Assembly (NCBI GenBank): GCA_029547265.1
Contig: JAKPPP010000426.1
Location: 9,206-73,205 of the forward strand
DNA from: Bacteroidota bacterium
GTDB taxonomy: Bacteria; Bacteroidota; Bacteroidia; AKYH767-A; OLB10
Direction of reading: 5' to 3'
Length of the DNA stretch: 64,000 nucleotides
Shown: positions 1-64,000 of the stretch, in pieces
How the letters are laid out: every line of letters begins with the position of its first letter
How positions within the stretch are numbered: position 1 is the first letter of the stretch
The notes under the pieces: model-generated
Databases searched by the model: none
What the model was told of the DNA's origin: nothing
What the model saw: only the letters and a program-made list of their open reading frames with translations
Program-made: the position numbers and the translations under genes

Positions 1-113
1 CCGCCATCGGAATCTTCCGCAAATCGACTAAAACGTTCAATAAAGCGCTCCTGCCCATGCGTTGGAACCACTGATAACGAATCATATAAGAGGGCGCGCA
101 CCCTAGCGGCCAT
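1..113 (-). CDS. 5' end of an unidentified protein-coding gene (first 37 codons; continues beyond the window edge)
   Basis: The ATG at 113-111 (minus) opens the frame MAARVRALLYDSLSVVPTHGQERFIERFSRFAEDSDGG, which runs off the window. A -7-like box lies upstream at 148-155 (minus). No family recognised. Confidence 0.3.
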   Translation of the reverse strand, partial: MAARVRALLYDSLSVVPTHGQERFIERFSRFAEDSDG

Positions 114-147
114 ATCACCTTTCACAATAATAAATTATATTTAGGAA

Positions 148-155
148 CAAAAATA
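148..155 (-). promoter_or_regulatory. Bacteroidota -7 box TAttTTTG (minus strand) for the edge gene
   Basis: The plus strand reads CAAAAATA, which is TATTTTTG on the minus strand, 35 nt upstream of the ATG at 113. No clear -33 element. Confidence 0.35.
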
Positions 156-173
156 GGCCATTCAGGAATTCCT

Positions 174-181
174 TATTTTTG
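174..181 (+). promoter_or_regulatory. Bacteroidota -7 box TAttTTTG upstream of the DUF3822-like gene
   Basis: Exact TAnnTTTG match. The T at 174 is 16 nt before the ATG at 190, which implies a very short leader. Confidence 0.4.
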
Positions 182-189
182 GACCATCC

Positions 190-1065
190 ATGGAAGAAGA
201 AATAATTCAGATCAATCTTAAGCACGAAGTCGTTGATGAATCGTTCGAACACGGCATGACCGAACGGGCGGCCTTTGTTGCGACGCTCGACGAACATCAA
301 TTCTGCTATTTCGTCCTCGACCTAGCGAGAAGGAAAGTAGTAGTGATGAAAGACTATCACATCATTCAAGGCAGCGGAACTTCATTGGGATTTTTCAAAT
401 CGATCATTGAACAAGACGAAATACTTGGAAACCTTCAAGCGGAGAAGATAATTTTTGGCATTCATAGTAATTGCAGCACATTTATTCCTGATCCTTTATT
501 TAGTAAAGATCATATGGAAGAAGCGTTGAAATTAGTTTGCCGACCGGAAGCATCCGATAATATTTACGAAGATCACATAAAAATAGCAGATACTCACTTA
601 ATTTACAATGTACCTGAATCTTTTCTTAAAGAAACAGGAGATATTTTCAAAGAAGCAATATTATTCAATGCCAAGTCTAATTTCATTGAAATGCAATTGA
701 TGATGAATAAGCATCGTCAATTACCATTCTTAGCAGTGAATGTTAGAAAACATAAAATGGATATCTTAGTATGCAAAGGCAATGAATTATTATTCTGTAA
801 TACATTTGAGCAACATACCGGTGAAGATTTCATTTATTACCTACTCTATGTGATGGAGCAAATGCAATTGAGTCCGGATGTAAACCAAGTAATGGTTTAC
901 GGTGAAATCGACAGAAACTCATCAGCGTGGTTAGTAGCACAGAAGTATATTCGCTACATTTCACTCGGTGAAAAGCCCGATAATATAGAATACTCATACG
1001 GATTTAGTAATATCAGCAGTTCACAATATCATCTATTATTTACTCAAGCACTGTGCGTATTATAA
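190..1065 (+). CDS. DUF3822-like hypothetical protein
   Basis: 291-aa ORF with no signal peptide or TM segment. Its 3' end overlaps rsmD by 13 nt. Size and position upstream of rsmD-coaD fit DUF3822-family genes of Bacteroidota; the assignment rests on remembered synteny, not on a motif. Confidence 0.45.
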   Translation: MEEEIIQINLKHEVVDESFEHGMTERAAFVATLDEHQFCYFVLDLARRKVVVMKDYHIIQGSGTSLGFFKSIIEQDEILGNLQAEKIIFGIHSNCSTFIPDPLFSKDHMEEALKLVCRPEASDNIYEDHIKIADTHLIYNVPESFLKETGDIFKEAILFNAKSNFIEMQLMMNKHRQLPFLAVNVRKHKMDILVCKGNELLFCNTFEQHTGEDFIYYLLYVMEQMQLSPDVNQVMVYGEIDRNSSAWLVAQKYIRYISLGEKPDNIEYSYGFSNISSSQYHLLFTQALCVL

Positions 1066-1589
1066 GCGGAACATATCGAGGCAAACAATTAATTGCACCC
1101 AAACAATTGCCGGTGCGTCCTACAACAGATTTCGCCAAAACAGGATTGTTTAATATTATAAATAATTTATATAATTTCAATGCTGTTAGTTTCCTTGATT
1201 TATATGCCGGAACAGGAAGTTTGAGTTTCGAATTTTTATCAAGAGGATGCAAAGACATCACCAGCATAGATATGCATGGAGGATGTTGTAAGTACATTAA
1301 AACCACTGCCGCATTACTGAATAACAATAACGCATTATCCGTAATACAAGCCGACGTTATAAAATTCCTATCGACAGCAATTAAACCCTACGATATAATA
1401 ATTGCTGATCCTCCCTATGCAGAAACGCCTGCAGAGGAATTAACTAAAATTGTATTTGAAAGGAAATTAATTAAACCGGGGGGTGTGTTTATATTAGAGC
1501 ATGCAACGGGCAATGATTTAAGTATGCATGCACATTATAATGAAACACGCAAATATGGTCATGTTAGTTTTTCATTCTTCAGACAATAG
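1053..1589 (+). CDS. rsmD: 16S rRNA (guanine966-N2)-methyltransferase RsmD
   Basis: GTG start. N-terminus MRIISGTYRGKQL, SAM-binding LDLYAGTGSLSFE and catalytic IIADPPY motif. Confidence 0.85.
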   Translation: MRIISGTYRGKQLIAPKQLPVRPTTDFAKTGLFNIINNLYNFNAVSFLDLYAGTGSLSFEFLSRGCKDITSIDMHGGCCKYIKTTAALLNNNNALSVIQADVIKFLSTAIKPYDIIIADPPYAETPAEELTKIVFERKLIKPGGVFILEHATGNDLSMHAHYNETRKYGHVSFSFFRQ

Positions 1590-1615
1590 ATATTAATCCA
1601 ATAGAACAAATCCTC

Positions 1616-2077
1616 ATGTCAAAAATCGCATTATTCCCAGGAAGCTTTGATCCTATAACTGTAGGACATGTTGATATCGTAATCAGGTCACTCGATTTAT
1701 TTGATAAGATAATAGTTGGCGTAGGACATAATTCGCAAAAGAATTATATGTTTCCATTACAAGACCGCATTGATTGGATTAAAGCCTGTTTTGAAGAATA
1801 TCCTCAAGTAGAAGTAAAAACATACAGCGGTCTAACTGTTGATTATTGCAAAGAAGTACATGCTAGATTTATCCTACGAGGCCTAAGAACCTCCGTCGAT
1901 TTTGAATTCGAAAAATCGATAGGTCAGATGAACCGATATTTAGAAAGCGGAATAGAAACCATCTTTTTATTATCAGCACCTCAGTACTCTCCTATCTCGA
2001 GCACCATTGTTAGAGATATAATTAAACACGGAGGCAACGCCGAACCATTTGTAGGATCGGGAGTAAAGCTAAAATAA
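1616..2077 (+). CDS. coaD: Phosphopantetheine adenylyltransferase
   Basis: 153 aa. FPGSFDPITVGHVDI nucleotidyltransferase motif and ISSTIVRD near the C-terminus. Confidence 0.9.
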   Translation: MSKIALFPGSFDPITVGHVDIVIRSLDLFDKIIVGVGHNSQKNYMFPLQDRIDWIKACFEEYPQVEVKTYSGLTVDYCKEVHARFILRGLRTSVDFEFEKSIGQMNRYLESGIETIFLLSAPQYSPISSTIVRDIIKHGGNAEPFVGSGVKLK

Positions 2078-2082
2078 AGAAA

Positions 2083-2928
2083 TTACTTCTTATTGATATA
2101 GTAATTCATCAACCCCTCTACCGGTTGCTTAACTATATTTCCGATCGTTATATTCAACTCATTCGCAACAGCTTTTAATTCCTTTTCGAAATAAAAAGCA
2201 ATTGATCCAACGAAATGAACTTTTACCTTTTGGTAATCGGGATAATTACAAACATATAAAGTCATGAAGTCACGGAAATTATTCATGATTAACTCGTGGA
2301 TATAATTATTATCGCGATGTTTTGTATAGAAAGTCGAGAAAGAAGCCAACCAAACATTCGGATTAGGCTTCTTGTACACAAAATCATTAATACTATCGCG
2401 TGTAAGATGATAAGTATTTTCGAAATCGGAATGAATATCAGCCGGCAATAAATCATAAAGGAAATGAGTAAGAATTTTTTTTCCTAAATGCGCTCCACTA
2501 CCCTCATCACCTAAGATATAGCCCATACCATAATTTCGTTCGTGTACTTTAACGCCATCGAACCAACAAGAATTCGATCCTGTTCCGGTGATACAAGAAA
2601 TTCCTGCTTCATTGCCACAAGTAGCGAATGCGCAAGCTAATAAATCGTGATCAACTAAAACATCGGCTTTACTGAAGAACTTACGTAATCCAACTGCAAT
2701 TTGCTCCTTTTTTGCTGCACTTGAACAACCTGCACCAAAGAATTTCACCTCCTTAACATCAGCCGCAAAAGCTGATAAATCGCTATTCTGAGTTAGTGTC
2801 TCATATACCAATTCTGAAGAATGGAAAAAAGGATTAAATCCCATAGTATGAAATGGGCCTTTAACTACTGAACCATCATACAATAACCAATCTGCCTTGG
2901 TAGAACCGGAATCACATACTAATAACAT
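2083..2928 (-). CDS. BadF/BadG/BcrA/BcrD-type ATPase, N-acetylglucosamine kinase-like
   Basis: N-terminal MLLVCDSGSTKADW, plus ITGTGSNS and GDEGSGAHLG sugar-kinase/ASKHA motifs. Confidence 0.7.
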   Translation of the reverse strand: MLLVCDSGSTKADWLLYDGSVVKGPFHTMGFNPFFHSSELVYETLTQNSDLSAFAADVKEVKFFGAGCSSAAKKEQIAVGLRKFFSKADVLVDHDLLACAFATCGNEAGISCITGTGSNSCWFDGVKVHERNYGMGYILGDEGSGAHLGKKILTHFLYDLLPADIHSDFENTYHLTRDSINDFVYKKPNPNVWLASFSTFYTKHRDNNYIHELIMNNFRDFMTLYVCNYPDYQKVKVHFVGSIAFYFEKELKAVANELNITIGNIVKQPVEGLMNYYINKK

Positions 2929-3051
2929 AGCGAAGAAGTTTATACAACAAATGACATTAAATTACCGGTCATAACCAATAAAATAGAGCAGTTATTTTAT
3001 AAAGTTTTTAACCGAGAATGTTAGTTGAATTAATTGCTTATTTTCGGGCGT

Positions 3052-4395
3052 ATGGCAACAACAGAACAACCACAACTTGAGCGTAAGCTTGGACTTTTCC
3101 AGAGCACGGTCATTAATATGATTGATATGGTAGGTATTGGTCCTTTTGTAGTTCTATCGATTGTAATACAACTCATGGGTGGACCATGGTTTCTCTATGC
3201 ATGGCTTGCAGGAGCCTTATTATCAATAATAGATGCAATGATTTGGTCGGAATTAGGAGCAGCTTTCCCCTTGGCCGGAGGAAGCTTCAATTTCTTAAGA
3301 GCATCGTATGGCGAAAAATCGTGGGGCAAACTCTTTTCATTCTTATATGTATGGCAAACCATGCTTCAAGCTCCTTTGGTTGTTGCCAGTGGGGCTATTG
3401 GATTTGCTCACTACTTTGGATTTTTAGTACCATTAAATGATGTTACATCACGAATAGTATCAGGAACTATTGTGATAGTACTAACGTTACTGTTATACCG
3501 AAAAATAGAAACCATTGGAAAAATCAGTATTCTTTTATGGAGTGGAGTAATTTTTACAATGTTGTGGATTATTTACGGTGGGATCAGCAACGGACATTTC
3601 ACTGAACCACTAAGGCATATTAACGATGGATTTACACTTAATGCTGCCTTTGCTGCAGCTTTAGGCGCGGCATCGGTTAAAACTATTTACAGCTATTTGG
3701 GATATTATAACGTTTGCCATTTAGGGGGAGAAATTAAAAATCCTTCGCGGAATATTCCTTTAAGTATGATCCTTTCTGTATTAGGAATTGCAGCACTTTA
3801 TATTTCAATGAACATGAGTGTGGTAAGTGTTATTCCTTGGCAAGAAGCAGCGAAATCAGAATTTGTGGTGAGTACCTATTTCGAAACACTTTACGGACAT
3901 AATGCAGCAATCATTGCAACCATTTTAATTCTGTGGGTAGCTTTTGCGAGTTTATTTGCCGTGATGCTGGGATATTCACGAGTACCTTATGCGGCGGCTA
4001 AAGAAGGAGAATTTTTTGAAGTATTTGCAAAGGTTCATCCTACCCGACATTTTCCTCATATTGCACTATTAGGATTAGGCATCACCGCATTTGTATTTAG
4101 TTTACTTTTTAAATTATCACAAGTCATAACTGCAATATTAGCTATGAGAATCGTAATACAATTTATTGGGCAAGCGATAGGATTAATAATACTAAGAAAG
4201 AAAAACAAAACTGTAATGCCATTTAAGATGCCTCTTTACCCTCTACCAATAATTTTAGCCATTTTAATTTGGGGCTTTATATTTATCTCCACAGGAAAAG
4301 AATTTATTTTGTCGGGAGGAATAGTAATAATTAGCGGGACGATAGTATATTTGATCAAATCGAAAAAGAGCCTTCAATGGCCATTCAACCAATAA
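3052..4395 (+). CDS. APC-superfamily amino acid permease
   Basis: Highly hydrophobic, roughly 12 TM segments, APC-like pattern. I prefer the ATG at 3052 (MATTEQ...) over the TTG at 3034 in the ORF track. A near-consensus TAttTTcG sits at 3039-3046. Confidence 0.8.
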   Translation: MATTEQPQLERKLGLFQSTVINMIDMVGIGPFVVLSIVIQLMGGPWFLYAWLAGALLSIIDAMIWSELGAAFPLAGGSFNFLRASYGEKSWGKLFSFLYVWQTMLQAPLVVASGAIGFAHYFGFLVPLNDVTSRIVSGTIVIVLTLLLYRKIETIGKISILLWSGVIFTMLWIIYGGISNGHFTEPLRHINDGFTLNAAFAAALGAASVKTIYSYLGYYNVCHLGGEIKNPSRNIPLSMILSVLGIAALYISMNMSVVSVIPWQEAAKSEFVVSTYFETLYGHNAAIIATILILWVAFASLFAVMLGYSRVPYAAAKEGEFFEVFAKVHPTRHFPHIALLGLGITAFVFSLLFKLSQVITAILAMRIVIQFIGQAIGLIILRKKNKTVMPFKMPLYPLPIILAILIWGFIFISTGKEFILSGGIVIISGTIVYLIKSKKSLQWPFNQ

Positions 4396-4396
4396 T

Positions 4397-4425
4397 AAAG
4401 CGCCCCGAAAATATCGGAGCGCTTT
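4397..4425. terminator. Bidirectional hairpin terminator between convergent genes
   Basis: AAAGCGCCCCG / CGGAGCGCTTT stem (one C.A mismatch) with a 7-nt loop, flanked by A and T runs. It lies between the permease stop (4395) and the stop of the minus-strand repeat-protein gene (4441). Confidence 0.6.
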
Positions 4426-4440
4426 ATTTATTTAGAATAT

Positions 4441-6564
4441 CTATTTATCCTTTAATTGCTTCCTCAAGTTTTGCAATTCGAGACTATAGATACTTTCCGA
4501 CATACTAGCGCTATTTTTAAAGTAGAAAACACCACCGTAACTATAAGTTACTTTCAAGTAAGTAGCCTGTATGTCTTTTGATTTGACAATAGTTCGAATT
4601 ATTGTTCTGTTTGGTTCAGTTATAGTTTCATCTTTGATACCATCGGGAACAAACTGTTTATCGAAATCTATTCGATAAGCACTAATATCATTAGGATTCT
4701 TTTTGGGTTGTGCTTGTGTAGCGCCACCTGAAGCTAAAGCTTTCTTTTGATCTTCGATCTCTTTCATTTTCTTAGCTTCAACTGCATCTTCTTCCTTACG
4801 CTTTTGTTCTAAAGCAAGCTTAGCATTTTCTTCTTCTTGTTTCTTTCTAACTGTTTCGAGGGAATCTTTCATTGCTTTAATTCTCTCTTCACGAGCAAGC
4901 ATTTCAATTCTGTTTTTCTCAGCAACTGTTGCCAATGAATCTTGACGAGATTTTTCGCGAACGCGAGCCAACGAATCGGCTGTAGCCTTAGCTTGTGCTT
5001 GTCGAGCTATTTCAGCTAAACGAGCTTGTTCCTTGGCGGTTGCTAATGAATCGGCAGTAGCTTTTGCTCTCGCAGCTTTCGCCAATTCATCCTGACGAGC
5101 TTTTTCCTTTGCTGCAGCTAAAGCATCTTGCTCTTCTTTCGCTTTCACTTTAGCAAGTGAATCAGCTGTAGCTTTTATTTGTGCTTGACGAGCTATTTCC
5201 GCTAAACGAGCTTGCTCTTTAGCAGTTGCAATTGAATCCGCTGCAGCTTTTTCTCTTTCCGCCTTTGCAATGGCATCTAATCTAGCTTTCTCCTTTGCAG
5301 CTTCTTTGGCTGCCAATTCTTCTTTAGCTTTTACAGTAGCAATAGAATCCGACACTGCCTTTTCGCGAGCTACACGAGCAATTTCTGCCAAACGAGCTTG
5401 TTCTTTAGCAGCAGCTATTGAATCTTGTTTTATTTTATCTTGAACTTTCGCTAATGAATCGGCCGTAGCTTTCTGTCGGGCAGCTAAGGCTAACTCCTCC
5501 TGACGAGCTCTTTCTTTCACTTGAGCTAAAGAATCGGATACTGCTTTTTCGCGAGCAGCTTTAGCCAATTGTTCTTGCTTTAATCGTGCATTAACTTGAG
5601 CAATGGAATCTTGAGCAGCTTTATCGCGAGCGGCTTGAGCTAACTGTTCTTTTTTAACATTATCGAGTGAATCCTGACGAGCTTTTGCTAAAGCAGCTTG
5701 CTCGATACGAAGACGTTCTTTAACTGCTAATAACGAATCCTGGCGCGATTTCTCCACCACCTTAGCTAATGAATCCTGCACAGCTTTTTCACGCGCTAAA
5801 CGAGCCGCTTCTTCTGCTTTGGCTTTCTTTTCAACAGCTGCGATTGAATCACGCTCTGCATTTTGTTTTGCTACCATAGCGGCAGCTATTTGCTGTTGAC
5901 GAGCATTCTCTTTTGATATTGAATCTTGTCGAACTTTTTCTTGTTCAGCTTGAATTTTTTGCAATGCTAGTTGCTTCGCACGAGCATCGGCAATAGAATC
6001 TTGACGAGCTTTCTCTGCAATAGCTTTTTTGGCAGCATCTTGTTTTGCTGCTTCTGCTGCCAACTTCACTTTCACGCTTTCAAGTTCTGTTTTACGTGTT
6101 TTTGAATATTCGGCATCGTAATCAAAATCTTCGTACATATCACTGAACGAAAGCTTCGCTACTGGTTTTTCCGCTTCCTTAGGTTGTTCGGCACCTTCCG
6201 GAGCTTTAAACAAATCCATTTTGAACTTAAAGCTAAAAATTTGCTTTTTGTAATCATCAGGAACTTTAGTATCAATAATTACCGATTTAGTAAAGCTTCC
6301 GTTCTTAGAGAAAACGATGGTATAATCATGTCCCAATTCAAGATTGATGATAAATTTTCCACCGGCAGAAGAAAGTACATTATCGACATTTTCATTACCC
6401 TTGAAAATTTTAATATCGGCACCTTCAAGACCTTTACTGTCTTGTAATACCGACCCGACAACTTCGAGGTATCCCTCTTGCTGAGCGAATGCGGAATAAG
6501 ACCCCATAAGCAGGCAAAAGACTACCATCAATTTAATTAAACGCATAGAGAAAGAAATATTCAT
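4441..6564 (-). CDS. Secreted repeat protein: signal peptide, CarboxypepD_reg-like beta-sandwich, ~440-aa Ala/Lys/Glu/Gln-rich DS(I/L)A repeat region, small C-terminal domain
   Basis: 707-aa ORF. Signal peptide LMVVFCLLMGSYSAFAQ, then GYLEVVGSVLQD...YTIVFSKNGSFTKSVIIDTKV, then long low-complexity helical repeats. C-terminus YRIDFDKQFVPDG...VTYSYGGVFYFKN. Confidence 0.8.
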   Translation of the reverse strand: MNISFSMRLIKLMVVFCLLMGSYSAFAQQEGYLEVVGSVLQDSKGLEGADIKIFKGNENVDNVLSSAGGKFIINLELGHDYTIVFSKNGSFTKSVIIDTKVPDDYKKQIFSFKFKMDLFKAPEGAEQPKEAEKPVAKLSFSDMYEDFDYDAEYSKTRKTELESVKVKLAAEAAKQDAAKKAIAEKARQDSIADARAKQLALQKIQAEQEKVRQDSISKENARQQQIAAAMVAKQNAERDSIAAVEKKAKAEEAARLAREKAVQDSLAKVVEKSRQDSLLAVKERLRIEQAALAKARQDSLDNVKKEQLAQAARDKAAQDSIAQVNARLKQEQLAKAAREKAVSDSLAQVKERARQEELALAARQKATADSLAKVQDKIKQDSIAAAKEQARLAEIARVAREKAVSDSIATVKAKEELAAKEAAKEKARLDAIAKAEREKAAADSIATAKEQARLAEIARQAQIKATADSLAKVKAKEEQDALAAAKEKARQDELAKAARAKATADSLATAKEQARLAEIARQAQAKATADSLARVREKSRQDSLATVAEKNRIEMLAREERIKAMKDSLETVRKKQEEENAKLALEQKRKEEDAVEAKKMKEIEDQKKALASGGATQAQPKKNPNDISAYRIDFDKQFVPDGIKDETITEPNRTIIRTIVKSKDIQATYLKVTYSYGGVFYFKNSASMSESIYSLELQNLRKQLKDK
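4920..5430 (-). repeat. In-frame 186-nt (62-aa) higher-order tandem repeat, about 2.7 copies, inside the repeat-protein gene
   Basis: The plus-strand string CGAGC(T/A)ATTTC(A/C/T)GC(T/C)AAACGAGCTTG recurs at 5003, 5189 and 5375, exactly 186 nt apart. It encodes AKEQARLAEIAR three times. Outer boundaries are approximate. Confidence 0.7.
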
Positions 6565-6627
6565 AGTTTGGTATTAGCGAAAGTAATAATCTTAACTGAA
6601 ACGCAAAGCATTTCAACATGTTGCATT

Positions 6628-7488
6628 TTAGGAGGCGAATACCGTGCCTGAAAACAACATTGCTTCAGAAAAAGCGGACATATCCAGATTAGTATTCACC
6701 TTATTTTCATTTAGATAGGAAATCAAATTTTCGGTTGCCAGGTTCCCAACTAGCTCATCCTCAGCCATCGGACAGCCACCAAAGCCTTTAATTGCGGCAT
6801 CAAATCGACGGCATCCTGATTGGTATGCAGCATTAACTTTATGCTTCCAATTATCTGCCGTACAGTGCAAATGTGCCCCAAATTCAACATTTGGCAAAGC
6901 CGGAATCAAATGACTAAATATTGTTTTTATAGCTTCAGGAGAGGCAACGCCTACGGTATCTGACATCGCTACAATTTTAACCCCAAGTTGTTGAATGGTA
7001 TTAACCCATTTAAATGCAATTTCTTCATTCCACAAATCACCATAAGGATTCCCGAAAGCCATCGAAATATAAACGACCAATTCTTTGCTGTTATTCACAC
7101 AAATAGATTGTAATTGTTCAACAGTTTTTAAAGATTGATCGATAGAACTATTTGTATTTCGCTGTTGGAAGGTTTCAGAAATAGAAAACGGAAATCCAAG
7201 ATATTTTATCTCCTCAAATTTTACTGCATCTTCTCCTCCTCTCACATTAGCAATAATGGCCAATAACTTAGAAGAAGTTTCGCTCAAATCGAGAGACGAT
7301 AAAACATCAGCGGTATCTCTCAATTGCGGTATTGCCTTAGGAGAAACAAAACTACCGAAATCGATTGTATCATATCCCACTTTCAATAATCGGTTGATAT
7401 AATTGGCTTTAACGGAAGTGGGAATAAAGTCATGAATTCCCTGCATTGCATCTCTAGGACATTCGATAATTTTCATTTTTATCGGCAT
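6628..7488 (-). CDS. Hydroxymethylglutaryl-CoA lyase (HMGL-like family)
   Basis: KIIECPRDAMQG...FGSFVSPKAIPQL N-terminal pattern and FGAHLHCT metal-binding region typical of HMG-CoA lyase. The start could be the Met 4 codons downstream. Confidence 0.85.
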   Translation of the reverse strand: MPIKMKIIECPRDAMQGIHDFIPTSVKANYINRLLKVGYDTIDFGSFVSPKAIPQLRDTADVLSSLDLSETSSKLLAIIANVRGGEDAVKFEEIKYLGFPFSISETFQQRNTNSSIDQSLKTVEQLQSICVNNSKELVVYISMAFGNPYGDLWNEEIAFKWVNTIQQLGVKIVAMSDTVGVASPEAIKTIFSHLIPALPNVEFGAHLHCTADNWKHKVNAAYQSGCRRFDAAIKGFGGCPMAEDELVGNLATENLISYLNENKVNTNLDMSAFSEAMLFSGTVFAS

Positions 7489-7496
7489 TATTTATA

Positions 7497-7523
7497 CAAA
7501 AAGAACCCGTTGATATCAACGGG
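7497..7523 (-). terminator. Rho-independent terminator after the DUF4920 gene
   Basis: Palindrome CCCGTTGATATCAACGGG (7506-7523), followed on the minus-strand transcript by UUCUUUUUG. Confidence 0.5.
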
Positions 7524-7547
7524 CTCTCACAATATTCTTTTTAATAA

Positions 7548-8051
7548 TTATTTGATGATTACACCGTCAGCTTCGAATGAAAGTTCCACTTTAGGCTCAG
7601 TGATTTTATTGATTTCCGCCTCTGATAAACCCTCGTCTTGTGCATAGTGACGAAGATCTTCTACAGAAGTAGTATCCATATAAGCCTTACCAGAAAACAC
7701 TGCTGTTTTTCCACCTGATGATTTAGGAACGAAGAAACCATAATCTTTAAATGTAACTCGCATTCCGGTTCCGTCACCTTTATCGATATTCATCCAACAT
7801 CCTTTTGTCTGGCAACATTCAGTTACTTTTCCTGTAACTTTCACTCCTGAAATTTCACCTTTTGCAGAACTCATCATTGCAACCAATGAATCCATTCCAA
7901 TCGCTCCGGCTTCATCAATTTTAGCTCCGAAATTTCCTGTTTCAGTGGTAGCTGCAGCAGCTTCCTGATTACCTTCTTTAGTTTCTGATTTCTGTCCGCA
8001 AGAGGCTAACCCTAACATTGCGATAGCAAAAATGGCTGTTAATTTTTTCAT
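7548..8051 (-). CDS. DUF4920-like lipoprotein
   Basis: Lipobox LGLASC, and the KVTGKVTECCQTKGCWMNI motif that I associate with DUF4920. Confidence 0.6.
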   Translation of the reverse strand: MKKLTAIFAIAMLGLASCGQKSETKEGNQEAAAATTETGNFGAKIDEAGAIGMDSLVAMMSSAKGEISGVKVTGKVTECCQTKGCWMNIDKGDGTGMRVTFKDYGFFVPKSSGGKTAVFSGKAYMDTTSVEDLRHYAQDEGLSEAEINKITEPKVELSFEADGVIIK

Positions 8052-8134
8052 GTGTTTTTATAATAATAAAGCCTGTTGAGGGGCTCTGTTAATTGCGATG
8101 CAAAGGTAGTTAAAAAGGCGATTTGAAGTGAAAT

Positions 8135-9151
8135 TTACAGACCTTTAAGAATGCTTTTAATCATACCGGGACCTTCATAGATAAATCCTGTATACACTTG
8201 TAATAAATCGGCACCGGCATCCAGCTTTTCCTTGGCATCTTCTGATGTAAAGATTCCTCCTACTCCGATAATCACTAAATCTTTCCCCGCTAGTTGTCGT
8301 AAATAACGGATAACTTCTGTACTTCGACTTTTTACCGGAAGTCCACTTAACCCTCCTTGCTCCTTAACTACTTCAGTAGCTGTTGTTAAACCTTGACGTG
8401 AAATAGTAGTATTTGTGGCTATTATTCCAGTAAGCTTTACTTCCTTAACAATCTCTACGATCTCTGTTAATTGTTCGTTGGTTAAATCAGGAGCAATTTT
8501 CAATAAAACCGGCTTTGGCTTTTCATTGGCTGAGTTCAATTTCATTACGTGTTTCAACAAAGCTGTAAGTGGTTCTTTATCTTGCAATTCGCGTAAACCA
8601 GGGGTATTGGGTGAGCTTACGTTTACCACAAAATAATCTACATAAGGAAACAAGGCTTCAAAGCAAATATCGTAGTCTCGTAAAGCCACTTCGTTCGGTG
8701 TAATTTTATTCTTGCCTATATTTCCACCAATAATCACTTTTCCCGACTGCTTTTTCAATCTTTCAACTGCCTTTTCTACTCCTTCATTGTTGAAGCCCAT
8801 GCGATTAATCAATCCTTTGTCGGCAGGAAGCCTAAACATTCGAGGCAAATCATTTCCGGGTTGTGCTTTGGGCGTTAATGTCCCGATTTCAATAAATCCA
8901 AAGCCTAAACAGCTCAATTCTTCAAACAACATGGCATTTTTATCGAACCCGGCAGCCAATCCAATTGGATTAGGAAAAGTTATCCCCATCACCATTTTCG
9001 ACAAATCGCGGCCCTTATATCCGTAAATACCTTTAACTAAAACAGCAACTCCCGGAATCTTAAATATTACCTTTAACAAATTGAATACCAAGTGATGAGC
9101 TGTTTCAGGATCGAACAGAAACAAGAACGGACGAATGAGCCTTTTGTACAT
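8135..9151 (-). CDS. pyrD: Dihydroorotate dehydrogenase (quinone), class 2
   Basis: [21 protein letters not shown] membrane-associated N-terminus, [19 protein letters not shown] and GGIFTSEDA motifs. Confidence 0.9.
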
Positions 9152-9197
9152 GACTGCAAGATTAATAAATTATCGCATTTAAGATATCAAATTTTAT

Positions 9198-9215
9198 TTT
9201 TAGATTTGTCTAAAA
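9198..9215. promoter_or_regulatory. Perfect 7-4-7 inverted repeat TTTTAGA-TTTG-TCTAAAA, candidate DtxR/MntR-family operator
   Basis: The palindrome, counted by hand, covers the -7 box of the repressor/transporter operon. Its TTAG...CTAA arms resemble DtxR-type half sites. Confidence 0.4.
9201..9208 (+). promoter_or_regulatory. Bacteroidota -7 box TAgaTTTG for the mntR-like/mntH operon
   Basis: Exact TAnnTTTG, 34 nt upstream of the ATG at 9235. The -33 element is weak. Confidence 0.4.
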
Positions 9216-9234
9216 TAATATTTTAAGTCGTCTC

Positions 9235-9906
9235 ATGCAGCAACATACTGAAACGGAAGAAAACTACTTAAAGGCCATTTATCACCTTTCTAACGTGACT
9301 ATCAGTTCCGTCAATACTTCATCGATTGCTACTTCTATGTCGACTACATCGGCATCGGTAACCGATATGCTTAAAAAGTTGGCGGATAAGGAATTGATTA
9401 ATTACGAAAAATACAAAGGCGTTAAAATCACTCGTAAGGGTGAAAAAGTAGCTTTAAATATTATTCGTAAGCATCGATTATGGGAGGTGTTTTTAACGAA
9501 GGTTTTGAAGTTTGAATGGGACGAAGTGCATACTATGGCCGAAGAATTAGAACATGTGAGCAGCGACGAACTTATAAAGCGACTTGAAGCTTATCTCGAC
9601 TTTCCAAAATTTGATCCACATGGCGATCCTATTCCTGATCAAACAGGTAAACTTGAAATAAATGATCAGATGTCGCTTTCGAGTGGAGATGCCGGTGTAA
9701 AATATACTATCACAGGAGTTGGAGAACATAGCTCTGCGTTTCTAAAGCATCTAGCTAAATACGGATTAAAGCCGGGTATAACGGTAAGCATAGCCGAAAT
9801 AATGGAATTTGACAAAAGCATGCTAGTGAAAGTAAATAAAGAAAAATTCCATCTCAGTCTTGAAGTTTCTAAAAACATATTGGTAAAGAAATATGGAATC
9901 ATTTAA
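9235..9906 (+). CDS. DtxR/MntR-family metal-dependent transcriptional repressor with C-terminal FeoA/SH3-like domain
   Basis: TEENYLKAIYHL N-terminus, winged-helix region, RKHRLWEVFL dimerisation helix and a C-terminal FeoA-like domain. It overlaps the transporter gene by 14 nt. Confidence 0.85.
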   Translation: MQQHTETEENYLKAIYHLSNVTISSVNTSSIATSMSTTSASVTDMLKKLADKELINYEKYKGVKITRKGEKVALNIIRKHRLWEVFLTKVLKFEWDEVHTMAEELEHVSSDELIKRLEAYLDFPKFDPHGDPIPDQTGKLEINDQMSLSSGDAGVKYTITGVGEHSSAFLKHLAKYGLKPGITVSIAEIMEFDKSMLVKVNKEKFHLSLEVSKNILVKKYGII

Positions 9907-11770
9907 CAGTTCATCATTATCGGAAGTTCATGGCACGGTACATATAAAGCCCGGAATGAGCTTCAAGAAAAAACTTTTGGCCTTTATTGGTCCCGCTTAT
10001 ATGGTTAGTGTTGGCTATATGGATCCGGGTAATTGGGCAACTGATATAGCAGGAGGAAGTCAATTTGGATATAAGCTCATTTGGGTATTATTAATGTCGA
10101 ATTTAATGGCATTATTACTCCAAGGATTAAGTGCCCGTCTAGGCGTTGTTCGCGGAAGAGATCTTGCACAAGCGTCTAGAGAGTTATATCCTAAATATAT
10201 TAATTACTATCTATATATTTTAGCTGAAATTGCGATTGCAGCTTGCGATTTAGCCGAAGTATTGGGAATGGCCATTGGATTAAAACTCCTCTTTAATATT
10301 CCGCTTTTATGGGGAGTAGTCATTTGTGCATTCGACACCTTCCTCCTATTATTTCTTTTACATTACGGAATTCGCAAAATGGAAGCATTTATCATTTCAT
10401 TAGTTGCGATGATAGGATTAGCTTTCATTGCTCAAATGTTTATGGCGAATCCTTCAGTAACTGAAATTGCGGGAGGATTTATTCCTTCCCTACCGAATTC
10501 CGCAGCCTTATATATTGCAATCGGAATTATTGGTGCCACCGTAATGCCTCACAATTTGTATTTGCATTCGGCTTTAGTGCAGACGAGAAAATTCGAGAGA
10601 ACACCTTCTGAAATAAGAACTGCATTACGATTCAATTTCATAGATAGCGGTATTGCGTTGAACATGGCATTTTTTGTGAATGCTGCAATTTTAATTCTAG
10701 CAGCATCCGTATTTCATAGTAATGGTAAATATGATGTAGCGGATATTATGGATGCACATCGACTTTTAGAACCATTATTAGGGAGTAAATTAGCTCCTGC
10801 GCTGTTTGCGATTGCGTTAATCTGCGCCGGACAAAGCTCAACCATCACCGGAACATTAGCGGGACAAATTGTAATGGAAGGATATTTAAACTTGAGAATA
10901 GCTCCTTGGATTAGAAGAATTATCACGCGATTTGTTGCCATTACCCCTGCCCTTATCACCATTCACTATATGGGAGAAGAAGGAACAGGAAAACTATTAA
11001 TTCTTTCGCAGGTAATATTGAGTTTACAACTAGGATTTGCTGTAATTCCTTTGATTCACTTCGTAAGTGATCAAGAAAAAATGAAAGAATTTGTAATACC
11101 TCGATATGTGCAATTCGCGTCGTGGTTATGCGCAGCAATCATTGTTGGACTTAACATCAAACTTGTTGTTGATCAAATTAATGATTGGCTAACCGAATAC
11201 CCCGGTAATTCAATGATACAGTTTGTAGTAATTCCACTTACTATATTAAGTGGAGTTATTCTTCTTTACATTACGTTTATGCCATTATTTGTTTCTTCTC
11301 CGGGACGAAAAATTGCAATTCCTCATGGCGACTTTTTATCGTTCGATGAAAATGCTGCTAAGGTTCCTTCACGAATAGCCATCGCATTAGATTTCACTAA
11401 AACCGACGAAGAAGTTCTTCCTCAAGCCTTACATCAAGGAGGTAAACAAGCCACTTATATGTTGATGCACATTTCAGAAACAGCTGCAGCCTTACTACTG
11501 GGACGAGAAACACGAGATTATGAAAGTCAATTAGACCGCGAAAATTTAAAGAAGTACAAAGAATACCTAGAAAAATTAGGATACACTTGTGAAGTAAAAA
11601 TGGGATATGGAAGTCCACGAAAGGAAATTCCACGCCTCACCAAAGACTTTAACGCTGAATTATTAGTGATGGGTGCTCACGGACATAAAGCTTTAAAAGA
11701 TATTATTCTAGGCTCCACTATTGATGCAGTGCGACATAAATTAAATATTCCCATTCTGGTAGTTCGTTGA
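9893..11770 (+). CDS. mntH: Nramp-family divalent metal (Mn2+/Fe2+) transporter fused to a C-terminal universal stress protein (USP) domain
   Basis: GPAYMVSVGYMDPGNWATDIAGG and ATVMPHNLYLHS Nramp signatures cover about 440 aa. An extra TM segment follows, then about 140 aa of USP fold ending VMGAHGHKALKDIILGST, which matches G-2x-G-9x-G-S/T. Confidence 0.85.
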   Translation: MESFNSSSLSEVHGTVHIKPGMSFKKKLLAFIGPAYMVSVGYMDPGNWATDIAGGSQFGYKLIWVLLMSNLMALLLQGLSARLGVVRGRDLAQASRELYPKYINYYLYILAEIAIAACDLAEVLGMAIGLKLLFNIPLLWGVVICAFDTFLLLFLLHYGIRKMEAFIISLVAMIGLAFIAQMFMANPSVTEIAGGFIPSLPNSAALYIAIGIIGATVMPHNLYLHSALVQTRKFERTPSEIRTALRFNFIDSGIALNMAFFVNAAILILAASVFHSNGKYDVADIMDAHRLLEPLLGSKLAPALFAIALICAGQSSTITGTLAGQIVMEGYLNLRIAPWIRRIITRFVAITPALITIHYMGEEGTGKLLILSQVILSLQLGFAVIPLIHFVSDQEKMKEFVIPRYVQFASWLCAAIIVGLNIKLVVDQINDWLTEYPGNSMIQFVVIPLTILSGVILLYITFMPLFVSSPGRKIAIPHGDFLSFDENAAKVPSRIAIALDFTKTDEEVLPQALHQGGKQATYMLMHISETAAALLLGRETRDYESQLDRENLKKYKEYLEKLGYTCEVKMGYGSPRKEIPRLTKDFNAELLVMGAHGHKALKDIILGSTIDAVRHKLNIPILVVR

Positions 11771-11775
11771 AACAC

Positions 11776-11783
11776 TATCTTTG
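11776..11783 (+). promoter_or_regulatory. Bacteroidota -7 box TAtcTTTG for smpB
   Basis: Exact TAnnTTTG, starting 6 nt after the mntH stop and 14 nt before the smpB ATG at 11790. Confidence 0.4.
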
Positions 11784-11789
11784 CAAAGT

Positions 11790-12257
11790 ATGTCAGCGCC
11801 ACCGAACAGTAAAATCAATATTGTAAACAGAAGAGCTGCCTTCCACTACTTCATCACCGAAAGTTGGGAGGCGGGAGTTATGCTTACCGGTACTGAAGTA
11901 AAAGCTATACGCGACGGAAAAGCAAACTTATCTGATTCGTATTGTTATTTTCGTGATGAAGAACTGTGGATAAAAAATCTCCATATTTCGCCTTATGAGC
12001 ACGGTTCATATTCAAACCATGATCCGAAACGCGACCGAAAACTTTTGCTTCACAGAAATCAACTACGCAAAATTTTTGCAAAGACGAAAGAGAAAGGTGT
12101 AACTATTATTCCCGTTAAAATTTACGAGAGTGAACGAGGATTGATAAAGCTCGAGATTGGATTAGCCAGAGGTAAGAAACTTTACGACAAACGAGAAAGT
12201 CTTAAACAAGCCGACGCGAAAAGAGAAATCGGTCGTGCAATGAAAGATTTCAACTAA
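11790..12257 (+). CDS. smpB: SsrA-binding protein SmpB
   Basis: INIVNRRAAFHYFI...EAGVMLTGTEVKAIR and the KLLLHRNQL motif. I prefer the ATG at 11790 over the TTG at 11781, which lies inside the -7 box. Confidence 0.9.
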   Translation: MSAPPNSKINIVNRRAAFHYFITESWEAGVMLTGTEVKAIRDGKANLSDSYCYFRDEELWIKNLHISPYEHGSYSNHDPKRDRKLLLHRNQLRKIFAKTKEKGVTIIPVKIYESERGLIKLEIGLARGKKLYDKRESLKQADAKREIGRAMKDFN

Positions 12258-12260
12258 ATA

Positions 12261-13298
12261 TTATTTTAGGAAGTCGCCGAAGTTAGTACTGATAGTAAAG
12301 TGATTACTTCCATCGAATGGTACGTACACGCTTTTAGCGTACGAAAACTGAAACTTACTAATTTTAAATCCTACACCTGCAGTCACTCCCGCAAGGCCTT
12401 TCTTCTCCGACAAAGCCAATTCCTTACGGCGTAAGAAATTATATCCTAATCTAACATTAAAATTCTTAGTGAATAAAACTTCCACATTCAATATTGCATG
12501 ACGGATTAATTTATCACCAAGAGTAATATTCTCTACTTTATTCTCTCCTGTCAATGGATCAATTCCATTTTGATTAGGGTCTTTGTAAGTAATATCGAAT
12601 TTCTGCAACTGTTGACCGATTAACGAAAATCTGAAAGGTGCATTCAACAACTTCTTTGATATTCCTGCTTGAATTTCAAAAGGTAAATCTTCTTTCTCTG
12701 CTCCATCATATTTCTTTAATTGAGTACCGAAATTCTTCGCTACCAAAGTTGCACAGAATAACTTATCGGGATTATAATAAGTCAATGCAACATCTGCAGC
12801 CACTCCGTTAGAAGTATTTCCCTGACCCATATTAGAGAAAATTCCCTTTAAGGTAGTTCCGATATAAAGGTTGCTGTCGAGGGCTTTACTCCAAGTCACT
12901 CCTACTGCATTTTCACTTGCTTTAAAACTGCCGATTTCCATGCTGGTTTCATCGGTTTCTTTAAAGGTTCCATAATTCACGAAATGGAGAAACCCCGCAA
13001 TGGTCCCAAATTTATTTAAGTTATGAGCGTAGATAACATCTCCAAACTTAATTCCTGCTACATGACCGACGTAGCTGATAGAAAGCTGACGATGCATGTA
13101 CGGCTGTAACTGCGAAGGATTCTGCAGTACCAATGATACATCGTCAGCATGTGTTGCAATTGCATTACCGCCTAATCCTGCGGAACGCGCGGGACTAACG
13201 AGATTTAAAAACTCAAACGTATTATTCCCACCCGACTGCCCGTAAACGACAGCAGATGAAAAAACAAACAGAAGAATTGCGAAATATTTAAATCTCAT
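12261..13298 (-). CDS. porQ: Type IX secretion system outer-membrane protein, PorQ-like
   Basis: 345 aa. Signal peptide, then GGNNTFEFLNLVSPARSAGLGGN, the N-terminal motif I associate with PorQ, followed by a beta-barrel-like alternating pattern ending in F-L-K. Confidence 0.6.
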   Translation of the reverse strand: MRFKYFAILLFVFSSAVVYGQSGGNNTFEFLNLVSPARSAGLGGNAIATHADDVSLVLQNPSQLQPYMHRQLSISYVGHVAGIKFGDVIYAHNLNKFGTIAGFLHFVNYGTFKETDETSMEIGSFKASENAVGVTWSKALDSNLYIGTTLKGIFSNMGQGNTSNGVAADVALTYYNPDKLFCATLVAKNFGTQLKKYDGAEKEDLPFEIQAGISKKLLNAPFRFSLIGQQLQKFDITYKDPNQNGIDPLTGENKVENITLGDKLIRHAILNVEVLFTKNFNVRLGYNFLRRKELALSEKKGLAGVTAGVGFKISKFQFSYAKSVYVPFDGSNHFTISTNFGDFLK

Positions 13299-13353
13299 AG
13301 GTTAGCGGTTAGTTTTAAGAAACGAAAATCTCTTAATAGTATTGTACCAAATT

Positions 13354-14625
13354 CTAGTACAAAGGATATTTCTCCATAAACTTATTGACCTCATCTCGAA
13401 CTTTCATGATCACCTTTTCATTATCGTGATTCATTAGCACCTTATCGATCAATTTAACGATAGTTTTCATTTGGGCTTCTTTCATACCACGGCTGGTAAT
13501 AGCAGCGGTACCGATACGAATTCCGCTAGTTACAAACGGGCTCTTATCATCGAAAGGAACCATGTTTTTATTGATGGTGATATCAGCAAGTACTAAAGCG
13601 TTTTCGGCTTGTTTACCTGATATATTTTTATTGCGAAGGTCGATAAGCATCATGTGATTATCGGTTCCTCCAGAAATAATTTGATACCCTTTCTCATTAA
13701 ATGCTGCAGCCATAGCTTTAGCATTTCTAACCACCTGAATTGTATATTTCAAATATTCATCAGTCAATGCTTCACCAAAAGCAATTGCTTTTGCAGCAAT
13801 TACGTGTTCAAGTGGACCACCTTGTGTTCCAGGGAAAACAGCAGCATCCAATAATGAACTCATCGATTTAATCTCGCCTTTCGGAGTAGTTAAGCCGAAT
13901 GGATTAGGAAAATCTTTTCCCATCATGATTAGTCCGCCGCGAGGCCCACGTAAAGTTTTGTGAGTCGTGGTAGTTACAATATGACAATAAGGTAACGGAT
14001 CATTTAAAATACCTTTAGCTATTAGTCCTGAAGGATGCGAAATATCACCAAGTAATAAAGCACCTACTTTATCAGCAATCTTTCTTAAGCGAGCATAATC
14101 CCAATCACGAGAATAAGCCGATGCACCACAAATTATTAATTGAGGTTTTTCTTTTTTAGCCGTTGCTTCTAACTTATCATAATTAATCAAGCCTGTTGCT
14201 TTCTCAACACCATAGAAGCATGTTTGGTAAAATTTACCACTGAAATTTACAGGAGAGCCATGAGTTAAATGTCCACCGTGTGATAAATCGAATCCCATGA
14301 TTTTATCACCCGGCTTCAATACAGCCAACATAACTGCAGCATTAGCTTGAGCTCCTGAATGAGGTTGAACATTCGCCCAAACAGCACCAAATAATTCCTT
14401 TGCACGATCAATGGCAATTTGCTCAATTTGATCTACGATCTCACAACCACCGTAATAACGTTTTCCCGGTAATCCTTCAGCGTATTTATTGGTAAGGCAA
14501 GAACCCATAGCTTGCATAACTTGCTTCGATACAAAATTCTCGGAAGCAATTAATTCAATCCCGTGTCGTTGACGTTTCAATTCCTTATTGATCAGGCTGA
14601 AAATGCGGGTATCTTTCGTAATCAT
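13354..14625 (-). CDS. glyA: Serine hydroxymethyltransferase
   Basis: [21 protein letters not shown], and [14 protein letters not shown] with the PLP lysine. Confidence 0.95.
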
Positions 14626-14652
14626 AATTATATATATTCTGTATTTATTTTT

Positions 14653-15648
14653 TTAACTGAAATCAATTTCGGTACTGTCACCGATATTCAAGCTTTGGCT
14701 TAATCCTTTCAAGTATGCATCGCTGCCGATTACACTTTGATGCAAAATGGCTGTCTCCAATTGAGAATAAGATCCGATGATAGAATCACTCAAAATAGAA
14801 TGTCGAATAATAGTATTCTCCCCTATCGAAACATTCGGACCAATAATAGAATCGCTAATATCACAATTTGGAGCTATACTCACCGGAGGAATAATAATAG
14901 TATTATTGTAATGATATCGTTGCTTATTCACATCTGCATTACGTTTCAGCAAGGTGGCATTTGTTTCGAGTAGATTTGCCTTACCACCGCAATCGAACCA
15001 GTTTCCAACTTGAAACGTTCCAATTTTTTCACCGTTCGTAATTAATCGCTGGATGCCCATCGTTAAATGAAACTCATCATTTTGGCGCATATCATTTCGA
15101 ATGATATGATCCATAGCTTCCATCAATTTACCTCCATTTTTCAGTCGGTAAATCCCCACTAAGGCCAAGTTAGATTTAGGGATAGATGGTTTTTCATCAA
15201 GTTTAGTAATGAATCCTTTATCATCAACTTCAGCAACACCGAATTGGCGTGGGTCTTCAACTTTCTTCACTCCCAAAGCCGAATATTCCATCGACAAAAG
15301 CGTACGCAAATCGTAATCGATAATCGTATCACCCAAAACGATTAATAATTCATCGCCATCTTTAACAAGATCTCTCGCTAACCAAACCGCATGTCCGGTT
15401 CCCTCGCGCGGCTCTTGCACCACGAAAGAAGCTTTTAACGAAGGATATTTGGTCTTGACATAATCCTCGATTTTATCACCTAAATAACCGATAATAAAAA
15501 TGAACTCTTTATTACCGCCTTCAATTAGGTAATCAACGATATGCGACAAAATTGGTTTACCGGCTACCGGAACCAGGGCTTTTGGTTGCGTATGAGTATG
15601 GGGCCTAAGCTTACTACCAATACCGGCTACAGGGATAATTATCTTCAT
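14653..15648 (-). CDS. Sugar-phosphate nucleotidyltransferase with C-terminal left-handed beta-helix
   Basis: MKIIIPVAGIGSKLRPHTHTQPKALVPV (G-x-G-x-R-L signature), and C-terminal hexapeptide repeats such as IGPNVSIGENTII. Confidence 0.7.
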   Translation of the reverse strand: MKIIIPVAGIGSKLRPHTHTQPKALVPVAGKPILSHIVDYLIEGGNKEFIFIIGYLGDKIEDYVKTKYPSLKASFVVQEPREGTGHAVWLARDLVKDGDELLIVLGDTIIDYDLRTLLSMEYSALGVKKVEDPRQFGVAEVDDKGFITKLDEKPSIPKSNLALVGIYRLKNGGKLMEAMDHIIRNDMRQNDEFHLTMGIQRLITNGEKIGTFQVGNWFDCGGKANLLETNATLLKRNADVNKQRYHYNNTIIIPPVSIAPNCDISDSIIGPNVSIGENTIIRHSILSDSIIGSYSQLETAILHQSVIGSDAYLKGLSQSLNIGDSTEIDFS

Positions 15649-15842
15649 AATGAGTGGGTAAAATTAACAAAATCATCAGAAGAAATCGCTCGATTTATCA
15701 CTTCTTTTCAACTGTGTTGTAACGTTCTCGAAAAATTTACAGATATCACAGATAAAAATAATTAACAATGCCCTATTGAAATTAAAAATCAACCTCCCCT
15801 ATTTGACCTGAATTAATGCTAACATTCAACTAATTTCGTAGC

Positions 15843-16436
15843 ATGATATTGGTGAAATCAGCAATTACGCTGACGACTTTACTTTTGCTGATAATAGTGA
15901 TTAACTATTTCAGTTTTGAGCAATGTGGCCGTAGTCACCTGATTAATGTAGATTCAGACATAAAACCGGGAACTTACGTCCTTGTTCCGGGTGCAGGAAG
16001 AGATTATCCCAACGGACGACGTCCCAATTATTTCTTTCTAGGTCGAATGAGCAAAACAGCGGAATTGCATAAAGCACAACCACAGTTAAAAATCATTCTT
16101 AGCGGAATAGCCGATGGACATCATTACAACGAAGCTATCGACATGCGGAAAGATTTGCTGCTCAGAGGAGTAGATTCAACAGCAATGATTTTGGACAATG
16201 GAAGTGCGGACACGTATGAGACTATTCGCATGTACGATGAACATTACAAGCATAATCCTGTAATAATTATCAGCCAAAAAGAGCATTTATTCAGGGCATT
16301 ATGGTTAGCTGAAAAATCAGGATTAAAAGCGGAAGGAATCATTGCCGATGGCAATCCCTATGGTACTCCGCGTTGGTTTATTGTAAGAGAAATGCTTGCC
16401 CGAATGAAGGCACGTTACGATATATTAATGCAATAA
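15843..16436 (+). CDS. SanA/YdcF (DUF218) family protein
   Basis: N-terminal TM anchor and the VLVPGAG...LSG...NEA pattern of the SanA/DUF218 family. A near-consensus TAatTTcG box sits 12 nt upstream. Confidence 0.65.
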   Translation: MILVKSAITLTTLLLLIIVINYFSFEQCGRSHLINVDSDIKPGTYVLVPGAGRDYPNGRRPNYFFLGRMSKTAELHKAQPQLKIILSGIADGHHYNEAIDMRKDLLLRGVDSTAMILDNGSADTYETIRMYDEHYKHNPVIIISQKEHLFRALWLAEKSGLKAEGIIADGNPYGTPRWFIVREMLARMKARYDILMQ

Positions 16437-16446
16437 AAATGCAAAG

Positions 16447-17397
16447 ATGAAAAACAGAATTACTGAATTATTCAAAATCAAATATCCGATTATCCAAGCA
16501 GGAATGATTTGGTGCAGCGGATGGAAATTAGCATCGGCGGTAAGTAATGCCGGAGGACTCGGAATTATTGGTGCGGGATCGATGTATCCTGAAGTATTAA
16601 GAGAGCATATTCAGAAATGTAAAGCGGCCACAAATCATCATTTTGCAGTGAATTTGCCTTTGCTTTATCCGAATATCAACGAACATATTTCCATTATAAT
16701 TGAAGAGAAAGTTCCAATTGTTTTCACCTCGGCCGGAAATCCAGCCACATGGACTAAGCACTTAAAAGACCAAGGTATAACTGTTGTTCATGTTATAGCG
16801 AATACAAAATTTGCACTTAAAGCAGAGGCAGCGGGTGTTGATGCAATTGTTGCTGAAGGATTTGAAGCCGGAGGACATAATGGTAGAGAAGAAACAACAA
16901 CACTTTGTTTAATTCCTTTGATTAAAGACACAGTTAAAATTCCGGTAATTGCAGCAGGTGGAATTGGTGATGGAAGAGCAATGATGGCATGCTTTGCATT
17001 AGGAGCGGAAGCCGTACAAATAGGATCAAGATTTGTGACGAGTATAGAATCATCAGCACATGATAATTTCAAAAACATAATCGTCAATAGTAAAGAAGGA
17101 GATACATTGCTTACAATGAAAGAACTTACTCCTGTACGATTAATTAAAAACAAGTTCTATAAAGAAATTGAAGCAGCAGAAGAACGAGGTGCGAGTCTTG
17201 AAGAAATCAAAGAAATACTAGGTCGCGCTCGAGCGAAAAAAGGCATGTTCGAAGGAGATCTTGATGAAGGAGAATTAGAAATCGGACAAGTATCAGCCAA
17301 CATCAATGAAGTAAAACCAGCAGGAGAAATTGTTCGAGAAATTTGGAATGATTTTATTAAAACACAACAACAAATTGCTGCAATTAATGCAGACTAG
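16447..17397 (+). CDS. Nitronate monooxygenase / FabK-like NAD(P)H-dependent flavin oxidoreductase
   Basis: YPIIQAGMIWCSG, EGFEAGGH and IAAGGIGDGR motifs of the NMO (2-nitropropane dioxygenase) family. Confidence 0.75.
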   Translation: MKNRITELFKIKYPIIQAGMIWCSGWKLASAVSNAGGLGIIGAGSMYPEVLREHIQKCKAATNHHFAVNLPLLYPNINEHISIIIEEKVPIVFTSAGNPATWTKHLKDQGITVVHVIANTKFALKAEAAGVDAIVAEGFEAGGHNGREETTTLCLIPLIKDTVKIPVIAAGGIGDGRAMMACFALGAEAVQIGSRFVTSIESSAHDNFKNIIVNSKEGDTLLTMKELTPVRLIKNKFYKEIEAAEERGASLEEIKEILGRARAKKGMFEGDLDEGELEIGQVSANINEVKPAGEIVREIWNDFIKTQQQIAAINAD

Positions 17398-17402
17398 ATA
17401 AT

Positions 17403-18644
17403 ATGTTACACTACGAAAAATTCACTCTTGAAAATGGACTAACTGTCATTGTTCACGAGGATAAAAGCACACCATTGGTTGCTTTAAATATACTCTATAA
17501 AGTAGGTGCAAGAGATGAAGACCCAGACAAAACCGGATTTGCACATTTATTCGAGCACTTAATGTTTGGAGGTTCTATCAATATTCCGAATTACGACGAG
17601 CCGTTGCAACTTGCGGGAGGAGAAAACAACGCATTTACAAACAACGATATTACCAACTATTACCTAACAATTCCTGCTACTAATTTAGAGACCGCTTTTT
17701 GGTTAGAATCAGACAGAATGTTAAGCCTTGCATTTACCGAGAAGAGTTTAGAAGTGCAACGAAATGTAGTAATTGAAGAATTCAAACAACGCTATTTAAA
17801 TCAACCATATGGTGACGTATGGCTAAAACTTCGTCCCTTAGCTTATAAAGTGCATCCCTACCAATGGGCTACCATCGGAAAAGTCACTGAACATATTGAA
17901 GAAGCCACTTTGGATTATGTTAAAGCCTTCTTTAAAAAATGGTATGCACCCAACAATGCAGTGATGACGATTGCAGGAAATTGCAGTCTGGAAAGAGCTA
18001 AAGAATTGTGCAACAAATGGTTTACACCTATTCCGGCGGTTAATGTCCCGGTAAGGGATCTACCTAAAGAGCCTGTGCAGACCGAAATGAGAGAATTAAA
18101 TGTCAGCAATGACGTTCCAACCGATCATATTTATTTAGCATTTCATTGCTGTTCGAGATACGATTCCGATTTTTACGCAACTGACTTATTATCAGATGTT
18201 TTATCGAGAGGAAAATCATCGAGGATGTACCAAAAATTGGTAAAAGAACAGAAATTATTTACTGATATCGGTGCCTATATGATGGGGGAACTCGACGAAA
18301 GCTTATTTGTAGTAGAAGGCAAATTAGTCAACGGAATTTCCATTGAATCTGCAGAAAATGCAATTTTCGACATATTAGAAACAGCAAAAACGGATGTTTC
18401 AGAAACCGAATTATTGAAGGTTAAAAACAAAGCTCTAGCATCTTTAGTATTTTCAGAAATGAGTATTGGCAACAAAGCACTCAACCTCGCCTACTTTGAA
18501 ATGCTTGGAAATGCAGACATGGCAAACCAACAAGAAAATCTATATAATTCAGTTAGTAGTGACCAAATTAAGGCCATTGCTAAAAGAATACTAGTAAAAT
18601 CAAATTGTTCAATTTTAAGATATCAGGCTAAACAACATGCTTAA
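17403..18644 (+). CDS. M16-family zinc peptidase (catalytic subunit)
   Basis: Inverted zinc motif HLFEHLMF (HxxEH) with a downstream E. About 410 aa. Confidence 0.85.
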   Translation: MLHYEKFTLENGLTVIVHEDKSTPLVALNILYKVGARDEDPDKTGFAHLFEHLMFGGSINIPNYDEPLQLAGGENNAFTNNDITNYYLTIPATNLETAFWLESDRMLSLAFTEKSLEVQRNVVIEEFKQRYLNQPYGDVWLKLRPLAYKVHPYQWATIGKVTEHIEEATLDYVKAFFKKWYAPNNAVMTIAGNCSLERAKELCNKWFTPIPAVNVPVRDLPKEPVQTEMRELNVSNDVPTDHIYLAFHCCSRYDSDFYATDLLSDVLSRGKSSRMYQKLVKEQKLFTDIGAYMMGELDESLFVVEGKLVNGISIESAENAIFDILETAKTDVSETELLKVKNKALASLVFSEMSIGNKALNLAYFEMLGNADMANQQENLYNSVSSDQIKAIAKRILVKSNCSILRYQAKQHA

Positions 18645-19908
18645 CAGAACCATATCACCAGAAATCCCTAAACCGGAAAAAATCAGTATTCCCGAGCCTG
18701 AAATCACCACCTTGGAGAATGGCATCCCATTATTCAAAGTTAATTTAGGAACCCAAGATGTTATAAAAGTTGAACTTGTTTTTGATGCGGGAATCAATTA
18801 TTCAACTGCACCATTAATAGCTAATGCCACGAACGATATGTTAGATGAAGGAAGTGGCATCTATTCTTCAGCGCAAATAGCAGAAATGCTTGACATGTAT
18901 GGTGCTTATTTCCAAACTGACTGCGGCAACGATTTTGCTTCAGTTACACTCTACTCGCTAAGTAAATTCATCGATCAAACGCTTCCAATTTTCAATACAA
19001 TCGTAAGTGAACCGAATTTCGATAAAAACGAAATTTCAACATTCGCCATACAAGGAAAGCAAAGGTTGGCAGTTAGTTTAAACAAAGTTGATTTTCTGGC
19101 AAGAAGAAACTTCTTAAATTCTATTTATGGGGAAAACACAATTGTAGGAAAAATGGTAAAAGCTGAACATTATGATGCTTTAAACCATGATACATTATCA
19201 AATTTTTACAATGATCGATATAAGAAAGGATTAAAAGCAGTTGTAGTAGCCGGGAAGTTTACCAATGAAAATATTGAGTCAATTAAATCTCTTATTAAGA
19301 GCCTTGGTTTCAGTAAAAACGACTCGACAAATATCAATTCAGAAATTATATTAAATCCTGAAAAAATATATATAACTAAAAAAGACAGTGTTCAATCTGC
19401 AATAAGAATCGGTAAAAAGATGTTTAATCGAAAACACCCCGATTACTTCAGTTTTTCGATATTAAACACTGTCTTAGGTGGATATTTCGGATCGAGGTTG
19501 ATGTCGAACATTCGGGAAGATAAAGGATATACTTATGGCATAGGATCGGGGCTCGCAACCAACCTAAAAGATGGCTACTTTTTCATATCAACGGAAGTCG
19601 GATCTGACGTTTGTAAAGACGCTATCAAAGAAATTTACTTTGAAACCGAGCGTTTGAGAAACGAAAAAATACCAACAGATGAACTCCGCTTAGTTAAGAA
19701 CTATTTGTTCGGTGCCTTCCAAAGAAGTATTGATGGACCATTTGCGCTAGCCGATAGACAGAAATCACTTTACCTCAACTCACTAACAAACAGTCACTTA
19801 GAGCAATATTTGACTATATTAGCGGAAATTACCCCTGAAAAGCTGTTAGAATGCGCCCAAAAGCACCTTGACCAATCCTTGTTTACAGAGGTAGTTGTCG
19901 GACCATAA
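18637..19908 (+). CDS. M16-family peptidase, non-catalytic partner
   Basis: Overlaps the previous gene by 8 nt. M16-like size and C-terminal-domain pattern (R/Y pair region GGYFGSRLMSNIREDKGYTYG), but no HxxEH motif. Confidence 0.7.
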   Translation: MLNRTISPEIPKPEKISIPEPEITTLENGIPLFKVNLGTQDVIKVELVFDAGINYSTAPLIANATNDMLDEGSGIYSSAQIAEMLDMYGAYFQTDCGNDFASVTLYSLSKFIDQTLPIFNTIVSEPNFDKNEISTFAIQGKQRLAVSLNKVDFLARRNFLNSIYGENTIVGKMVKAEHYDALNHDTLSNFYNDRYKKGLKAVVVAGKFTNENIESIKSLIKSLGFSKNDSTNINSEIILNPEKIYITKKDSVQSAIRIGKKMFNRKHPDYFSFSILNTVLGGYFGSRLMSNIREDKGYTYGIGSGLATNLKDGYFFISTEVGSDVCKDAIKEIYFETERLRNEKIPTDELRLVKNYLFGAFQRSIDGPFALADRQKSLYLNSLTNSHLEQYLTILAEITPEKLLECAQKHLDQSLFTEVVVGP

Positions 19909-19913
19909 TTTTT

Positions 19914-19945
19914 TTTGCACATTTAATAATTTCTTCATAAGTTTG
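19914..19945 (+). promoter_or_regulatory. Bacteroidota sigma-A promoter: -33 TTTG (19914-19917) and -7 TAagTTTG (19938-19945)
   Basis: Both elements are exact with a 20-nt spacer. The ATG of the giant gene is at 19971. Confidence 0.55.
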
Positions 19946-19970
19946 GCCTACACGCTTGACCAAAACAACT

Positions 19971-22900
19971 ATGAAAAAATTATTAACGCTTTTACTCCTA
20001 TTCTTTACAATAGGGGTAGTTGACAGCTATGGATCTCACCTGATGGGAGGTGAAATCACATGGATATGCCAACGCACCGGGCCTAATACGGGTCGGTTTA
20101 AATTTACGGTAAAGCTTTACCGTGACTGTAACGGAATCTCAGCGCCTCCGTCTGTATCCTTATCATCAAATGCGCCAGGCTTGGGGGGTGGCGTGTTTTG
20201 TAATCAGGTTTCGGTATTAGACTTATCTCCTGTTGGGCCGGGTTGTCCAACATGTGCAGTTCCCGGAGGAAAACCCAATGCCGTGCTCGAATGTATTTAC
20301 GAGTCATCGTTTATTAATATCACCGGAGTACCACCTGCAACAGGTTGGTATTTTTCATATTCAGATTGTTGTAGAAATGGAGTAACAAATCTGGCAAATA
20401 CTGGATCAGGATATTTTACTTTAAGAGCATTGATGTTTCCATATAATGCTACAAACACTAATCCATGTTACGATAATTCACCACGTTTCGCTGAGCGTCC
20501 TCAATTGGCGACAATGATTGGTAATCTTACCACTTATTCTGCCAACGCAGTTGATGAAGATGGTGATTCATTACACTATGATTGGGGACAACCATTAGAC
20601 GGGTCATCATTTGCATCAAGTACAAATTATCCGTTTGCTGCTAATTATACTTATCAAACACCTTTACCAAATCCTATACAAAATCCATTAAACCAATCAG
20701 CAACATTAGATCCCAATTCAGGTACTGTTACTTTCACTCCGTTCACAGTTGGATCATTTGTAACTGTTACTAAAGTTAGCTCATTTCGTTGCGGGATAAA
20801 AATTGCAGAAGTATATCGAGAAATTCAAATTTCGTTATTACCGAGTGTAATTGTTGCTAATAACACCGGTTTAACTATTGGTAATACCCCTCCGGATATT
20901 AATGCAGTTGTACTACCACCCTCTTTTCAATCTTATGGAGTAAATCAATTTGTGGATACCGTATTTGCGGGGGATACGGTAAAACTGCCAATAACTGCCT
21001 ATGATTTTGAGCATGTCACAACAAATCCCACTTCTGCATTTCAATCTGTTTCATTCGACGTAACGGGAATAGAATTAGATGCAACGGAGACAGCGAATAC
21101 AGGCGCATGCCCATTTGCACCTTGTGCATATGTTGATAAAGCCGTACCAACTCCTTACACAATTGCTGCCGCCTCGATTCAATTTAATTGGGTTACTGAC
21201 TGTAATCACTTAGCAAAAACTGTAGGATGTATTAGTTTAAAGAATACTTATAATTTCGTTGTAAAAGCACTTGACAATTTCTGTCCTTCGCCATCGGTAA
21301 ACTTCTACACCTTCTCCATAGTTGTAGTTGCCCCTCCGGAAATGGATCCGTCGCTAATTTATTGTGCAGATGTTCAATCCAATGGAAATGTTACTTTAAC
21401 ATGGGATATTCCATCTGATACGGGAGTAGTTGATACAAATAAATATTTCCATAAACATTACATCTATCGTTCTGTTGCAAATGGTCCGTTTGCACTACTC
21501 GATAGCGATAGCGTAATAACTAATTTATCGTATACTGATTTAACGGCTAATGCAAATACAGGTTCAATCCGTTATTATTTGGAAACAAAATCAGGATGTG
21601 ATTTAAGAGCACGTCAACAATCGGATACCATATCAACAATGTTTTTGCAAGTTTCTCAAGTAGGAACTAATGCAAGTTTAACGTGGAATCCACTAGATGT
21701 TCCAAATCCAATAGGATCTCATAGTAAATATTATATCTATAAAGAAACTCCTGTAGGATCAGGGACATTTGTATTGCTTGATTCAACATCAGCAACAACA
21801 TATTTAGATCCTGTAACCGTATGTAATGACTCAATCAATTACTATATTCGTTTACATAACGACATTAGAAATTGTGATTCAAAATCAAATATTGAAGGTG
21901 CACAATTACAAGCTGCAGCACCGGTAATAAATCCTCCATCACTAAGATGTGTTAGTGTATTGCCAAATGAAGATATTCAAATCAGCTGGGTAGGAACTAC
22001 CGATACCGCATCATATTTTAGTAGCTACGAAGTATATCATTCATTAAGTTTAGGAGGACCTTATACATTAGTGGGATCAGTAACTAACTATGCGGCCAAT
22101 ACTTTCACTCATGTTGGAGCACAGGGAAATTCACAACCTCATTACTATCATGTAACTACAAAAGCAGGATGTGATGCTACAACAGTTACTGAATCAACTA
22201 CAACATCAGCCAACCTTTGTTCAATGAAATTAAACTTGAACAATGCAAATGTCGGATTTGCAGATTTAACTTGGAATGCTATTAGTACTCCTCTTCCTGC
22301 TACTTCAGTTGGATTGTATTCTGTTTACAGACGAGTAACGCCAACGGTTGCATGGACTTTAAGAGGTACTACTGCTAACTTAACCTTTAGAGATACAGTA
22401 ACTCTTTGCGATACTATTATTGAATATAAAGTTACTATTGATGATGCATCAGGATGCATTTCCACATCATCAGATTCAGCAGCTCGATTCACTTCACAAG
22501 GAGATATTATTGCGAATCCATCTTTAAGATGTTTAGCGGTTCAAGCAAATGGTGATGTACAATTATCTTGGTTAGCGCCAAGTGATCCTGATAATTTCTT
22601 CTCTAAATATGAAGTGTATTCATCATCAAATGCCGCAGGCCCTTTTACCTTAGTAGGTACAGTTAATACTTACAATGCAGGTGGATTTCTTCATACCGGA
22701 GCCGGCGCAAATTCAGGAAGTAAATATTATTATGTAAAAACCTATTCAGGATGTACAGGTTTAGCGGACAATGGTAGTACTAGCGATACATTAAAAACAA
22801 TGTATCTAACAGTAAATAACGCTACATTAGGATCTGCTATTCTTACTTGGAATGCTATGCACAATCCTGCATTGCCTAGTGCTGCCGCAACTTATACTAT

Positions 22901-25900
22901 TAAGAAACGAGCAACGGGAGTTGGAGGATATACTACAGTTGGCACTACTTCTAACCTGACTTATACCGACAATATTTCTGTATGTAATGATCCGTTAGAA
23001 TATATTGTAGAATTAACTGATAACGCTCCGTGTACTTCAGTTTCTTCTGCTGCAAATGCAACCTTCACCTACTTAGGAAATGTTATCAATAATCCTGATT
23101 TAAGATGTCTTAGCGTTCAAAATAACGGACAAATACTATTATCGTTTATTCCTCCTGCAGGTGCTTCAACCAACTTCAACGAATATGAAATTTGGAGAGA
23201 TGACGGAACTGGATTTGTGAAATATGATTCCGTTTCAACATTTGGTGCGTTAAATTATACTGACATTAATGCAAACGGTAATAACCAATCATATAGCTAT
23301 TACATGTTATCTCAGTCGGGTTGTACCGGACAAGTTAACAGTTTAGCTAACTCACAAACTTTAAGTTCAATTTACTTAACTACCACTCCGGTTCTAGGAC
23401 AAGCTAACTTAAATTGGACTGGTTTAGCAGCAACTATCCCTGTAACTAGTACAACAGGACAATATGATATCTATTCTTCTTATAATGCAGGAGGTTCATT
23501 GCAATTGTATGGAGATACAAATAAGTTAGTTTACTCTCAGCCGATTGTAAATTGCGATACTACATTACGTTACCAAATCAAATTAGTAGATAATAGCGGA
23601 TGCGTATCAACTTCAAATGTTGATACAAACGACTACACGTATATTGGTAACATCATTAACAATCCTGATTTACGATGCGTAAGTGTTCAAAACAACGGAC
23701 AAATCGTACTGAATTATCTTGCTCCATCGGGTTCATCGGCCGATTTCAATGAATATGAAATCTGGAGAGATAACGGAACAGGTTATGTGAAATACGATTC
23801 AATTTCAACGTTTGGAAACGGATCTTATACAGATATCTCGGCGAATGGAAATAATCAGTCGTACGGTTATTACATGTTGACCCAATCGGGTTGTACCGGA
23901 CAAGTTAACAGTGCTTCGAATTCGCAAACGTTAAATTCAATTTACTTAACAACTACACCTGTACTTGGTCAAGCAAATCTAAATTGGACTGCGCTAACCA
24001 CACCTATTCCAGTAACGAGTACAACTGGTCAGTATGATATATTCTCATCATATAATGCAGGAGGAAGTTTACAATTATATGGAGACACAAACAAATTGGT
24101 GTATTCTCAACCGATTTCTAACTGTGATACAACATTACGCTACCAAATCAAATTGGTAGATAATAGTGGATGTATTTCAACATCAAATGTTGACACTAAC
24201 GATTATACATACATAGGTAATGTCATTAATAATCCTGATTTACGATGTGTAAGTGTTCAGAATAACGGACAAATCGTATTAAATTATCTTGCTCCATCAG
24301 GCTCATCAGCCGATTTCAATGAATTTGAAATATGGAGAGATAATGGAGCAGGTTATGTGAAATACGATTCAGTTTCAACATTTGGAAACGGAACCTATAC
24401 AGATATCAATGCGAACGGTAATAACCAATCCTATGGTTATTACATGTTGACACAATCAGGTTGTACAGGACAAGTAAACAGCACATCGAACTCACAAACA
24501 TTAAATTCGATTTATTTGACAACTTCTCCTGTTCTAGGGCAAGCGAATTTAAATTGGACTGCATTATCGACCCCTATTCCTGCAACTAGTACTACGGGAC
24601 AGTATGACATTTATTCATCATACAATTCAGGTGGTAGTTTGCAATTATATGGCGACACTAACAAATTGGTGTATTCCCAACCTATATCAAACTGTGATAC
24701 AACATTACGCTACCAAATTAAATTAGTCGATAATAGCGGGTGTATTTCAACATCGAATGTTGACACCAACGATTATACATACATTGGAAATGTAATTAAC
24801 AATCCGGATTTACGATGCGTGAGTGTTCAGAACAACGGACAAATCTTGTTGAACTTTATTCCTCCTGCAGGCTCATCGGCCGATTTCAATGAATTTGAAA
24901 TTTGGAGAGATAACGGTGCGGGATATGTGAAATATGATTCTATTTCAAGTTACACTGCTACTACTTACACAGATATCAATGCGAATGGAAATACCCAAAC
25001 GTATGGATACTATATGTTAACGCAATCGGGTTGTACAGGACAAGTAAACAGTGCCTCAAATTCGCAATCATTAAATTCTATTTATTTAACGACTACTCCT
25101 GTACTAGGGCAAGCGAATTTAAATTGGACGGCCTTATCTACTCCTATTCCTGCTACAAGTACTACGGGACAGTATGATATTTATTCATCATACAATTCAG
25201 GTGGTAGTTTACAATTATTTGGTGACACTAACCAATTGTTATATTTCCAGCCGGTTTCTAACTGTGATACTACACTACGCTACCAAATTAAATTAGTAGA
25301 TAATAGCGGATGTATTTCAACATCAAATGTTGATACAAACGACTATACCTATATAGGTAATGTAATTAATAATCCGGATTTACGATGCGTGAGTGTTCAG
25401 AATAATGGCCAAATTCTATTGAACTTTATTCCTCCGGTAGGATCATCAACTGATTTCAACGAATTTGAAATTTGGAGAGATAATGGAACGGGATATGTGA
25501 AATATGATTCTATCTCAAACTACTCAGCTACAACATACACAGATATTAATGCGAATGGAAATAACCAATCGTATGGATATTACATGTTAACGCAGTCAGG
25601 ATGTACAGGACAAGTAAATAGTGCATCGAATTCGCAATCATTAAATTCGATTTACCTGACTTCAACACCGGTACTTGGACAAGCGAATTTAAATTGGACG
25701 GCGTTATCGAGCCCATTACCGGGGACAAGTGTTACCGGTCAATATGACATTTTTACGTCTTACAATGCTTCAGGAAACCTTCAAATTTTAGGCGACACGA
25801 ATCAATTAGTGTACTTTGAAGGAATCAATAACTGCGACACAACATTACGTCATCAAGTTAAAGTGACAGACAATAGCGGTTGCGTATCTGTATCGAATGT

Positions 25901-28900
25901 CGACACTAATTTATTTACGTATATCGGAAATGTAATTAACAATCCTGATTTACGTTGCGTAAGTGTACAAAGCAACGGTCAAATTGAATTGAGTTTCATT
26001 CCTCCTAGTGGATCCAATATAAACTTCAATGAATATGAAATTTGGAGAGATAATGGTACCGGATATGTGAAATACGACTCTGTATCGACATTTGGAGCTG
26101 TAAATTATACGGATATAAATGCCAACGGAAACAATCAATCATACGGATATTATATGTTAACACAATCGGGTTGTACCGGGCAAGTTAACAGTACGTTGAA
26201 TTCGCAATCATTAAATTCGATTTACTTAACCACAACACCTGTATTAGGAACTGCGAATTTAAATTGGACAGCATTATCATCTCCATTACCGGGAAGCAGT
26301 ACAACAGGTCAATACGATGTATACTCATCTTATAATTCTGCAGGCACGCTTCAATTCTTCGGTGACACGACTCAATTAGTATATTCACAACCTATTCAAA
26401 ATTGTGATACTACTTTAAGATATCAAATTAAAGTAGTTGACAACAGTGGGTGTATTTCAACTTCAAATGTTGACACTAACCTATATACATATATCGGAAA
26501 TGTGATTGACAATCCAGAGATGAGATGTGTAACTGTAAATTCACCTAGCGGACAAACACAATTAACTTGGGTTAACCCAACTCCAACAAGTTGGATTAAC
26601 TTCAACCAATACGACTTATACCGAAACACCGGATCTGGATTTACATTGATTGACTCAGTTCAATCGAATGGTATTACTAGCTATACTGATGTAAATGCAA
26701 ACGGATATAACGGTTCAGTAAGTTACTACTTGGTTACAAAATCGGGTTGTACCGGTAAAGTAGACAATGGAACGTTAGGTAACGCAATTAGTTCACTCTA
26801 CCTAAAAGTAACCGGAGGAAATACAACAACGGCAACTTTAAATTGGAATGCACCATCAAACCCATTATTACCTACCTCATCGGGTAGTTATTTAGTGGAA
26901 CGCCAACAACCTGCCGGAACAGGAACATGGACGACAGCTGCTAACGTAACCACAACATCATTTACTGAGCCATTAACATTATGTATCGATTCAGTAAACT
27001 ATAGAGTTAGTATAAATGATAATATTGGATGTACATCAATGTCGAATTATGATGGAGAAACATTTGTAGATCATACAATACCGGTTTCGCCTTCATTAAG
27101 ATGTGCATCGGTTCAAACTAACGGAGATGTAGTATTAAATTGGGTTGCACCTGTAGATACCGGAATGAAGTTCGGCAGCTATTTGATTTACTCATCGAAT
27201 AATGTGAATGGGCCATTCAATGCAATTCAAAACATCACAAATTACAATACAACAACCTACACACATGTTGGTGCTAATGCTCAAAATCAAAGTGTATATT
27301 ATTACATTTTAACAAAAACAGCATGCGGAGGTGAAGTATCACCTGTATCTGACACATTAAAAACAATGAAAGTTAATGTGATTAATAATAACGGAGTCGC
27401 AGTTATCAGATGGAATCCATTACATGACCCTGAATTAAGCACAGCTACTCAGTCATATAATGTACACAAAGAATACCCAACCGGAGTATGGAATGTAATT
27501 GGAACTACAACTGCTCCTGATTATATTTGGTATGATACGATTAACGTTTGTTCGGCAATAATTAATTACTTTGTTTCAACCGGAGATGCTTTAGGATGCG
27601 GATCAAATTCATCAACTGATGGGGACTTATTCAAAGACATCACTAAACCGACAGTTTCGTTACTTGATACCGTTAGTATTGATACTGCAACACAAAGTAT
27701 AGTATCTATAAGCTGGTTGCCTAGCCCTAGCGGTGATGTTGAAGGATATATCTTATATCATTTCAATGGAGCTTCATGGGATTCAATCGGATCTGTTTAT
27801 GGAATAAACACTAATAGCTTCCAAATTACTGACCCTTCAGTTCAATCGGGGCCACAACTTTATAGCATTACTGCTTATGATAGCTGCTTAAACAGAAGTA
27901 ATATTGGATCTGCACATTCTACTCTATTCCTCAAAGCGAAATTGGATGTATGTAAATATGCCATCGACTTACAATGGAATCCGTATATTAATATGGTTGG
28001 AGGTATATCTCAATACAATATATATGCTTCAGAAAATGGAGGACCATTTACACTTTTGGCAAGCGTTCCTTCAAACAATATTACTTATAGCCATAATACG
28101 TTAAACAATCATTCTTATTATTGTTACTATGTACAAGCTGTAGGAAATGTAGCCGGAAGAACATCAACATCAACTAGAGCATGTGCTACCGCAGATCTAT
28201 TAACTTTGCCAACTTACGGATATGTTAGAAAGGCTACAGTAATAGACGATCGACGAGTACTTGTTACAGCTTATGTAGACACAACAGATCAACCTGATGT
28301 AAGTAAATACAAATTGCAGCGCGCTTTCGATAAAGGAGGTCCGTTTACAACTGTAGGAGTTCAATCATACACTGGAAATCCGGATTTAACATTTGCTGAT
28401 TTCACTGCCAGAACTGATCAGTATAGCTACTACTACCGACTAGTTACAGTTGATTCATGTGGGAATGAAGTACTGAAAAGTAACATGGCTAGAACGATCT
28501 TATTGAGCGGTCAGGCACGATACAACCTAACCAATGAATTGAAATTCAATGATTACAGTGAATGGTTAGGAGGAGTAAACAACTATGCATTGTTTAGAAA
28601 AGTTGATGATGTTTGGCAAACAGCTCCTGCAGCTATTCTGCCTTTTGGACAACAAACGTATATGGATGATGTGTCATCAATTTACCAAACATCAGGTAAA
28701 TTCTGTTATCGAGTTGAAGCTTATGAAGGTGCCGGAAATATGTATGGGTACACAGATACAAGCTCATCGAATGAATTCTGTTTAATTCAAGAACCTCATT
28801 TGTTTGTGCCAACTGCATTTACTCCCGGAGGTAAAAACACCATATTTAAGCCTGAATATATCTTCATTGATGCTAAAAACTACTTCTTTGTAGTATTTAA

Positions 28901-29066
28901 TAGATGGGGACAAAAAGTATATGAATCACGAGTTCCGGGCGAAGGCTGGAACGGTGAATTTGATGGTAAAATCGCTCCTGAAGGGACGTATGTGTACACA
29001 GTTCGAATTTTTGGTACCAACGGTCAGGAGATTGAAAAGAGCGGATCCGTAACTCTGTTGCGGTAA
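19971..29066 (+). CDS. Giant cell-surface repeat protein with T9SS type-B (gliding-motility-associated) C-terminal sorting domain
   Basis: 3,031 codons from the ATG at 19971 (MKKLLTLLLLFF signal peptide; the track's TTG at 19956 adds 5 aa). The C-terminus FTPGG...VVFNRWGQKVYES...GWNGEFDG...GTYVYTV...GSVTLLR fits the type-B CTD pattern. The body is made of reiterated Ig/FN3-like modules. Confidence 0.9.
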   Translation: MKKLLTLLLLFFTIGVVDSYGSHLMGGEITWICQRTGPNTGRFKFTVKLYRDCNGISAPPSVSLSSNAPGLGGGVFCNQVSVLDLSPVGPGCPTCAVPGGKPNAVLECIYESSFINITGVPPATGWYFSYSDCCRNGVTNLANTGSGYFTLRALMFPYNATNTNPCYDNSPRFAERPQLATMIGNLTTYSANAVDEDGDSLHYDWGQPLDGSSFASSTNYPFAANYTYQTPLPNPIQNPLNQSATLDPNSGTVTFTPFTVGSFVTVTKVSSFRCGIKIAEVYREIQISLLPSVIVANNTGLTIGNTPPDINAVVLPPSFQSYGVNQFVDTVFAGDTVKLPITAYDFEHVTTNPTSAFQSVSFDVTGIELDATETANTGACPFAPCAYVDKAVPTPYTIAAASIQFNWVTDCNHLAKTVGCISLKNTYNFVVKALDNFCPSPSVNFYTFSIVVVAPPEMDPSLIYCADVQSNGNVTLTWDIPSDTGVVDTNKYFHKHYIYRSVANGPFALLDSDSVITNLSYTDLTANANTGSIRYYLETKSGCDLRARQQSDTISTMFLQVSQVGTNASLTWNPLDVPNPIGSHSKYYIYKETPVGSGTFVLLDSTSATTYLDPVTVCNDSINYYIRLHNDIRNCDSKSNIEGAQLQAAAPVINPPSLRCVSVLPNEDIQISWVGTTDTASYFSSYEVYHSLSLGGPYTLVGSVTNYAANTFTHVGAQGNSQPHYYHVTTKAGCDATTVTESTTTSANLCSMKLNLNNANVGFADLTWNAISTPLPATSVGLYSVYRRVTPTVAWTLRGTTANLTFRDTVTLCDTIIEYKVTIDDASGCISTSSDSAARFTSQGDIIANPSLRCLAVQANGDVQLSWLAPSDPDNFFSKYEVYSSSNAAGPFTLVGTVNTYNAGGFLHTGAGANSGSKYYYVKTYSGCTGLADNGSTSDTLKTMYLTVNNATLGSAILTWNAMHNPALPSAAATYTIKKRATGVGGYTTVGTTSNLTYTDNISVCNDPLEYIVELTDNAPCTSVSSAANATFTYLGNVINNPDLRCLSVQNNGQILLSFIPPAGASTNFNEYEIWRDDGTGFVKYDSVSTFGALNYTDINANGNNQSYSYYMLSQSGCTGQVNSLANSQTLSSIYLTTTPVLGQANLNWTGLAATIPVTSTTGQYDIYSSYNAGGSLQLYGDTNKLVYSQPIVNCDTTLRYQIKLVDNSGCVSTSNVDTNDYTYIGNIINNPDLRCVSVQNNGQIVLNYLAPSGSSADFNEYEIWRDNGTGYVKYDSISTFGNGSYTDISANGNNQSYGYYMLTQSGCTGQVNSASNSQTLNSIYLTTTPVLGQANLNWTALTTPIPVTSTTGQYDIFSSYNAGGSLQLYGDTNKLVYSQPISNCDTTLRYQIKLVDNSGCISTSNVDTNDYTYIGNVINNPDLRCVSVQNNGQIVLNYLAPSGSSADFNEFEIWRDNGAGYVKYDSVSTFGNGTYTDINANGNNQSYGYYMLTQSGCTGQVNSTSNSQTLNSIYLTTSPVLGQANLNWTALSTPIPATSTTGQYDIYSSYNSGGSLQLYGDTNKLVYSQPISNCDTTLRYQIKLVDNSGCISTSNVDTNDYTYIGNVINNPDLRCVSVQNNGQILLNFIPPAGSSADFNEFEIWRDNGAGYVKYDSISSYTATTYTDINANGNTQTYGYYMLTQSGCTGQVNSASNSQSLNSIYLTTTPVLGQANLNWTALSTPIPATSTTGQYDIYSSYNSGGSLQLFGDTNQLLYFQPVSNCDTTLRYQIKLVDNSGCISTSNVDTNDYTYIGNVINNPDLRCVSVQNNGQILLNFIPPVGSSTDFNEFEIWRDNGTGYVKYDSISNYSATTYTDINANGNNQSYGYYMLTQSGCTGQVNSASNSQSLNSIYLTSTPVLGQANLNWTALSSPLPGTSVTGQYDIFTSYNASGNLQILGDTNQLVYFEGINNCDTTLRHQVKVTDNSGCVSVSNVDTNLFTYIGNVINNPDLRCVSVQSNGQIELSFIPPSGSNINFNEYEIWRDNGTGYVKYDSVSTFGAVNYTDINANGNNQSYGYYMLTQSGCTGQVNSTLNSQSLNSIYLTTTPVLGTANLNWTALSSPLPGSSTTGQYDVYSSYNSAGTLQFFGDTTQLVYSQPIQNCDTTLRYQIKVVDNSGCISTSNVDTNLYTYIGNVIDNPEMRCVTVNSPSGQTQLTWVNPTPTSWINFNQYDLYRNTGSGFTLIDSVQSNGITSYTDVNANGYNGSVSYYLVTKSGCTGKVDNGTLGNAISSLYLKVTGGNTTTATLNWNAPSNPLLPTSSGSYLVERQQPAGTGTWTTAANVTTTSFTEPLTLCIDSVNYRVSINDNIGCTSMSNYDGETFVDHTIPVSPSLRCASVQTNGDVVLNWVAPVDTGMKFGSYLIYSSNNVNGPFNAIQNITNYNTTTYTHVGANAQNQSVYYYILTKTACGGEVSPVSDTLKTMKVNVINNNGVAVIRWNPLHDPELSTATQSYNVHKEYPTGVWNVIGTTTAPDYIWYDTINVCSAIINYFVSTGDALGCGSNSSTDGDLFKDITKPTVSLLDTVSIDTATQSIVSISWLPSPSGDVEGYILYHFNGASWDSIGSVYGINTNSFQITDPSVQSGPQLYSITAYDSCLNRSNIGSAHSTLFLKAKLDVCKYAIDLQWNPYINMVGGISQYNIYASENGGPFTLLASVPSNNITYSHNTLNNHSYYCYYVQAVGNVAGRTSTSTRACATADLLTLPTYGYVRKATVIDDRRVLVTAYVDTTDQPDVSKYKLQRAFDKGGPFTTVGVQSYTGNPDLTFADFTARTDQYSYYYRLVTVDSCGNEVLKSNMARTILLSGQARYNLTNELKFNDYSEWLGGVNNYALFRKVDDVWQTAPAAILPFGQQTYMDDVSSIYQTSGKFCYRVEAYEGAGNMYGYTDTSSSNEFCLIQEPHLFVPTAFTPGGKNTIFKPEYIFIDAKNYFFVVFNRWGQKVYESRVPGEGWNGEFDGKIAPEGTYVYTVRIFGTNGQEIEKSGSVTLLR
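21345..27086 (+). repeat. Zone of ten consecutive ~190-195-aa coding modules, each starting (N)P(x)(L/M)(R/I)(Y)C; an eleventh begins at about 27090
   Basis: Module anchors lie at about 21345, 21929, 22515, 23091, 23661, 24231, 24801, 25371, 25941, 26511 and 27090. Each module has four conserved Cys and two Trp-centred halves. Outer modules are diverged. Confidence 0.75.
23088..26507 (+). repeat. Six near-identical in-frame tandem repeats of exactly 570 bp (190 aa)
   Basis: The NNPDLRC codons start at 23088, 23658, 24228, 24798, 25368 and 25938, and the next (diverged, DNPEMRC) module starts at 26508. The period is exactly 570 nt each time. Many differences between copies are at third codon positions. 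Confidence 0.9.
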
Positions 29067-29085
29067 TTTTCCGGTCAACGCGTGA

Positions 29086-29117
29086 AAGGTCACCTCCCCA
29101 AGGTGGCCTTTTTTTAT
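29086..29117 (+). terminator. Rho-independent terminator of the giant gene
   Basis: AAGGTCACC / GGTGGCCTT stem (one G.U pair), 7-nt loop (TCCCCAA), then TTTTTTTATT. It starts 20 nt after the stop. Confidence 0.65.
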
Positions 29118-29125
29118 TATCTTTG
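29118..29125 (+). promoter_or_regulatory. -7 box TAtcTTTG upstream of guaB
   Basis: Exact TAnnTTTG, 35 nt before the ATG at 29153. No -33 TTTG found. Confidence 0.3.
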
Positions 29126-29152
29126 ACCGCCAATAATAGGAAGCATTCCCTT

Positions 29153-30622
29153 ATGAAAAAGAACATGCCTAAATTTATTGGCGAAGGCCTGACGTACGAT
29201 GACGTATTATTGGTTCCCGCCTACTCTGAAGTCATGCCCAGAGACACGGATACAACGAGCCTTTTCACTCGTAAAATCCCCATTAACATTCCAATTCTTT
29301 CAGCTGCAATGGACACCGTCACGGGTTCCGCCATGGCTATTGCTATGGCCCAAGAAGGCGGAATCGGAGTTCTACATAAGAACATGTCGATCGAGCAACA
29401 AGCAGCAGAAGTACGAAAAGTGAAGCGAAGTGAAAGCGGAATGATTCAAGATCCGGTAACTCTTCATGAAGACGCTACAATTGGTGATGCACTTAAGATA
29501 ATGAAGGAAAACAGAATTGGAGGTATTCCTATCGTTAATGCAAAGAACATATTGATGGGTATTTTAACCAACCGCGACCTTCGCTTCGAAAAAGATGCCA
29601 GAAAAAAAGTGAGTCAAGTTATGACTCGCGACGGACTAATAGTAGCAAAAGGGGTTACGTCGCTTCAGAAAGCTGAACTAATCTTACAACAGCACAAAAT
29701 CGAAAAACTACCCGTAGTTGATAAAGTAGGGAAATTAGTCGGTTTAATAACCTACAAAGACATTATTAAATTTAAGTCACGTCCTAATTCCTGTAAAGAC
29801 GAATTCGGACGTTTACGTGTAGCAGCGGCTGTAGGTGTTACTGCAGATACTTTGGATCGCGTAAAAGCACTGAAAGATGCCGGTGTTGATGCCATTGTAA
29901 TTGATACAGCCCATGGACATTCAAAGGGAGTTTTAGAGACTTTAAAAAGAGTAAAAAAGGCCTATCCCGCTCTACAATGTGTAGTTGGTAATATTGCCAC
30001 AGGAGCAGCAGCAATAGCGTTGGTTAAAGCCGGTGCGGATGCAGTAAAAGTGGGAATTGGGCCAGGTTCAATTTGTACAACCAGAGTGATTGCCGGTGTT
30101 GGAGTACCACAACTTTGGGCTGTTTTAGAAGTATCGAATGCCATAAAAGGAACCGGAGTTCCGGTAATTGCAGATGGTGGAATTCGCTTTACGGGTGATG
30201 TTCCAAAGGCATTAGCAGCAGGAGCCTCTACTGTTATGGTAGGATCAATTTTGGCAGGAACAGAAGAATCACCGGGAGAAACAATGATTTATGAAGGTCG
30301 GAAGTTTAAAGTTTATCGAGGAATGGGTTCTATTGAAGCCATGAAAGAAGGATCGAAAGACCGTTATTTCCAAGATGCTGAAGACGATATTAAAAAACTA
30401 GTTCCGGAAGGAATTGTGGGTCGAGTACCTTACAAAGGGACTGTCGCAGAAGAAATATATCAATTAGTTGGTGGATTAAAAGCATCTATGGGATACTGTG
30501 GAGCAAAAAAAGTAAAAGAACTTCAACAAGCCCAATTTATAAGAATTACCTCTAGCGGAATCAAAGAAAGCCATCCTCACGATGTTTCTATCATTCGCGA
30601 AGCACCGAACTACAGTCGATAA
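29153..30622 (+). CDS. guaB: IMP dehydrogenase
   Basis: [13 protein letters not shown], a CBS pair, catalytic [11 protein letters not shown] and GGIRFTGD. I prefer the ATG at 29153 over the TTG at 29123. Confidence 0.95.
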
Positions 30623-30780
30623 TTTTAATAAAATATTAATAGTAAAAAAAGCACATCATTTTGTCGGAAATTGACTAAATCTAATAGTTGTTTCCGGCAA
30701 TTTTAACTAATGTTTAACAGTCCTTACTCCCATTCACCATTTTTTCATCAAAATGCGAGGGAATGAGGGACATACTTTAT

Positions 30781-30788
30781 TACATTTG
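30781..30788 (+). promoter_or_regulatory. -7 box TAcaTTTG upstream of the PPIase operon
   Basis: Exact TAnnTTTG, 34 nt before the ATG at 30815. No clear -33 element. Confidence 0.3.
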
Positions 30789-30814
30789 CGATCTTGCAAA
30801 AACAGCATAACACT

Positions 30815-32854
30815 ATGAAAAAAGCCATAATTCTTCCTTTACTGGCTAGTATTATTATCTCAGTTAATAACCCGGTAGAAGGTCAAACCAAGCCAAAAGC
30901 TCCTGTTAAACCGGCAAAACCTGCAGTTGCAGCAGTATCTACTCCTGCACCGATAACCGATCCTATTTTGATGACTATTGGCGGTGAGTCAATACCAAAG
31001 TCGGAATTTGAGCGTGTTTATCGCAAGAACAACAAAGACAGCGTATACACTGAATCTGCGATTCGTGAGTACCTTGACTTGTATGTTAACTACAAATTGA
31101 AAGTGAAAGAAGCTGAAGCCATGAAATTGGATACCAGCGAATCATTTCAAACAGAGTTAGCAGGATATAGGAAGCAGCTTGCGCAACCTTATTTAACTGA
31201 TAAAAATGTTAGTGAGAAATTAGTTCGCGAAGCATATGATCGTCTTAACAAAGATGTACGAGCAAGTCATATACTTATTAAATTAAATCCTGATGCTCTA
31301 CCTAAGGATACAATTGCGGTGTATAATCGTATGTTAAAAATCAGAGAGCAAATCCTTAAAGGAACTGATTTCGCAAAAGTTGCTCGCGATTCAAGTGAAG
31401 ATCCTTCAGCTAAAGATAATGGTGGCGATTTAGGCTATTTTACAGGAATGCAAATGGTTTACCCATTTGAAACAGTTGCATATACAACAAAACCGGGACA
31501 GATTTCCATGCCAGTTCGTACTCGCTTCGGATTCCACATTATCAAAACTATTGATATTCGTCCGGCGCAAGGAGAAGTTCATGCAGCACACATTATGGTT
31601 CGTTTACCAAAAGATGGGAACGATAGCGTAATTGCAGATGCAGAAGGCAAAATCAAAAAAGCTTTAGCAGAATTAAAAGCAGGACAACCTTGGGATTCAG
31701 TTGTAACAAAATACAGCGAAGACAAAGGATCTGCTAAGAAAGGCGGAGAATTGCCTTGGTTCGGAACTGGCAGAATGGTCCCTGAATTTGAAAAAGCAGC
31801 ATTTGCGCTAAAAGCTGATGGAGAATATTCTGATATCATAAAAACGTCATATGGATGGCATATCATAAAACGTCTTGAAAAACGTGGAGTAGCATCATTC
31901 GATGAGAAGAAAGGTGAACTTCGCCAAATGATTTCACGGGATAGTCGCAATGAGTCGAGTAGAACATCAATGGTTAACAAAATTAAAGCTGAATACAAAT
32001 TCAAAGAGCTTCCAAAAGCTAAAGATGAGCTAATTGCGATTCTTGATACCACACTTTCAAACGGTGATTGGGATTTAACAAAAGCAGATAAGTTTAGCAA
32101 GAATTTATTCTCGTTAACGGATTCAAAAGGTGTTGTAACTAATTATACTCAACAAAACTTTGCAACTTACATCTCAACACATCAAACAAAACGTGCGGGA
32201 AGTAATCCTCAAGTTATCGGATACAGCATGTACGATCAATGGAATCAAGATGAGTGTTTAGCATATGAAGAAGCACGTTTAGACGGAAAATATATTGATT
32301 TCAAAAACTTGATGAAAGAATACCGCGATGGAATTTTATTATTCGACCTTACAGATAAAATGGTATGGAGTAAAGCGGTAAAAGATACTGACGGATTACA
32401 GACGTACTACGACAACAATAAGAACAATTACTTATGGGGAGAAAGGTGTGAGGCAACTACCTACTCTTTCCCTAACGATGAGGTGGCAAATAATTTCCGA
32501 AAACAATTGAAGAAAGGAAAGAAAAGTGTTGATGAAATCATGACCGAAATTAATAAAACCAACACTAATGGAGTTACAAAACGTGATGGCAAATACGCTC
32601 ATGGAGAGAATGAAGTAATTGAAAAAACCGGATGGAAAACCGGATTAAGTGAAAACATTAAATTCTTGAGTCAAACCTACATCGTAGATATGTACAAGAT
32701 TCTTCCTGTTACACCTAAATCATTAGAAGAAACTAAAGGTGCAATTACTGCCGATTTCCAAACGTATCTTGAAAAAGAATGGATCAGCAGCCTACGCAAT
32801 AAATATCCTGTACAGATCAATAACGACATCCTTCAGTCGATCTGGAAGAAATAA
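30815..32854 (+). CDS. Periplasmic peptidylprolyl isomerase with two parvulin (PpiC-type) domains
   Basis: Signal peptide MKKAIILPLLASIIISV. Two rotamase units: ASHILIK...GGDLGYF...FGFHIIK and AAHIMVR...GGELPWF...YGWHIIK. The ATG at 30815 is preferred over the TTG at 30794. Confidence 0.8.
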   Translation: MKKAIILPLLASIIISVNNPVEGQTKPKAPVKPAKPAVAAVSTPAPITDPILMTIGGESIPKSEFERVYRKNNKDSVYTESAIREYLDLYVNYKLKVKEAEAMKLDTSESFQTELAGYRKQLAQPYLTDKNVSEKLVREAYDRLNKDVRASHILIKLNPDALPKDTIAVYNRMLKIREQILKGTDFAKVARDSSEDPSAKDNGGDLGYFTGMQMVYPFETVAYTTKPGQISMPVRTRFGFHIIKTIDIRPAQGEVHAAHIMVRLPKDGNDSVIADAEGKIKKALAELKAGQPWDSVVTKYSEDKGSAKKGGELPWFGTGRMVPEFEKAAFALKADGEYSDIIKTSYGWHIIKRLEKRGVASFDEKKGELRQMISRDSRNESSRTSMVNKIKAEYKFKELPKAKDELIAILDTTLSNGDWDLTKADKFSKNLFSLTDSKGVVTNYTQQNFATYISTHQTKRAGSNPQVIGYSMYDQWNQDECLAYEEARLDGKYIDFKNLMKEYRDGILLFDLTDKMVWSKAVKDTDGLQTYYDNNKNNYLWGERCEATTYSFPNDEVANNFRKQLKKGKKSVDEIMTEINKTNTNGVTKRDGKYAHGENEVIEKTGWKTGLSENIKFLSQTYIVDMYKILPVTPKSLEETKGAITADFQTYLEKEWISSLRNKYPVQINNDILQSIWKK

Positions 32855-33762
32855 TGATTAAAAAAAAATATCAAAAACAGGCAGATTGTTTGATATCCCC
32901 GATATTCGCGGGTATCGCAGTTTGCCTGTTTTTATTTTCTTCGTGCAATAAATTCAAGAGTAACGAACCTGTAGCGTCCGACAAAGTAATCGCGAGAGCT
33001 TTCGATAAGTATCTTAAACTCGAAGACATCAGGAATATTGTTCCGAAAGGAACATCGAAAAACGATAGTATTACCATCATTCGAAATTTTGTTGAAAATT
33101 GGGTACAACAACAAGTGGTACTTAAGAAGGCCAACGACAACCTCGATGATGAAAAGAAAAATGTAGAGCAAAAACTCGAAGAATACAGGAACTCTTTAAT
33201 TACGTATATTTACGAAAGAGAACTGATCCGTCAAAAGCTCGATACTTCAATATCTGAAAGTGATATTGAAAAGTATTACAATGAAAATCCGAATAATTTT
33301 CAATTAAAAGACAATATCATCAAAGTAATCTACTTTAAGATTCCAAAGAATGCTCCGAAAATCGATAAAGTAAAAAGCTGGTATCGCTCTGAAAATCCTA
33401 AGGAACGCAAACAACTAGAAGAGTACTGTTATCAGTTTGCCTCCGACTATTATTTCAATGAAGAAGAATGGTTGTTATTTGATGATCTTTTGAAGAAAGT
33501 CCCTATTGAGACTTACGACAAAGAGCAGTTCTTAAAGAACAATCGGTACATTGAAATTCCCGACTCGAACGCTGTTTATTTTGTAAATATCAAAGGATTT
33601 AAAATAAAAGAAAGTCAATCTCCGTTAAGTTTCGAGAAAGAAAATATCCGTAATCTTATTATTAACAAACGTAAGTTGGATTTAATTAATGAAATGCAAA
33701 AAGCAGCTTACGAAAATGCACTTAAAGACAATGAAGTGGAGATCTGGCTCCCCAAAAAATAA
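32854..33762 (+). CDS. Lipoprotein with SurA-N/PpiD-like chaperone character and no parvulin domain evident
   Basis: The start overlaps the previous stop by 1 nt (TAATG). Lipobox LFSSC. Helical, Lys/Glu-rich, and sits between two PPIase genes. The family call is weak. Confidence 0.45.
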   Translation: MIKKKYQKQADCLISPIFAGIAVCLFLFSSCNKFKSNEPVASDKVIARAFDKYLKLEDIRNIVPKGTSKNDSITIIRNFVENWVQQQVVLKKANDNLDDEKKNVEQKLEEYRNSLITYIYERELIRQKLDTSISESDIEKYYNENPNNFQLKDNIIKVIYFKIPKNAPKIDKVKSWYRSENPKERKQLEEYCYQFASDYYFNEEEWLLFDDLLKKVPIETYDKEQFLKNNRYIEIPDSNAVYFVNIKGFKIKESQSPLSFEKENIRNLIINKRKLDLINEMQKAAYENALKDNEVEIWLPKK

Positions 33763-35104
33763 AATTCTGGTAATTCTTATTTTAATTACCTCAATTGTTA
33801 AAGCACAACCATCAGCAAATATTGTTGATCAAGTTGCTGCAGTGGTGGGAAATAATATCATTCTGAAATCAGAAATCGAATCGCAATACCAACAGTTCCT
33901 TCAACAAGGAAACTACAGTAATGTCGATTTAAAATGCAAAATCCTTGATCAAATGTTGCTGAATAAGCTTTTGGTACATCAAGCGAATGTCGACAGCGTA
34001 ACAGTTGACGAATCGCAAGTTATGCAGAAGATAGAAAGCAATATGGCTTACTTCATTCAGCAAATAGGATCGGCAGAAAAACTCGAACAATTTTATGGTA
34101 AATCAATTCCTGAGCTAAAGGAAGAGTTTAAACCTATAGTACGAGATCAGTTATTAGCTCAACAAATGCAAAGTAAGGTTACAAAGCCGGTATCGGCCTC
34201 CCCTGCCGATGTAAAAGCCTTCTTCAATGATATTCCGAAAGACAGTTTACCTTTGATCAACGCTGAAGTAGAATACGCTCAAATCGTGCATAATATTCCT
34301 ATAAGCGATGAGCAAAAAAATGCAGCAAAAGAACAGCTGAAAGATATTCGTGATCGTATTTTAAAAGGAGAAGAATTCAGCACCCTAGCAATTCTCTATT
34401 CTCAAGATATTGAAAGTGCAAAGCAAGGCGGTGAATTAGGATTCGTTAATCGTGGAGATTTGGTTCCTGAATTCGAAGCAGCAGCTTTCAGAATGAAAAA
34501 CACAACTGATATCTCTGATATCATCGAAACACAATTCGGTTATCATATTCTTCAATTAATTGAAAGAAGAGGAGAAAAAATCAACTGCCGCCATATCCTT
34601 ATCAAGCCAAAAACTACTCCTGAAGATTTAGTAGCTGCTCAACAACTTACCGATTCAGTAGCCAACTCAATCAGAATGGGAAAAACTACATTTTCTGCTG
34701 CAGCAGAGAAATTCTCTGACGATAAAGACTCAAAACTTAGTGGCGGAAATGTTGTTAATACGAATAACGGAGCTATTCGATTTGAAGCCGATCAAGTAGA
34801 TCCTACAGTCTTATTCCAACTCGATAAACTTAGTCCGGGTGAAATATCATCAGCAATGCTTACCACTACGCGTGACGGGAAACAAGCATTTCGTATTTTG
34901 ATGCTGAAGACACGAGTTGAACCGCATCAAATGAATATGACCGACGATTATCAGAAGCTACAAGAACTTGCGCTGAATGATAAACAAAACAAAGTGCTAG
35001 AAGCGTGGCGGAACAAAAAGAAAGCAGTTACGTATATAAAAATCGCTGATGAATATGCCGGTTGTACCGGATTAACCGATTGGAATTCGAATCCGGCAAA
35101 ATAA
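33731..35104 (+). CDS. surA: SurA-like periplasmic chaperone/peptidylprolyl isomerase
   Basis: Signal peptide KILVILILITSIVKAQ, SurA-N-like domain (VAAVVGNNIILKSEIE), and a parvulin unit GGELGFV...FGYHILQLIERR followed by a degenerate second unit. I prefer the start at 33731 over 33689. Confidence 0.7.
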   Translation: MKWRSGSPKNKILVILILITSIVKAQPSANIVDQVAAVVGNNIILKSEIESQYQQFLQQGNYSNVDLKCKILDQMLLNKLLVHQANVDSVTVDESQVMQKIESNMAYFIQQIGSAEKLEQFYGKSIPELKEEFKPIVRDQLLAQQMQSKVTKPVSASPADVKAFFNDIPKDSLPLINAEVEYAQIVHNIPISDEQKNAAKEQLKDIRDRILKGEEFSTLAILYSQDIESAKQGGELGFVNRGDLVPEFEAAAFRMKNTTDISDIIETQFGYHILQLIERRGEKINCRHILIKPKTTPEDLVAAQQLTDSVANSIRMGKTTFSAAAEKFSDDKDSKLSGGNVVNTNNGAIRFEADQVDPTVLFQLDKLSPGEISSAMLTTTRDGKQAFRILMLKTRVEPHQMNMTDDYQKLQELALNDKQNKVLEAWRNKKKAVTYIKIADEYAGCTGLTDWNSNPAK

Positions 35105-35124
35105 TTTACGATTAAACCTACCCT

Positions 35125-36096
35125 ATGAACAATACATTTTCTTCTGATGTTGAAGCAGTTGATGCTCTCAGAGAAGCTTATAAAGAACTCCGCTCCGAAA
35201 TCGGTAAGGTAATTATTGGCCAAGATCAGGTAGTGAAAGACTCCCTGATATCTATCTTCAGCAACGGACACTGTTTGTTGGTTGGAGTACCGGGACTTGC
35301 TAAAACATTACTAGTGAACACAATAGCCAGAGTTTTAGGCTTAAGTTATAACCGTATTCAGTTTACGCCGGATTTAATGCCGAGTGATATCATCGGAACA
35401 GAAATTCTCGATGAAAGCCGACATTTTAAATTCGTTAAAGGGCCGTTATTCTCGAATATCATCTTAGCCGATGAGATTAACCGTACCCCTCCTAAAACGC
35501 AAGCAGCTTTGCTTGAGGCGATGCAGGAAAGAGCGGTGACAGCCGCGGGACACCGTTATGAATTGCCGGGACCATTTTTCGTATTAGCTACGCAAAACCC
35601 GATAGAGCAAGAAGGAACTTATCCCCTACCTGAAGCTCAACTCGATCGTTTCATGTTTAACGTGACACTCGACTACCCTTCTTTCGAAGAAGAAATGATG
35701 GTCGTAAAGAACACAACAGGAAACTATAATCCGGAATTAAAAAAGGTACTTACCGGAGAGCAAATTTTGTTTTTCCAACAGTTAATTCGTCGTATTCCTG
35801 TGCCTGACAATGTGCTCGAATATGCAGTTCGATTAACCTCAAAAACTCGTCCGAATACACCTGCAGCACCACAAATCACAAATGATTATTTAAGTTGGGG
35901 AGCAGGTCCTCGTGCCTCACAGTTTTTAGTAGTTGGTGCTAAGTGCCATGCAGTGTTAAATGGCAAGTATTCACCTGATATTGAAGATGTTAAAGCTATC
36001 GCACCGGCAATTCTACGTCATCGTGTAGTTAAAAACTTCAAAGCGGAAGCTGAAGGAATCTCTGTTGAAGACATCATTGCCAAACTATTGAACTAA
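35125..36096 (+). CDS. MoxR-family AAA+ ATPase
   Basis: GHCLLVGVPGLAKT Walker A, ILADEINR Walker B, ATQNPIEQEGTYPLPEAQLDRF (AAA_3 pattern). Confidence 0.85.
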   Translation: MNNTFSSDVEAVDALREAYKELRSEIGKVIIGQDQVVKDSLISIFSNGHCLLVGVPGLAKTLLVNTIARVLGLSYNRIQFTPDLMPSDIIGTEILDESRHFKFVKGPLFSNIILADEINRTPPKTQAALLEAMQERAVTAAGHRYELPGPFFVLATQNPIEQEGTYPLPEAQLDRFMFNVTLDYPSFEEEMMVVKNTTGNYNPELKKVLTGEQILFFQQLIRRIPVPDNVLEYAVRLTSKTRPNTPAAPQITNDYLSWGAGPRASQFLVVGAKCHAVLNGKYSPDIEDVKAIAPAILRHRVVKNFKAEAEGISVEDIIAKLLN

Positions 36097-36117
36097 GAAA
36101 ATTAAATTATAGTTAAA

Positions 36118-36141
36118 GGAGCCTCAAAAAGGCTCCTTTTT
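36118..36141 (+). terminator. Rho-independent terminator after moxR
   Basis: GGAGCC / GGCTCC stem, 7-nt loop, then TTTTT. Confidence 0.7.
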
Positions 36142-36185
36142 GCGTTATTATCTCTTTGCAAACGCCTTTCTAATCATAAATGAAA

Positions 36186-36193
36186 TAACTTTG
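36186..36193 (+). promoter_or_regulatory. -7 box TAacTTTG upstream of trxB
   Basis: Exact TAnnTTTG, 31 nt before the ATG at 36217. The -33 spacing is non-ideal. Confidence 0.35.
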
Positions 36194-36216
36194 CAGTCTT
36201 AAATTTCGAAACGATT

Positions 36217-37161
36217 ATGTCTCAAACTACCGAACGCGTAAAATTGCTGATCATCGGATCAGGCCCCGCTGGATATACCGCTGCAATCTATGCAGCACGT
36301 GCTGACCTTAAACCTGTATTGTATCAAGGATTACAACCGGGCGGACAACTTACAATAACCACAGAAGTAGAAAACTATCCCGGATATCCTGAAGGAATTC
36401 AAGGTCCGGAGATGATGATGGACTTCGAAAAACAAGCGAAGCGATTCGGAACAGATATTCGTTTTGGATATGCAACCTCTGTTGACTTCTCATCAGCAGT
36501 AAAAAAAGTTGTAATCGACGAAAAACATACTATTGAAGCTGATGCAGTAATCATAGCTACGGGAGCAAGTGCGAAGTGGCTAGGATTAGACTCTGAAAAA
36601 CGACTAAACGGATTCGGAGTAAGTGCATGTGCAGTATGCGATGGATTCTTTTTCCGTGGACAAGAAGTTGCGATTGTTGGTGCAGGAGATACGGCAGCAG
36701 AAGAAGCATCTTACTTAGCGAAGCTTTGTAAAAAAGTAACAATGTTGGTACGCAAGAGTGAAATGCGTGCATCAAAAGCAATGCAACATCGTGTATTAAA
36801 CACTCCAAATATCGAAGTGTTATTCAACCACGAAACAGTAGAAGTAATCGGAGAGAAAACTGTTGATGCAATCAAAGTTAGAAATACAGTTACCGGTGAA
36901 GAAAATACTATTCCTGTAACAGGATTCTTTGTAGCTATCGGACACGAACCGAACACGCAAATATTCAAAGGTCAATTGAACCTCGACGAATCAGGATATA
37001 TCATTACCAAAGCAGGAAGTACTTATACAAGTGCACCGGGAGTATTTGCGGCAGGCGACGTTCAAGATCATATCTATCGTCAAGCAGTAACAGCTGCTGG
37101 ATCGGGATGTATGGCTGCGCTAGATGCAGAACGTTGGTTAGCATCTCAAGGTATTCACTAA
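36217..37161 (+). CDS. trxB: Thioredoxin-disulfide reductase
   Basis: IIGSGPAGYTAA FAD motif, redox-active CAVCDG, GAGDTAAEEA NADPH motif. Confidence 0.95.
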   Translation: MSQTTERVKLLIIGSGPAGYTAAIYAARADLKPVLYQGLQPGGQLTITTEVENYPGYPEGIQGPEMMMDFEKQAKRFGTDIRFGYATSVDFSSAVKKVVIDEKHTIEADAVIIATGASAKWLGLDSEKRLNGFGVSACAVCDGFFFRGQEVAIVGAGDTAAEEASYLAKLCKKVTMLVRKSEMRASKAMQHRVLNTPNIEVLFNHETVEVIGEKTVDAIKVRNTVTGEENTIPVTGFFVAIGHEPNTQIFKGQLNLDESGYIITKAGSTYTSAPGVFAAGDVQDHIYRQAVTAAGSGCMAALDAERWLASQGIH

Positions 37162-37169
37162 GAGCGAAA

Positions 37170-37709
37170 ATGAGAATATTTTGTCTGTTAGTAACCTTGA
37201 TTTTAGCAGCCTCACTTCAAAGTAAGGCTCAAAGTCCTGTTGACTCAACAGCAAGAATTCACTCAGTAAAAAAAGCTACTTGGCTCTCAACGGCATTGCC
37301 CGGAGCGGGACAAGTTTATAATCACAAAGTTTGGAAAGTGCCAATTGTATATGGAGGATTAGCAGTGATGGGATATTTCATCAAGACTAATGGTGACAAA
37401 TACAAAAAATACAATGATGCGCTAATCAAACGCTACGACACTGATCCCAATAACGAAGAACTCACGAATATCACTAGCGAAAACTTGCGATTGCTGAGTG
37501 ATAATTACCATCGAAATAGAGATTTATCGATTGCCGGAGCTGTATTTGTTTACTTGTTAAACATCATTGATGCACATGTTGATGCACATCTATACACTTT
37601 CAATGTCGACGATAATTTATCGATGAAAATTACTCCATCTATAGAGAGTAATCCATATAGCTCAATAGCTTTTCAACCTGGAGTACGATTAGCAGTATCC
37701 TTTAAATAA
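37170..37709 (+). CDS. DUF5683-like membrane/lipid-associated protein
   Basis: Signal peptide MRIFCLLVTLILAASLQSKAQ, and the ALPGAGQVYNHKVWKVPIVYGGL motif that I associate with DUF5683. The ATG at 37170 is preferred over the track start at 37107, which overlaps trxB. Confidence 0.55.
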   Translation: MRIFCLLVTLILAASLQSKAQSPVDSTARIHSVKKATWLSTALPGAGQVYNHKVWKVPIVYGGLAVMGYFIKTNGDKYKKYNDALIKRYDTDPNNEELTNITSENLRLLSDNYHRNRDLSIAGAVFVYLLNIIDAHVDAHLYTFNVDDNLSMKITPSIESNPYSSIAFQPGVRLAVSFK

Positions 37710-37716
37710 CATCCGC

Positions 37717-38451
37717 ATGAAGATCGCAATAATCGGCACAGGCAAAATGGGACAAGCTATTGAAAAAATGGCGTTGACTCAAGGGCATGAAATTGTGCTT
37801 CGCATCAATGAAGAAAATCGCGAATCATTAACAAACGGAGATTTAAAAAAAGCCGATGTGGCTATTGAGTTTACACAACCTGCTGCGGCTGTCGAAAATT
37901 TATATCATTGCTTAGAAGCAGGAATTCCTGTGGTTTGCGGAACAACAGGTTGGCATAACAGAATTGAAGAAGTAAGCAATAAGTTCAAAGAAAAAAATGG
38001 CACACTCCTCCACGCGAGCAATTTCAGCGTAGGCGTGAATATCATGTTTGAACTTAACAAAGTGCTCTCTAGATGGATGCAACAACATACCGATTATCAC
38101 GTTTCAATAAGCGAAATACATCATACGCATAAACTTGATAAACCCAGTGGGACAGCGGTAACGTTGGCACAGGGAATCAACAGTGCAAATAAAGGCACCG
38201 AGGGATGGCACCTCAGTGAAGAAACCGATAAAAAACCAAATTCAATTGCCATAGAAGCGTTGCGAGAAGAAGGAGTTGTTGGCGATCATACGGTAGAATG
38301 GAAATCGTCCATCGATCGCATCACCATTCGTCATGAAGCATTTAGCAGAGACGGATTCGCTTCGGGAGCACTCTTAGCTGCCGGATGGATTAAAGATCGC
38401 AAAGGTGTATTTACCATGAACGATATACTGTTTCCTGAAAGCAGACGCTGA
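37717..38451 (+). CDS. dapB: 4-hydroxy-tetrahydrodipicolinate reductase
   Basis: MKIAIIGTGKMG Rossmann N-terminus, EIHHTHKLDKPSGTA active-site motif. Confidence 0.9.
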   Translation: MKIAIIGTGKMGQAIEKMALTQGHEIVLRINEENRESLTNGDLKKADVAIEFTQPAAAVENLYHCLEAGIPVVCGTTGWHNRIEEVSNKFKEKNGTLLHASNFSVGVNIMFELNKVLSRWMQQHTDYHVSISEIHHTHKLDKPSGTAVTLAQGINSANKGTEGWHLSEETDKKPNSIAIEALREEGVVGDHTVEWKSSIDRITIRHEAFSRDGFASGALLAAGWIKDRKGVFTMNDILFPESRR

Positions 38452-38483
38452 TTATTTATATATTCGAAGCCCAAACACATAAT

Positions 38484-39575
38484 ATGAACTGGAAATTCTG
38501 GCAAAGCAGCGGTAGAAAAAGCAAAACCCGCGAATGGTTCGACGCTATTTTATTCGCCGTAGTAGCTGCCACCATCATAAGAACATTCTTCTTTGAAGCT
38601 TTTACCATCCCTACTCCATCAATGGAAAGGACCTTAATGGTTGGAGATTTCTTATTCGTAAGCAAAATGCATTACGGAGCCAGAACGCCAATGACACCAT
38701 TGTCATTTCCGTTTGTTCATCAAGAATTACCTCTTATTGGAGGGAAATCATATTCAGAAGCATGGAAACTTCCATACTTCCGTTTCCCGGGATTTTCAGA
38801 TGTTAAGCGAAACGATATTGTGGTCTTTAACTACCCCATGGAAGATGATCGGCCGATCGACAAACAGACCCACTACATCAAAAGATGTGTAGGGTTGCCG
38901 GGAGATACGATAAAAATTATCGACCGAACAGTTTATCTGAATAGTCAGATGAACTTAAAACCTAAGGGCAGTCAGTATGCCTACGGTGTTAAAACTCAAG
39001 GCTACGGAGTTAGAGCAGAGACATGGAAAGACATGGGAGTAAATGATATTCAACAAATCGGAATGGATGAATACCAGGCTATGTTAACCCAAGAAAACGT
39101 TAAAGAAATTACAAAAATTCAAGGAGTAGCGGGAGTAACGCCTTTCATTCAACAAAAAGGGCTTTATGAAAACTATATCTTCCCTTTTAATCCTCATTTA
39201 CCTTGGAACCTCGATAACTTCGGTCCACTTTATATTCCAAAAGCAGGTGCTACGATTCAATTAACTCCTGACAATATGAGTATCTATCGTCGTGCAATTT
39301 CTGTTTATGAGAAGAACGATTTACAAGAACGCGATGGCAAAATATTCATCAATGGTAAAGAAACCACTACCTATACTTTCAAAATGAACTACTACTTTAT
39401 GATGGGAGATAACCGTCATAATTCAGCCGATTCTCGTTTCTGGGGATTCGTGCCTGAAGATCATATTGTAGGAAAGGCGGTATTTATCTGGATGAGTTGG
39501 GATACTAATGGTACCTTCTTATCGAAAATCAGATGGAGTCGTTTGTTTAATATCATCCACTGGAATAACAACTAG
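38484..39575 (+). CDS. lepB: Signal peptidase I (S26)
   Basis: IPTPSMERTL (catalytic Ser), YIKRCVGLPGD (Lys box), GDNRHNSADSRFWGFV. Confidence 0.9.
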   Translation: MNWKFWQSSGRKSKTREWFDAILFAVVAATIIRTFFFEAFTIPTPSMERTLMVGDFLFVSKMHYGARTPMTPLSFPFVHQELPLIGGKSYSEAWKLPYFRFPGFSDVKRNDIVVFNYPMEDDRPIDKQTHYIKRCVGLPGDTIKIIDRTVYLNSQMNLKPKGSQYAYGVKTQGYGVRAETWKDMGVNDIQQIGMDEYQAMLTQENVKEITKIQGVAGVTPFIQQKGLYENYIFPFNPHLPWNLDNFGPLYIPKAGATIQLTPDNMSIYRRAISVYEKNDLQERDGKIFINGKETTTYTFKMNYYFMMGDNRHNSADSRFWGFVPEDHIVGKAVFIWMSWDTNGTFLSKIRWSRLFNIIHWNNN

Positions 39576-39582
39576 TTAAACC

Positions 39583-40188
39583 ATGAATGAATTTGGAGGA
39601 GGAAATGCAGTTTTTGCAACTGCGTATTTCCCTTCGGTAGAATACATGATGCTGGTTCAGAAAAATCCGGCATTCACTATCGATCCCGGCGATCGTTGGA
39701 AGCGACAAACATTACGAAACCGAACACATATCCTGTCACCCAATGGGATACAAATGCTTTCGGTACCCGTTGAAGCTAAATCGCATCCCGAAACTTTAAC
39801 GAAAGACATTAAAATCAGCTACGGGCAACCATGGATAAGAGTCCACAAGGGTGCTCTCGAAGCCGCTTACAATACCACTGCCTTTTTCGAATACTTCAAA
39901 GACGATATTTGGGCTATTTTCGACCAAAAGCCTACCTATTTGATTGAACTCAACGAAATGGTATTGCAATTGATGCTCAAGAAGTTCAGGATAAAAAAGC
40001 TTGAATTAGGAGTTTCAGAGAATGCTGAAACTATCAGTTTTACAGAGATAAGCAATGGGTCCGATAATACTCCTCGGAAGCTTGATGATGCAGAATTCAG
40101 GAAGTACCCTCAAGTATTTTCCTACAAGCACGAATTCGGGCTAAATCTGGCAGCTATCGATCTTTTAGCCAATTGCGGCAACTTTTAA
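39583..40188 (+). CDS. WbqC-family protein
   Basis: YFPSVEYM...RWKRQTLRNRTHILSPNGIQMLSVPV resembles the WbqC pattern. The lepB-wbqC adjacency is common in Bacteroidota. Confidence 0.55.
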   Translation: MNEFGGGNAVFATAYFPSVEYMMLVQKNPAFTIDPGDRWKRQTLRNRTHILSPNGIQMLSVPVEAKSHPETLTKDIKISYGQPWIRVHKGALEAAYNTTAFFEYFKDDIWAIFDQKPTYLIELNEMVLQLMLKKFRIKKLELGVSENAETISFTEISNGSDNTPRKLDDAEFRKYPQVFSYKHEFGLNLAAIDLLANCGNF

Positions 40189-40210
40189 GTCGTGTAGACA
40201 TTAACTATGG

Positions 40211-40241
40211 TTGGGCAACAACCATTTTTTCTTTAGCTTTG
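40211..40241 (+). promoter_or_regulatory. Promoter: -33 TTG (40211-40213) and -7 TAgcTTTG (40234-40241)
   Basis: Exact -7 box with a 20-nt spacer to TTG. The fbaB ATG is at 40291. Confidence 0.5.
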
Positions 40242-40290
40242 TCGATTCTCAAAAACAAACAGTAACCTACAATATCAAATCCAATACGGT

Positions 40291-41349
40291 ATGTCATTTC
40301 AAAAAATAAAAGAATTACTTGGCGCAGACGCTGATTCTTTGTTGAACCACACCTGTAAAACAATTTCAAAAGACGTAATACATACACCGGGCCCTGACTT
40401 CGTGGATCGCATGTTTGCACCATCGAATAGAAGCAACCAAGTGTTAAGAAGTATTGAATCGATATATAACCACGGACGTTTGGCAGGAACTGGATATGTA
40501 AGCATCCTTCCGGTTGACCAAGGAATTGAACATTCGGCGGGAGCATCATTTGCTCCGAATCCAATGTTTTTCGATCCTGAAAACATTGTAAAGCTAGCCA
40601 TTGAAGGTGGATGTAATGCAGTAGCATCGACATACGGAGTATTAGCATCTGTCTCTAGAAAATACGCACATAAAATTCCTTTTATCGTTAAAATTAATCA
40701 TAACGAGTTCCTTACCTACCCTAACAAATTCGATCAAATCATGTTCGGATCGGTTGACGAAGCTTGGAATTTAGGAGCTACAGCTGTTGGTGCAACTATC
40801 TATTTCGGATCGGAAGAATCATCACGTCAAATCGTAGAAGTTGCACAAGCATTCGAAAGAGCACATGAATTAGGAATGGCAACAATTCTATGGTGCTACA
40901 CTCGTAACAACGGATTCAAGAAAGACGGAGTTGACTACCACACGTCAGCTGACTTAACTGGACAAGCAAATCACCTTGGAGTAACCATTCAAGCGGATAT
41001 TATCAAGCAAAAATTACCGACAAACAATGGCGGGTATACAGCTATCAACTTCGGTAAAACACATAAAAAAGTTTACGATGAATTAACTACCAACCACCCT
41101 ATTGATTTAGCACGTTACCAAGTTGCTAATTGTTATATGGGCAGAATGGGACTAATTAATTCGGGCGGAGAAAGTAAAGGTGCTTCGGATATGGCTGAAG
41201 CAGTTACTACAGCGGTTATCAATAAAAGAGCGGGTGGTCAAGGACTAATTTCAGGTCGTAAAGCCTTCCAAAAGCCTTTCGCTGAAGGAATTACCATGCT
41301 GAATGCAATTCAGGATGTTTACCTAACGAAAGAAATTACCATAGCATAA
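40291..41349 (+). CDS. fbaB: Class I fructose-bisphosphate aldolase (FbaB/DhnA type)
   Basis: Collinear with my memory of E. coli FbaB over the full length ([60 protein letters not shown]). Confidence 0.95.
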
Positions 41350-41412
41350 AATTCCTATCTTAGAATTTCAATTCGTAATATTGTTATTGTTAACCCGAAC
41401 GAAATCAGATAA

Positions 41413-42258
41413 ATGAGTTGGTTTAAAAGGATAAAAGAAGGGATCACCACGTCCACTAGTGAGAAGAAAGAAACGCCGGAAGGGTTGTGGTACAAATGTC
41501 CCTCTTGTAAGTCGATTATTCCCTCACAGGAACATGAAGACAATATGTGGGTATGCGTGAAATGCGGATACCACGAGAGAATAGGTTCAGCAGAATATTT
41601 CGCCATCCTTTTTGATGATCAGAAGTTCGAAGAATTCAATATGAATCTCACCTCTGATGATCCGCTGGAATTTGTGGATACGAAGAAATACAGTGAGCGA
41701 TTAATTGAATCACAAAAGAAAACCGGATTAAAAGATGCGGTAAGAACGGCATCAGGAATGTGTAACGGTTATCCATTAACGATCGCTTGTATGGACTTCC
41801 GATTTATCGGAGGATCGATGGGTGCTGTAATGGGAGAAAAAATAGCGAGAGCAATTGACTATTCCATTAAACACAAGACTCCTTTCTTGATGATTTCTAA
41901 GTCAGGCGGAGCCCGAATGATGGAAGCAGCATTCTCGTTGATGCAGATGGCAAAAACATCGGCTAAGTTGACACAGCTATCAGAAGCGAAATTACCATAC
42001 ATTTCATTCCTCACTGACCCTACAACAGGAGGAGTAACTGCGTCATTCGCGATGTTAGGAGATTTGAATATTGCTGAGCCGGGTGCATTAATCGGGTTTG
42101 CTGGACCAAGGGTTGTAAAAGAAACAATTGGGAAGGATCTTCCTAAAGGATTCCAAACATCAGAATTCGTACTCGATCATGGATTCCTTGACATTATTAT
42201 AAACCGTACCGAACTAAGAACAAAAATGGGAGAAATATTAGGCTATTTCGCTCATTAA
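41413..42258 (+). CDS. accD: Acetyl-CoA carboxylase carboxyltransferase beta subunit
   Basis: Zinc ribbon CPSCKS...CVKCGYH followed by FIGGSMG and the carboxyltransferase fold. Confidence 0.95.
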
Positions 42259-42280
42259 TAATTAGATACATGACATTGAA

Positions 42281-42310
42281 TCCCGCCCCACCAGGCGGGA
42301 TTTTCATTTT
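42281..42310 (+). terminator. Rho-independent terminator after accD
   Basis: TCCCGCC / GGCGGGA stem, 6-nt loop, then TTTTCATTTTT. Confidence 0.65.
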
Positions 42311-42378
42311 TAAACGTTTGTAGTTGTTTACTACCGACTAAAAGAATAGACTGCCACTAGTTTCGCCAAAAACGGAAT

Positions 42379-43152
42379 ATGCAACCCAGTCAAGTAAAAA
42401 GAGAATTACTATTACCCAAGAATATTTTTACGGGGCAAACAGAAACGAGTCCTTTTTATCCCTTACCTGCCCGCAGACGGATGATGAAATATAAGCCCTC
42501 GTTGGCCGACGATTTCATTCGAAAATTCAAAACAGCCGAAGAAATCAGTTTACGAGAATACATTGGATTAGAAAATATTGGAAGGCATGATATCGATCAA
42601 GCTGAAGAGCTAAGAATCAACAACTTATTAAGGATTAACGCAATACATATCAACTATCGACATCAGTATCAAGCTTTTTACAGGCGAATGTTGCTTAGCG
42701 AAGTACTAACGAGTACCAAAGTCAAGAATATACGCTCAAGAGGCTACATATTACAATTTGAATTCGAAGACATAATTCCGGAAAGTGCCAGAGAGGTAAT
42801 GAAAGCTGCTAACGAATTCATAACAATACTCTTTAATGATAATGGAAACAAAGCCTATAAATACCTGTCAGAGCAACTTCATATCAATGGAAATAGCGGA
42901 ATGTTCAGTTCATTCGACTACTTTATGCTTCGATTCAAAGATTTATGGAGCCGATGCGAACTGCTTAGCACAAAACTAGAAGTCGAAAAGATCGACAAAG
43001 AAGTTGCAATTATAGGTTGCCGAAGTGCGATAAAGAGGAATAGCAAGTCGCCGAAAGAAGAAATCCACACACAACTTAAGCTATTAAAGCGAAAAGAATG
43101 GTGGACAATCTACTCGATAGAAAGCGACTCTTTTCCCGAAATAATTCCATAA
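42379..43152 (+). CDS. Hypothetical protein, no family recognised
   Basis: 257-aa ORF with no signal peptide or TM segment, predicted mostly helical, and no catalytic or binding motif I recognise. It is bracketed by the accD terminator and a 400-bp AT-rich non-coding stretch. Confidence 0.55.
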   Translation: MQPSQVKRELLLPKNIFTGQTETSPFYPLPARRRMMKYKPSLADDFIRKFKTAEEISLREYIGLENIGRHDIDQAEELRINNLLRINAIHINYRHQYQAFYRRMLLSEVLTSTKVKNIRSRGYILQFEFEDIIPESAREVMKAANEFITILFNDNGNKAYKYLSEQLHINGNSGMFSSFDYFMLRFKDLWSRCELLSTKLEVEKIDKEVAIIGCRSAIKRNSKSPKEEIHTQLKLLKRKEWWTIYSIESDSFPEIIP

Positions 43153-43489
43153 ATGATTAAACTATTAATTTCATATATCACTTTTAATCAATTTATTAAT
43201 TAATCTTATCAAAATCATTACTTCAATTAAGAATTGAAAATTAAAACGCAAAAATAGGTATCTACAAAAGTGAAATCGAGCGTCCTCAAAATACGCATTA
43301 AACATAACGCGTATTCCGTAATACAAAAACATCTATCTTCATCCTCGAATTGTAAATGAAAATTAGGGGTTTGGCGATTTCAAACAACGAAAAGTAACAT
43401 TTAACAATTGATTATTAAATAGTTACAGTATAATCATGGGCAAAACAGGGCTTATTAACGAATGATTGTTAAAATCCTTTAAAAAAGGG

Positions 43490-43520
43490 TTGTTGATTTA
43501 AGACTTTGTTACTATCTTTG
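43490..43520 (+). promoter_or_regulatory. Promoter: -33 TTG (43490-43492) and -7 TAtcTTTG (43513-43520) for rpsO
   Basis: Exact -7 box with a 20-nt spacer. The rpsO ATG is at 43554. Confidence 0.5.
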
Positions 43521-43553
43521 CCGTCCTTATTAAAGAAAACTGTCTTTATTATC

Positions 43554-43823
43554 ATGTTATTAACATCAGAACTCAAAAAAGAAATCTTCAAAAAACACGG
43601 TAAAAGTGAAACTAATACCGGCTCATCTGAAGCTCAAATCGCTTTGTTTACGCAGCGTATTAATCACCTTACTGAACACTTAAAAGTGTCTAAAAAAGAT
43701 TTCTCTACTCAGCGTGCTCTGATTCGTTTGGTAGGAAAGCGTCGTGCTCTTCTTGATTATCTTCAAAAGAAAGAAATCAATCGCTACCGCGCTATCATCG
43801 CTGAATTAGGCATCCGTAAATAA
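43554..43823 (+). CDS. rpsO: 30S ribosomal protein S15
   Basis: 89 aa from the ATG at 43554 (MLLTSELKKEIFKKHG...). LTEHLKVSKKDFSTQRALIRLVGKRRALLDYL is classic S15. The track start at 43506 adds a non-homologous extension. Confidence 0.95.
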   Translation: MLLTSELKKEIFKKHGKSETNTGSSEAQIALFTQRINHLTEHLKVSKKDFSTQRALIRLVGKRRALLDYLQKKEINRYRAIIAELGIRK

Positions 43824-43856
43824 AATGTTGAAGCCAGCAGGCAAATAATATTAAAA

Positions 43857-43882
43857 GGCAATTCTATGTAATTGCCTTTTTT
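43857..43882 (+). terminator. Rho-independent terminator/attenuator between rpsO and pnp
   Basis: GGCAATT / AATTGCC stem, 6-nt loop, then TTTTTT. Confidence 0.7.
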
Positions 43883-43958
43883 CATTTTATCCCAAGGCAT
43901 TATTATCTATCTATAAACAAAGCTGTAAAACGCTGCAAAAAAAGCTGTCAAAATTATC

Positions 43959-46103
43959 ATGTCACAAAAAGCTGTCATTAAATCTTTTCGTCTCGACGAC
44001 GGGAGAGAAGTTACCATTGAAACAGGGAAATTAGCTAAACAAGCTGATGGATCTGTAGTATTACGTTTAGGAGATTGTATGCTCCTAGCAACTGTTGTAT
44101 CGAGTCCTGATGCCAAACCGGGTGTCGACTTTATGCCATTAACTGTAGATTATCAAGAGAAATTTTCTTCTGCAGGACGTTTTCCGGGAGGATTTTTCCG
44201 TCGCGAAGCTCGTCCTAATGATAACGAAATCCTTATCTGTCGTTTGATCGACCGTGCTCTTCGTCCTTTATTCCCGGATGATTATCATGCCGACACACAG
44301 GTAGCGGTTACCCTTATCTCTGCCGATCCTGAAGTTGCACCGGATTGCCTTGCAGGTTTAGCTGCATCGGCTGCCATTGCGGTTTCTGATATTCCGTTTA
44401 ACGGACCAATTTCTGAAGTACGTGTTGCACGTATCGACGGAAAATTAACTATCAACCCTCCTATCTCGGCTATGCCGAATGCCGACATCGATCTAATCGT
44501 TGCAGGTACTATCAAAGATATCTTGATGGTAGAAGGTGAAATGAAAGAAGTAAGTGAAAAGGAAATGGCTGAAGCAATTGCTTTTGGTCACGAGGCTATC
44601 AAATCGCAATGCCAAGCTCAAATTGAGTTAGCTGAGCAATTAGGTATCACAAAACGTACTTACTCTCATGAAACTCATGATGAAGAATTACGTGAAAAAG
44701 TTTGGAAAGAAACATTCGACAAAGCATACGCTGTAGCTCGTCAATGTAATCCCGATAAGCATGCTCGTAAAACTGCATTTAAAGCGGTTGTAGAAGAGTT
44801 CTGTGCTCAATTTACCCCAGAAGAGTTGGCTGAAAAAATCGGCTTTATCAAGACTTACTACCATGATGTAGAGAAAGAAGCTGTTCGCAGCATGATCTTG
44901 AAAGAGAAGATTCGTTTAGATGGCCGTGGTTTGACGGATATCCGTTCAATCTGGTCAGAAATCGACTACCTTCCTTCTGCTCATGGTTCTTCAATCTTCA
45001 CACGTGGAGAAACTCAATCATTAACAACAGTAACCTTAGGTTCTAAACTTGACGAGCAAATTATCGACCAAGCGATGTTCCAAGGAACTAATAAATTCCT
45101 TTTACATTACAACTTCCCGGGATTCAGTACAGGTGAAGTGAAACCTAACCGCGGAACTAGTCGCCGTGAAATAGGTCACGGGAACCTTGCTATGCGTTCA
45201 TTAAAGCAAATGATGCCCGGTGATGATGTAAACCCTTACACTATCCGTATCGTTTCCGATATCCTTGAATCAAATGGTTCGTCATCTATGGCTACTGTTT
45301 GTGCAGGTACTTTGGCTTTATTTGATGCAGGTGTTAAACTTAAAGCTGCCGTTTCAGGTATTGCGATGGGATTAATCACTGACGGAAAAGGAAACTTCGG
45401 TATCTTAAGTGATATCTTAGGAGACGAAGATCACTTAGGAGATATGGACTTTAAAGTAACAGGTACTTCAAAAGGTATTTGTGCTTGTCAGATGGATCTT
45501 AAAGTGGACGGACTTCCTTACGACATCCTTATCCAAGCCCTAGAGCAAGCTAAAGCAGGCCGTTTACACATCTTAGGAGAGATGAATAAGACGATTGCAG
45601 CACCACGTGAAGACTACAAAGCGCATGCGCCACGTATCGTTATTCTACGTATTGCGAAAGAATACATCGGCGCTGTTATCGGACCGGGTGGAAAAATTAT
45701 TCAAGAAATCCAACGTACTACAGGAGCTACTATCTCTATTGAAGAGCAAAACAACGAAGGAGTTGTTGAAATTGCATCTCCAAATAAGCAATCAATTGAT
45801 GCTGCTTTAAGCTGGATCAAAGGAATCGTTGCGGAGCCGGAAGTAGGTGAAGTATATGAAGGAAAAGTAAAAACTATTACTACTTACGGTGCATTCGTTG
45901 AGTTTATGCCGGGTAAAGATGGTTTATTACATATCAGCGAAATCTCTAACGAACGCATTCCATCAATGGAAGGTATTTTGAAAGAAGGAGAAAAGATTCA
46001 AGTGAAACTTGTTGAAATTGATAAGAAAACCGGTAAGTTCCGCTTATCACGTAAGGTTTTGCTATCTAATCGTCCGGAAAGAGTAACTCCTGACCAACAA
46101 TAA
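43959..46103 (+). CDS. pnp: Polyribonucleotide nucleotidyltransferase (PNPase)
   Basis: Two RNase PH domains, and KH ([11 protein letters not shown]) and S1 ([15 protein letters not shown]) domains. Confidence 0.97.
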
Positions 46104-46131
46104 GCGATTAAAAAAGTTACATTTTACCTCT

Positions 46132-46165
46132 GAAAGCCCCGATTTATTCGGGGCTTTCTTTTTTT
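46132..46165 (+). terminator. Rho-independent terminator after pnp
   Basis: Perfect 10-bp stem GAAAGCCCCG / CGGGGCTTTC, 7-nt loop, then a 7-nt T run. Confidence 0.8.
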
Positions 46166-46353
46166 AACATACAGGCATCCACCTAAAAAGATTGATGTAA
46201 TAAAAAACGCCTTCAAATCACCAAATTCGTCCAAAAACATCGTTTATTGGTTTCTCGGCCTCATTACCTTACAATTCACCTTACAGTTCGTAATTGCCCT
46301 TTTGCAACCAATCGTTAGGGGATGCGTTAAGCACCTCAAATGACTTTTAAAAA

Positions 46354-47217
46354 ATGAGACAGCTAAAAATTACGAAGCAGGTTACTAATCGTGAAACAGC
46401 ATCACTTGATAAGTATCTACAAGAGATTGGGAAGGTAGAATTATTACGTCCGGAGGAAGAAGTTGATCTTGCTCGTCGTATTAAAGAAGGCGATCGTACA
46501 GCTCTTGAACGCTTAACTAAAGCAAATCTTCGATTTGTGGTATCGGTAGCAAAGCAATACCAAAATCAGGGACTTACTTTAGGTGACCTTATTAACGAAG
46601 GTAATCTGGGACTAATTAAAGCAGCACAACGCTTTGATGAAACTCGAGGATTTAAATTCATCTCCTATGCAGTATGGTGGATTCGTCAGAGTATTTTACA
46701 AGCCTTAGCAGAGCAAGCCCGTATAGTTCGATTACCGCTAAACAAAATAGGGTTTATCAATAAAATCAATAAAGCTTTCGCACAACTCGAACAAGAATTT
46801 GAGCGCGAGCCTACCAACGAAGAATTATCGACTATCCTCAATATTACTGTTGATGATGTGATGGATACAATGCGTTCGTCGGGACGACATGTATCGATGG
46901 ATGCACCGCTGGTAAACGGCGAAGATGCTACGTTGATGGACTTAATGCCGGGTGAAGACTCTACTCCATCGCCGGAGAACAACCTCATCACAGAATCACT
47001 TCGCAGAGAAATTGAGCGCGCATTATTTACGCTCACACCTCGTGAGGCTGATGTTATCCGCTTGTATTTCGGACTAAACGACTCCCCTCTTACACTGGAG
47101 GAAATCGGAGAACGATTCGAACTTACTCGTGAACGCGTTCGTCAAATCAAAGAAAAAGCGATCCGTCGCTTAAAACATACTTCGAGAAGTAAAATTCTCC
47201 GCACTTATCTAGGGTAA
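46354..47217 (+). CDS. rpoD: Primary-type RNA polymerase sigma-70 factor (Bacteroidota sigma-A, lacking region 1.1)
   Basis: 287 aa. Region 2 [12 protein letters not shown]...[14 protein letters not shown]...[13 protein letters not shown], and region 4.2 [28 protein letters not shown]. Confidence 0.9.
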
Positions 47218-47251
47218 GTATTAAAGATCATGGTTTTGGGTTTTAGGTAAA

Positions 47252-47291
47252 GAAGCTCCGGAGGTTAAATCTTCCGGGGCTTTCTTTTTTT
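47252..47291 (+). terminator. Rho-independent terminator after rpoD
   Basis: Imperfect ~13-bp stem around CCGGAGG-TTAAAT-CTTCCGG, followed by TTTCTTTTTTT. Confidence 0.6.
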
Positions 47292-47348
47292 CATAGTGGT
47301 TTGCCCGAATATTTGTAGTTTCGCAGTACAATTAACAAGCACTCCATT

Positions 47349-48014
47349 ATGTCAGTATTGATTGCCCCTTCAATGTTATCGTCCGATTTTTCGAACCTCC
47401 AAAAAGATATTGCGATGGTGAATGAAAGTCGCGCCGATTGGTTTCATATCGATGTGATGGATGGTGTTTTTGTACCTAATATTTCCTTCGGTTTTCCTGT
47501 TATTAAAGCCATCAATAAATACGCACGCAAACCTCTTGATGTGCATTTGATGATTGTTGATCCCGATAAATATTTGGCTGCTTTCGCAGATGCCGGCGCT
47601 GCAGTGATTTCAGTTCATATTGAAGCTTGTACACACCTTCACCGTACTATCCAGTCGATGCGTCAACTAGGTGTTCTAGCAGGAGTTGCTATAAACCCAC
47701 ACACACCGGTTTCGCATTTATCAGAAGTAATTGCTAATATTGATGTGGTTTGTATGATGTCGGTAAATCCGGGATTCGGGGGACAAAAATTCATTAAGAA
47801 TACCTACTCGAAAGTAGAAGAACTAAAGAATTTAATTATCCAGAAAAACTCAGGAGCACGCATCGAAATCGATGGTGGAGTAGATTTCAAAAATGCAGGT
47901 GAATTAGCAAAATGCGGTGCCGACATTTTAGTTGCCGGCAACACCGTATTTGCTCATGCTAATCCGAAGGAAGCAGTTTCTTTATTGAAAGATGCTGCAG
48001 CAATTACTGCTTAA
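47349..48014 (+). CDS. rpe: Ribulose-phosphate 3-epimerase
   Basis: IAPSMLSSDF, HIDVMDG.FVPN, VHLM and MSVNPGFGGQKF motifs. Confidence 0.95.
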   Translation: MSVLIAPSMLSSDFSNLQKDIAMVNESRADWFHIDVMDGVFVPNISFGFPVIKAINKYARKPLDVHLMIVDPDKYLAAFADAGAAVISVHIEACTHLHRTIQSMRQLGVLAGVAINPHTPVSHLSEVIANIDVVCMMSVNPGFGGQKFIKNTYSKVEELKNLIIQKNSGARIEIDGGVDFKNAGELAKCGADILVAGNTVFAHANPKEAVSLLKDAAAITA

Positions 48015-49213
48015 GAAGCGTAATCGCTCAGGTAATTAAAGCGAGGCATTAAAGCTCCGTCCTTTGTAATTGAAGCACGTTCAATTAGTCCGCTATCTTC
48101 ACCTACTAACGAAGGGATTACTCTCTCCATCAAATTTTTCCCGAATCCTTCAGAAGCATCTCTTGGTAGTTCACAAGGTAGATTATCTATTGCCATCACC
48201 GTAATAGTTGAAGGCGCGAATGGCGCTTCTAATGTTTCCGTAAACGGATTGTAACCGTAGAATTTATCGTCGATTGTTGATGGCTTCATTGTTGAAGGAA
48301 TACTTCCGTTGATATCGCATGTCACATCGGCAATTACGCTGATATGAAAACGATGTCCGCGCATCTCTTCTTTCGTAAATAAGACAGGTGCTTTAGGATC
48401 CCAAAAAGTACAGTGAATTAATAAATCACATGCACTTGCATAAGAACCCGGCTCAGCAAACGTACAGTTGAACTTCTCAGGATGATTGTAAAACTCTTCT
48501 TGATTCCATAGTGAACCATCTTTCAATTCATGATAATCTTCGCTATGCAATTGAACATATACAGGTTCACGGAATGAATAATTCAAAAATTCGTAAACAG
48601 TAACTTTTCTGATTTCTAATGCACCCAATGTTTCCATTGCGCCATTCGCTACTCTTCCTCCTCCGGTAACCACAATTTTAAGGTTCGGTAAATTAACCTT
48701 TTCAAGTTCTTTAAAAAGTTCCTTTTTATCGTGACATAAGTGAGCGGCTTTCAACGTATATAATCCATACTTTAATCCGTAAGCCATAATACCATTATAA
48801 GCACCAACAATTCCCGCATATCGTCCGAAACCGATTACTCTATGATTGTTTTCATCAACCAACGTTTCATAATCGATCATTTGAATTTTCTTCTCGATTA
48901 AGGCCTGCATCAAGCCTTTGTTATGCGGTTGTTTTTTGATGGTATGAGAAAAGAAAAGATATTTTTTCCCGGGGATGAGATCTTGTTTAGGTACCTCTTT
49001 CACTCCCATTAATACGTCGCAATCTGACATATCTTCTTGTAATAATACACCTTGTTGCAAGTATTCCGCATCGGTATAACAACGATATGGGCTTGGCTGG
49101 ACCGCCAATTTAAGGTTAGGATATTCTTCTAATAAATATTTACATTGAACGGGTGTAAAAGGTACACGCTTATCGTGCGGCACTTTTCCCTCTCTGATGA
49201 CTCCAATTTTCAT
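48011..49213 (-). CDS. AlaDH/PNT-family NAD(P)-dependent oxidoreductase (saccharopine dehydrogenase / lysine-ketoglutarate reductase-like)
   Basis: MKIGVIREGK...DKRVPFTP N-domain and the VVTGGGRVANGA Rossmann motif. Its stop overlaps the rpe stop by 4 nt (convergent). Confidence 0.55.
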   Translation of the reverse strand: MKIGVIREGKVPHDKRVPFTPVQCKYLLEEYPNLKLAVQPSPYRCYTDAEYLQQGVLLQEDMSDCDVLMGVKEVPKQDLIPGKKYLFFSHTIKKQPHNKGLMQALIEKKIQMIDYETLVDENNHRVIGFGRYAGIVGAYNGIMAYGLKYGLYTLKAAHLCHDKKELFKELEKVNLPNLKIVVTGGGRVANGAMETLGALEIRKVTVYEFLNYSFREPVYVQLHSEDYHELKDGSLWNQEEFYNHPEKFNCTFAEPGSYASACDLLIHCTFWDPKAPVLFTKEEMRGHRFHISVIADVTCDINGSIPSTMKPSTIDDKFYGYNPFTETLEAPFAPSTITVMAIDNLPCELPRDASEGFGKNLMERVIPSLVGEDSGLIERASITKDGALMPRFNYLSDYAS

Positions 49214-49218
49214 AGGGT

Positions 49219-49226
49219 CAAAGATA
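49219..49226 (-). promoter_or_regulatory. -7 box TAtcTTTG (minus strand)
   Basis: The plus strand reads CAAAGATA. The T of TA is 13 nt from the ATG at 49213, which implies a leaderless or near-leaderless mRNA. Confidence 0.4.
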
Positions 49227-49290
49227 CTGAGGAAAAAGAAAATGCCCTACTCAATAAGAGCGTATCTCTTACATAAAATGCCAATCTTTA

Positions 49291-50367
49291 TCAGGATTTG
49301 ATCCCTCTACGGTTCAATTCCTTCTGGAAACGGCGAGCATTTTGCATATGTAACTCGTAGCTTCGAGCAAAGGCATGATATCCGGAGAAGTCCTCTCGAG
49401 CACAGAAAAATAAGAAGTCGTGTTGTTTATAGTTCAAAACAGCATCAATCGACGATACCGAAGGCATGCATATTGGTCCCGGAGGTAATCCGGTATACAT
49501 GTACGTATTATAAGGCGAATCAATTTCTTTGTACTCATTTAACACCCTACGAACGGTAAAATCGCCCAAAGCATAAACCAAAGTGGGATCAGCTTCAAGC
49601 TTCCATCCTTTTCTTAAACGATTAATATATACTCCGGCTACTGTTGGCTTTTCATCAACTTTGCGAGTCTCTTGTTCTACTATACTGGCGAGTGTACTTA
49701 CATCAGTTAAGGACATTCCCTCAGCTTTTGCTTTTTGCATTCGTTCTTCGGTCCAGAACTTCTTGTATTCCTTTACAATTTTTTCGTAAAACTGCTCAGC
49801 GCTGCAATTCCAATAAAATTCATAGGTATTCGGAATCATAACCGCCAAACTATTCATTCCCGTAAAACCGTATTTGGCTTGATAAGCATCATCTTTAAAT
49901 AAGAATAAGATCTCAGCAGAATCGGCTTCTATTTTACTACCTACAATTCCCGCTAACTGTTCAACGGTTCTTAAATTACTAAACGTTAATCGCACCGGAG
50001 TTTGTTTTCCCGAACGAAGCAAACTTACTATTTGCTTGTTACTCATCCCCGATTTAATTTGATACTTACCGGGTTTCACATTATTCTCATAATTCATTTG
50101 TTGAGCTACCCATTCAAAAGACGCTGAATTCTTCAACATACCGTCTTTATTCAACAAAGCAATTACATCATTTAATCGTGAACCTGTTCGGATATAAATA
50201 AATGTTGTTGACTTACCTTGAAGAACGATATTAGGAGAAAAGACCTTGGTATAAAAAGTATAAGCCGTTATTAATCCCACCAACAATACTACCCCAGCAA
50301 AGGCAATTAAAAACTTTCTTAAGCTTCCGCTTGATTTTTTACTTGAAGATTTTTTTTTCTTAGCCAT
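49291..50367 (-). CDS. mltG: Endolytic murein transglycosylase MltG (YceG family)
   Basis: N-terminal TM anchor, LASIVEQETR catalytic Glu motif, YNTYMYTGLPPGPI. Confidence 0.9.
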   Translation of the reverse strand: MAKKKKSSSKKSSGSLRKFLIAFAGVVLLVGLITAYTFYTKVFSPNIVLQGKSTTFIYIRTGSRLNDVIALLNKDGMLKNSASFEWVAQQMNYENNVKPGKYQIKSGMSNKQIVSLLRSGKQTPVRLTFSNLRTVEQLAGIVGSKIEADSAEILFLFKDDAYQAKYGFTGMNSLAVMIPNTYEFYWNCSAEQFYEKIVKEYKKFWTEERMQKAKAEGMSLTDVSTLASIVEQETRKVDEKPTVAGVYINRLRKGWKLEADPTLVYALGDFTVRRVLNEYKEIDSPYNTYMYTGLPPGPICMPSVSSIDAVLNYKQHDFLFFCAREDFSGYHAFARSYELHMQNARRFQKELNRRGIKS

Positions 50368-50377
50368 ATCTCCTACT

Positions 50378-52402
50378 TCATTTCATTTTACTCAGTTGAA
50401 TCATTGCTGCTTTTGCTTGAGCATTATCGGGGTTTTTCTTCAAAACTCTTTTCAAATATTTTGTAGCCTCATCAAAGTTTTTTTGAACGGCTAACACTCC
50501 TGCCATATTTAATAATCCTTGTTCATAATCAGGATCTAGCGCCAATGCTTTGGTATACAACTCAAGAGCTTTAGGAATGTTGCCTTCCGACGACAAAATT
50601 AAATAGCCCAAATTTGAATAAGCAGGTGCGTATTCAGGATGTTCATTTACTGAAGCAAGAAAAATTCTTTTTGCCTCTTTAATATTTCCGGAGGATGCTA
50701 AAACATTTCCATATTTATTTGCAAATTCAGCAGACAATGGAGCTAACTGATTGGCTTGAGCATACCACTTCATAGCAGCACTAGGATTACCTAATTGCGA
50801 ATACGACTCACCGATACGATAGCATGTCCATGCATAATAATTATCGTACTGTTTTTTATTTAACAATGCTTGTGCATTGGGCACCGATTCAACATATCGT
50901 ATTACTGAAGGATAATCCTTTTTCAAGAAAAATACTTGAACTACTTTAGGTAAACTCTTGGTTTTATCATCGGCACTATTCACCGGAATATACTTTAGAG
51001 CAGAGTCGAGCATTTCTTTTCCCATTCCGAATTTCTCGAAATAGTTAATGTAGGCTTGTGCTATTGCTTCACGTGGAGGATTTGGATTATTGATCGCGTT
51101 GATACCAACAAATTTTTTAATTGCTTCTTTGTTTACTTCCTTAACCGGAATTGAAATTTTATGATCGTGAACTCCAACATGAGGAATATCAATTGCACCA
51201 CTTAGCTGCATATGACAACTCACGCAATTATTATCCTCTTTAGCGAGCATATTTTTATCAGCACTGCAAACTTTTTGCTCATTTGACTTATGGCAATTCT
51301 CACATGCGGCATTGAAAATATTGCTATTCGTATTTCTAACACTTACGTGAGGATTATGGCAAGTGATACATGTAAGTGCATTCTTATAAGGCTTCAAAGG
51401 ACGATTCTTATCAGTCATAGAAGCGTCCACCTTTTTCATAGTTTCAATATAGCATTTACTAAGCTTTAATCGCTCAGCATGGCTAGCCATAATATGCTCT
51501 TGAGAACGTCCTTCATACACAGGCATAAAAACATTCATCACATCAGATAAATGCATGCCCGGTTTAAAATCGAAGAATGATTTTCCTTCATTTAAAATTG
51601 CATTCCCTTGAATATGGCAACGCTGACAAACATCGAACTGTAAATCGATAGGGAGCTTAGCCGGGTTAACAATAGAGTAATCGATAAATTTTGAAGTATC
51701 GATAAGCATTCCCATTGATTTTTCTTTCACGTGAATACTTCCCGGCCCGTGACAACGTTCACAATCAATTCCGTTTTTCACAAGACTGAATTTATTCTCG
51801 GACCCTTCAACAAAAGTAGGATAACCGTTATGGCAGGACATACATTCTAGTCCGATGATTCGGTTAAAACGCGAATTATTCCCATTCTCAAATCCCGGAG
51901 GCAAATCCCATTTCCCTTTCTGCGTATAGAAAGTCATTGGAGCTTGAAAGAGATAACCATTCGACTCCCACATATGAGAATTAGTATGTTGTCCGGAGCC
52001 AACAATATATTTTACTGTTTGCACACGTTGGTAAACAGTATCGCGACCATCGAGACGAAATTCTTTAAACTTTAAGCTATCATGATCCCAATAAGGAGTA
52101 TAATAAAAATCTTTGTACTTATCATACACTAAAGGATGATTAGAAAAATTCGCAGATGACTTTGTTTTAGAAGCATGATCAAAAGAAAGTCCCATGCCTG
52201 TATGTATAAAAGTCGAATGCACATTCGCATGGCAACCCGAACAAGTTTGCATCCCCACATACTCAGCCGAATCACTCAATCCGGCATAAGTTGTTCGCTC
52301 GGTATTAACGGGAGCAGACGATGGTTTACAATACCAATTCAAGCAGGCAATTAAAACAATAGCCGGCAAAAGGAGCAATCGTATTAAATTGCTATGCTTC
52401 AT
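50378..52402 (-). CDS. Heptaheme c-type cytochrome lipoprotein with C-terminal TPR repeats
   Basis: Lipobox VLIAC. Seven CXXCH motifs (CSGCH, CMSCH, CERCH, CQRCH, CITCH, CENCH, CVSCH) lie in the first ~400 aa, followed by about 200 aa of TPR-like repeats. Confidence 0.8.
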   Translation of the reverse strand: MKHSNLIRLLLLPAIVLIACLNWYCKPSSAPVNTERTTYAGLSDSAEYVGMQTCSGCHANVHSTFIHTGMGLSFDHASKTKSSANFSNHPLVYDKYKDFYYTPYWDHDSLKFKEFRLDGRDTVYQRVQTVKYIVGSGQHTNSHMWESNGYLFQAPMTFYTQKGKWDLPPGFENGNNSRFNRIIGLECMSCHNGYPTFVEGSENKFSLVKNGIDCERCHGPGSIHVKEKSMGMLIDTSKFIDYSIVNPAKLPIDLQFDVCQRCHIQGNAILNEGKSFFDFKPGMHLSDVMNVFMPVYEGRSQEHIMASHAERLKLSKCYIETMKKVDASMTDKNRPLKPYKNALTCITCHNPHVSVRNTNSNIFNAACENCHKSNEQKVCSADKNMLAKEDNNCVSCHMQLSGAIDIPHVGVHDHKISIPVKEVNKEAIKKFVGINAINNPNPPREAIAQAYINYFEKFGMGKEMLDSALKYIPVNSADDKTKSLPKVVQVFFLKKDYPSVIRYVESVPNAQALLNKKQYDNYYAWTCYRIGESYSQLGNPSAAMKWYAQANQLAPLSAEFANKYGNVLASSGNIKEAKRIFLASVNEHPEYAPAYSNLGYLILSSEGNIPKALELYTKALALDPDYEQGLLNMAGVLAVQKNFDEATKYLKRVLKKNPDNAQAKAAMIQLSKMK

Positions 52403-52944
52403 ATTAATTTTGAAGGCCTGAGTAGCTGCATCATAGTAACATCATGCCAAGTTTCATTATAAATTATCCAATCGCGGATTACGCCGCAAGTTCGGAATCC
52501 CGCTTTAGAAAATAAGCGAAGACTTGCCTGATTAGAATTTTCGATATGACAAAATAGTTGGTGCATATTTAGAATATCGAAACTATAACGAGCCAATAAC
52601 AATAGCGCCTCATAAGCATACCCCTTCATGCGTTCATCTTTATCGCCAATTAAAATTCCCACGCCTGCTTTACGATGCAATGGATCAAACTCAAACAAAT
52701 CGATAAACCCGATTGTTTTCCCCGACTGTGGCAACTCAGTAATCAACTCAATAGCGAGTCTCAGCTGACGCGTAACAAAAATATCCTGTGTAGCACTTTG
52801 ATAATACTGTTCGAGTGTATAACGAGAATACGGACTAAGCGTACCGCTAACCGGCCATACTTCGGTATCATTTTCATAGATCATCATCAAATCCACATCA
52901 CGTGGTTCGAGAGCTCTTAATATCACTGAAGTTCCTCTAATCAT
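52399..52944 (-). CDS. GNAT-family N-acetyltransferase (RimJ/RimL-like)
   Basis: 181 aa with a GNAT core (R/Q-x-x-G-x-G/A-like KGYAYEALLLLARY). ATGA overlaps at both ends. Confidence 0.75.
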   Translation of the reverse strand: MIRGTSVILRALEPRDVDLMMIYENDTEVWPVSGTLSPYSRYTLEQYYQSATQDIFVTRQLRLAIELITELPQSGKTIGFIDLFEFDPLHRKAGVGILIGDKDERMKGYAYEALLLLARYSFDILNMHQLFCHIENSNQASLRLFSKAGFRTCGVIRDWIIYNETWHDVTMMQLLRPSKLI

Positions 52945-53726
52945 AAATCTATGTAACCTTCAAATACTTTAACGGCAGGACCTTCGAGTCGGACGTCAAC
53001 ATATTTATCTGAATTCTTTTTAAAACTAACTTTCAATTCGCCACCCATTGCAATCACATCTACACTCTGCAAATCACTATTCACTTTATTTGAAAAATGA
53101 GCAGCAATAACGGAAGCAGTAATCCCTGTTCCGCAACTTAACGTCTCCTCCTCTACTCCACGCTCATACGTACGAATATGGAGTGTATTATTTTCGACAC
53201 TAACAAAATTCACATTAATACCTTTCTCTTTAAAAGGTTGGCTATTACGAATTGCGCGACCTTCATTAAAAACATCTAACGACTTCACATCACTACGAAA
53301 AGAAACATAATGAGGAGAGCCGGTATCGAGAATAAAATCACCCGACTCATTTTGAGAAGGGAACAAGACATCATTCATTTTGAGCGACACCCAACCGTTC
53401 GGTAAGAAGTAAGCCTCATGCAAACCATCGGGAGCGAGGAAATCGGCTTTACTTGAAATCAAATTCAAATCAGAAGCAAACCTCATCATACATCTTCCTC
53501 CATTTCCACACATAGAACCGGGACGTCCATCAGAATTAAAATACAACATCTCGAAATCGGCATTAGCAGTTGGTTTAAGAATCATTAATCCATCGCCCCC
53601 AATTCCGAATCTGCGGTCGCATAAAAATCGAACCTGCTCCACAGAAAGAGAGGGCAAATCAACACGACCATCAAGGATAACGAAATCGTTACCGGCGCCA
53701 TGATATTTAAAGAATTTCAATTGCAT
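52941..53726 (-). CDS. dapF: Diaminopimelate epimerase
   Basis: MQLKFFKYHGAGNDFVILD N-terminus, plus the two catalytic Cys motifs SMCGNGGRC and SCGTG. I prefer the ATG at 53726 over 53822. Confidence 0.9.
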   Translation of the reverse strand: MQLKFFKYHGAGNDFVILDGRVDLPSLSVEQVRFLCDRRFGIGGDGLMILKPTANADFEMLYFNSDGRPGSMCGNGGRCMMRFASDLNLISSKADFLAPDGLHEAYFLPNGWVSLKMNDVLFPSQNESGDFILDTGSPHYVSFRSDVKSLDVFNEGRAIRNSQPFKEKGINVNFVSVENNTLHIRTYERGVEEETLSCGTGITASVIAAHFSNKVNSDLQSVDVIAMGGELKVSFKKNSDKYVDVRLEGPAVKVFEGYIDL

Positions 53727-53840
53727 CGCTGTAAAGGTAAATAAAACATAAAAACGAGAGATGTGATAAGGAAACAACCTAAAAAAAAGTAAAAATGTTA
53801 AACCATTGTTAAATTCATACATGATTCACCAAACAGCGAA

Positions 53841-53848
53841 TATTTTTG
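53841..53848 (+). promoter_or_regulatory. -7 box TAttTTTG upstream of htrA
   Basis: Exact TAnnTTTG, 82 nt before the ATG at 53923. No -33 match at proper spacing. Confidence 0.3.
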
Positions 53849-53922
53849 CCCCTGTTAAACGTTATAACAATAAAAAAATCTGAATAAACACATACGCATC
53901 ATTTAAAACTAAAAATTGCATT

Positions 53923-55371
53923 ATGAAACCAATGATTAAGTATGCAGGAGTGTTCCTGATAGCAGCAGCCGGAAGTTTAGCCGGTTCAAGTATTTACAAT
54001 CATTATTTAAGCGACAGTCATTTTTTCAGCAACCGAAAGGAAGTACAGATTCCTATTGCTCGAGTAAATTTTGGGAATCCGGCAGCAGGATCGACCGACT
54101 TCACGGTAGCAGCAGAGAACACGATACCTACGGTAGTGCACGTAAAAACCAGCTATGCCAAAAAGACGGTATCGAATCCGTTTATGGATCCATTTCAATT
54201 CTTTTGGGGACAACCGGCACCGCAAATTCAGCAACAGCAACCACAATCAACCGGATCGGGCGTTATTATTAGCGACGACGGGTATATTGTCACCAATAAC
54301 CATGTTGTAGACGATGCTGAATCGGTAGAAGTGACGCTCGACGACAAACGCACCTACAACGCAAAAATAATCGGAACCGATCCTTCAACCGACTTAGCAC
54401 TATTAAAGATTGAGGAGAAAGGATTACCGTTTGCGGCTTATGGAAATTCAGATGCGGTGAAAGTCGGAGAATGGGTATTAGCAGTAGGAAATCCGTTTAA
54501 TCTAACAAGCACGGTAACTGCGGGTATAGTAAGTGCAAAAGCTAGAAATATCCACATCCTACCCGACCAAAAATTCCCGATAGAATCATTCATACAAACA
54601 GACGCTGCCGTAAATCCAGGAAATAGCGGAGGAGCATTAGTGAATACCAACGGAGAATTGGTAGGAATTAATGCAGCGATTGCGTCGAATACGGGAAGTT
54701 ATTCGGGATATTCATTTGCAATACCGGTTAACATGGTAAAAAAAGTTGTGAATGATTTAATGGAATTCGGAAATGTACAACGAGGATTTATTGGAGTAAG
54801 TATTCGCGATATTGATGCAGAATTTGCGAAAGAGAAAAAGATCACGAAGCTTGACGGAGTTTATGTAAGCGGATTAACCGATGGAGGATCTGCAGAAGAG
54901 GCTGGAATAAAAGAAGGAGATGTAATTACAAAAATCAACGACATCAACATAAAGAGTTCACCTGAACTTCAAGAACAAGTAGGAAGATATCGTCCTGGAG
55001 ATAAAATTAACGTAACTGTTTTAAGAAACGCTTCTGAGAAAATGTTGGCGGTAACACTTAAAAACAAAGAAGGAAATACCAAGATCGGTAAAACGGAAAT
55101 AGTAAACGTACTGGGTGCGCGACTTGAAGCAGTGCAAGACGGTGAGTTAGGTAAACTAGGAATTGAAGGCGGTGTAAAAGTAAAAGATCTTCAAAACGGA
55201 AAACTTAAAAATGCCGGAATCAGAGAAGGATTTATCATTACCTCAATTGACAACAAGCCTGTAAATGATGCGGAAGACGTATCCAATTACCTCGACAAAA
55301 AGCAAGGCGGAGTACTCATTGAAGGAGTATATGCCAATGGAATGAGAGCGTATTACGGATTTGGAATGTAA
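53923..55371 (+). CDS. Do/HtrA-family periplasmic serine endopeptidase with two PDZ domains
   Basis: TNNHVV (His), DLALLK (Asp), GNSGGAL (Ser), and two PDZ-like regions. Confidence 0.9.
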   Translation: MKPMIKYAGVFLIAAAGSLAGSSIYNHYLSDSHFFSNRKEVQIPIARVNFGNPAAGSTDFTVAAENTIPTVVHVKTSYAKKTVSNPFMDPFQFFWGQPAPQIQQQQPQSTGSGVIISDDGYIVTNNHVVDDAESVEVTLDDKRTYNAKIIGTDPSTDLALLKIEEKGLPFAAYGNSDAVKVGEWVLAVGNPFNLTSTVTAGIVSAKARNIHILPDQKFPIESFIQTDAAVNPGNSGGALVNTNGELVGINAAIASNTGSYSGYSFAIPVNMVKKVVNDLMEFGNVQRGFIGVSIRDIDAEFAKEKKITKLDGVYVSGLTDGGSAEEAGIKEGDVITKINDINIKSSPELQEQVGRYRPGDKINVTVLRNASEKMLAVTLKNKEGNTKIGKTEIVNVLGARLEAVQDGELGKLGIEGGVKVKDLQNGKLKNAGIREGFIITSIDNKPVNDAEDVSNYLDKKQGGVLIEGVYANGMRAYYGFGM

Positions 55372-55394
55372 AAGGTAATACATAAAAAATTCAA

Positions 55395-55429
55395 GGCGGA
55401 GATGAAGAAATTCAACTCCGCCTTTTTTT
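55395..55429 (+). terminator. Rho-independent terminator after htrA
   Basis: GGCGGAG / CTCCGCC stem with a 14-nt loop, then TTTTTTTATTTTT. Confidence 0.65.
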
Positions 55430-55454
55430 ATTTTTCAAAATACTTTGTCAAACA

Positions 55455-55485
55455 TTTGGTCAGTTCGTTGAATCTTTTAAATTTG
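55455..55485 (+). promoter_or_regulatory. Promoter: -33 TTTG (55455-55458) and -7 TAaaTTTG (55478-55485) for the second sigma gene
   Basis: Both elements are exact with a 19-nt spacer. The ATG is at 55570, so the leader is about 80 nt. Confidence 0.55.
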
Positions 55486-55512
55486 TGACAGTGCTGGCCC
55501 TTTACACTGTCA
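55486..55512 (+). promoter_or_regulatory. 8-bp inverted repeat TGACAGTG-N11-CACTGTCA at the predicted transcription start
   Basis: The perfect 8-bp arms, counted by hand, lie immediately downstream of the -7 box. It could be an operator or a 5' UTR hairpin. Confidence 0.35.
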
Positions 55513-55569
55513 ACACACAGAATAAAATACCAAATCAGTTTTCAGCAATGACCAATAAACTATCATCCG

Positions 55570-56439
55570 ATGCGTCAACTGAAAATTACGAAGTCGATTA
55601 CCAATCGTGAAAGTGCTTCCTTAGAGAAGTACCTATCAGAGATTGGGAAAGAAGGAATGATTAACTCCGAAGAAGAAGTGCGACTGGCACAACTCATCAG
55701 AGAAGGAGATCAAATTGCCCTTGACAAATTGACGAGGGCCAACTTGAGGTTTGTAGTTTCTGTTGCAAAGCAATATCAAAACCAAGGATTAAGTTTGCCT
55801 GATTTAATTAACGAAGGGAACCTTGGATTGATAAAAGCGGCGAAACGTTTTGACGAAACCAGAGGGTTTAAATTTATTTCTTATGCTGTTTGGTGGATAC
55901 GTCAGAGTATCCTTCAAGCGATAGCTGAGCAATCGAGAATTGTGCGACTTCCATTAAACCAAGTTGGATCATTAACTCGCATCAGCAAAGCATTTAGTAA
56001 GCTGGAGCAAGAATTTGAACGCGAACCATCTTACGAAGAAATTGCAAAGCTTACCGATCTTCCCATCGATAAAATCACAGATGCTTTAAGAATTTCGGGC
56101 AAGCATGTAAGTATGGATGCACCATTTGCTAACGGAGAAGAAAGTACTTTATTAGATGTAATGGAAAACAATGAATCACCACGAGCGGATACGCATTTAA
56201 TGTCGGATTCATTAAAGAAAGAAATTGAGCGATCATTGAGTACATTAAACGAAAGAGAACGTGAAGTAATAATTTTATTTTTCGGAATCGGTACTACCCA
56301 CGGACATACACTTGAAGAGATAGGAGCCAAATTCGATTTAACACGAGAAAGAGTACGTCAGATAAAAGAAAAAGCGATAAGAAGGTTAAGACATAAAAAC
56401 AGATCAAAACTTCTTAAATCGTATTTAGGAGAGGAATAA
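55570..56439 (+). CDS. Second primary-like sigma-70 factor (rpoD paralogue)
   Basis: 289 aa and roughly two-thirds identical by eye to the 46354-47217 product. Region 2.3-2.4 ([25 protein letters not shown]) and region 4.2 ([17 protein letters not shown]) are identical. Confidence 0.85.
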
Positions 56440-56444
56440 AAAAA

Positions 56445-56477
56445 AAGAGCCGGTCATTTATAGAATAGCCGGCTCTT
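56445..56477. terminator. Bidirectional terminator between the convergent sigma and gap genes
   Basis: AAGAGCCGG / CCGGCTCTT 9-bp stem with a 15-nt loop, an A run on the left and T-rich sequence on the right. Confidence 0.6.
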
Positions 56478-56497
56478 TCATTTACATTCTTAATATT

Positions 56498-57973
56498 TTA
56501 ATAGTAAGTAAGGCGAATTACGTCTGATAAATATTTCGCGAAGCGGATTACCTGACGGCTATATCCGTATTCGTTATCATACCAGATATAAAGAACCATT
56601 CCTCGTTTATCTTTCGAAACGATGGTTGCTGGGCTATCAACTATAGAAGCGCAAGGATTTCCGATAAGATCGCTTGATACTAACTCATTACTTTGACTGT
56701 ATTGGATTTGCTCAACCAAAGAACCTCTTAAAGCAGCATCTTTCAAGATTTCATTTACTTCATCCTTAGAAACTTGCTTATTTACCGTTAAGTTTAAGAT
56801 AGCTAATGAAACATCAGGGGTTGGTACACGCACAGAGTTACCTGTTAATTTACCTTCTAACTGAGGGATTACTTTCGTCACCGCTTTATCTGCACCGGTT
56901 TCGGTAATTACCATGTTCATGGCAGCAGAGCGACCTCTTCTATATTTACTGTGATAGTTATCAAGTAAGTTTTGGTCGTTTGTGTAAGAGTGAATAGTTT
57001 CAATATGTCCTCTTTCGATTCCTAAAGTTTTTTCGATTACCTCTAAAACAGGAACGATAGCGTTTGTTGTACACGATGCAGCAGAGAAGATTTTCTCATC
57101 AGCAGCATGATTCTTTTCATTAACACCATAAACTACGTTTGGAATATCACCTTTACCCGGAGCAGTTAATAAAACTTTATCAACTCCTTTAGCAGTTAAG
57201 TGACGAGAAAGTCCTGCGCGATCGCGAGAAACACCAGTATTATCAATCAATAAAGCATTGCTGATACCGTAAGCAGAATAATCGATATCCTCAGGGTTTT
57301 TAGCATCGATAACATAAATCGTATGACCATTAACCACTAAGGCATTCTTTTCTTTATCTTCAATTACTGTACCCGGGAAAGGACCATGAACTGAGTCATT
57401 TCTCAATAATTCGGCACGTTTCGACAAATCGTCTTCTGAGCGACCACGAACCACTATAGCACGAAGGCGTAATTGTTCACCTTTACCTGCTTGTCCAACT
57501 AACTCACGAGCAAGGATACGACCTATACGACCAAATCCGTATAAAATCACATCGCGAGGGATTAATCCGCGTTTTTCTTTACCGATTAGTCCCGTTAATT
57601 TACCTGTTACAAACTTCTTAATATCGTTACCATACTCAGCGCTTTCGCTAATCCATTCTGCGCCCAATTTTCCGATATCGATACGAGAAGGAGCTAAATC
57701 GAGATCACGGATAGCGGCTGCAATAGCTACAGTATCCATAATAGAAATAGGTTTTTTAACGAAATCCTTAGCATATTGGTGCAGATTTAAAATCTGGCTC
57801 GCGCTGCGATCAACCAATTGATTTCTAAAGATGATAAGTTCAACGGAACGGTTAAACCATAAGTCGCCGATGATGTGGATTAATTCAATCGCAGCCTTTT
57901 CAAGCTCGATCCAATCGCCTAATTGACGATCGTAAGAATTTAACACATCAGCATTTTTTGAAGAAGTTGACAT
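56498..57973 (-). CDS. gap: Glyceraldehyde-3-phosphate dehydrogenase, long form with ~130-aa N-terminal extension
   Basis: LYGFGRIGRILAREL Rossmann motif begins near residue 145. Catalytic ASCTTNAIVP and C-terminal WYDNEYGYS are present. Confidence 0.9.
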   Translation of the reverse strand: MSTSSKNADVLNSYDRQLGDWIELEKAAIELIHIIGDLWFNRSVELIIFRNQLVDRSASQILNLHQYAKDFVKKPISIMDTVAIAAAIRDLDLAPSRIDIGKLGAEWISESAEYGNDIKKFVTGKLTGLIGKEKRGLIPRDVILYGFGRIGRILARELVGQAGKGEQLRLRAIVVRGRSEDDLSKRAELLRNDSVHGPFPGTVIEDKEKNALVVNGHTIYVIDAKNPEDIDYSAYGISNALLIDNTGVSRDRAGLSRHLTAKGVDKVLLTAPGKGDIPNVVYGVNEKNHAADEKIFSAASCTTNAIVPVLEVIEKTLGIERGHIETIHSYTNDQNLLDNYHSKYRRGRSAAMNMVITETGADKAVTKVIPQLEGKLTGNSVRVPTPDVSLAILNLTVNKQVSKDEVNEILKDAALRGSLVEQIQYSQSNELVSSDLIGNPCASIVDSPATIVSKDKRGMVLYIWYDNEYGYSRQVIRFAKYLSDVIRLTYY

Positions 57974-57996
57974 ATACGTTTTAATTATAAGGTGCG

Positions 57997-58004
57997 CAAA
58001 GATA
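57997..58004 (-). promoter_or_regulatory. -7 box TAtcTTTG (minus strand) for gap
   Basis: The plus strand reads CAAAGATA, 31 nt upstream of the ATG at 57973. No clear -33 element. Confidence 0.4.
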
Positions 58005-58090
58005 CTACTTGAAAACCCCTTTGTAAAGGGAAACCCAATTAAAAAGCTAACAAACAGAGGGTTAAAAGTCCAAAATAGTTAATAAAAAGG

Positions 58091-58128
58091 TATAAAAAAC
58101 AAAAAGACCCCGATTAACGGGGTCTTTT
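58091..58128 (-). terminator. Rho-independent terminator downstream of tRNA-His
   Basis: GACCCCG / CGGGGTC stem (58106-58124) with a 5-nt loop. The minus-strand transcript continues UUUUUGUUUUUUAUA. Confidence 0.7.
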
Positions 58129-58130
58129 AG

Positions 58131-58205
58131 GGTGAATGAAGGGTCTCGAACCCTCGACCTCCTGAACCACAATCAGGCGCTCTAACCAACTGAGCTACAA
58201 TCACC
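58131..58205 (-). tRNA. tRNA-His (anticodon GTG) with genome-encoded G-1, no encoded CCA
   Basis: The reverse complement folds as a cloverleaf: G-1, acceptor GTGATTG/CATTCAC (one U.U at 5-68), D arm GCTC-AGTTGGTTA-GAGC, anticodon arm CCTGA-TTGTGGT-TCAGG, variable AGGTC, T arm GAGGG-TTCGAGA-CCCTT, discriminator C. Confidence 0.9.
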
Positions 58206-58217
58206 GTTTCAGGGCTG

Positions 58218-58248
58218 CAAAAATAGTGTTTCCAATCAACATAACAAA
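58218..58248 (-). promoter_or_regulatory. Promoter for tRNA-His: -7 TAttTTTG (58218-58225) and -33 TTTG (58245-58248), minus strand
   Basis: The plus strand reads CAAAAATA and CAAA with a 19-nt spacer. The 5' end of the tRNA is 13 nt downstream of the box. Confidence 0.55.
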
Positions 58249-58303
58249 TTTAGTGCAAATAATTTTAAACAATCGGATAACCATGTCGTTGGCAAAGGAT
58301 TAG

Positions 58304-58311
58304 TACTTTTG
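58304..58311 (+). promoter_or_regulatory. -7 box TActTTTG immediately upstream of the P-type ATPase gene
   Basis: Exact TAnnTTTG. The final G is 5 nt before the ATG at 58316, which implies a leaderless mRNA. Confidence 0.4.
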
Positions 58312-58315
58312 TGCT

Positions 58316-60442
58316 ATGTCAGCGAAAACTGTTTTATCGGTAAAAGGGATGACTTGTGCAAGTTGCGCTCAAGGAATTACTCGTCATCTCAACAAAAAAG
58401 GGTACTCGGATGTCCATGTTTTTTATGAAACCGGACAAGTAGAAATAGAAAATATGCGGGAATCCTCGTTAAATGAGGTAATTTCTGAAATCAATAGTTT
58501 AGGGTACAAAGCAGCAACACCTGAAGAAACTCATCATGATCACGGCTCATGGTCGGCATTAAAAATTAAATTCGGGATATCGGTACTTTTCACCATCCCT
58601 TTGCTTTTACCGATGCTAATGCATATTCCTCAATTGCATCAACCAATAGTACAGCTTATATTAAGTACACCGGTAGTAATTATCGGCATAATGCATTTCG
58701 GCAAAAGTGCATGGGGATCATTAAAGCATGGTATACCCAATATGGATGTACTCATAGCGATAGGTTCATTAACAGCCTATATATATTCGATAGCCGGTTG
58801 GATGATGTCGGATAGTCATGAAGCATCGATGCAATATCTTTTTTTCGAGACATCGGCAACAATTATTACGCTTGTATTACTTGGGAATTTGATAGAAGAA
58901 AACAGTCTGAAAAAGACAAATTCTGCTCTCGAAATGCTTACTGCTTTACAACCACAAAAAGCGAATCGAATTGTAGATGCATTAACTGAAAAAGAGAGAA
59001 CAGTAGAAATCGCGATCGACCTTTTAAATCCGAATGATTTAGTACTAATAAGAACCGGAGAAAGAATTCCTGCTGACGGTACAGTGTATGAAGGTTCGGC
59101 AGTAATAGATGAGGCATCGATGACCGGAGAATCATTACCTGTCGAAAAAAACATCAACGACAAAGTGATGGCGGGCACGATTGTAGAAGATGGAAGTATT
59201 AAAATTTTTGTTGAAAAAACGGGAGCGAAAACAATATTATCGTCGATGATAGAGTTAGTAAAGCGCTCGGCACTTCATAAACCATCGATACAAAGATTGG
59301 GAGATAAAATCAGTGCGATATTTGTTCCTGCAGTAATTCTAATATCGATAATCACCTTCCTCCTATCCTATTTCGTATTCGACATAATATTACCTCAGGC
59401 AATCATGCATTCGATTGCTGTATTAGTTATATCATGTCCTTGTGCCATGGGATTAGCAACACCAACAGCAGTATCAGTAGGCATTGGAAGAGCTGCTAAA
59501 AGCGGGATATTAATCAAAGGTGGAGATACATTAGAAAGATTATCGGAAACTGAAACAATTGTATTCGACAAAACAGGAACACTTACAACAGGGAAATTTG
59601 CAATAAAATCGGTTAACTACCATACAGAAAAGGAAACAGCAGATTACCTACTCTATACCTTAGAGCAATACAGCAATCACCCAATAGCAAATTCAATCAA
59701 TGAGCACTATAGTGAATACTCATTCCTAAAGCCTGCGGTGATACTTAGCGACATAAAAGAAGAAAAAGGAAAAGGTATAACTGCAATTGATAAAGAAGGA
59801 ATTAAATATACGTTAGGATCCTATAAAAGCATTAACAGAGCGGATATAGAATCGGGGCATCAAGTATATTTAATAAGAGGAACAGAATTATTGGCAACGG
59901 TAGACATAGAAGATGAAATTCGCGAAGACGCAAAAGAACTCATAGAGTGGTTTAAAGAAAGAAAAATTAAACCAATAATGTTAAGTGGCGACAGTACGGC
60001 TCGATGCAAAGAAGTAGCATTAGCGATTGGTATCGAAGAATACTATGGAGAACAATTGCCAACAGACAAAACCTCATTTATAGAAAAACTAAGTAAAGGT
60101 TCAAAAGTAACAATGGTTGGAGACGGAATTAACGATGCAGCGGCGCTATCATTATCAAATGTTGGGATAGCAATGGGAACAGGAGCTATAATAGCAATGG
60201 AAACATCGGACATAGTATTGATAAACGAGCGACATTTAAGTTCATTGAAAGAGGCCTTCAGGATATCGGCATTAACGATCACAACTATAAAACAAAACCT
60301 GTTTTGGGCCTTCTTTTACAATGTAATTGCAATACCTGTTGCGGGAATTGGGTTATTGAGTCCAATGATAGCATCACTATCAATGGCATTCTCTGACGTA
60401 ATAGTTATCGGGAACTCACTACGACTTAAGATCAAACGCTGA
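58316..60442 (+). CDS. copA: Heavy-metal (copper-type, P1B) translocating P-type ATPase
   Basis: One N-terminal HMA domain (GMTCASCA), TM CPC motif, DKTGTLT, SNHPIA (HP) and GDGINDAAAL. Confidence 0.9.
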   Translation: MSAKTVLSVKGMTCASCAQGITRHLNKKGYSDVHVFYETGQVEIENMRESSLNEVISEINSLGYKAATPEETHHDHGSWSALKIKFGISVLFTIPLLLPMLMHIPQLHQPIVQLILSTPVVIIGIMHFGKSAWGSLKHGIPNMDVLIAIGSLTAYIYSIAGWMMSDSHEASMQYLFFETSATIITLVLLGNLIEENSLKKTNSALEMLTALQPQKANRIVDALTEKERTVEIAIDLLNPNDLVLIRTGERIPADGTVYEGSAVIDEASMTGESLPVEKNINDKVMAGTIVEDGSIKIFVEKTGAKTILSSMIELVKRSALHKPSIQRLGDKISAIFVPAVILISIITFLLSYFVFDIILPQAIMHSIAVLVISCPCAMGLATPTAVSVGIGRAAKSGILIKGGDTLERLSETETIVFDKTGTLTTGKFAIKSVNYHTEKETADYLLYTLEQYSNHPIANSINEHYSEYSFLKPAVILSDIKEEKGKGITAIDKEGIKYTLGSYKSINRADIESGHQVYLIRGTELLATVDIEDEIREDAKELIEWFKERKIKPIMLSGDSTARCKEVALAIGIEEYYGEQLPTDKTSFIEKLSKGSKVTMVGDGINDAAALSLSNVGIAMGTGAIIAMETSDIVLINERHLSSLKEAFRISALTITTIKQNLFWAFFYNVIAIPVAGIGLLSPMIASLSMAFSDVIVIGNSLRLKIKR

Positions 60443-60446
60443 GAGA

Positions 60447-61766
60447 GTGCTTCAAAAAATCAAAAAATTCATAGGGAGCTTCAACAACACAGTACGAAGC
60501 CTTCAAATATTCCAACTTTTCCGCTTTGCGGGGATGTTATTAATTGGGGTTTTGTTAGCTAAGATGGAAGTACCGTTAGCTACAATCGGCATTTACGAAA
60601 GCACTTTATTTTTATCAGGAATTTGCACTTTCTTTTGGGTAAGTGGGATACTTAACAGTACGCTATCGGTATATCCGAACAAAAGTGAAAAAGAGAAAAA
60701 AAGTTTTCTGTTTAATATAGGAATCATATTAACAATTTTATCAATTATCACAACAGTTGCTGCAGGAGCATATTTATTCCTTACAAAGCAGAATATGGTA
60801 GCCGATGAATCGATAAAATTTGCGATAATAATATATATATTAATCAACACACCAACCTATTTTAACGAATACTACCTATTATTAACAGAACAAAAAAACC
60901 GACTAATAACTTACGGGGTAATAGGCTTTCTGATTAATGTCGCAGTAGTAATAGTCCCGATATATTTAACAGGAAAAATCCTCTACTCTATTTATGGGTT
61001 AATCCTATTTTCCGCGTTGAAGTTAATACTATTTGCAGGTATAATAGCAAGGAATACCATTCATCAAATTGACAAGCCACAAATTATATTATTTTTAAAG
61101 TCGGCAAGTCCATTAATCATTAGCATACTAATCAGCGGCTCGGCCGATTACATCGACAGTTGGTTGGTCGTTACCTATTTCGGCCAAGAAAAATTTGCTT
61201 TATTCAGGTATGGTGCCAAAGAGTTGCCATTATCGTTAATACTGGCAAATTCGATGAGCACGGCAATGATACCTATTTTAAGCTCGGGACGAAATATAAA
61301 GGACAACTTCGGGCAGTTAATAAAAGAAAGCAAGTTATTGATGAATTGGTTATTTCCGGCAACAATAATCCTATTAGTCAGCAGCAAACTACTATATCCA
61401 CTAATATTCAGTGAATCTTTTAGTGAAAGTTCAAGAATTTTCAACATTTACTTATTGCTTATCATAAGTAGGATGATATTTCCGCAATCAATAATGATGG
61501 CATTAAATGCCAAGCAAGAAATATTTCATACTGCAATTCTAGAAATAATAATTAACATTACTGCGAGTTACTTACTAATGTTAAAGTTTGGAATTCAAGG
61601 CATTGCATACGGAACTGTAATTGCATTTTTCACTGAAAAGCTAATATTGGCATTTCTTTTAAAATCAAAAGGAATTGATATTCAGGAGTATACACCTTTT
61701 CGTTTATGGGCTGGATATTCTACATTAATGGTTATTACATACATTCTTGTTGAAAACTTTCTATAA
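60447..61766 (+). CDS. Polytopic membrane protein, oligosaccharide flippase (Wzx/MOP)-like
   Basis: GTG start 4 nt after the copA stop. 439 aa with about 12-14 TM segments and size/topology like MOP-superfamily flippases. No diagnostic motif. Confidence 0.45.
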   Translation: MLQKIKKFIGSFNNTVRSLQIFQLFRFAGMLLIGVLLAKMEVPLATIGIYESTLFLSGICTFFWVSGILNSTLSVYPNKSEKEKKSFLFNIGIILTILSIITTVAAGAYLFLTKQNMVADESIKFAIIIYILINTPTYFNEYYLLLTEQKNRLITYGVIGFLINVAVVIVPIYLTGKILYSIYGLILFSALKLILFAGIIARNTIHQIDKPQIILFLKSASPLIISILISGSADYIDSWLVVTYFGQEKFALFRYGAKELPLSLILANSMSTAMIPILSSGRNIKDNFGQLIKESKLLMNWLFPATIILLVSSKLLYPLIFSESFSESSRIFNIYLLLIISRMIFPQSIMMALNAKQEIFHTAILEIIINITASYLLMLKFGIQGIAYGTVIAFFTEKLILAFLLKSKGIDIQEYTPFRLWAGYSTLMVITYILVENFL

Positions 61767-61935
61767 TTTTCTACCCTGTACCTACCCCTTAAAATTGTTA
61801 AAAGTGATTAGCTTTGTCACTTGCAGGTAAAATTCATGTTAAAGTCCATGTAGAATATGAAACAGCTTTCTTATATTTACCCCCCAGAACAAAACAAATA
61901 GTCTAATAATCCATAAAAAACAAAAACCATTAAAC

Positions 61936-63861
61936 ATGAAAAAACTACTACTTTGCGGTGTCGCACTATCGGTAGCTCTTTCTGTTTCGGCTCAAAATCG
62001 TGTAGGCAATAAAGTGCCTCTTGCAAATGCAAGCCGTTACAACAAAGTAGCAAAAGCAGAAAAGCAAACGACAGGAATCGACAACTACACACCATTACGT
62101 GCTGTTACAGCTCCTTCGTCTCATGCAACTGCAGGATACAAAACGAGTGCAACATTATCTGAGTACGTAATCGGAAATACGTTATACGATTTACAATCGA
62201 ACCGTGGACCGGCTCGTCGTGTCGTAAATAACGGTGACGGAACTATTTCCGCAGTTTGGACATTCTCAGCTAATCAGTCGGGATATCCTGATCGTGGAAC
62301 AGGTTACAACTATTTTGACGGAACAGCATGGGGAGCAATTCCAACAACTCGAGTAGAAGGAGTTAAAACAGGATTTGCTAACGTTTCTGTTGTAGGAGGT
62401 AATGAATTTACTTTAGCTCACAACGGAACTGGTTCAGGAGTACTTATGACAAGACCAAAAGGTAACGGAACTTGGACAACTTATTCTCCGGTTGGTGGAA
62501 CACCTCCAAGCACTGACGTTTGGTTCAGAATGGCTGCCGGTGGAGCTAACAACAATACAATTCATGCAATTGTAAATTCTCAAGGATCTGGAACAACTCC
62601 GGTATTAGGACAAAGTGGTCCGTTAACTTACTCTCGTTCAACTGACGGTGGAGCAACTTGGGATATTCAACACGTATTACTCCCTGGTGGTGATTCAGCG
62701 TTCTACGCAGGATTCAGTGCTGAAAACTACAGTATTGATTGTAGAGGTGACGTAGTTGCTATCGTTGCTGCTGACCTTATGTGTGACGTTGTTATGTGGA
62801 AATCTACAGACAATGGTACAACATGGACAAAAACAGTTATCGAGGCTGCTCCAATCCCTGCATATAACACTGCAGCTGATTACGCACCGCTTATCTCTGA
62901 TGCTGATGGTGATGGTATTGCAGATACTATCTTATCAAATGCAGGAGATCCTAACGTAACACTTGACAACAACAACATGGCTCACGTAACATGGAGCTCA
63001 ATGAGTTGTTTAGATGATGATACAACTGCTGGAACTTCTTTAGGAATTTTCTTAACTACATCAGGAATTAACTATTGGAATGAAAACATGTCTGCACCTG
63101 CTGAAGTTGCTGGTTTAGTTGACCAAAACAACGATGGTGTTTATACACTTCCAGCTGGTAATGGTACTGATTTACCTTTCGGTCGTTACGGAAACGGTGG
63201 TTTAACAATTCACCCACAAATTGGTTTTGATAGCTATAACAATGTATTCTTAGTTTACTCTGCAACTTCTGAGTTAACAGATTCATCAGCTTACAATGCA
63301 TCATTACGTCACATCTTCATTACTTATTCTTCTGATATGGGTGCAACTTGGTCAACTCCAGAAGACTTAGTTCCATCAGGAGCTCAAGGTGGAGACGGTG
63401 AATACCAAGAAGGTGTTTGGCCATCAATCGCAAGAGACAATGGATCAAATATTTATGTAGTTTACCAACGTGATCCGGTTCCGGAATATTTCGTTAACAA
63501 CACAACTACAGTTTATGGTCCACAAAACCAAGGTGTAACTAATGATATCATTTGCGTTACTTGGTCTAACCCGGTAGGTGTTAGTGAAATAACTAAATCA
63601 TCTTCATTCTCAATGAGTCAAAACTTCCCTAATCCTTTCAACGGATCAACACGTTTTGAACTTAACTTGAAAAACAATGCTGATGTAACTGTTGAAGTAT
63701 ACAATGTTTTAGGTAAATTAGTTAAATCAATGAATTTAACAGATTTAACTGCTGGTATCAATACAGTAACACTTGACTTAGCTGGATTAAACTCTGGATT
63801 ATATACTTATTCTGTAACTGTAGGTTCTGAAAAACTTACTCGTACATTAATGGTTAAATAA
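61936..63861 (+). CDS. BNR/Asp-box beta-propeller (sialidase-fold-like) protein with T9SS type-A C-terminal sorting domain
   Basis: Signal peptide. Three canonical Asp-boxes (SRSTDGGATW, KSTDNGTTW, SSDMGATW) and a DADGDGIAD Ca-loop-like motif. C-terminus QNFPNPFNGSTRFELNL...VEVYNVLGKLV...GLYTYSV...RTLMVK is the Por_Secre_tail pattern. Confidence 0.8.
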   Translation: MKKLLLCGVALSVALSVSAQNRVGNKVPLANASRYNKVAKAEKQTTGIDNYTPLRAVTAPSSHATAGYKTSATLSEYVIGNTLYDLQSNRGPARRVVNNGDGTISAVWTFSANQSGYPDRGTGYNYFDGTAWGAIPTTRVEGVKTGFANVSVVGGNEFTLAHNGTGSGVLMTRPKGNGTWTTYSPVGGTPPSTDVWFRMAAGGANNNTIHAIVNSQGSGTTPVLGQSGPLTYSRSTDGGATWDIQHVLLPGGDSAFYAGFSAENYSIDCRGDVVAIVAADLMCDVVMWKSTDNGTTWTKTVIEAAPIPAYNTAADYAPLISDADGDGIADTILSNAGDPNVTLDNNNMAHVTWSSMSCLDDDTTAGTSLGIFLTTSGINYWNENMSAPAEVAGLVDQNNDGVYTLPAGNGTDLPFGRYGNGGLTIHPQIGFDSYNNVFLVYSATSELTDSSAYNASLRHIFITYSSDMGATWSTPEDLVPSGAQGGDGEYQEGVWPSIARDNGSNIYVVYQRDPVPEYFVNNTTTVYGPQNQGVTNDIICVTWSNPVGVSEITKSSSFSMSQNFPNPFNGSTRFELNLKNNADVTVEVYNVLGKLVKSMNLTDLTAGINTVTLDLAGLNSGLYTYSVTVGSEKLTRTLMVK

Positions 63862-63886
63862 TTCGGTTTAAATACCCAATAAAAAA

Positions 63887-63919
63887 GGGTGTCTTGATTA
63901 ATTCAAGACACCCTTTTTT
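63887..63919. terminator. Strong hairpin terminator (probably bidirectional)
   Basis: Perfect 11-bp stem GGGTGTCTTGA / TCAAGACACCC with a 5-nt loop, A6 on the left and T6 on the right. Confidence 0.75.
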
Positions 63920-64000
63920 ATTGAGTTAATTAAAAGAAATTATTCGTTCGTTCTTATTTGATATCAAGCAATGAATCAACTCCAATAAAACGTTCAACAA

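Follow-up and report, generated by a model that had tools for sequence, protein, structure and literature searches.

Single alpha-helices of the ER/K type are known as spacers from myosin VI/X and caldesmon. In the bacterial envelope, coiled-coil connectors between the outer membrane and the cell wall have been described, namely Braun's lipoprotein, OmpM and Deinococcus SlpA (excerpts of PMC10628300 and PMC9388160). The Bacteroidota O-glycosylation sequon, D-(S/T)-(L,I,V,T,A,S,M), is a mark of proteins outside the cytoplasm, its sites are generally near full occupancy, and engineered or foreign sequons also become glycosylated (PMC12871550). The preferred form of the sequon is DS(L/I/V), and in the characterised glycoproteomes a glycoprotein has about 2 sites on average, the most being 10, in P. 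intermedia (PMC10897501). The function of this general O-glycosylation system has been described as largely unknown, and its transferase as still unidentified (PMC12871550). A periodic array of sequons was not described in the characterised-glycoproteome literature surveyed here.

The gene studied here (Table 1) lies on the minus strand of the window, which is the whole stretch of 64,000 nucleotides that was analysed; the plus-strand translation of 4441-6564 is full of stops. Its product, the rod protein, starts with a signal peptide (R8/K11, hydrophobic core at residues 12-24, predicted SPase I cut between AFA and QQ), in agreement with the exported protein proposed by the sequence-only reading that preceded this work. 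The call is a heuristic reading of the sequence. Gln at +1 after the predicted cleavage fits the Q-rule for Bacteroidetes signal peptides (PMC5837995), and the homologs share the n-, h- and AxA layout, most of them with A-Q at the cleavage point. Judging from these features, the protein would be Sec-exported, processed by SPase I and soluble in the envelope, most likely in the periplasm.

Directly upstream on the same strand, 63 nt away in the window, lies an HMGL-like gene. Of 68 loci of the family, 65 have this gene directly upstream, at a median distance of about 108 nt. Co-transcription of the two genes is possible, and the two hairpins in Table 1, of which the one located 16 nt past the rod-gene stop codon is absent from the list of the consensus scan, may bracket a two-gene unit. 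The adjacency is clear, yet a functional rationale for the pairing was not found. A DUF4920 gene and pyrD are also among the neighbours. Elsewhere in the window, a PorQ-like guess for the ORF at 12261-13298 was dropped, as Pfam gave no support, and a CHU_C-bearing protein of 3031 aa indicates that the genome uses T9SS.

Table 1. Features of the rod gene and its surroundings, with positions in the window.
Feature	Position	Strand	Basis or remark
Whole ORF P0001, 707 aa	4441..6564 (stop codon 4441-4443)	minus	
Signal peptide, residues 1-27	6484..6564	minus	read from sequence
N-domain, residues 30-150	6115..6477	minus	AF2 pLDDT ~90, Foldseek, weak PF13620
Helical spacer, residues 151-609	4738..6114	minus	AF2, composition, charge pairs
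Array of 17 D-S-(I/L) sequons, residues 189-569	4858..6000	minus	counts, shuffles, relatives
62-aa (186-nt) higher-order tandem repeat	4973..5424	minus	inside sequon array
Low-confidence linker, residues 610-640	4645..4737	minus	AF2 pLDDT <50 at 611-638
C-domain, residues 641-707	4444..4644	minus	AF2 alone pLDDT 91
Terminator-like hairpin AAAGCGCTCCG / CGGGGCGCTTT then ATTATT	4391..4425	minus	by eye
HMGL-like gene, 286 aa	6628..7488	minus	Pfam PF00682, E=1e-21
Terminator-like hairpin, DUF4920 gene / HMGL-like gene interval	7501..7528	minus	consensus scan

Most of the protein is a spacer rich in Ala, Lys, Glu, Gln and Arg. A helical spacer of about 440 residues made of A/K/E/Q/R/D/S/L had been proposed from the letters, and both parts of this description hold, as these eight residues account for 85% of residues 166-625 and AF2 gives helix from 151 to 609. 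The model splits the spacer at low-confidence points into three helices (151-266, 292-435 and 447-609; pTM 0.33). Base-to-acid pairs at i,i+4 are enriched (z=7.6), large hydrophobic residues make up 17% of the spacer, and its hydrophobic spectrum peaks at 12.6 residues with harmonics and not at 3.5.

Along the spacer, DS[IL] occurs in exactly 17 copies, which settles the earlier count by eye of about 17-19 recurring DS(I/L)A motifs. They fall within 381 residues (2.5 per 100 aa of mature protein) at spacings of 12, 21, 22, 25 and 37 residues, 25 being the commonest, and three degenerate D[AE][IL]A units occur besides them. Shuffling the spacer gave 0.86 +/- 0.90 sequons, and none of the 5000 shuffles had more than 5. 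The extended repeat unit reads A-R-E-K-A-(R/V)-(Q/A)-D-S-(I/L)-A-(K/R)-(A/V) and forms a 12-13/25-residue repeat. In the DNA there is a higher-order repeat of 186 nt (2.4 copies, 74% identity), evidence that the sequon array expanded through tandem duplication.

The pattern extends to the relatives, since 62 full-length proteins carry a median of 16 sequons (range 0-29), and the family alignment has few columns without variation, D and S being two of them. In the relatives' spacers the residue preceding S[IL]A is D in 422 cases and E in 3, though E is twice as common; at the middle position of D-x-[IL]-A, S is found in 422 cases and A in 44, though A is five times commoner; and the third residue after D[ST] is A/I/L/V/M/T in 98%. 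With spacings of 25/18/22/32/29 the sequons keep a coherent phase at a period of 3.5-3.6 residues (R=0.48, against at most 0.13 in the null), and the sequon Ser centres an Ala stripe (-8, -4, 0, +4, +8), beside I/L, with K at -5 conserved in 88%. The sequence-only reading had guessed that the Asp-Ser punctuation could mark a modification or binding register. Modification is the best-supported form of that guess, because DS(I/L) is the established Bacteroidota O-glycosylation sequon and behaves as such in all these sequence tests.

In the genome of the organism itself the sequon O/E falls from 1.71 for ORFs with a signal peptide through 1.36 for membrane ORFs to 1.00 for cytoplasmic ones, and control motifs had no such compartment bias. 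Among its 15 most sequon-rich ORFs the rod protein has the highest O/E (17 vs 1.8), and it ranks third by sequon density. A TMEM260-like GT-C gene, a candidate for the transferase, is present on contig C139 of the genome. The metG-linked LFG locus known from Bacteroides (wzx, glycosyltransferases) was not beside metG in the one same-genus genome in which the locus was checked, metG being cut by the contig end in the organism's own genome; instead, T9SS cargo genes, a PMT_2/TPR protein and an ABC transporter lie downstream of metG there.

The spacer joins two end domains. The N-domain was modelled by AlphaFold2 as a transthyretin/CarboxypepD_reg-like beta-sandwich (pLDDT ~90) with the seven strands of a prealbumin-like sandwich, and Foldseek against PDB returned transthyretin/CnaB/CarboxypepD_reg-like folds (E 1e-5 to 1e-3) and the SusC NTE domain. 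The Pfam family CarboxypepD_reg (PF13620) stayed below threshold (E=0.013 with the whole protein, 0.0014 with the isolated N-domain; 16-19 bits vs a gathering cut-off of 32.3), but it is present in the precomputed Pfam annotation of some homologs. A CarboxypepD_reg-like sandwich of about 85 residues had been suggested earlier. The fold stands, but the domain is larger, spanning 30-150, because two further strands (136-149) pack onto the sandwich. This conserved extension ends in an F-D-Y-D..Y motif, and F147, D150 and Y153 are invariant in the family alignment.

The globular C-terminal domain of about 75 residues that had likewise been expected is present in the model: when modelled alone, residues 641-705 folded confidently (pLDDT 91, pTM 0.80) into five beta-strands and a C-terminal helix. 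The domain carries the motif ..Y.K(V/I).Y.(Y/W)GG(V/I)(F/Y)(Y/F)(F/Y)KN and is aromatic-rich. The C-domain profile found nothing consistent in PDB, Pfam and NCBIfam, and Foldseek with the model against PDB and BFVD gave no hit below E=0.06, the best being partial SMC-head strands. With the whole protein, the Pfam, NCBIfam and PDB sequence searches gave the weak CarboxypepD_reg match alone. Pfam and NCBIfam detected no peptidoglycan-binding domain (OmpA_C, SPOR, LysM, SLH) in the rod protein, and the earlier impression that the end domains match neither TolA nor OmpA nor T9SS components was upheld by these databases. Cluster names for 10 superfamily members were uninformative, and nothing was found in the literature under the lineage name. 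The family and its C-domain are undescribed.

A word-based homolog search with the C-domain region alone found no more than one close relative, and the C-domain profile matches 1305 protein-cluster representatives. In 149 of the best 150 matches, from proteins of 60-2282 aa, no more than 10 residues follow the domain, and all 35 proteins of at least 500 aa among these 150 also have the N-domain. One protein (P0073) has two C-domains in tandem, preceded by a membrane anchor. A C-domain match is present in 137 of 146 genomes of one uncultured Bacteroidia order (104 of 106 high-quality genomes), and the rod gene is near-universal in that order. The metagenome-assembled genomes concerned come from activated sludge, lakes or groundwater. 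A remote relative of the repeat, P0040, has a PorP/SprF barrel joined to a weakly SPOR-like domain; the SPOR assignment of its C-terminus (E=0.062) was not relied on.

Between the end domains the spacer is interchangeable, being a sequon helix, an ER/K helix, TPR-like repeats or a Pro-rich linker. The genome also encodes two paralogs that retain the N-domain and the C-domain but have spacers that are Pro-rich or Ser/Glu/Lys-rich, and some positional orthologs carry an ER/K-type helix (i,i+4 pairs at z=12-16). Eight positional orthologs have 0-5 sequons, and therefore the putative glycan array would not be essential for the core function of the family. The envelope-spanning ruler that the composition had brought to mind is unsupported, because the length of positional orthologs varies from about 565 to 935 aa, because the type of spacer differs, and because one helix of 459 residues would be about 65-70 nm long, which probably exceeds the width of a periplasm.

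As 17 sequon copies sit on a helix of about 450 residues that joins two end domains, it is probable that the protein is a periplasmic rod or tether, helical and heavily glycosylated, from an undescribed Bacteroidia family in which a long spacer separates the N-domain from the C-domain. Up to 17 serines of the unfolded chain leaving Sec would receive the oligosaccharide of the species from the general O-glycosylation machinery. Because the sequon spacings keep phase with the helix, the rod would carry its glycans on one side, as a 'bottle-brush'. The end domains, nearly always paired, may function as docking modules, and the protein would then serve as a bivalent tether or spacer in the envelope. 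A wider reading is speculative and rather unlikely: the superfamily would be an unrecognised envelope system of uncultured Bacteroidia, and its sequon-helix members would be the counterparts of mucin or proteoglycan cores, each a rigid single helix with about 17 oligosaccharides forming a brush on one side. In this reading their end domains would dock on fixed envelope structures or on each other, with the C-domain as a possible lectin, and the rods would build a hydrated glyco-matrix that sets periplasmic spacing or mechanics, while in some lineages a charged ER/K helix would substitute for the glycan-coated one.

The DS(I/L)A repeat could also be purely structural, marking the register of an antiparallel Alacoil-like or other coiled-coil bundle formed when the region of about 450 residues folds back on itself, with the serines unglycosylated and the match of this helix-compatible motif to the sequon coincidental. 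The Ser is placed mid Ala stripe and flanked by I/L and A/V, and together with the conserved K at -5 this means that the conserved unit exceeds the sequon, and if the stripe were a buried Alacoil-type seam, a bulky glycan would not fit. The degenerate D-A/E-(I/L)-A units persist and retain D and I/L without the Ser, so these two positions may also serve structure, the phase at 3.5-3.6 resembles a coiled-coil register, and the AF2 model has three long helices with breaks in place of one. A bundle, however, fails to explain why D is preferred to E by 422 to 3 in a Glu-rich helix, why Ser outnumbers Ala by 422 to 44 in an Ala-rich one, and why nearly all third residues are those allowed by the sequon. 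In addition, the sequon enrichment in this organism is compartment-specific and sequons of exported proteins are generally occupied, the low share of large hydrophobics comes with no global 3.5-residue hydrophobic periodicity, and the orthologs swap in an ER/K-type helix, typical of single helices. We thus consider a purely structural role of the motif unlikely.

The position of the C-domain at the C-terminus of proteins of very different length, in a genome that uses T9SS, would fit a new kind of sorting or anchoring signal on a surface or extracellular fibre, equivalent to the T9SS CTD but non-canonical. We regard this as improbable. The Pfam and NCBIfam models of T9SS CTDs did not match, although CHU_C and Por_Secre_tail were readily detected in neighbouring proteins, and the five strands and helix of the C-domain differ from known T9SS CTDs, which are seven-stranded 3+4 beta-sandwiches (an excerpt of PMC11285876). 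The C-domain is also much better conserved than a usual sorting tag, it is coupled to a specific N-domain, and in P0073 it forms a tandem pair behind a membrane anchor. By its architecture the protein is neither a type A nor a type B CTD cargo, and T9SS cargo was rejected. Even less credible is an envelope-spanning energy transducer of the TolA/TonB type. The likeness to TolA domain II that had been noted earlier is true of the composition; one paralog has a TonB-like Pro-rich spacer; and P0055, a relative whose N-domain is similar and whose helical region is A/E/K-rich, bears the database name 'membrane protein involved in colicin uptake'. The likeness ends there, as a cleavable-type signal peptide replaces the N-terminal membrane anchor, the C-terminal domains of TolA (domain III) and TonB were undetected by Pfam, NCBIfam and PDB sequence search, and tolQR/exbBD are not among the neighbours in the window and the loci compared, where HMGL-like, DUF4920 and pyrD genes are found instead. 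The architecture effectively refutes this reading.

If the glycosylated rod is the right explanation, the glycan would be the point of the protein rather than its decoration. The known glycosylation substrates in the literature cited have few scattered sites, whereas here the repeat unit has evolved around the sequon, the helical register is kept and the gene is near-universal in its order. The family could also offer a natural multi-site substrate for identifying the glycosylation transferase. It also defines two undescribed domains, one of which, the C-domain, is found in about 1,300 protein clusters, and since its end modules stay the same while helical, putatively glycosylated, ER/K and Pro-rich spacers are swapped, it gives a handle on envelope construction in Bacteroidota.

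Compared with known systems, the rod protein shares elements with several. Tannerella forsythia TfsA/TfsB and the OstA-like protein of Prevotella intermedia (10 mapped sites) are likewise exported and have the DS(L/I) form of the sequon, and the organism has the sequon enrichment in exported proteins that is typical of the phylum, but in the rod protein the sequons recur periodically within a continuous helix and follow its phase, and their glycosylation is predicted from sequence. ER/K single alpha-helices have the same i,i+4 opposite-charge pairs and low hydrophobic content as the rod spacer, and a textbook EAEAKAKK-type ER/K helix stands in positional orthologs where the rod protein has its sequon helix. 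In contrast to the ER/K helices, the rod spacer is bacterial, extracytoplasmic and Ala-rich, with a periodic D-S-(I/L), and its single-helix state is a prediction. TolA domain II of Proteobacteria is, as here, a long Ala/Lys/Glu-rich helix in an envelope protein; the rod protein differs by having no membrane anchor, domain III or tol genes, by its other end domains and by the sequons on its spacer. As far as the excerpts on Braun's lipoprotein, OmpM and SlpA go, the concept of a helical spacer linking two envelope layers via terminal binding modules is shared, but the rod protein would carry it out without a lipid anchor, a beta-barrel or an SLH/OmpA/SPOR domain.

P0001, a protein of 707 aa, is encoded on the minus strand, the only one on which its reading frame is open, the plus-strand frame being full of stops. 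In the N-terminus (MNISFSMRLIKLMVVFCLLMGSYSAFA, then QQ after the cleavage point), judged from its sequence, a basic n-region leads into a hydrophobic core and then an AxA site with Gln directly after it. SPase I substrates of Bacteroidetes follow this arrangement, known as the 'Q-rule' (PMC5837995), and A-Q is found at this point in most homologs. An AlphaFold2 model with a 24-sequence alignment as input gave a confident beta-sandwich with two extra strands at residues 30-150 (N-domain, pLDDT ~90), helix with two low-confidence breaks at 151-609, a disordered linker at 610-640 and a small, confident C-terminal fold (C-domain, pLDDT 91 when modelled alone). Foldseek neighbours of the N-domain were transthyretin, CnaB and CarboxypepD_reg-like sandwiches, including the SusC NTE domain, and its only match in Pfam was below threshold. 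The helical spacer consists to 85% of A/K/E/Q/R/D/S/L and contains exactly 17 DS[IL] motifs compared to 0.86 +/- 0.90 in shuffles; a 186-nt (62-aa) DNA super-repeat within it shows recent growth of the array by tandem duplication. A sequence-only reading had described a secreted protein with a CarboxypepD_reg-like sandwich, a long spacer of these residues, about 17-19 copies of DS(I/L)A counted by eye and a globular C-terminal domain; all of this is confirmed, the strand alone having been left unstated.

The same reading suggested that the regular Asp-Ser might mark a modification register, and the sequence tests point in that direction. D-S-(I/L) is an acceptor sequon of the general O-glycosylation system of Bacteroidota, in which Asp is needed before the modified Ser/Thr (Glu is not tolerated in B. 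fragilis), the next residue is usually L, I, V, T, A, S or M, the acceptors are non-cytoplasmic proteins, and sequons are generally nearly fully occupied, engineered and foreign ones also being modified (PMC12871550). In P. intermedia, DS(L/I/V) is the strongly preferred form (PMC10897501). Among 62 full-length relatives, drawn from 80 fetched loci, the median was 16 sequons per protein (range 0-29). Of 1000 D[ST] dipeptides counted over the full protein length, 913 had the allowed context; for those in spacers the share was 98%. The third residue was I in 366 cases, L in 355, T in 109, V in 47, A in 22 and M in 14. Before S[IL]A, Asp occurred 422 times and Glu 3 times despite a twofold higher frequency of Glu in the spacers, and x in D-x-[IL]-A was Ser 422 times and Ala 44 times though Ala is five times commoner; the family alignment has few invariant columns, and the sequon D and S belong to them. 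In the own genome (2921 ORFs called), the observed/expected ratio of sequons fell from 1.71 for signal-peptide ORFs through 1.36 for membrane ORFs to 1.00 for cytoplasmic ones, as classed with a crude signal-peptide/transmembrane heuristic, and three controls (E[ST]h, N[ST]h, reversed motif) had no such compartment bias in the same ORFs. Of the 15 ORFs richest in sequons, P0001 had the highest ratio (17 against 1.8 expected), and its sequon density was the third highest in the genome.

Full-length homologs are all unnamed or 'hypothetical' and come from uncultured Bacteroidota; relatives are encoded in 126 stretches of one-genome-per-species collections, and all 80 loci kept and listed are MAGs. 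Nothing in Pfam, NCBIfam, the PDB (sequences and folds) or BFVD matched the C-domain, and a search of 1.84 billion proteins with its profile hit 1305 cluster representatives (E<=1e-3). A match was present in 137 of the 146 genomes of the order AKYH767-A (104 of 106 high-quality ones) and in only 3 of 300 genomes outside it, sampled evenly from the phylum. Between the two end domains the spacer is freely variable: it is the sequon helix in P0001, A/E/K-rich helices in superfamily members, extended tracts of TPR-like 'YxxAxxLKPxExYPKxQI' repeats in proteins reaching 2282 aa, and other linkers in two own-genome paralogs (table). Eight positional orthologs, each directly downstream of an HMGL-like gene, carry an ER/K helix of the EAEAKAKK type with just 0-5 sequons and i,i+4 charge pairs at z=12-16. 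The sequon helix is also found in P0075, after a retropepsin-like protease domain, and in the metagenomic P0040 (767 aa), in which a PorP/SprF outer-membrane barrel is followed by ~20 helical (R/K)(Q/K/R)DS(I/L)A units and a weakly SPOR-like C-terminus (E=0.062); there it seems to serve as a periplasmic spacer in another architecture.

The commonest distances between neighbouring sequons across the family were 25, 18, 22, 32 and 29 residues, and at a period of 3.5-3.6 residues the spacings kept a common phase (R=0.48, inflated by kinship, compared to a null maximum of 0.13; the pattern is broad), so the serines would align on one side of the helix. The main rival to an extended rod is a folded-back bundle packed through small residues. 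The conserved unit exceeds the sequon, A-R-E-K(88%)-A-(R/V)-(Q/A)-D-S-(I/L)-A-(K/R)-(A/V), with the Ser at the centre of an Ala stripe at -8, -4, 0, +4 and +8; this position and the retention of degenerate D-A/E-(I/L)-A units fit a structural seam, and both count against the glycosylation mechanism. However, an Asp-over-Glu discrimination as sharp as 422 to 3 would not be expected of a purely helical or structural motif. Three properties of the spacer favour a salt-bridge-stabilised rod over a classical coiled coil: a content of large hydrophobic residues of just 17%, a strong excess of i,i+4 base-to-acid pairs (z=7.6), and a global hydrophobic spectrum with a 12.6-residue repeat and its harmonics rather than 3.5. 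Readings of P0001 as a TolA/TonB protein or as T9SS cargo fail on their defining features; the sequence-only reading had already seen no match of the flanking domains to TolA, OmpA or a familiar T9SS/gliding component. The C-domain ends at most 10 residues from the C-terminus in 149 of the best 150 of its 1305 matches. It is nevertheless unlikely to be a sorting signal, since its modelled fold differs from the seven-stranded sandwich of the T9SS CTD (PMC11285876), its sequence is strongly conserved, P0073 has it in tandem copy behind a membrane anchor, and it is coupled to the N-domain (present in 35 of 35 proteins of at least 500 aa among the best 150 matches).

In the mechanism proposed for the rod, P0001 would leave the cytoplasm through Sec, be cleaved after A27 and, before folding, receive glycans on as many as 17 serines from the general O-glycosylation machinery. 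Once folded, it would be a long helical rod whose glycans form a brush on one side, docked by its two conserved end domains and probably acting as a tether. A periplasmic location is assumed by default because P0001 has no lipobox, barrel or T9SS CTD. Against the mechanism, some orthologs have no sequons, and no LFG-type glycosylation locus was found beside metG in a same-genus genome (in the own genome metG is cut by the contig end). Bacteroides has its LFG locus near metG, a position comparable to that of a PMT_2 (GT-C) and TPR protein in the same-genus genome. A strong TMEM260-like/DUF2723 GT-C match in the own genome, found among 14 control genomes only in Bacteroides thetaiotaomicron, is a candidate for the undiscovered O-glycosylation transferase, because human TMEM260 O-mannosylates proteins (PMC10214176) and the first sugar of the Bacteroidota O-glycan is a hexose, probably mannose (PMC12871550, PMC10897501).

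In 65 of 68 loci, across relatives down to ~32% identity, the HMGL-like gene is the immediate upstream neighbour on the same strand, with a median gap of ~108 nt; no other neighbour of the family gene comes close to this conservation. Beyond it conservation drops fast (DUF4920 gene in 32 of 64 loci, pyrD in 23 of 63), and downstream genes are variable. Terminator-like hairpins flank the pair, so a two-gene transcript is plausible; no functional rationale for the pairing of an HMGL-like and an envelope protein is evident. Elsewhere in the window, a CHU_C-bearing protein shows that the own genome uses T9SS and that its CTDs are recognisable, and an Nramp transporter carries an unusual fusion.

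Features of the window and of related loci
Feature	Location	Strand	Remarks
P0001 ORF	4441-6564	-
DNA super-repeat	4973-5424		inside P0001 ORF
Terminator-like hairpin	4391-4425		follows P0001 ORF; read by eye
HMGL-like (HMG-CoA lyase-type) gene	6628-7488	-	PF00682; directly upstream of P0001 gene
Terminator-like hairpin	7501-7528		precedes HMGL-like gene
DUF4920 lipoprotein-like gene	7548-8051	-	PF16267, E=4e-32; two genes upstream of P0001 gene
DtxR-type metal repressor and Nramp (MntH) genes	9235-11770	+	repressor with FeoA domain; 14-nt overlap; Nramp fused to C-terminal universal stress protein (Usp) domain
Exported protein, 3031 aa	19971-29066	+	CHU_C type-B T9SS C-terminal domain; 33 dispersed O-glycosylation sequons
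Own-genome paralog, 409 aa	L082 463-1692	+	N- and C-domains; Pro-rich (Pro/Ala/Val-rich, TonB-like) linker
Own-genome paralog, 345 aa	L083 628-1665	+	N- and C-domains; Ser/Glu/Lys-rich linker
PMT_2 (GT-C) and TPR protein, 695 aa	L086 7282-9369	-	same-genus genome; ~5 kb from metG
TMEM260-like ORF, 1052 aa	C139:156-686	+	own-genome contig; E=8e-79

The general O-glycosylation system of Bacteroidota is already known, and we found no description in the literature of this substrate family, of either end domain or of a periodic, helix-phased array of 17 sequons. In the glycoproteomes available for comparison, glycoproteins have ~2 sites on average and at most 10, a number reached in P. intermedia (PMC10897501), whereas P0001 has 17 predicted sites that are periodic and helix-phased.

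Follow-up and report, generated by a model that had tools for sequence, protein, structure and literature searches.

A giant predicted type B T9SS substrate with a stalk of four-cysteine FN3-pair modules in an uncultured Bacteroidota lineage

Results

A single long gene between M16 peptidases and guaB

The 64,000-nucleotide stretch of Bacteroidota DNA analysed here (the window) carries an open frame at 19956-29066 on the forward strand which, read from the ATG at 19971, comprises 3,031 codons and a stop and is unbroken over 9.1 kb (Table 1). It is flanked by M16 peptidase genes upstream and by guaB downstream. The initial annotation had given this gene a promoter and a terminator of its own, and both were located by reading the flanks. 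The predicted promoter motif sits inside the 62-nt gap behind the upstream gene, and 9 of 14 related loci show it at this position upstream of their orthologue; over the whole window, the pattern is no commoner than chance (3 found, 2.9 expected).

An independent MAG (L081) holds a colinear orthologue, also of 3,031 aa and 11 modules, with an alignment offset of a single residue. At the dS of ~0.85 that separates the two genes, dN/dS is 0.045 overall and 0.028-0.060 across every part, the comparison value for the neighbouring M16 peptidase being 0.048. Since the orthologue is colinear and all parts show such low ratios, the 9.1-kb ORF is a real gene under purifying selection along its whole length. 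We considered and rejected positive or diversifying selection acting on the head, because its dN/dS, although the highest of any part (0.060), is still strongly purifying. A functional tie to the conserved upstream pair of M16 peptidases was also considered, synteny being the sole argument for it.

No T9SS core genes were found within the window. Likewise, no PorP/SprF match was obtained among the ORFs scanned, which comprised most of those with 120 aa or more as far as nt 53822, where the scan ended, and no PorP/SprF gene adjoins the orthologues in two related loci (L160 and L161). As there is no adjacent PorP/SprF gene, the giant gene is an "orphan" type B substrate.

Table 1. Features of the locus, in window coordinates.
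Feature	Position (nt)	Strand	Basis or detail
Bacteroidota-type promoter motif (predicted)	19914..19945	+	-33 TTTG at 19914-19917, 20-nt spacer, -7 TAAGTTTG at 19938-19945
Coding sequence of the 3,031-aa protein, stop included	19971..29066	+	Translation; dN/dS against the L081 orthologue
Putative Sec signal peptide, aa 1-21 (MKKLLTLLLLFFTIGVVDSYG, then SH...)	19971..20033	+	Read from translation
Head, aa 22-458, Cys-rich cadherin/Ig-like beta-sandwich chain (as modelled), with DEDGDSLHYDW	20034..21344	+	AF2, Foldseek
Module M1, aa 459-653, di-FN3	21345..21929	+	Cys/module alignment, module profile
Module M2, aa 654-848, di-FN3	21930..22514	+	Cys/module alignment, module profile
Module M3, aa 849-1040, di-FN3	22515..23090	+	Cys/module alignment, module profile
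Module M4, aa 1041-1230, first of six close 570-nt copies	23091..23660	+	Alignment, DNA repeat, profile
Module M5, aa 1231-1420	23661..24230	+	Alignment, DNA repeat, profile
Module M6, aa 1421-1610, modelled copy	24231..24800	+	AF2 and Foldseek
Module M7, aa 1611-1800	24801..25370	+	Alignment, DNA repeat, profile
Module M8, aa 1801-1990	25371..25940	+	Alignment, DNA repeat, profile
Module M9, aa 1991-2180	25941..26510	+	Alignment, DNA repeat, profile
Module M10, aa 2181-2372, di-FN3	26511..27086	+	Cys/module alignment, module profile
Module M11, aa 2373-2565, di-FN3	27087..27665	+	Cys/module alignment, module profile
Tail, aa 2566-2940, four FN3-like domains (two degenerate modules)	27666..28790	+	Module profile, weak fn3
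Predicted T9SS type B C-terminal sorting domain (CTD), aa 2941-3031	28791..29063	+	CHU_C match at aa 2946-3029, nt 28806-29057
Intrinsic-terminator-like hairpin (12-bp stem, 5-nt loop, then T-run)	29084..29118 (stem 29084-29112)	+	

Signal peptide and head

The five-part architecture put forward in the initial annotation is borne out by the translation, the alignment of cysteines and modules, and the Pfam and NCBIfam scans. The putative signal peptide, judged by eye from the translation, has a KK n-region, a hydrophobic core and small residues at -3 and -1, and in the homologues S/T/A-H always lies directly behind the AxA-like cleavage site. We rejected an LPMO-like histidine brace as an explanation for this conserved N-terminal His, because it occupies mature position 2, not 1, in the homologues, and because the modelled fold resembles cadherins.

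The head (437 aa, 15 Cys) gave no Pfam match and no significant PDB sequence match, with either its sequence or its profile as query. Its AF2 model is all-beta (pLDDT 84.6, pTM 0.84) and finds its best Foldseek counterparts in the PDB among cadherin EC repeats (E 2e-5, probability 1.0), so that the head, as modelled, consists of cadherin/Ig-like beta-sandwiches in a chain. The DEDGDSLHYDW motif falls in a domain that Foldseek groups with cadherin repeats, which is consistent with the Ca-site-like role suggested for it initially, although it does not prove Ca binding. Of 150 representative homologues, 36 keep the head as one unit, and, since it is also present on ~600-aa paralogues with a type A CTD, one of them in the closest MAG, it appears to behave as an independent functional unit.

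Eleven four-cysteine modules with a known fold

The initial count of at least 11 consecutive modules with four conserved Cys agrees with the eleven modules of 190-195 aa counted here (starts in Table 1), in which Cys at positions 6, 78, 155 and 171 is invariant. Modules M4-M9 are 75-94% identical pairwise in protein and form a DNA repeat with an exact 570-nt period, its copies being 73-85% identical to the reference copy and 71-86% identical pairwise; the remaining modules are 28-43% identical. Tandem Repeats Finder returned no array, as the period exceeds its 500-nt limit, and the array was recovered by a general repeat search.

The module had not been recognised as a named family, and at the sequence level this stands: Pfam and NCBIfam found nothing in the module sequence, either within the whole protein or in isolated modules, nor did the module profile match any PDB sequence significantly. 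The modelling of one copy, also proposed initially, was carried out on M6 (pLDDT 90.0, pTM 0.85) and points to a known fold, the top 50 Foldseek PDB matches being overwhelmingly tandem FN3 pairs (probability 1.0). The module is thus, as modelled, a tandem FN3 pair of the seven-strand beta-sandwich fold, and not a new fold. Its halves are alike in fold to those of tandem pairs in cytokine-receptor modules, integrin beta4 and neogenin (Foldseek probability 1.0), but it differs from these in having no Pfam fn3 sequence match, in its four invariant Cys per pair, and in its inter-domain geometry, to which none of the solved FN3 pairs is a good match (TMq 0.33-0.41). Each half had also been described as Trp-centred; this holds for the second domain, where W109 is invariant, whereas the first-domain Trp falls in differing columns between modules.

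Among 589 homologous modules, 438 retain all four Cys (CCCC), 59 retain the second only (-C--), 54 lack only the second (C-CC) and 23 retain just C2 and C3 (-CC-). These counts match neither C1-C2/C3-C4 nor C1-C4/C2-C3 pairing cleanly.

Tail and C-terminal sorting domain

The tail matches the module profile twice, with E 6.5e-9 over aa 2576-2738 and with E 4.6e-8 over aa 2767-2861, contains the only Pfam fn3 match in the whole protein, which is sub-threshold (aa 2659-2731, 22.8 bits against a cutoff of 25), and is present in 134 of 150 representatives. It does consist of related domains, as first described, but it is 375 aa long rather than ~450 aa and is itself a degenerate module pair.

At the extreme C-terminus, Pfam CHU_C (PF13585) matches over profile positions 3-86 of 86 with 42.2 bits (cutoff 27). 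Among the sorting-domain models of NCBIfam, TIGR04131 alone matched, with a score under its cutoff (30.4 against 35), and neither type A profile (PF18962, TIGR04183) matched in the Pfam and NCBIfam scans of the protein. These profile matches support a type B rather than a type A sorting domain, as the initial annotation had held. When the C-terminal 191 aa were compared with PDB sequences, nothing but the CTD of GhpA matched (E 0.0019). The same scans found no enzyme domain, and no SprB repeat (PF13573) appeared in the Pfam scan at E <=1.

Homologues and stalk length

Related loci were found from a six-sequence alignment. A search with a single module as query gave one match, and the homologue list was obtained with an alignment profile. 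Clustered at 50% identity, the module family has at least 4,228 clusters, whose members are annotated only in generic terms, for instance as "gliding motility-associated C-terminal domain protein", and many of the homologues have a precomputed PF00041 match. PF13585 is present in 120 of 120 homologues among the matches listed in the profile search, and the CTD of the giant protein is matched in 128 of the 150 best module-bearing representatives. Among the related loci and the matches listed, uncultured Bacteroidota were the sole carriers of the head and of the di-FN3 module.

In many Bacteroidota MAGs, positional orthologues fill the slot flanked by the M16 peptidases and guaB. Complete orthologues bearing the N-terminal region have 1 or 4-11 canonical modules, a single module being the commonest state, and most of them occupy this slot. 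Stalk length therefore appears as an evolvable parameter, from 1 to 11 modules in positional orthologues. Type A cargo genes adjoin the orthologues in L160 and L161, and these genes, together with the type A paralogues, give indirect support to the presence of a T9SS in the lineage.

Discussion

We consider it probable, from the architecture and the predicted folds, that the giant protein is a fibrillar adhesin exported by Sec and the T9SS, anchored through a PorP-like protein and equipped with a stalk of variable length; in all likelihood, it is a well-formed representative of a kind already known and not a new system. First, the protein would be exported by Sec, with cleavage of the signal peptide ahead of Ser22. 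Second, the type B CTD would be recognised and the type IX secretion system would take the protein across the outer membrane. Third, the CTD would remain on an outer-membrane shuttle of the PorP/SprF family, encoded elsewhere in the genome. The passenger has ~30 predicted beta-sandwich domains and no predicted catalytic domain. Of these, 26 FN3 domains (the 11 four-Cys di-FN3 modules and the four-FN3 tail) would form a stalk of ~100 nm if extended, an estimate that is uncertain because the inter-domain geometry of the module fits no solved FN3 pair well. The stalk would hold the Cys-rich, cadherin-like and probably Ca-binding head out from the cell, and the head would bind a ligand. The term adhesin is an architectural one here, since searches with the head detected no sequence relative whose function is known.

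Export of a type B substrate without a neighbouring shuttle gene has precedent. In F. johnsoniae, three of 12 substrates of type B (Fjoh_1123, Fjoh_1720, Fjoh_4934) have no adjacent sprF-like gene and share a common orphan shuttle, the SprF-like Fjoh_1677 (PMC12618676), so that substrate-shuttle adjacency is not obligatory. Like the giant protein, these orphans have a signal peptide and a type B CTD, are predicted adhesins and lack an adjacent PorP/SprF-like gene, a likeness drawn from the signal peptide, the CTD and the gene context. In overall plan the protein also resembles periscope proteins and fibrillar adhesins (PMC8201768, PMC9210967), which have an N-terminal head, a variable stalk of beta-sandwich repeats and a C-terminal anchor. 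Unlike periscope proteins, however, it belongs to a Gram-negative host and would be anchored by T9SS/PorP rather than by sortase. Periscope repeats are nearly identical in DNA and differ in number between strains; here, the copies are 71-86% identical in DNA and all 11 are colinear in two genomes at the dS given above, and stalk length may therefore change over evolutionary time and not between strains.

A more specific possibility is that the protein is a mobile gliding adhesin like SprB, whose CTD would load the fibril on a helical gliding track and so propel the cell. SprB of F. johnsoniae (6,497 aa) is likewise a giant, repetitive and beta-rich type B substrate of the T9SS that forms a cell-surface filament anchored via a PorP-family protein (PMC9143113), and some other type B substrates (Fjoh_4750 and, in part, the CTD of Fjoh_1123) travel on the track (PMC12618676). 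However, not all type B substrates of F. johnsoniae join the track, Fjoh_3952 being static (PMC12618676), and the giant protein has neither SprB repeats nor an operon of the sprCDBF type, its repeat unit being the four-Cys FN3 pair and its flanks M16 peptidases and guaB. That SprB repeats are missing and that no sprF-like gene is adjacent argues against membership of the SprB group, and we regard the gliding role as unlikely.

GhpA of Aureispira (PDB 9flp and related entries) offers another comparison. This 5,898-aa T9SS substrate has 52 Ig-like repeats, with disulfides that link neighbouring domains and rigidify the stem (10.1101/2024.01.29.577165). By analogy, inter-domain disulfides would staple the stalk of the giant protein into a rod, copies would assemble side by side, as in the GhpA heptamer, into a "grappling hook", and the head would catch prey cells, flagella or particles. 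The two proteins are related in the CTD and both have many Ig-like or beta-sandwich domains with conserved Cys; the four Cys are kept in every module, and the 23 homologous modules that retain just C2 and C3 are compatible with inter-domain bonds. Yet no similarity to GhpA extends beyond the CTD and the module profile misses GhpA, guaB lies downstream in place of PorP/PorE (ghpB/C-like) genes, and most orthologues are short, with one module, unlike a long, rigid and multimeric stem. There is thus only a slim chance that this account is correct; if it were, the family would be a second, sequence-unrelated T9SS "grappling hook" of uncultured freshwater and groundwater Bacteroidota, with its reach set by module number (1-11).

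A further possibility is a matrix or biofilm protein that is secreted by the T9SS, shed into the medium and cross-links cells or polymers; its architecture would be identical to that of an anchored adhesin. Release of T9SS cargo is known for RemA and AmyB (PMC12618676), but in the cases studied it is a behaviour of type A CTDs, whereas type B CTDs hold their cargo at the surface (PMC12618676, PMC9143113), and we consider a released form of this protein very improbable. Finally, although long internal repeats tend to mis-assemble, an assembly artefact caused by the repeats, or a pseudogene in decay, is already effectively refuted by the uninterrupted frame, the matching gene in L081, the low dN/dS, and repeat copies that are just 71-86% identical in DNA, so that the assembly is unambiguous.

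The anchored fibrillar adhesin that we favour leaves the understanding of the T9SS unchanged, and the value of the locus is descriptive, in domain-family definition and annotation. Type B substrates are few and little characterised, with an experimental record that consists essentially of SprB, GhpA and several F. johnsoniae proteins, and the locus contributes a clean case under strong constraint, taken from a lineage not yet in culture. It also defines two large unnamed domain families, the four-Cys di-FN3 module and the ~440-aa cadherin-like head. Additionally, it provides two natural experiments: orthologues in one conserved slot differ only in stalk length, and the same head is combined with a type A sorting signal in some proteins and with a type B signal in others. 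Such variants in stalk length and sorting signal could show what the length of the stalk and the route of anchoring mean for the function of T9SS surface proteins.

Results

The initial annotation had described a single ORF of 3,031 codons with its own exact -33/-7 promoter and its own terminator, and all three were recovered (Table). The product begins with a classical signal peptide, MKKLLTLLLLFFTIGVVDSYG, whose cleavage point, as read from the translation, lies before SH, and the gene is of ordinary composition (GC 0.36-0.40). The 62-nt gap that separates it from the upstream gene holds TTTG and, after 20 nt, TAAGTTTG, a pair that matches the Bacteroidota -33/-7 consensus. Across the window this motif was found 3 times against 2.9 expected, no excess over chance; it nevertheless stands at the identical position 5' of the orthologue in 9 of 14 related loci, with diverged sequence between the two elements, and this positional conservation is taken as support for a real promoter. 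The stop codon is followed by a hairpin (12-bp stem) and a T-run.

Table. Features of the putative fibril gene, its protein and related loci
Feature	Record	Position	Strand
Open frame	window	19956-29066	+
Start codon (ATG)	window	19971	+
-33 element, TTTG	window	19914-19917	
-7 element, TAAGTTTG	window	19938-19945	
-33/-7 promoter, whole	window	19914-19945	
Terminator hairpin	window	29084-29112	
Mature N-terminus	window	20034-20063	
Head	protein	aa 22-458	
Module starts, M1-M11 (regular expression and alignment)	protein	aa 459, 654, 849, 1041, 1231, 1421, 1611, 1801, 1991, 2181, 2373	
M5 and M6	window	23661-24800	
Module-profile matches in tail	protein	aa 2576-2738; aa 2767-2861	
CHU_C match	protein	aa 2946-3029	
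NMO-like gene and M16 peptidase pair	window	16447-19908	
DtxR/MntR-type repressor and Nramp transporter	window	9235-11770	+
ORF, 706 aa	window	4441-6564	-
ORF, 344 aa	window	12261-13298	-
ORF, 302 aa	window	32854-33762	+
ORF, 257 aa	window	42379-43152	+
Type A head paralogue	L116 (MAG nzgw130)	9809-11719	
Further type A head paralogues	L109, L111, L113-L115, L148, L153, L156		

The expectation of at least 11 four-cysteine modules was matched by a count of 11, each of 190-195 aa, with 15 invariant columns that include Cys at module positions 6, 78, 155 and 171 and W109. M4-M9 are 75-94% identical in protein and repeat in DNA with an exact 570-nt period (71-86% nucleotide identity). The remaining five are only 28-43% identical to all others, so that the module is of old origin and the central array expanded later. 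Since the module profile also matches the 375-aa tail twice (E 6.5e-9 and 4.6e-8, in order), the tail is a degenerate pair of modules, equal to four FN3-like domains, for a total of about 26 FN3 domains in modules and tail. Of 589 homologous modules, 438 keep all four Cys (CCCC), 59 show the pattern -C--, 54 C-CC and 23 -CC-. Matches to the Bacteroidota O-glycosylation motif D-[ST]-[AILVMT] number 33 in the protein (19971-29063), where shuffled sequence gives 13 +/- 3.3, and each central module has two conserved sites, at positions 46 and 156; the stalk may therefore be glycosylated.

The type B sorting domain read from the C-terminus held in profile scans: CHU_C was matched over its full length at 42.2 bits (cutoff 27), TIGR04131 was the only NCBIfam match, below its cutoff (30.4 against 35 bits), and neither Pfam nor NCBIfam returned a type A domain. 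The module, which the initial annotation could not assign to a named family, has no Pfam match when isolated, nor do the head and tail, even at E up to 10. The whole protein gave one sub-threshold fn3 match, in the tail; its other Pfam matches are taken to be repeat-inflated noise, none having a stretch that passes alone. An AlphaFold2 model of M6, built from an alignment of the 11 modules (pLDDT 90.0, pTM 0.85), has 14 beta-strands forming two sandwiches, and the suggested Foldseek search against the PDB identified tandem FN3 pairs (probability 1.0, E ~1e-6) from cytokine receptors, integrin beta4, neogenin, LAR and titin. With a TMq of just 0.33-0.41, the domains agree with these pairs but the inter-domain geometry does not. 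By sequence, no PDB chain was related to head or module, and the C-terminal 191 aa had one match, to the grappling-hook protein GhpA of Aureispira, in its CTD (E 0.0019).

The head, with 15 Cys, was modelled by AlphaFold2 from 26 aligned sequences as all-beta (pLDDT 84.6, pTM 0.84), and Foldseek matched it best to cadherin EC repeats, along with further chains of Ig-like type (E 2e-5, probability 1.0), with the low TM expected for a multi-domain query. The DEDGDSLHYDW motif and six invariant Asp in the alignment would fit a cadherin-like, possibly Ca-binding domain. The mature N-terminus reads S-H-L-M-G-G-E-I-T-W, placing a His, near-invariant in almost all head-bearing homologues, at mature position 2, directly past the signal-peptidase site. 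A metal site there is possible; an LPMO-type His1 brace was rejected because of the position mismatch.

A search with the N-terminal domain found an orthologue in the MAG "Bacteroidetes bacterium nzgw130" (locus L081), in identical gene order (guaB product 99% identical, M16 peptidase 94%) and likewise 3,031 aa long and built with 11 modules. Aligned with the window protein, its head is 88.8% identical, its modules 89-98%, its tail 95.5% and its CTD 97.8%. At a dS of ~0.85, dN/dS (Nei-Gojobori) is 0.060 for the head, 0.050, 0.044 and 0.028 for the module groups, 0.028 for the tail and 0.032 for the CTD, against 0.048 for the flanking M16 peptidase and 0.010 for guaB. Purifying selection thus acts on every part, and the gene is real and constrained; positive selection on the head was considered and rejected, this being the fastest-evolving part and yet having so low a ratio. 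In nucleotide comparisons M4, M7, M8 and M9 each match the orthologous copy at the same position, one to one. Between M5 and M6 of the window identity is 85.6%, against 83.2% and 85.4% to their positional counterparts in L081, and this lack of clean pairing suggests local gene conversion or later duplication.

Searching 1.84 billion representative proteins with the module profile gave 4,228 matches at E <= 1e-3, 1,458 at 1e-10 and 388 at 1e-30. Among the best 150 of the 4,228, the dominant architectures are signal peptide, one module, tail and CTD (~680 aa, 76 proteins) and the same arrangement with the head added (~1,110 aa, 19 proteins), and giants of 2,000-6,455 aa are present; this CTD was matched in 128 and this tail in 134. 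In the same set, complete head-bearing orthologues have 1, 4, 5, 6, 7, 8, 9, 10 or 11 canonical modules, with the window copy at the upper end. PF13585 was found in 120/120 homologues among the matches listed, and the sole names that any source attaches to homologues are "T9SS type B sorting domain-containing protein", "hypothetical" and one further generic name.

The head had 389 genomic matches in GTDB species representatives. Those listed all belong to uncultured Bacteroidota MAGs, a few of them recorded under cultured-taxon names. Clearly Bacteroidota loci filed under Bifidobacterium breve, Chitinophaga pinensis or Candidatus Nomurabacteria (L002, L103 (CALQEU02), L082, L141, L059, L071) are probably mis-binned or mislabelled public entries. 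In paralogues of ~600 aa the same cadherin-like head of 440 aa leads not to an FN3 stalk and type B CTD but to a single Ig domain and a CTD of type A (PF18962, 32.7 and 37.5 bits), so that within one lineage the head is deployed by way of either T9SS sorting route.

Many MAGs conserve the slot NMO - M16 - M16 - X - (guaB), where NMO is a nitronate-monooxygenase-like gene and X the fibril-gene orthologue, whether of 1 or 11 modules. The upstream linkage, seen at loci including L081 and L161, persists with M16 identity down to ~40%, and that to guaB is less constant; a functional connection of the NMO/M16 genes with the fibril gene is not evident. The scan of the rest of the window, covering the majority of ORFs of 120 aa or more as far as nt 53822, showed housekeeping genes and no PorP/SprF gene. 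None of the 706-, 344-, 302- and 257-aa ORFs matched Pfam at the thresholds applied; that of 302 aa is flanked by two PPIC/SurA-type chaperone genes. The repressor, which has a FeoA domain, and the Nramp transporter next after it, which carries a less common C-terminal fusion to a universal-stress-protein domain, look like an ordinary Mn/Fe uptake unit.

Discussion

By its sequence the putative fibril protein qualifies as a type B T9SS substrate. It is not SprB, because it has no SprB repeats and its locus no spr operon, and its relatedness to GhpA is confined to the CTD. Periscope and fibrillar adhesins (PMC8201768, PMC9210967) resemble it in logic, although as periscope repeats its modules appear, as tested, too diverged (71-86% nucleotide identity) and too stable between genomes. 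In GhpA, disulfides link domains (10.1101/2024.01.29.577165), and the invariant Cys of the module may staple the stalk in a like manner.

The T9SS takes proteins with a type B CTD across the outer membrane, and they stay bound to PorP/SprF-like barrels (PMC9143113). In F. johnsoniae a sprF-like gene adjoins 9 of 12 type B substrates, the three orphans use a common orphan shuttle, Fjoh_1677, and the CTD sets the final destination, only some type B substrates joining the gliding track (PMC12618676). On this basis, the fibril protein would, first, be exported by Sec; second, be translocated by the T9SS; third, be captured by a distally encoded PorP/SprF-like shuttle; and, fourth, be displayed as a fibril whose 26-FN3 stalk carries the cadherin-like head at its tip. 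Allowing ~3.5 nm for each FN3 domain, an extended stalk would have a length of the order of 100 nm, which the unusual geometry between domains could reduce.

The protein is a new, uncharacterised addition to the known class of type B T9SS substrates, and both the di-FN3 four-Cys module and the head merit definition as domain families. The most useful leads are the series of stalk lengths and the use of one head with both type A and type B CTDs.
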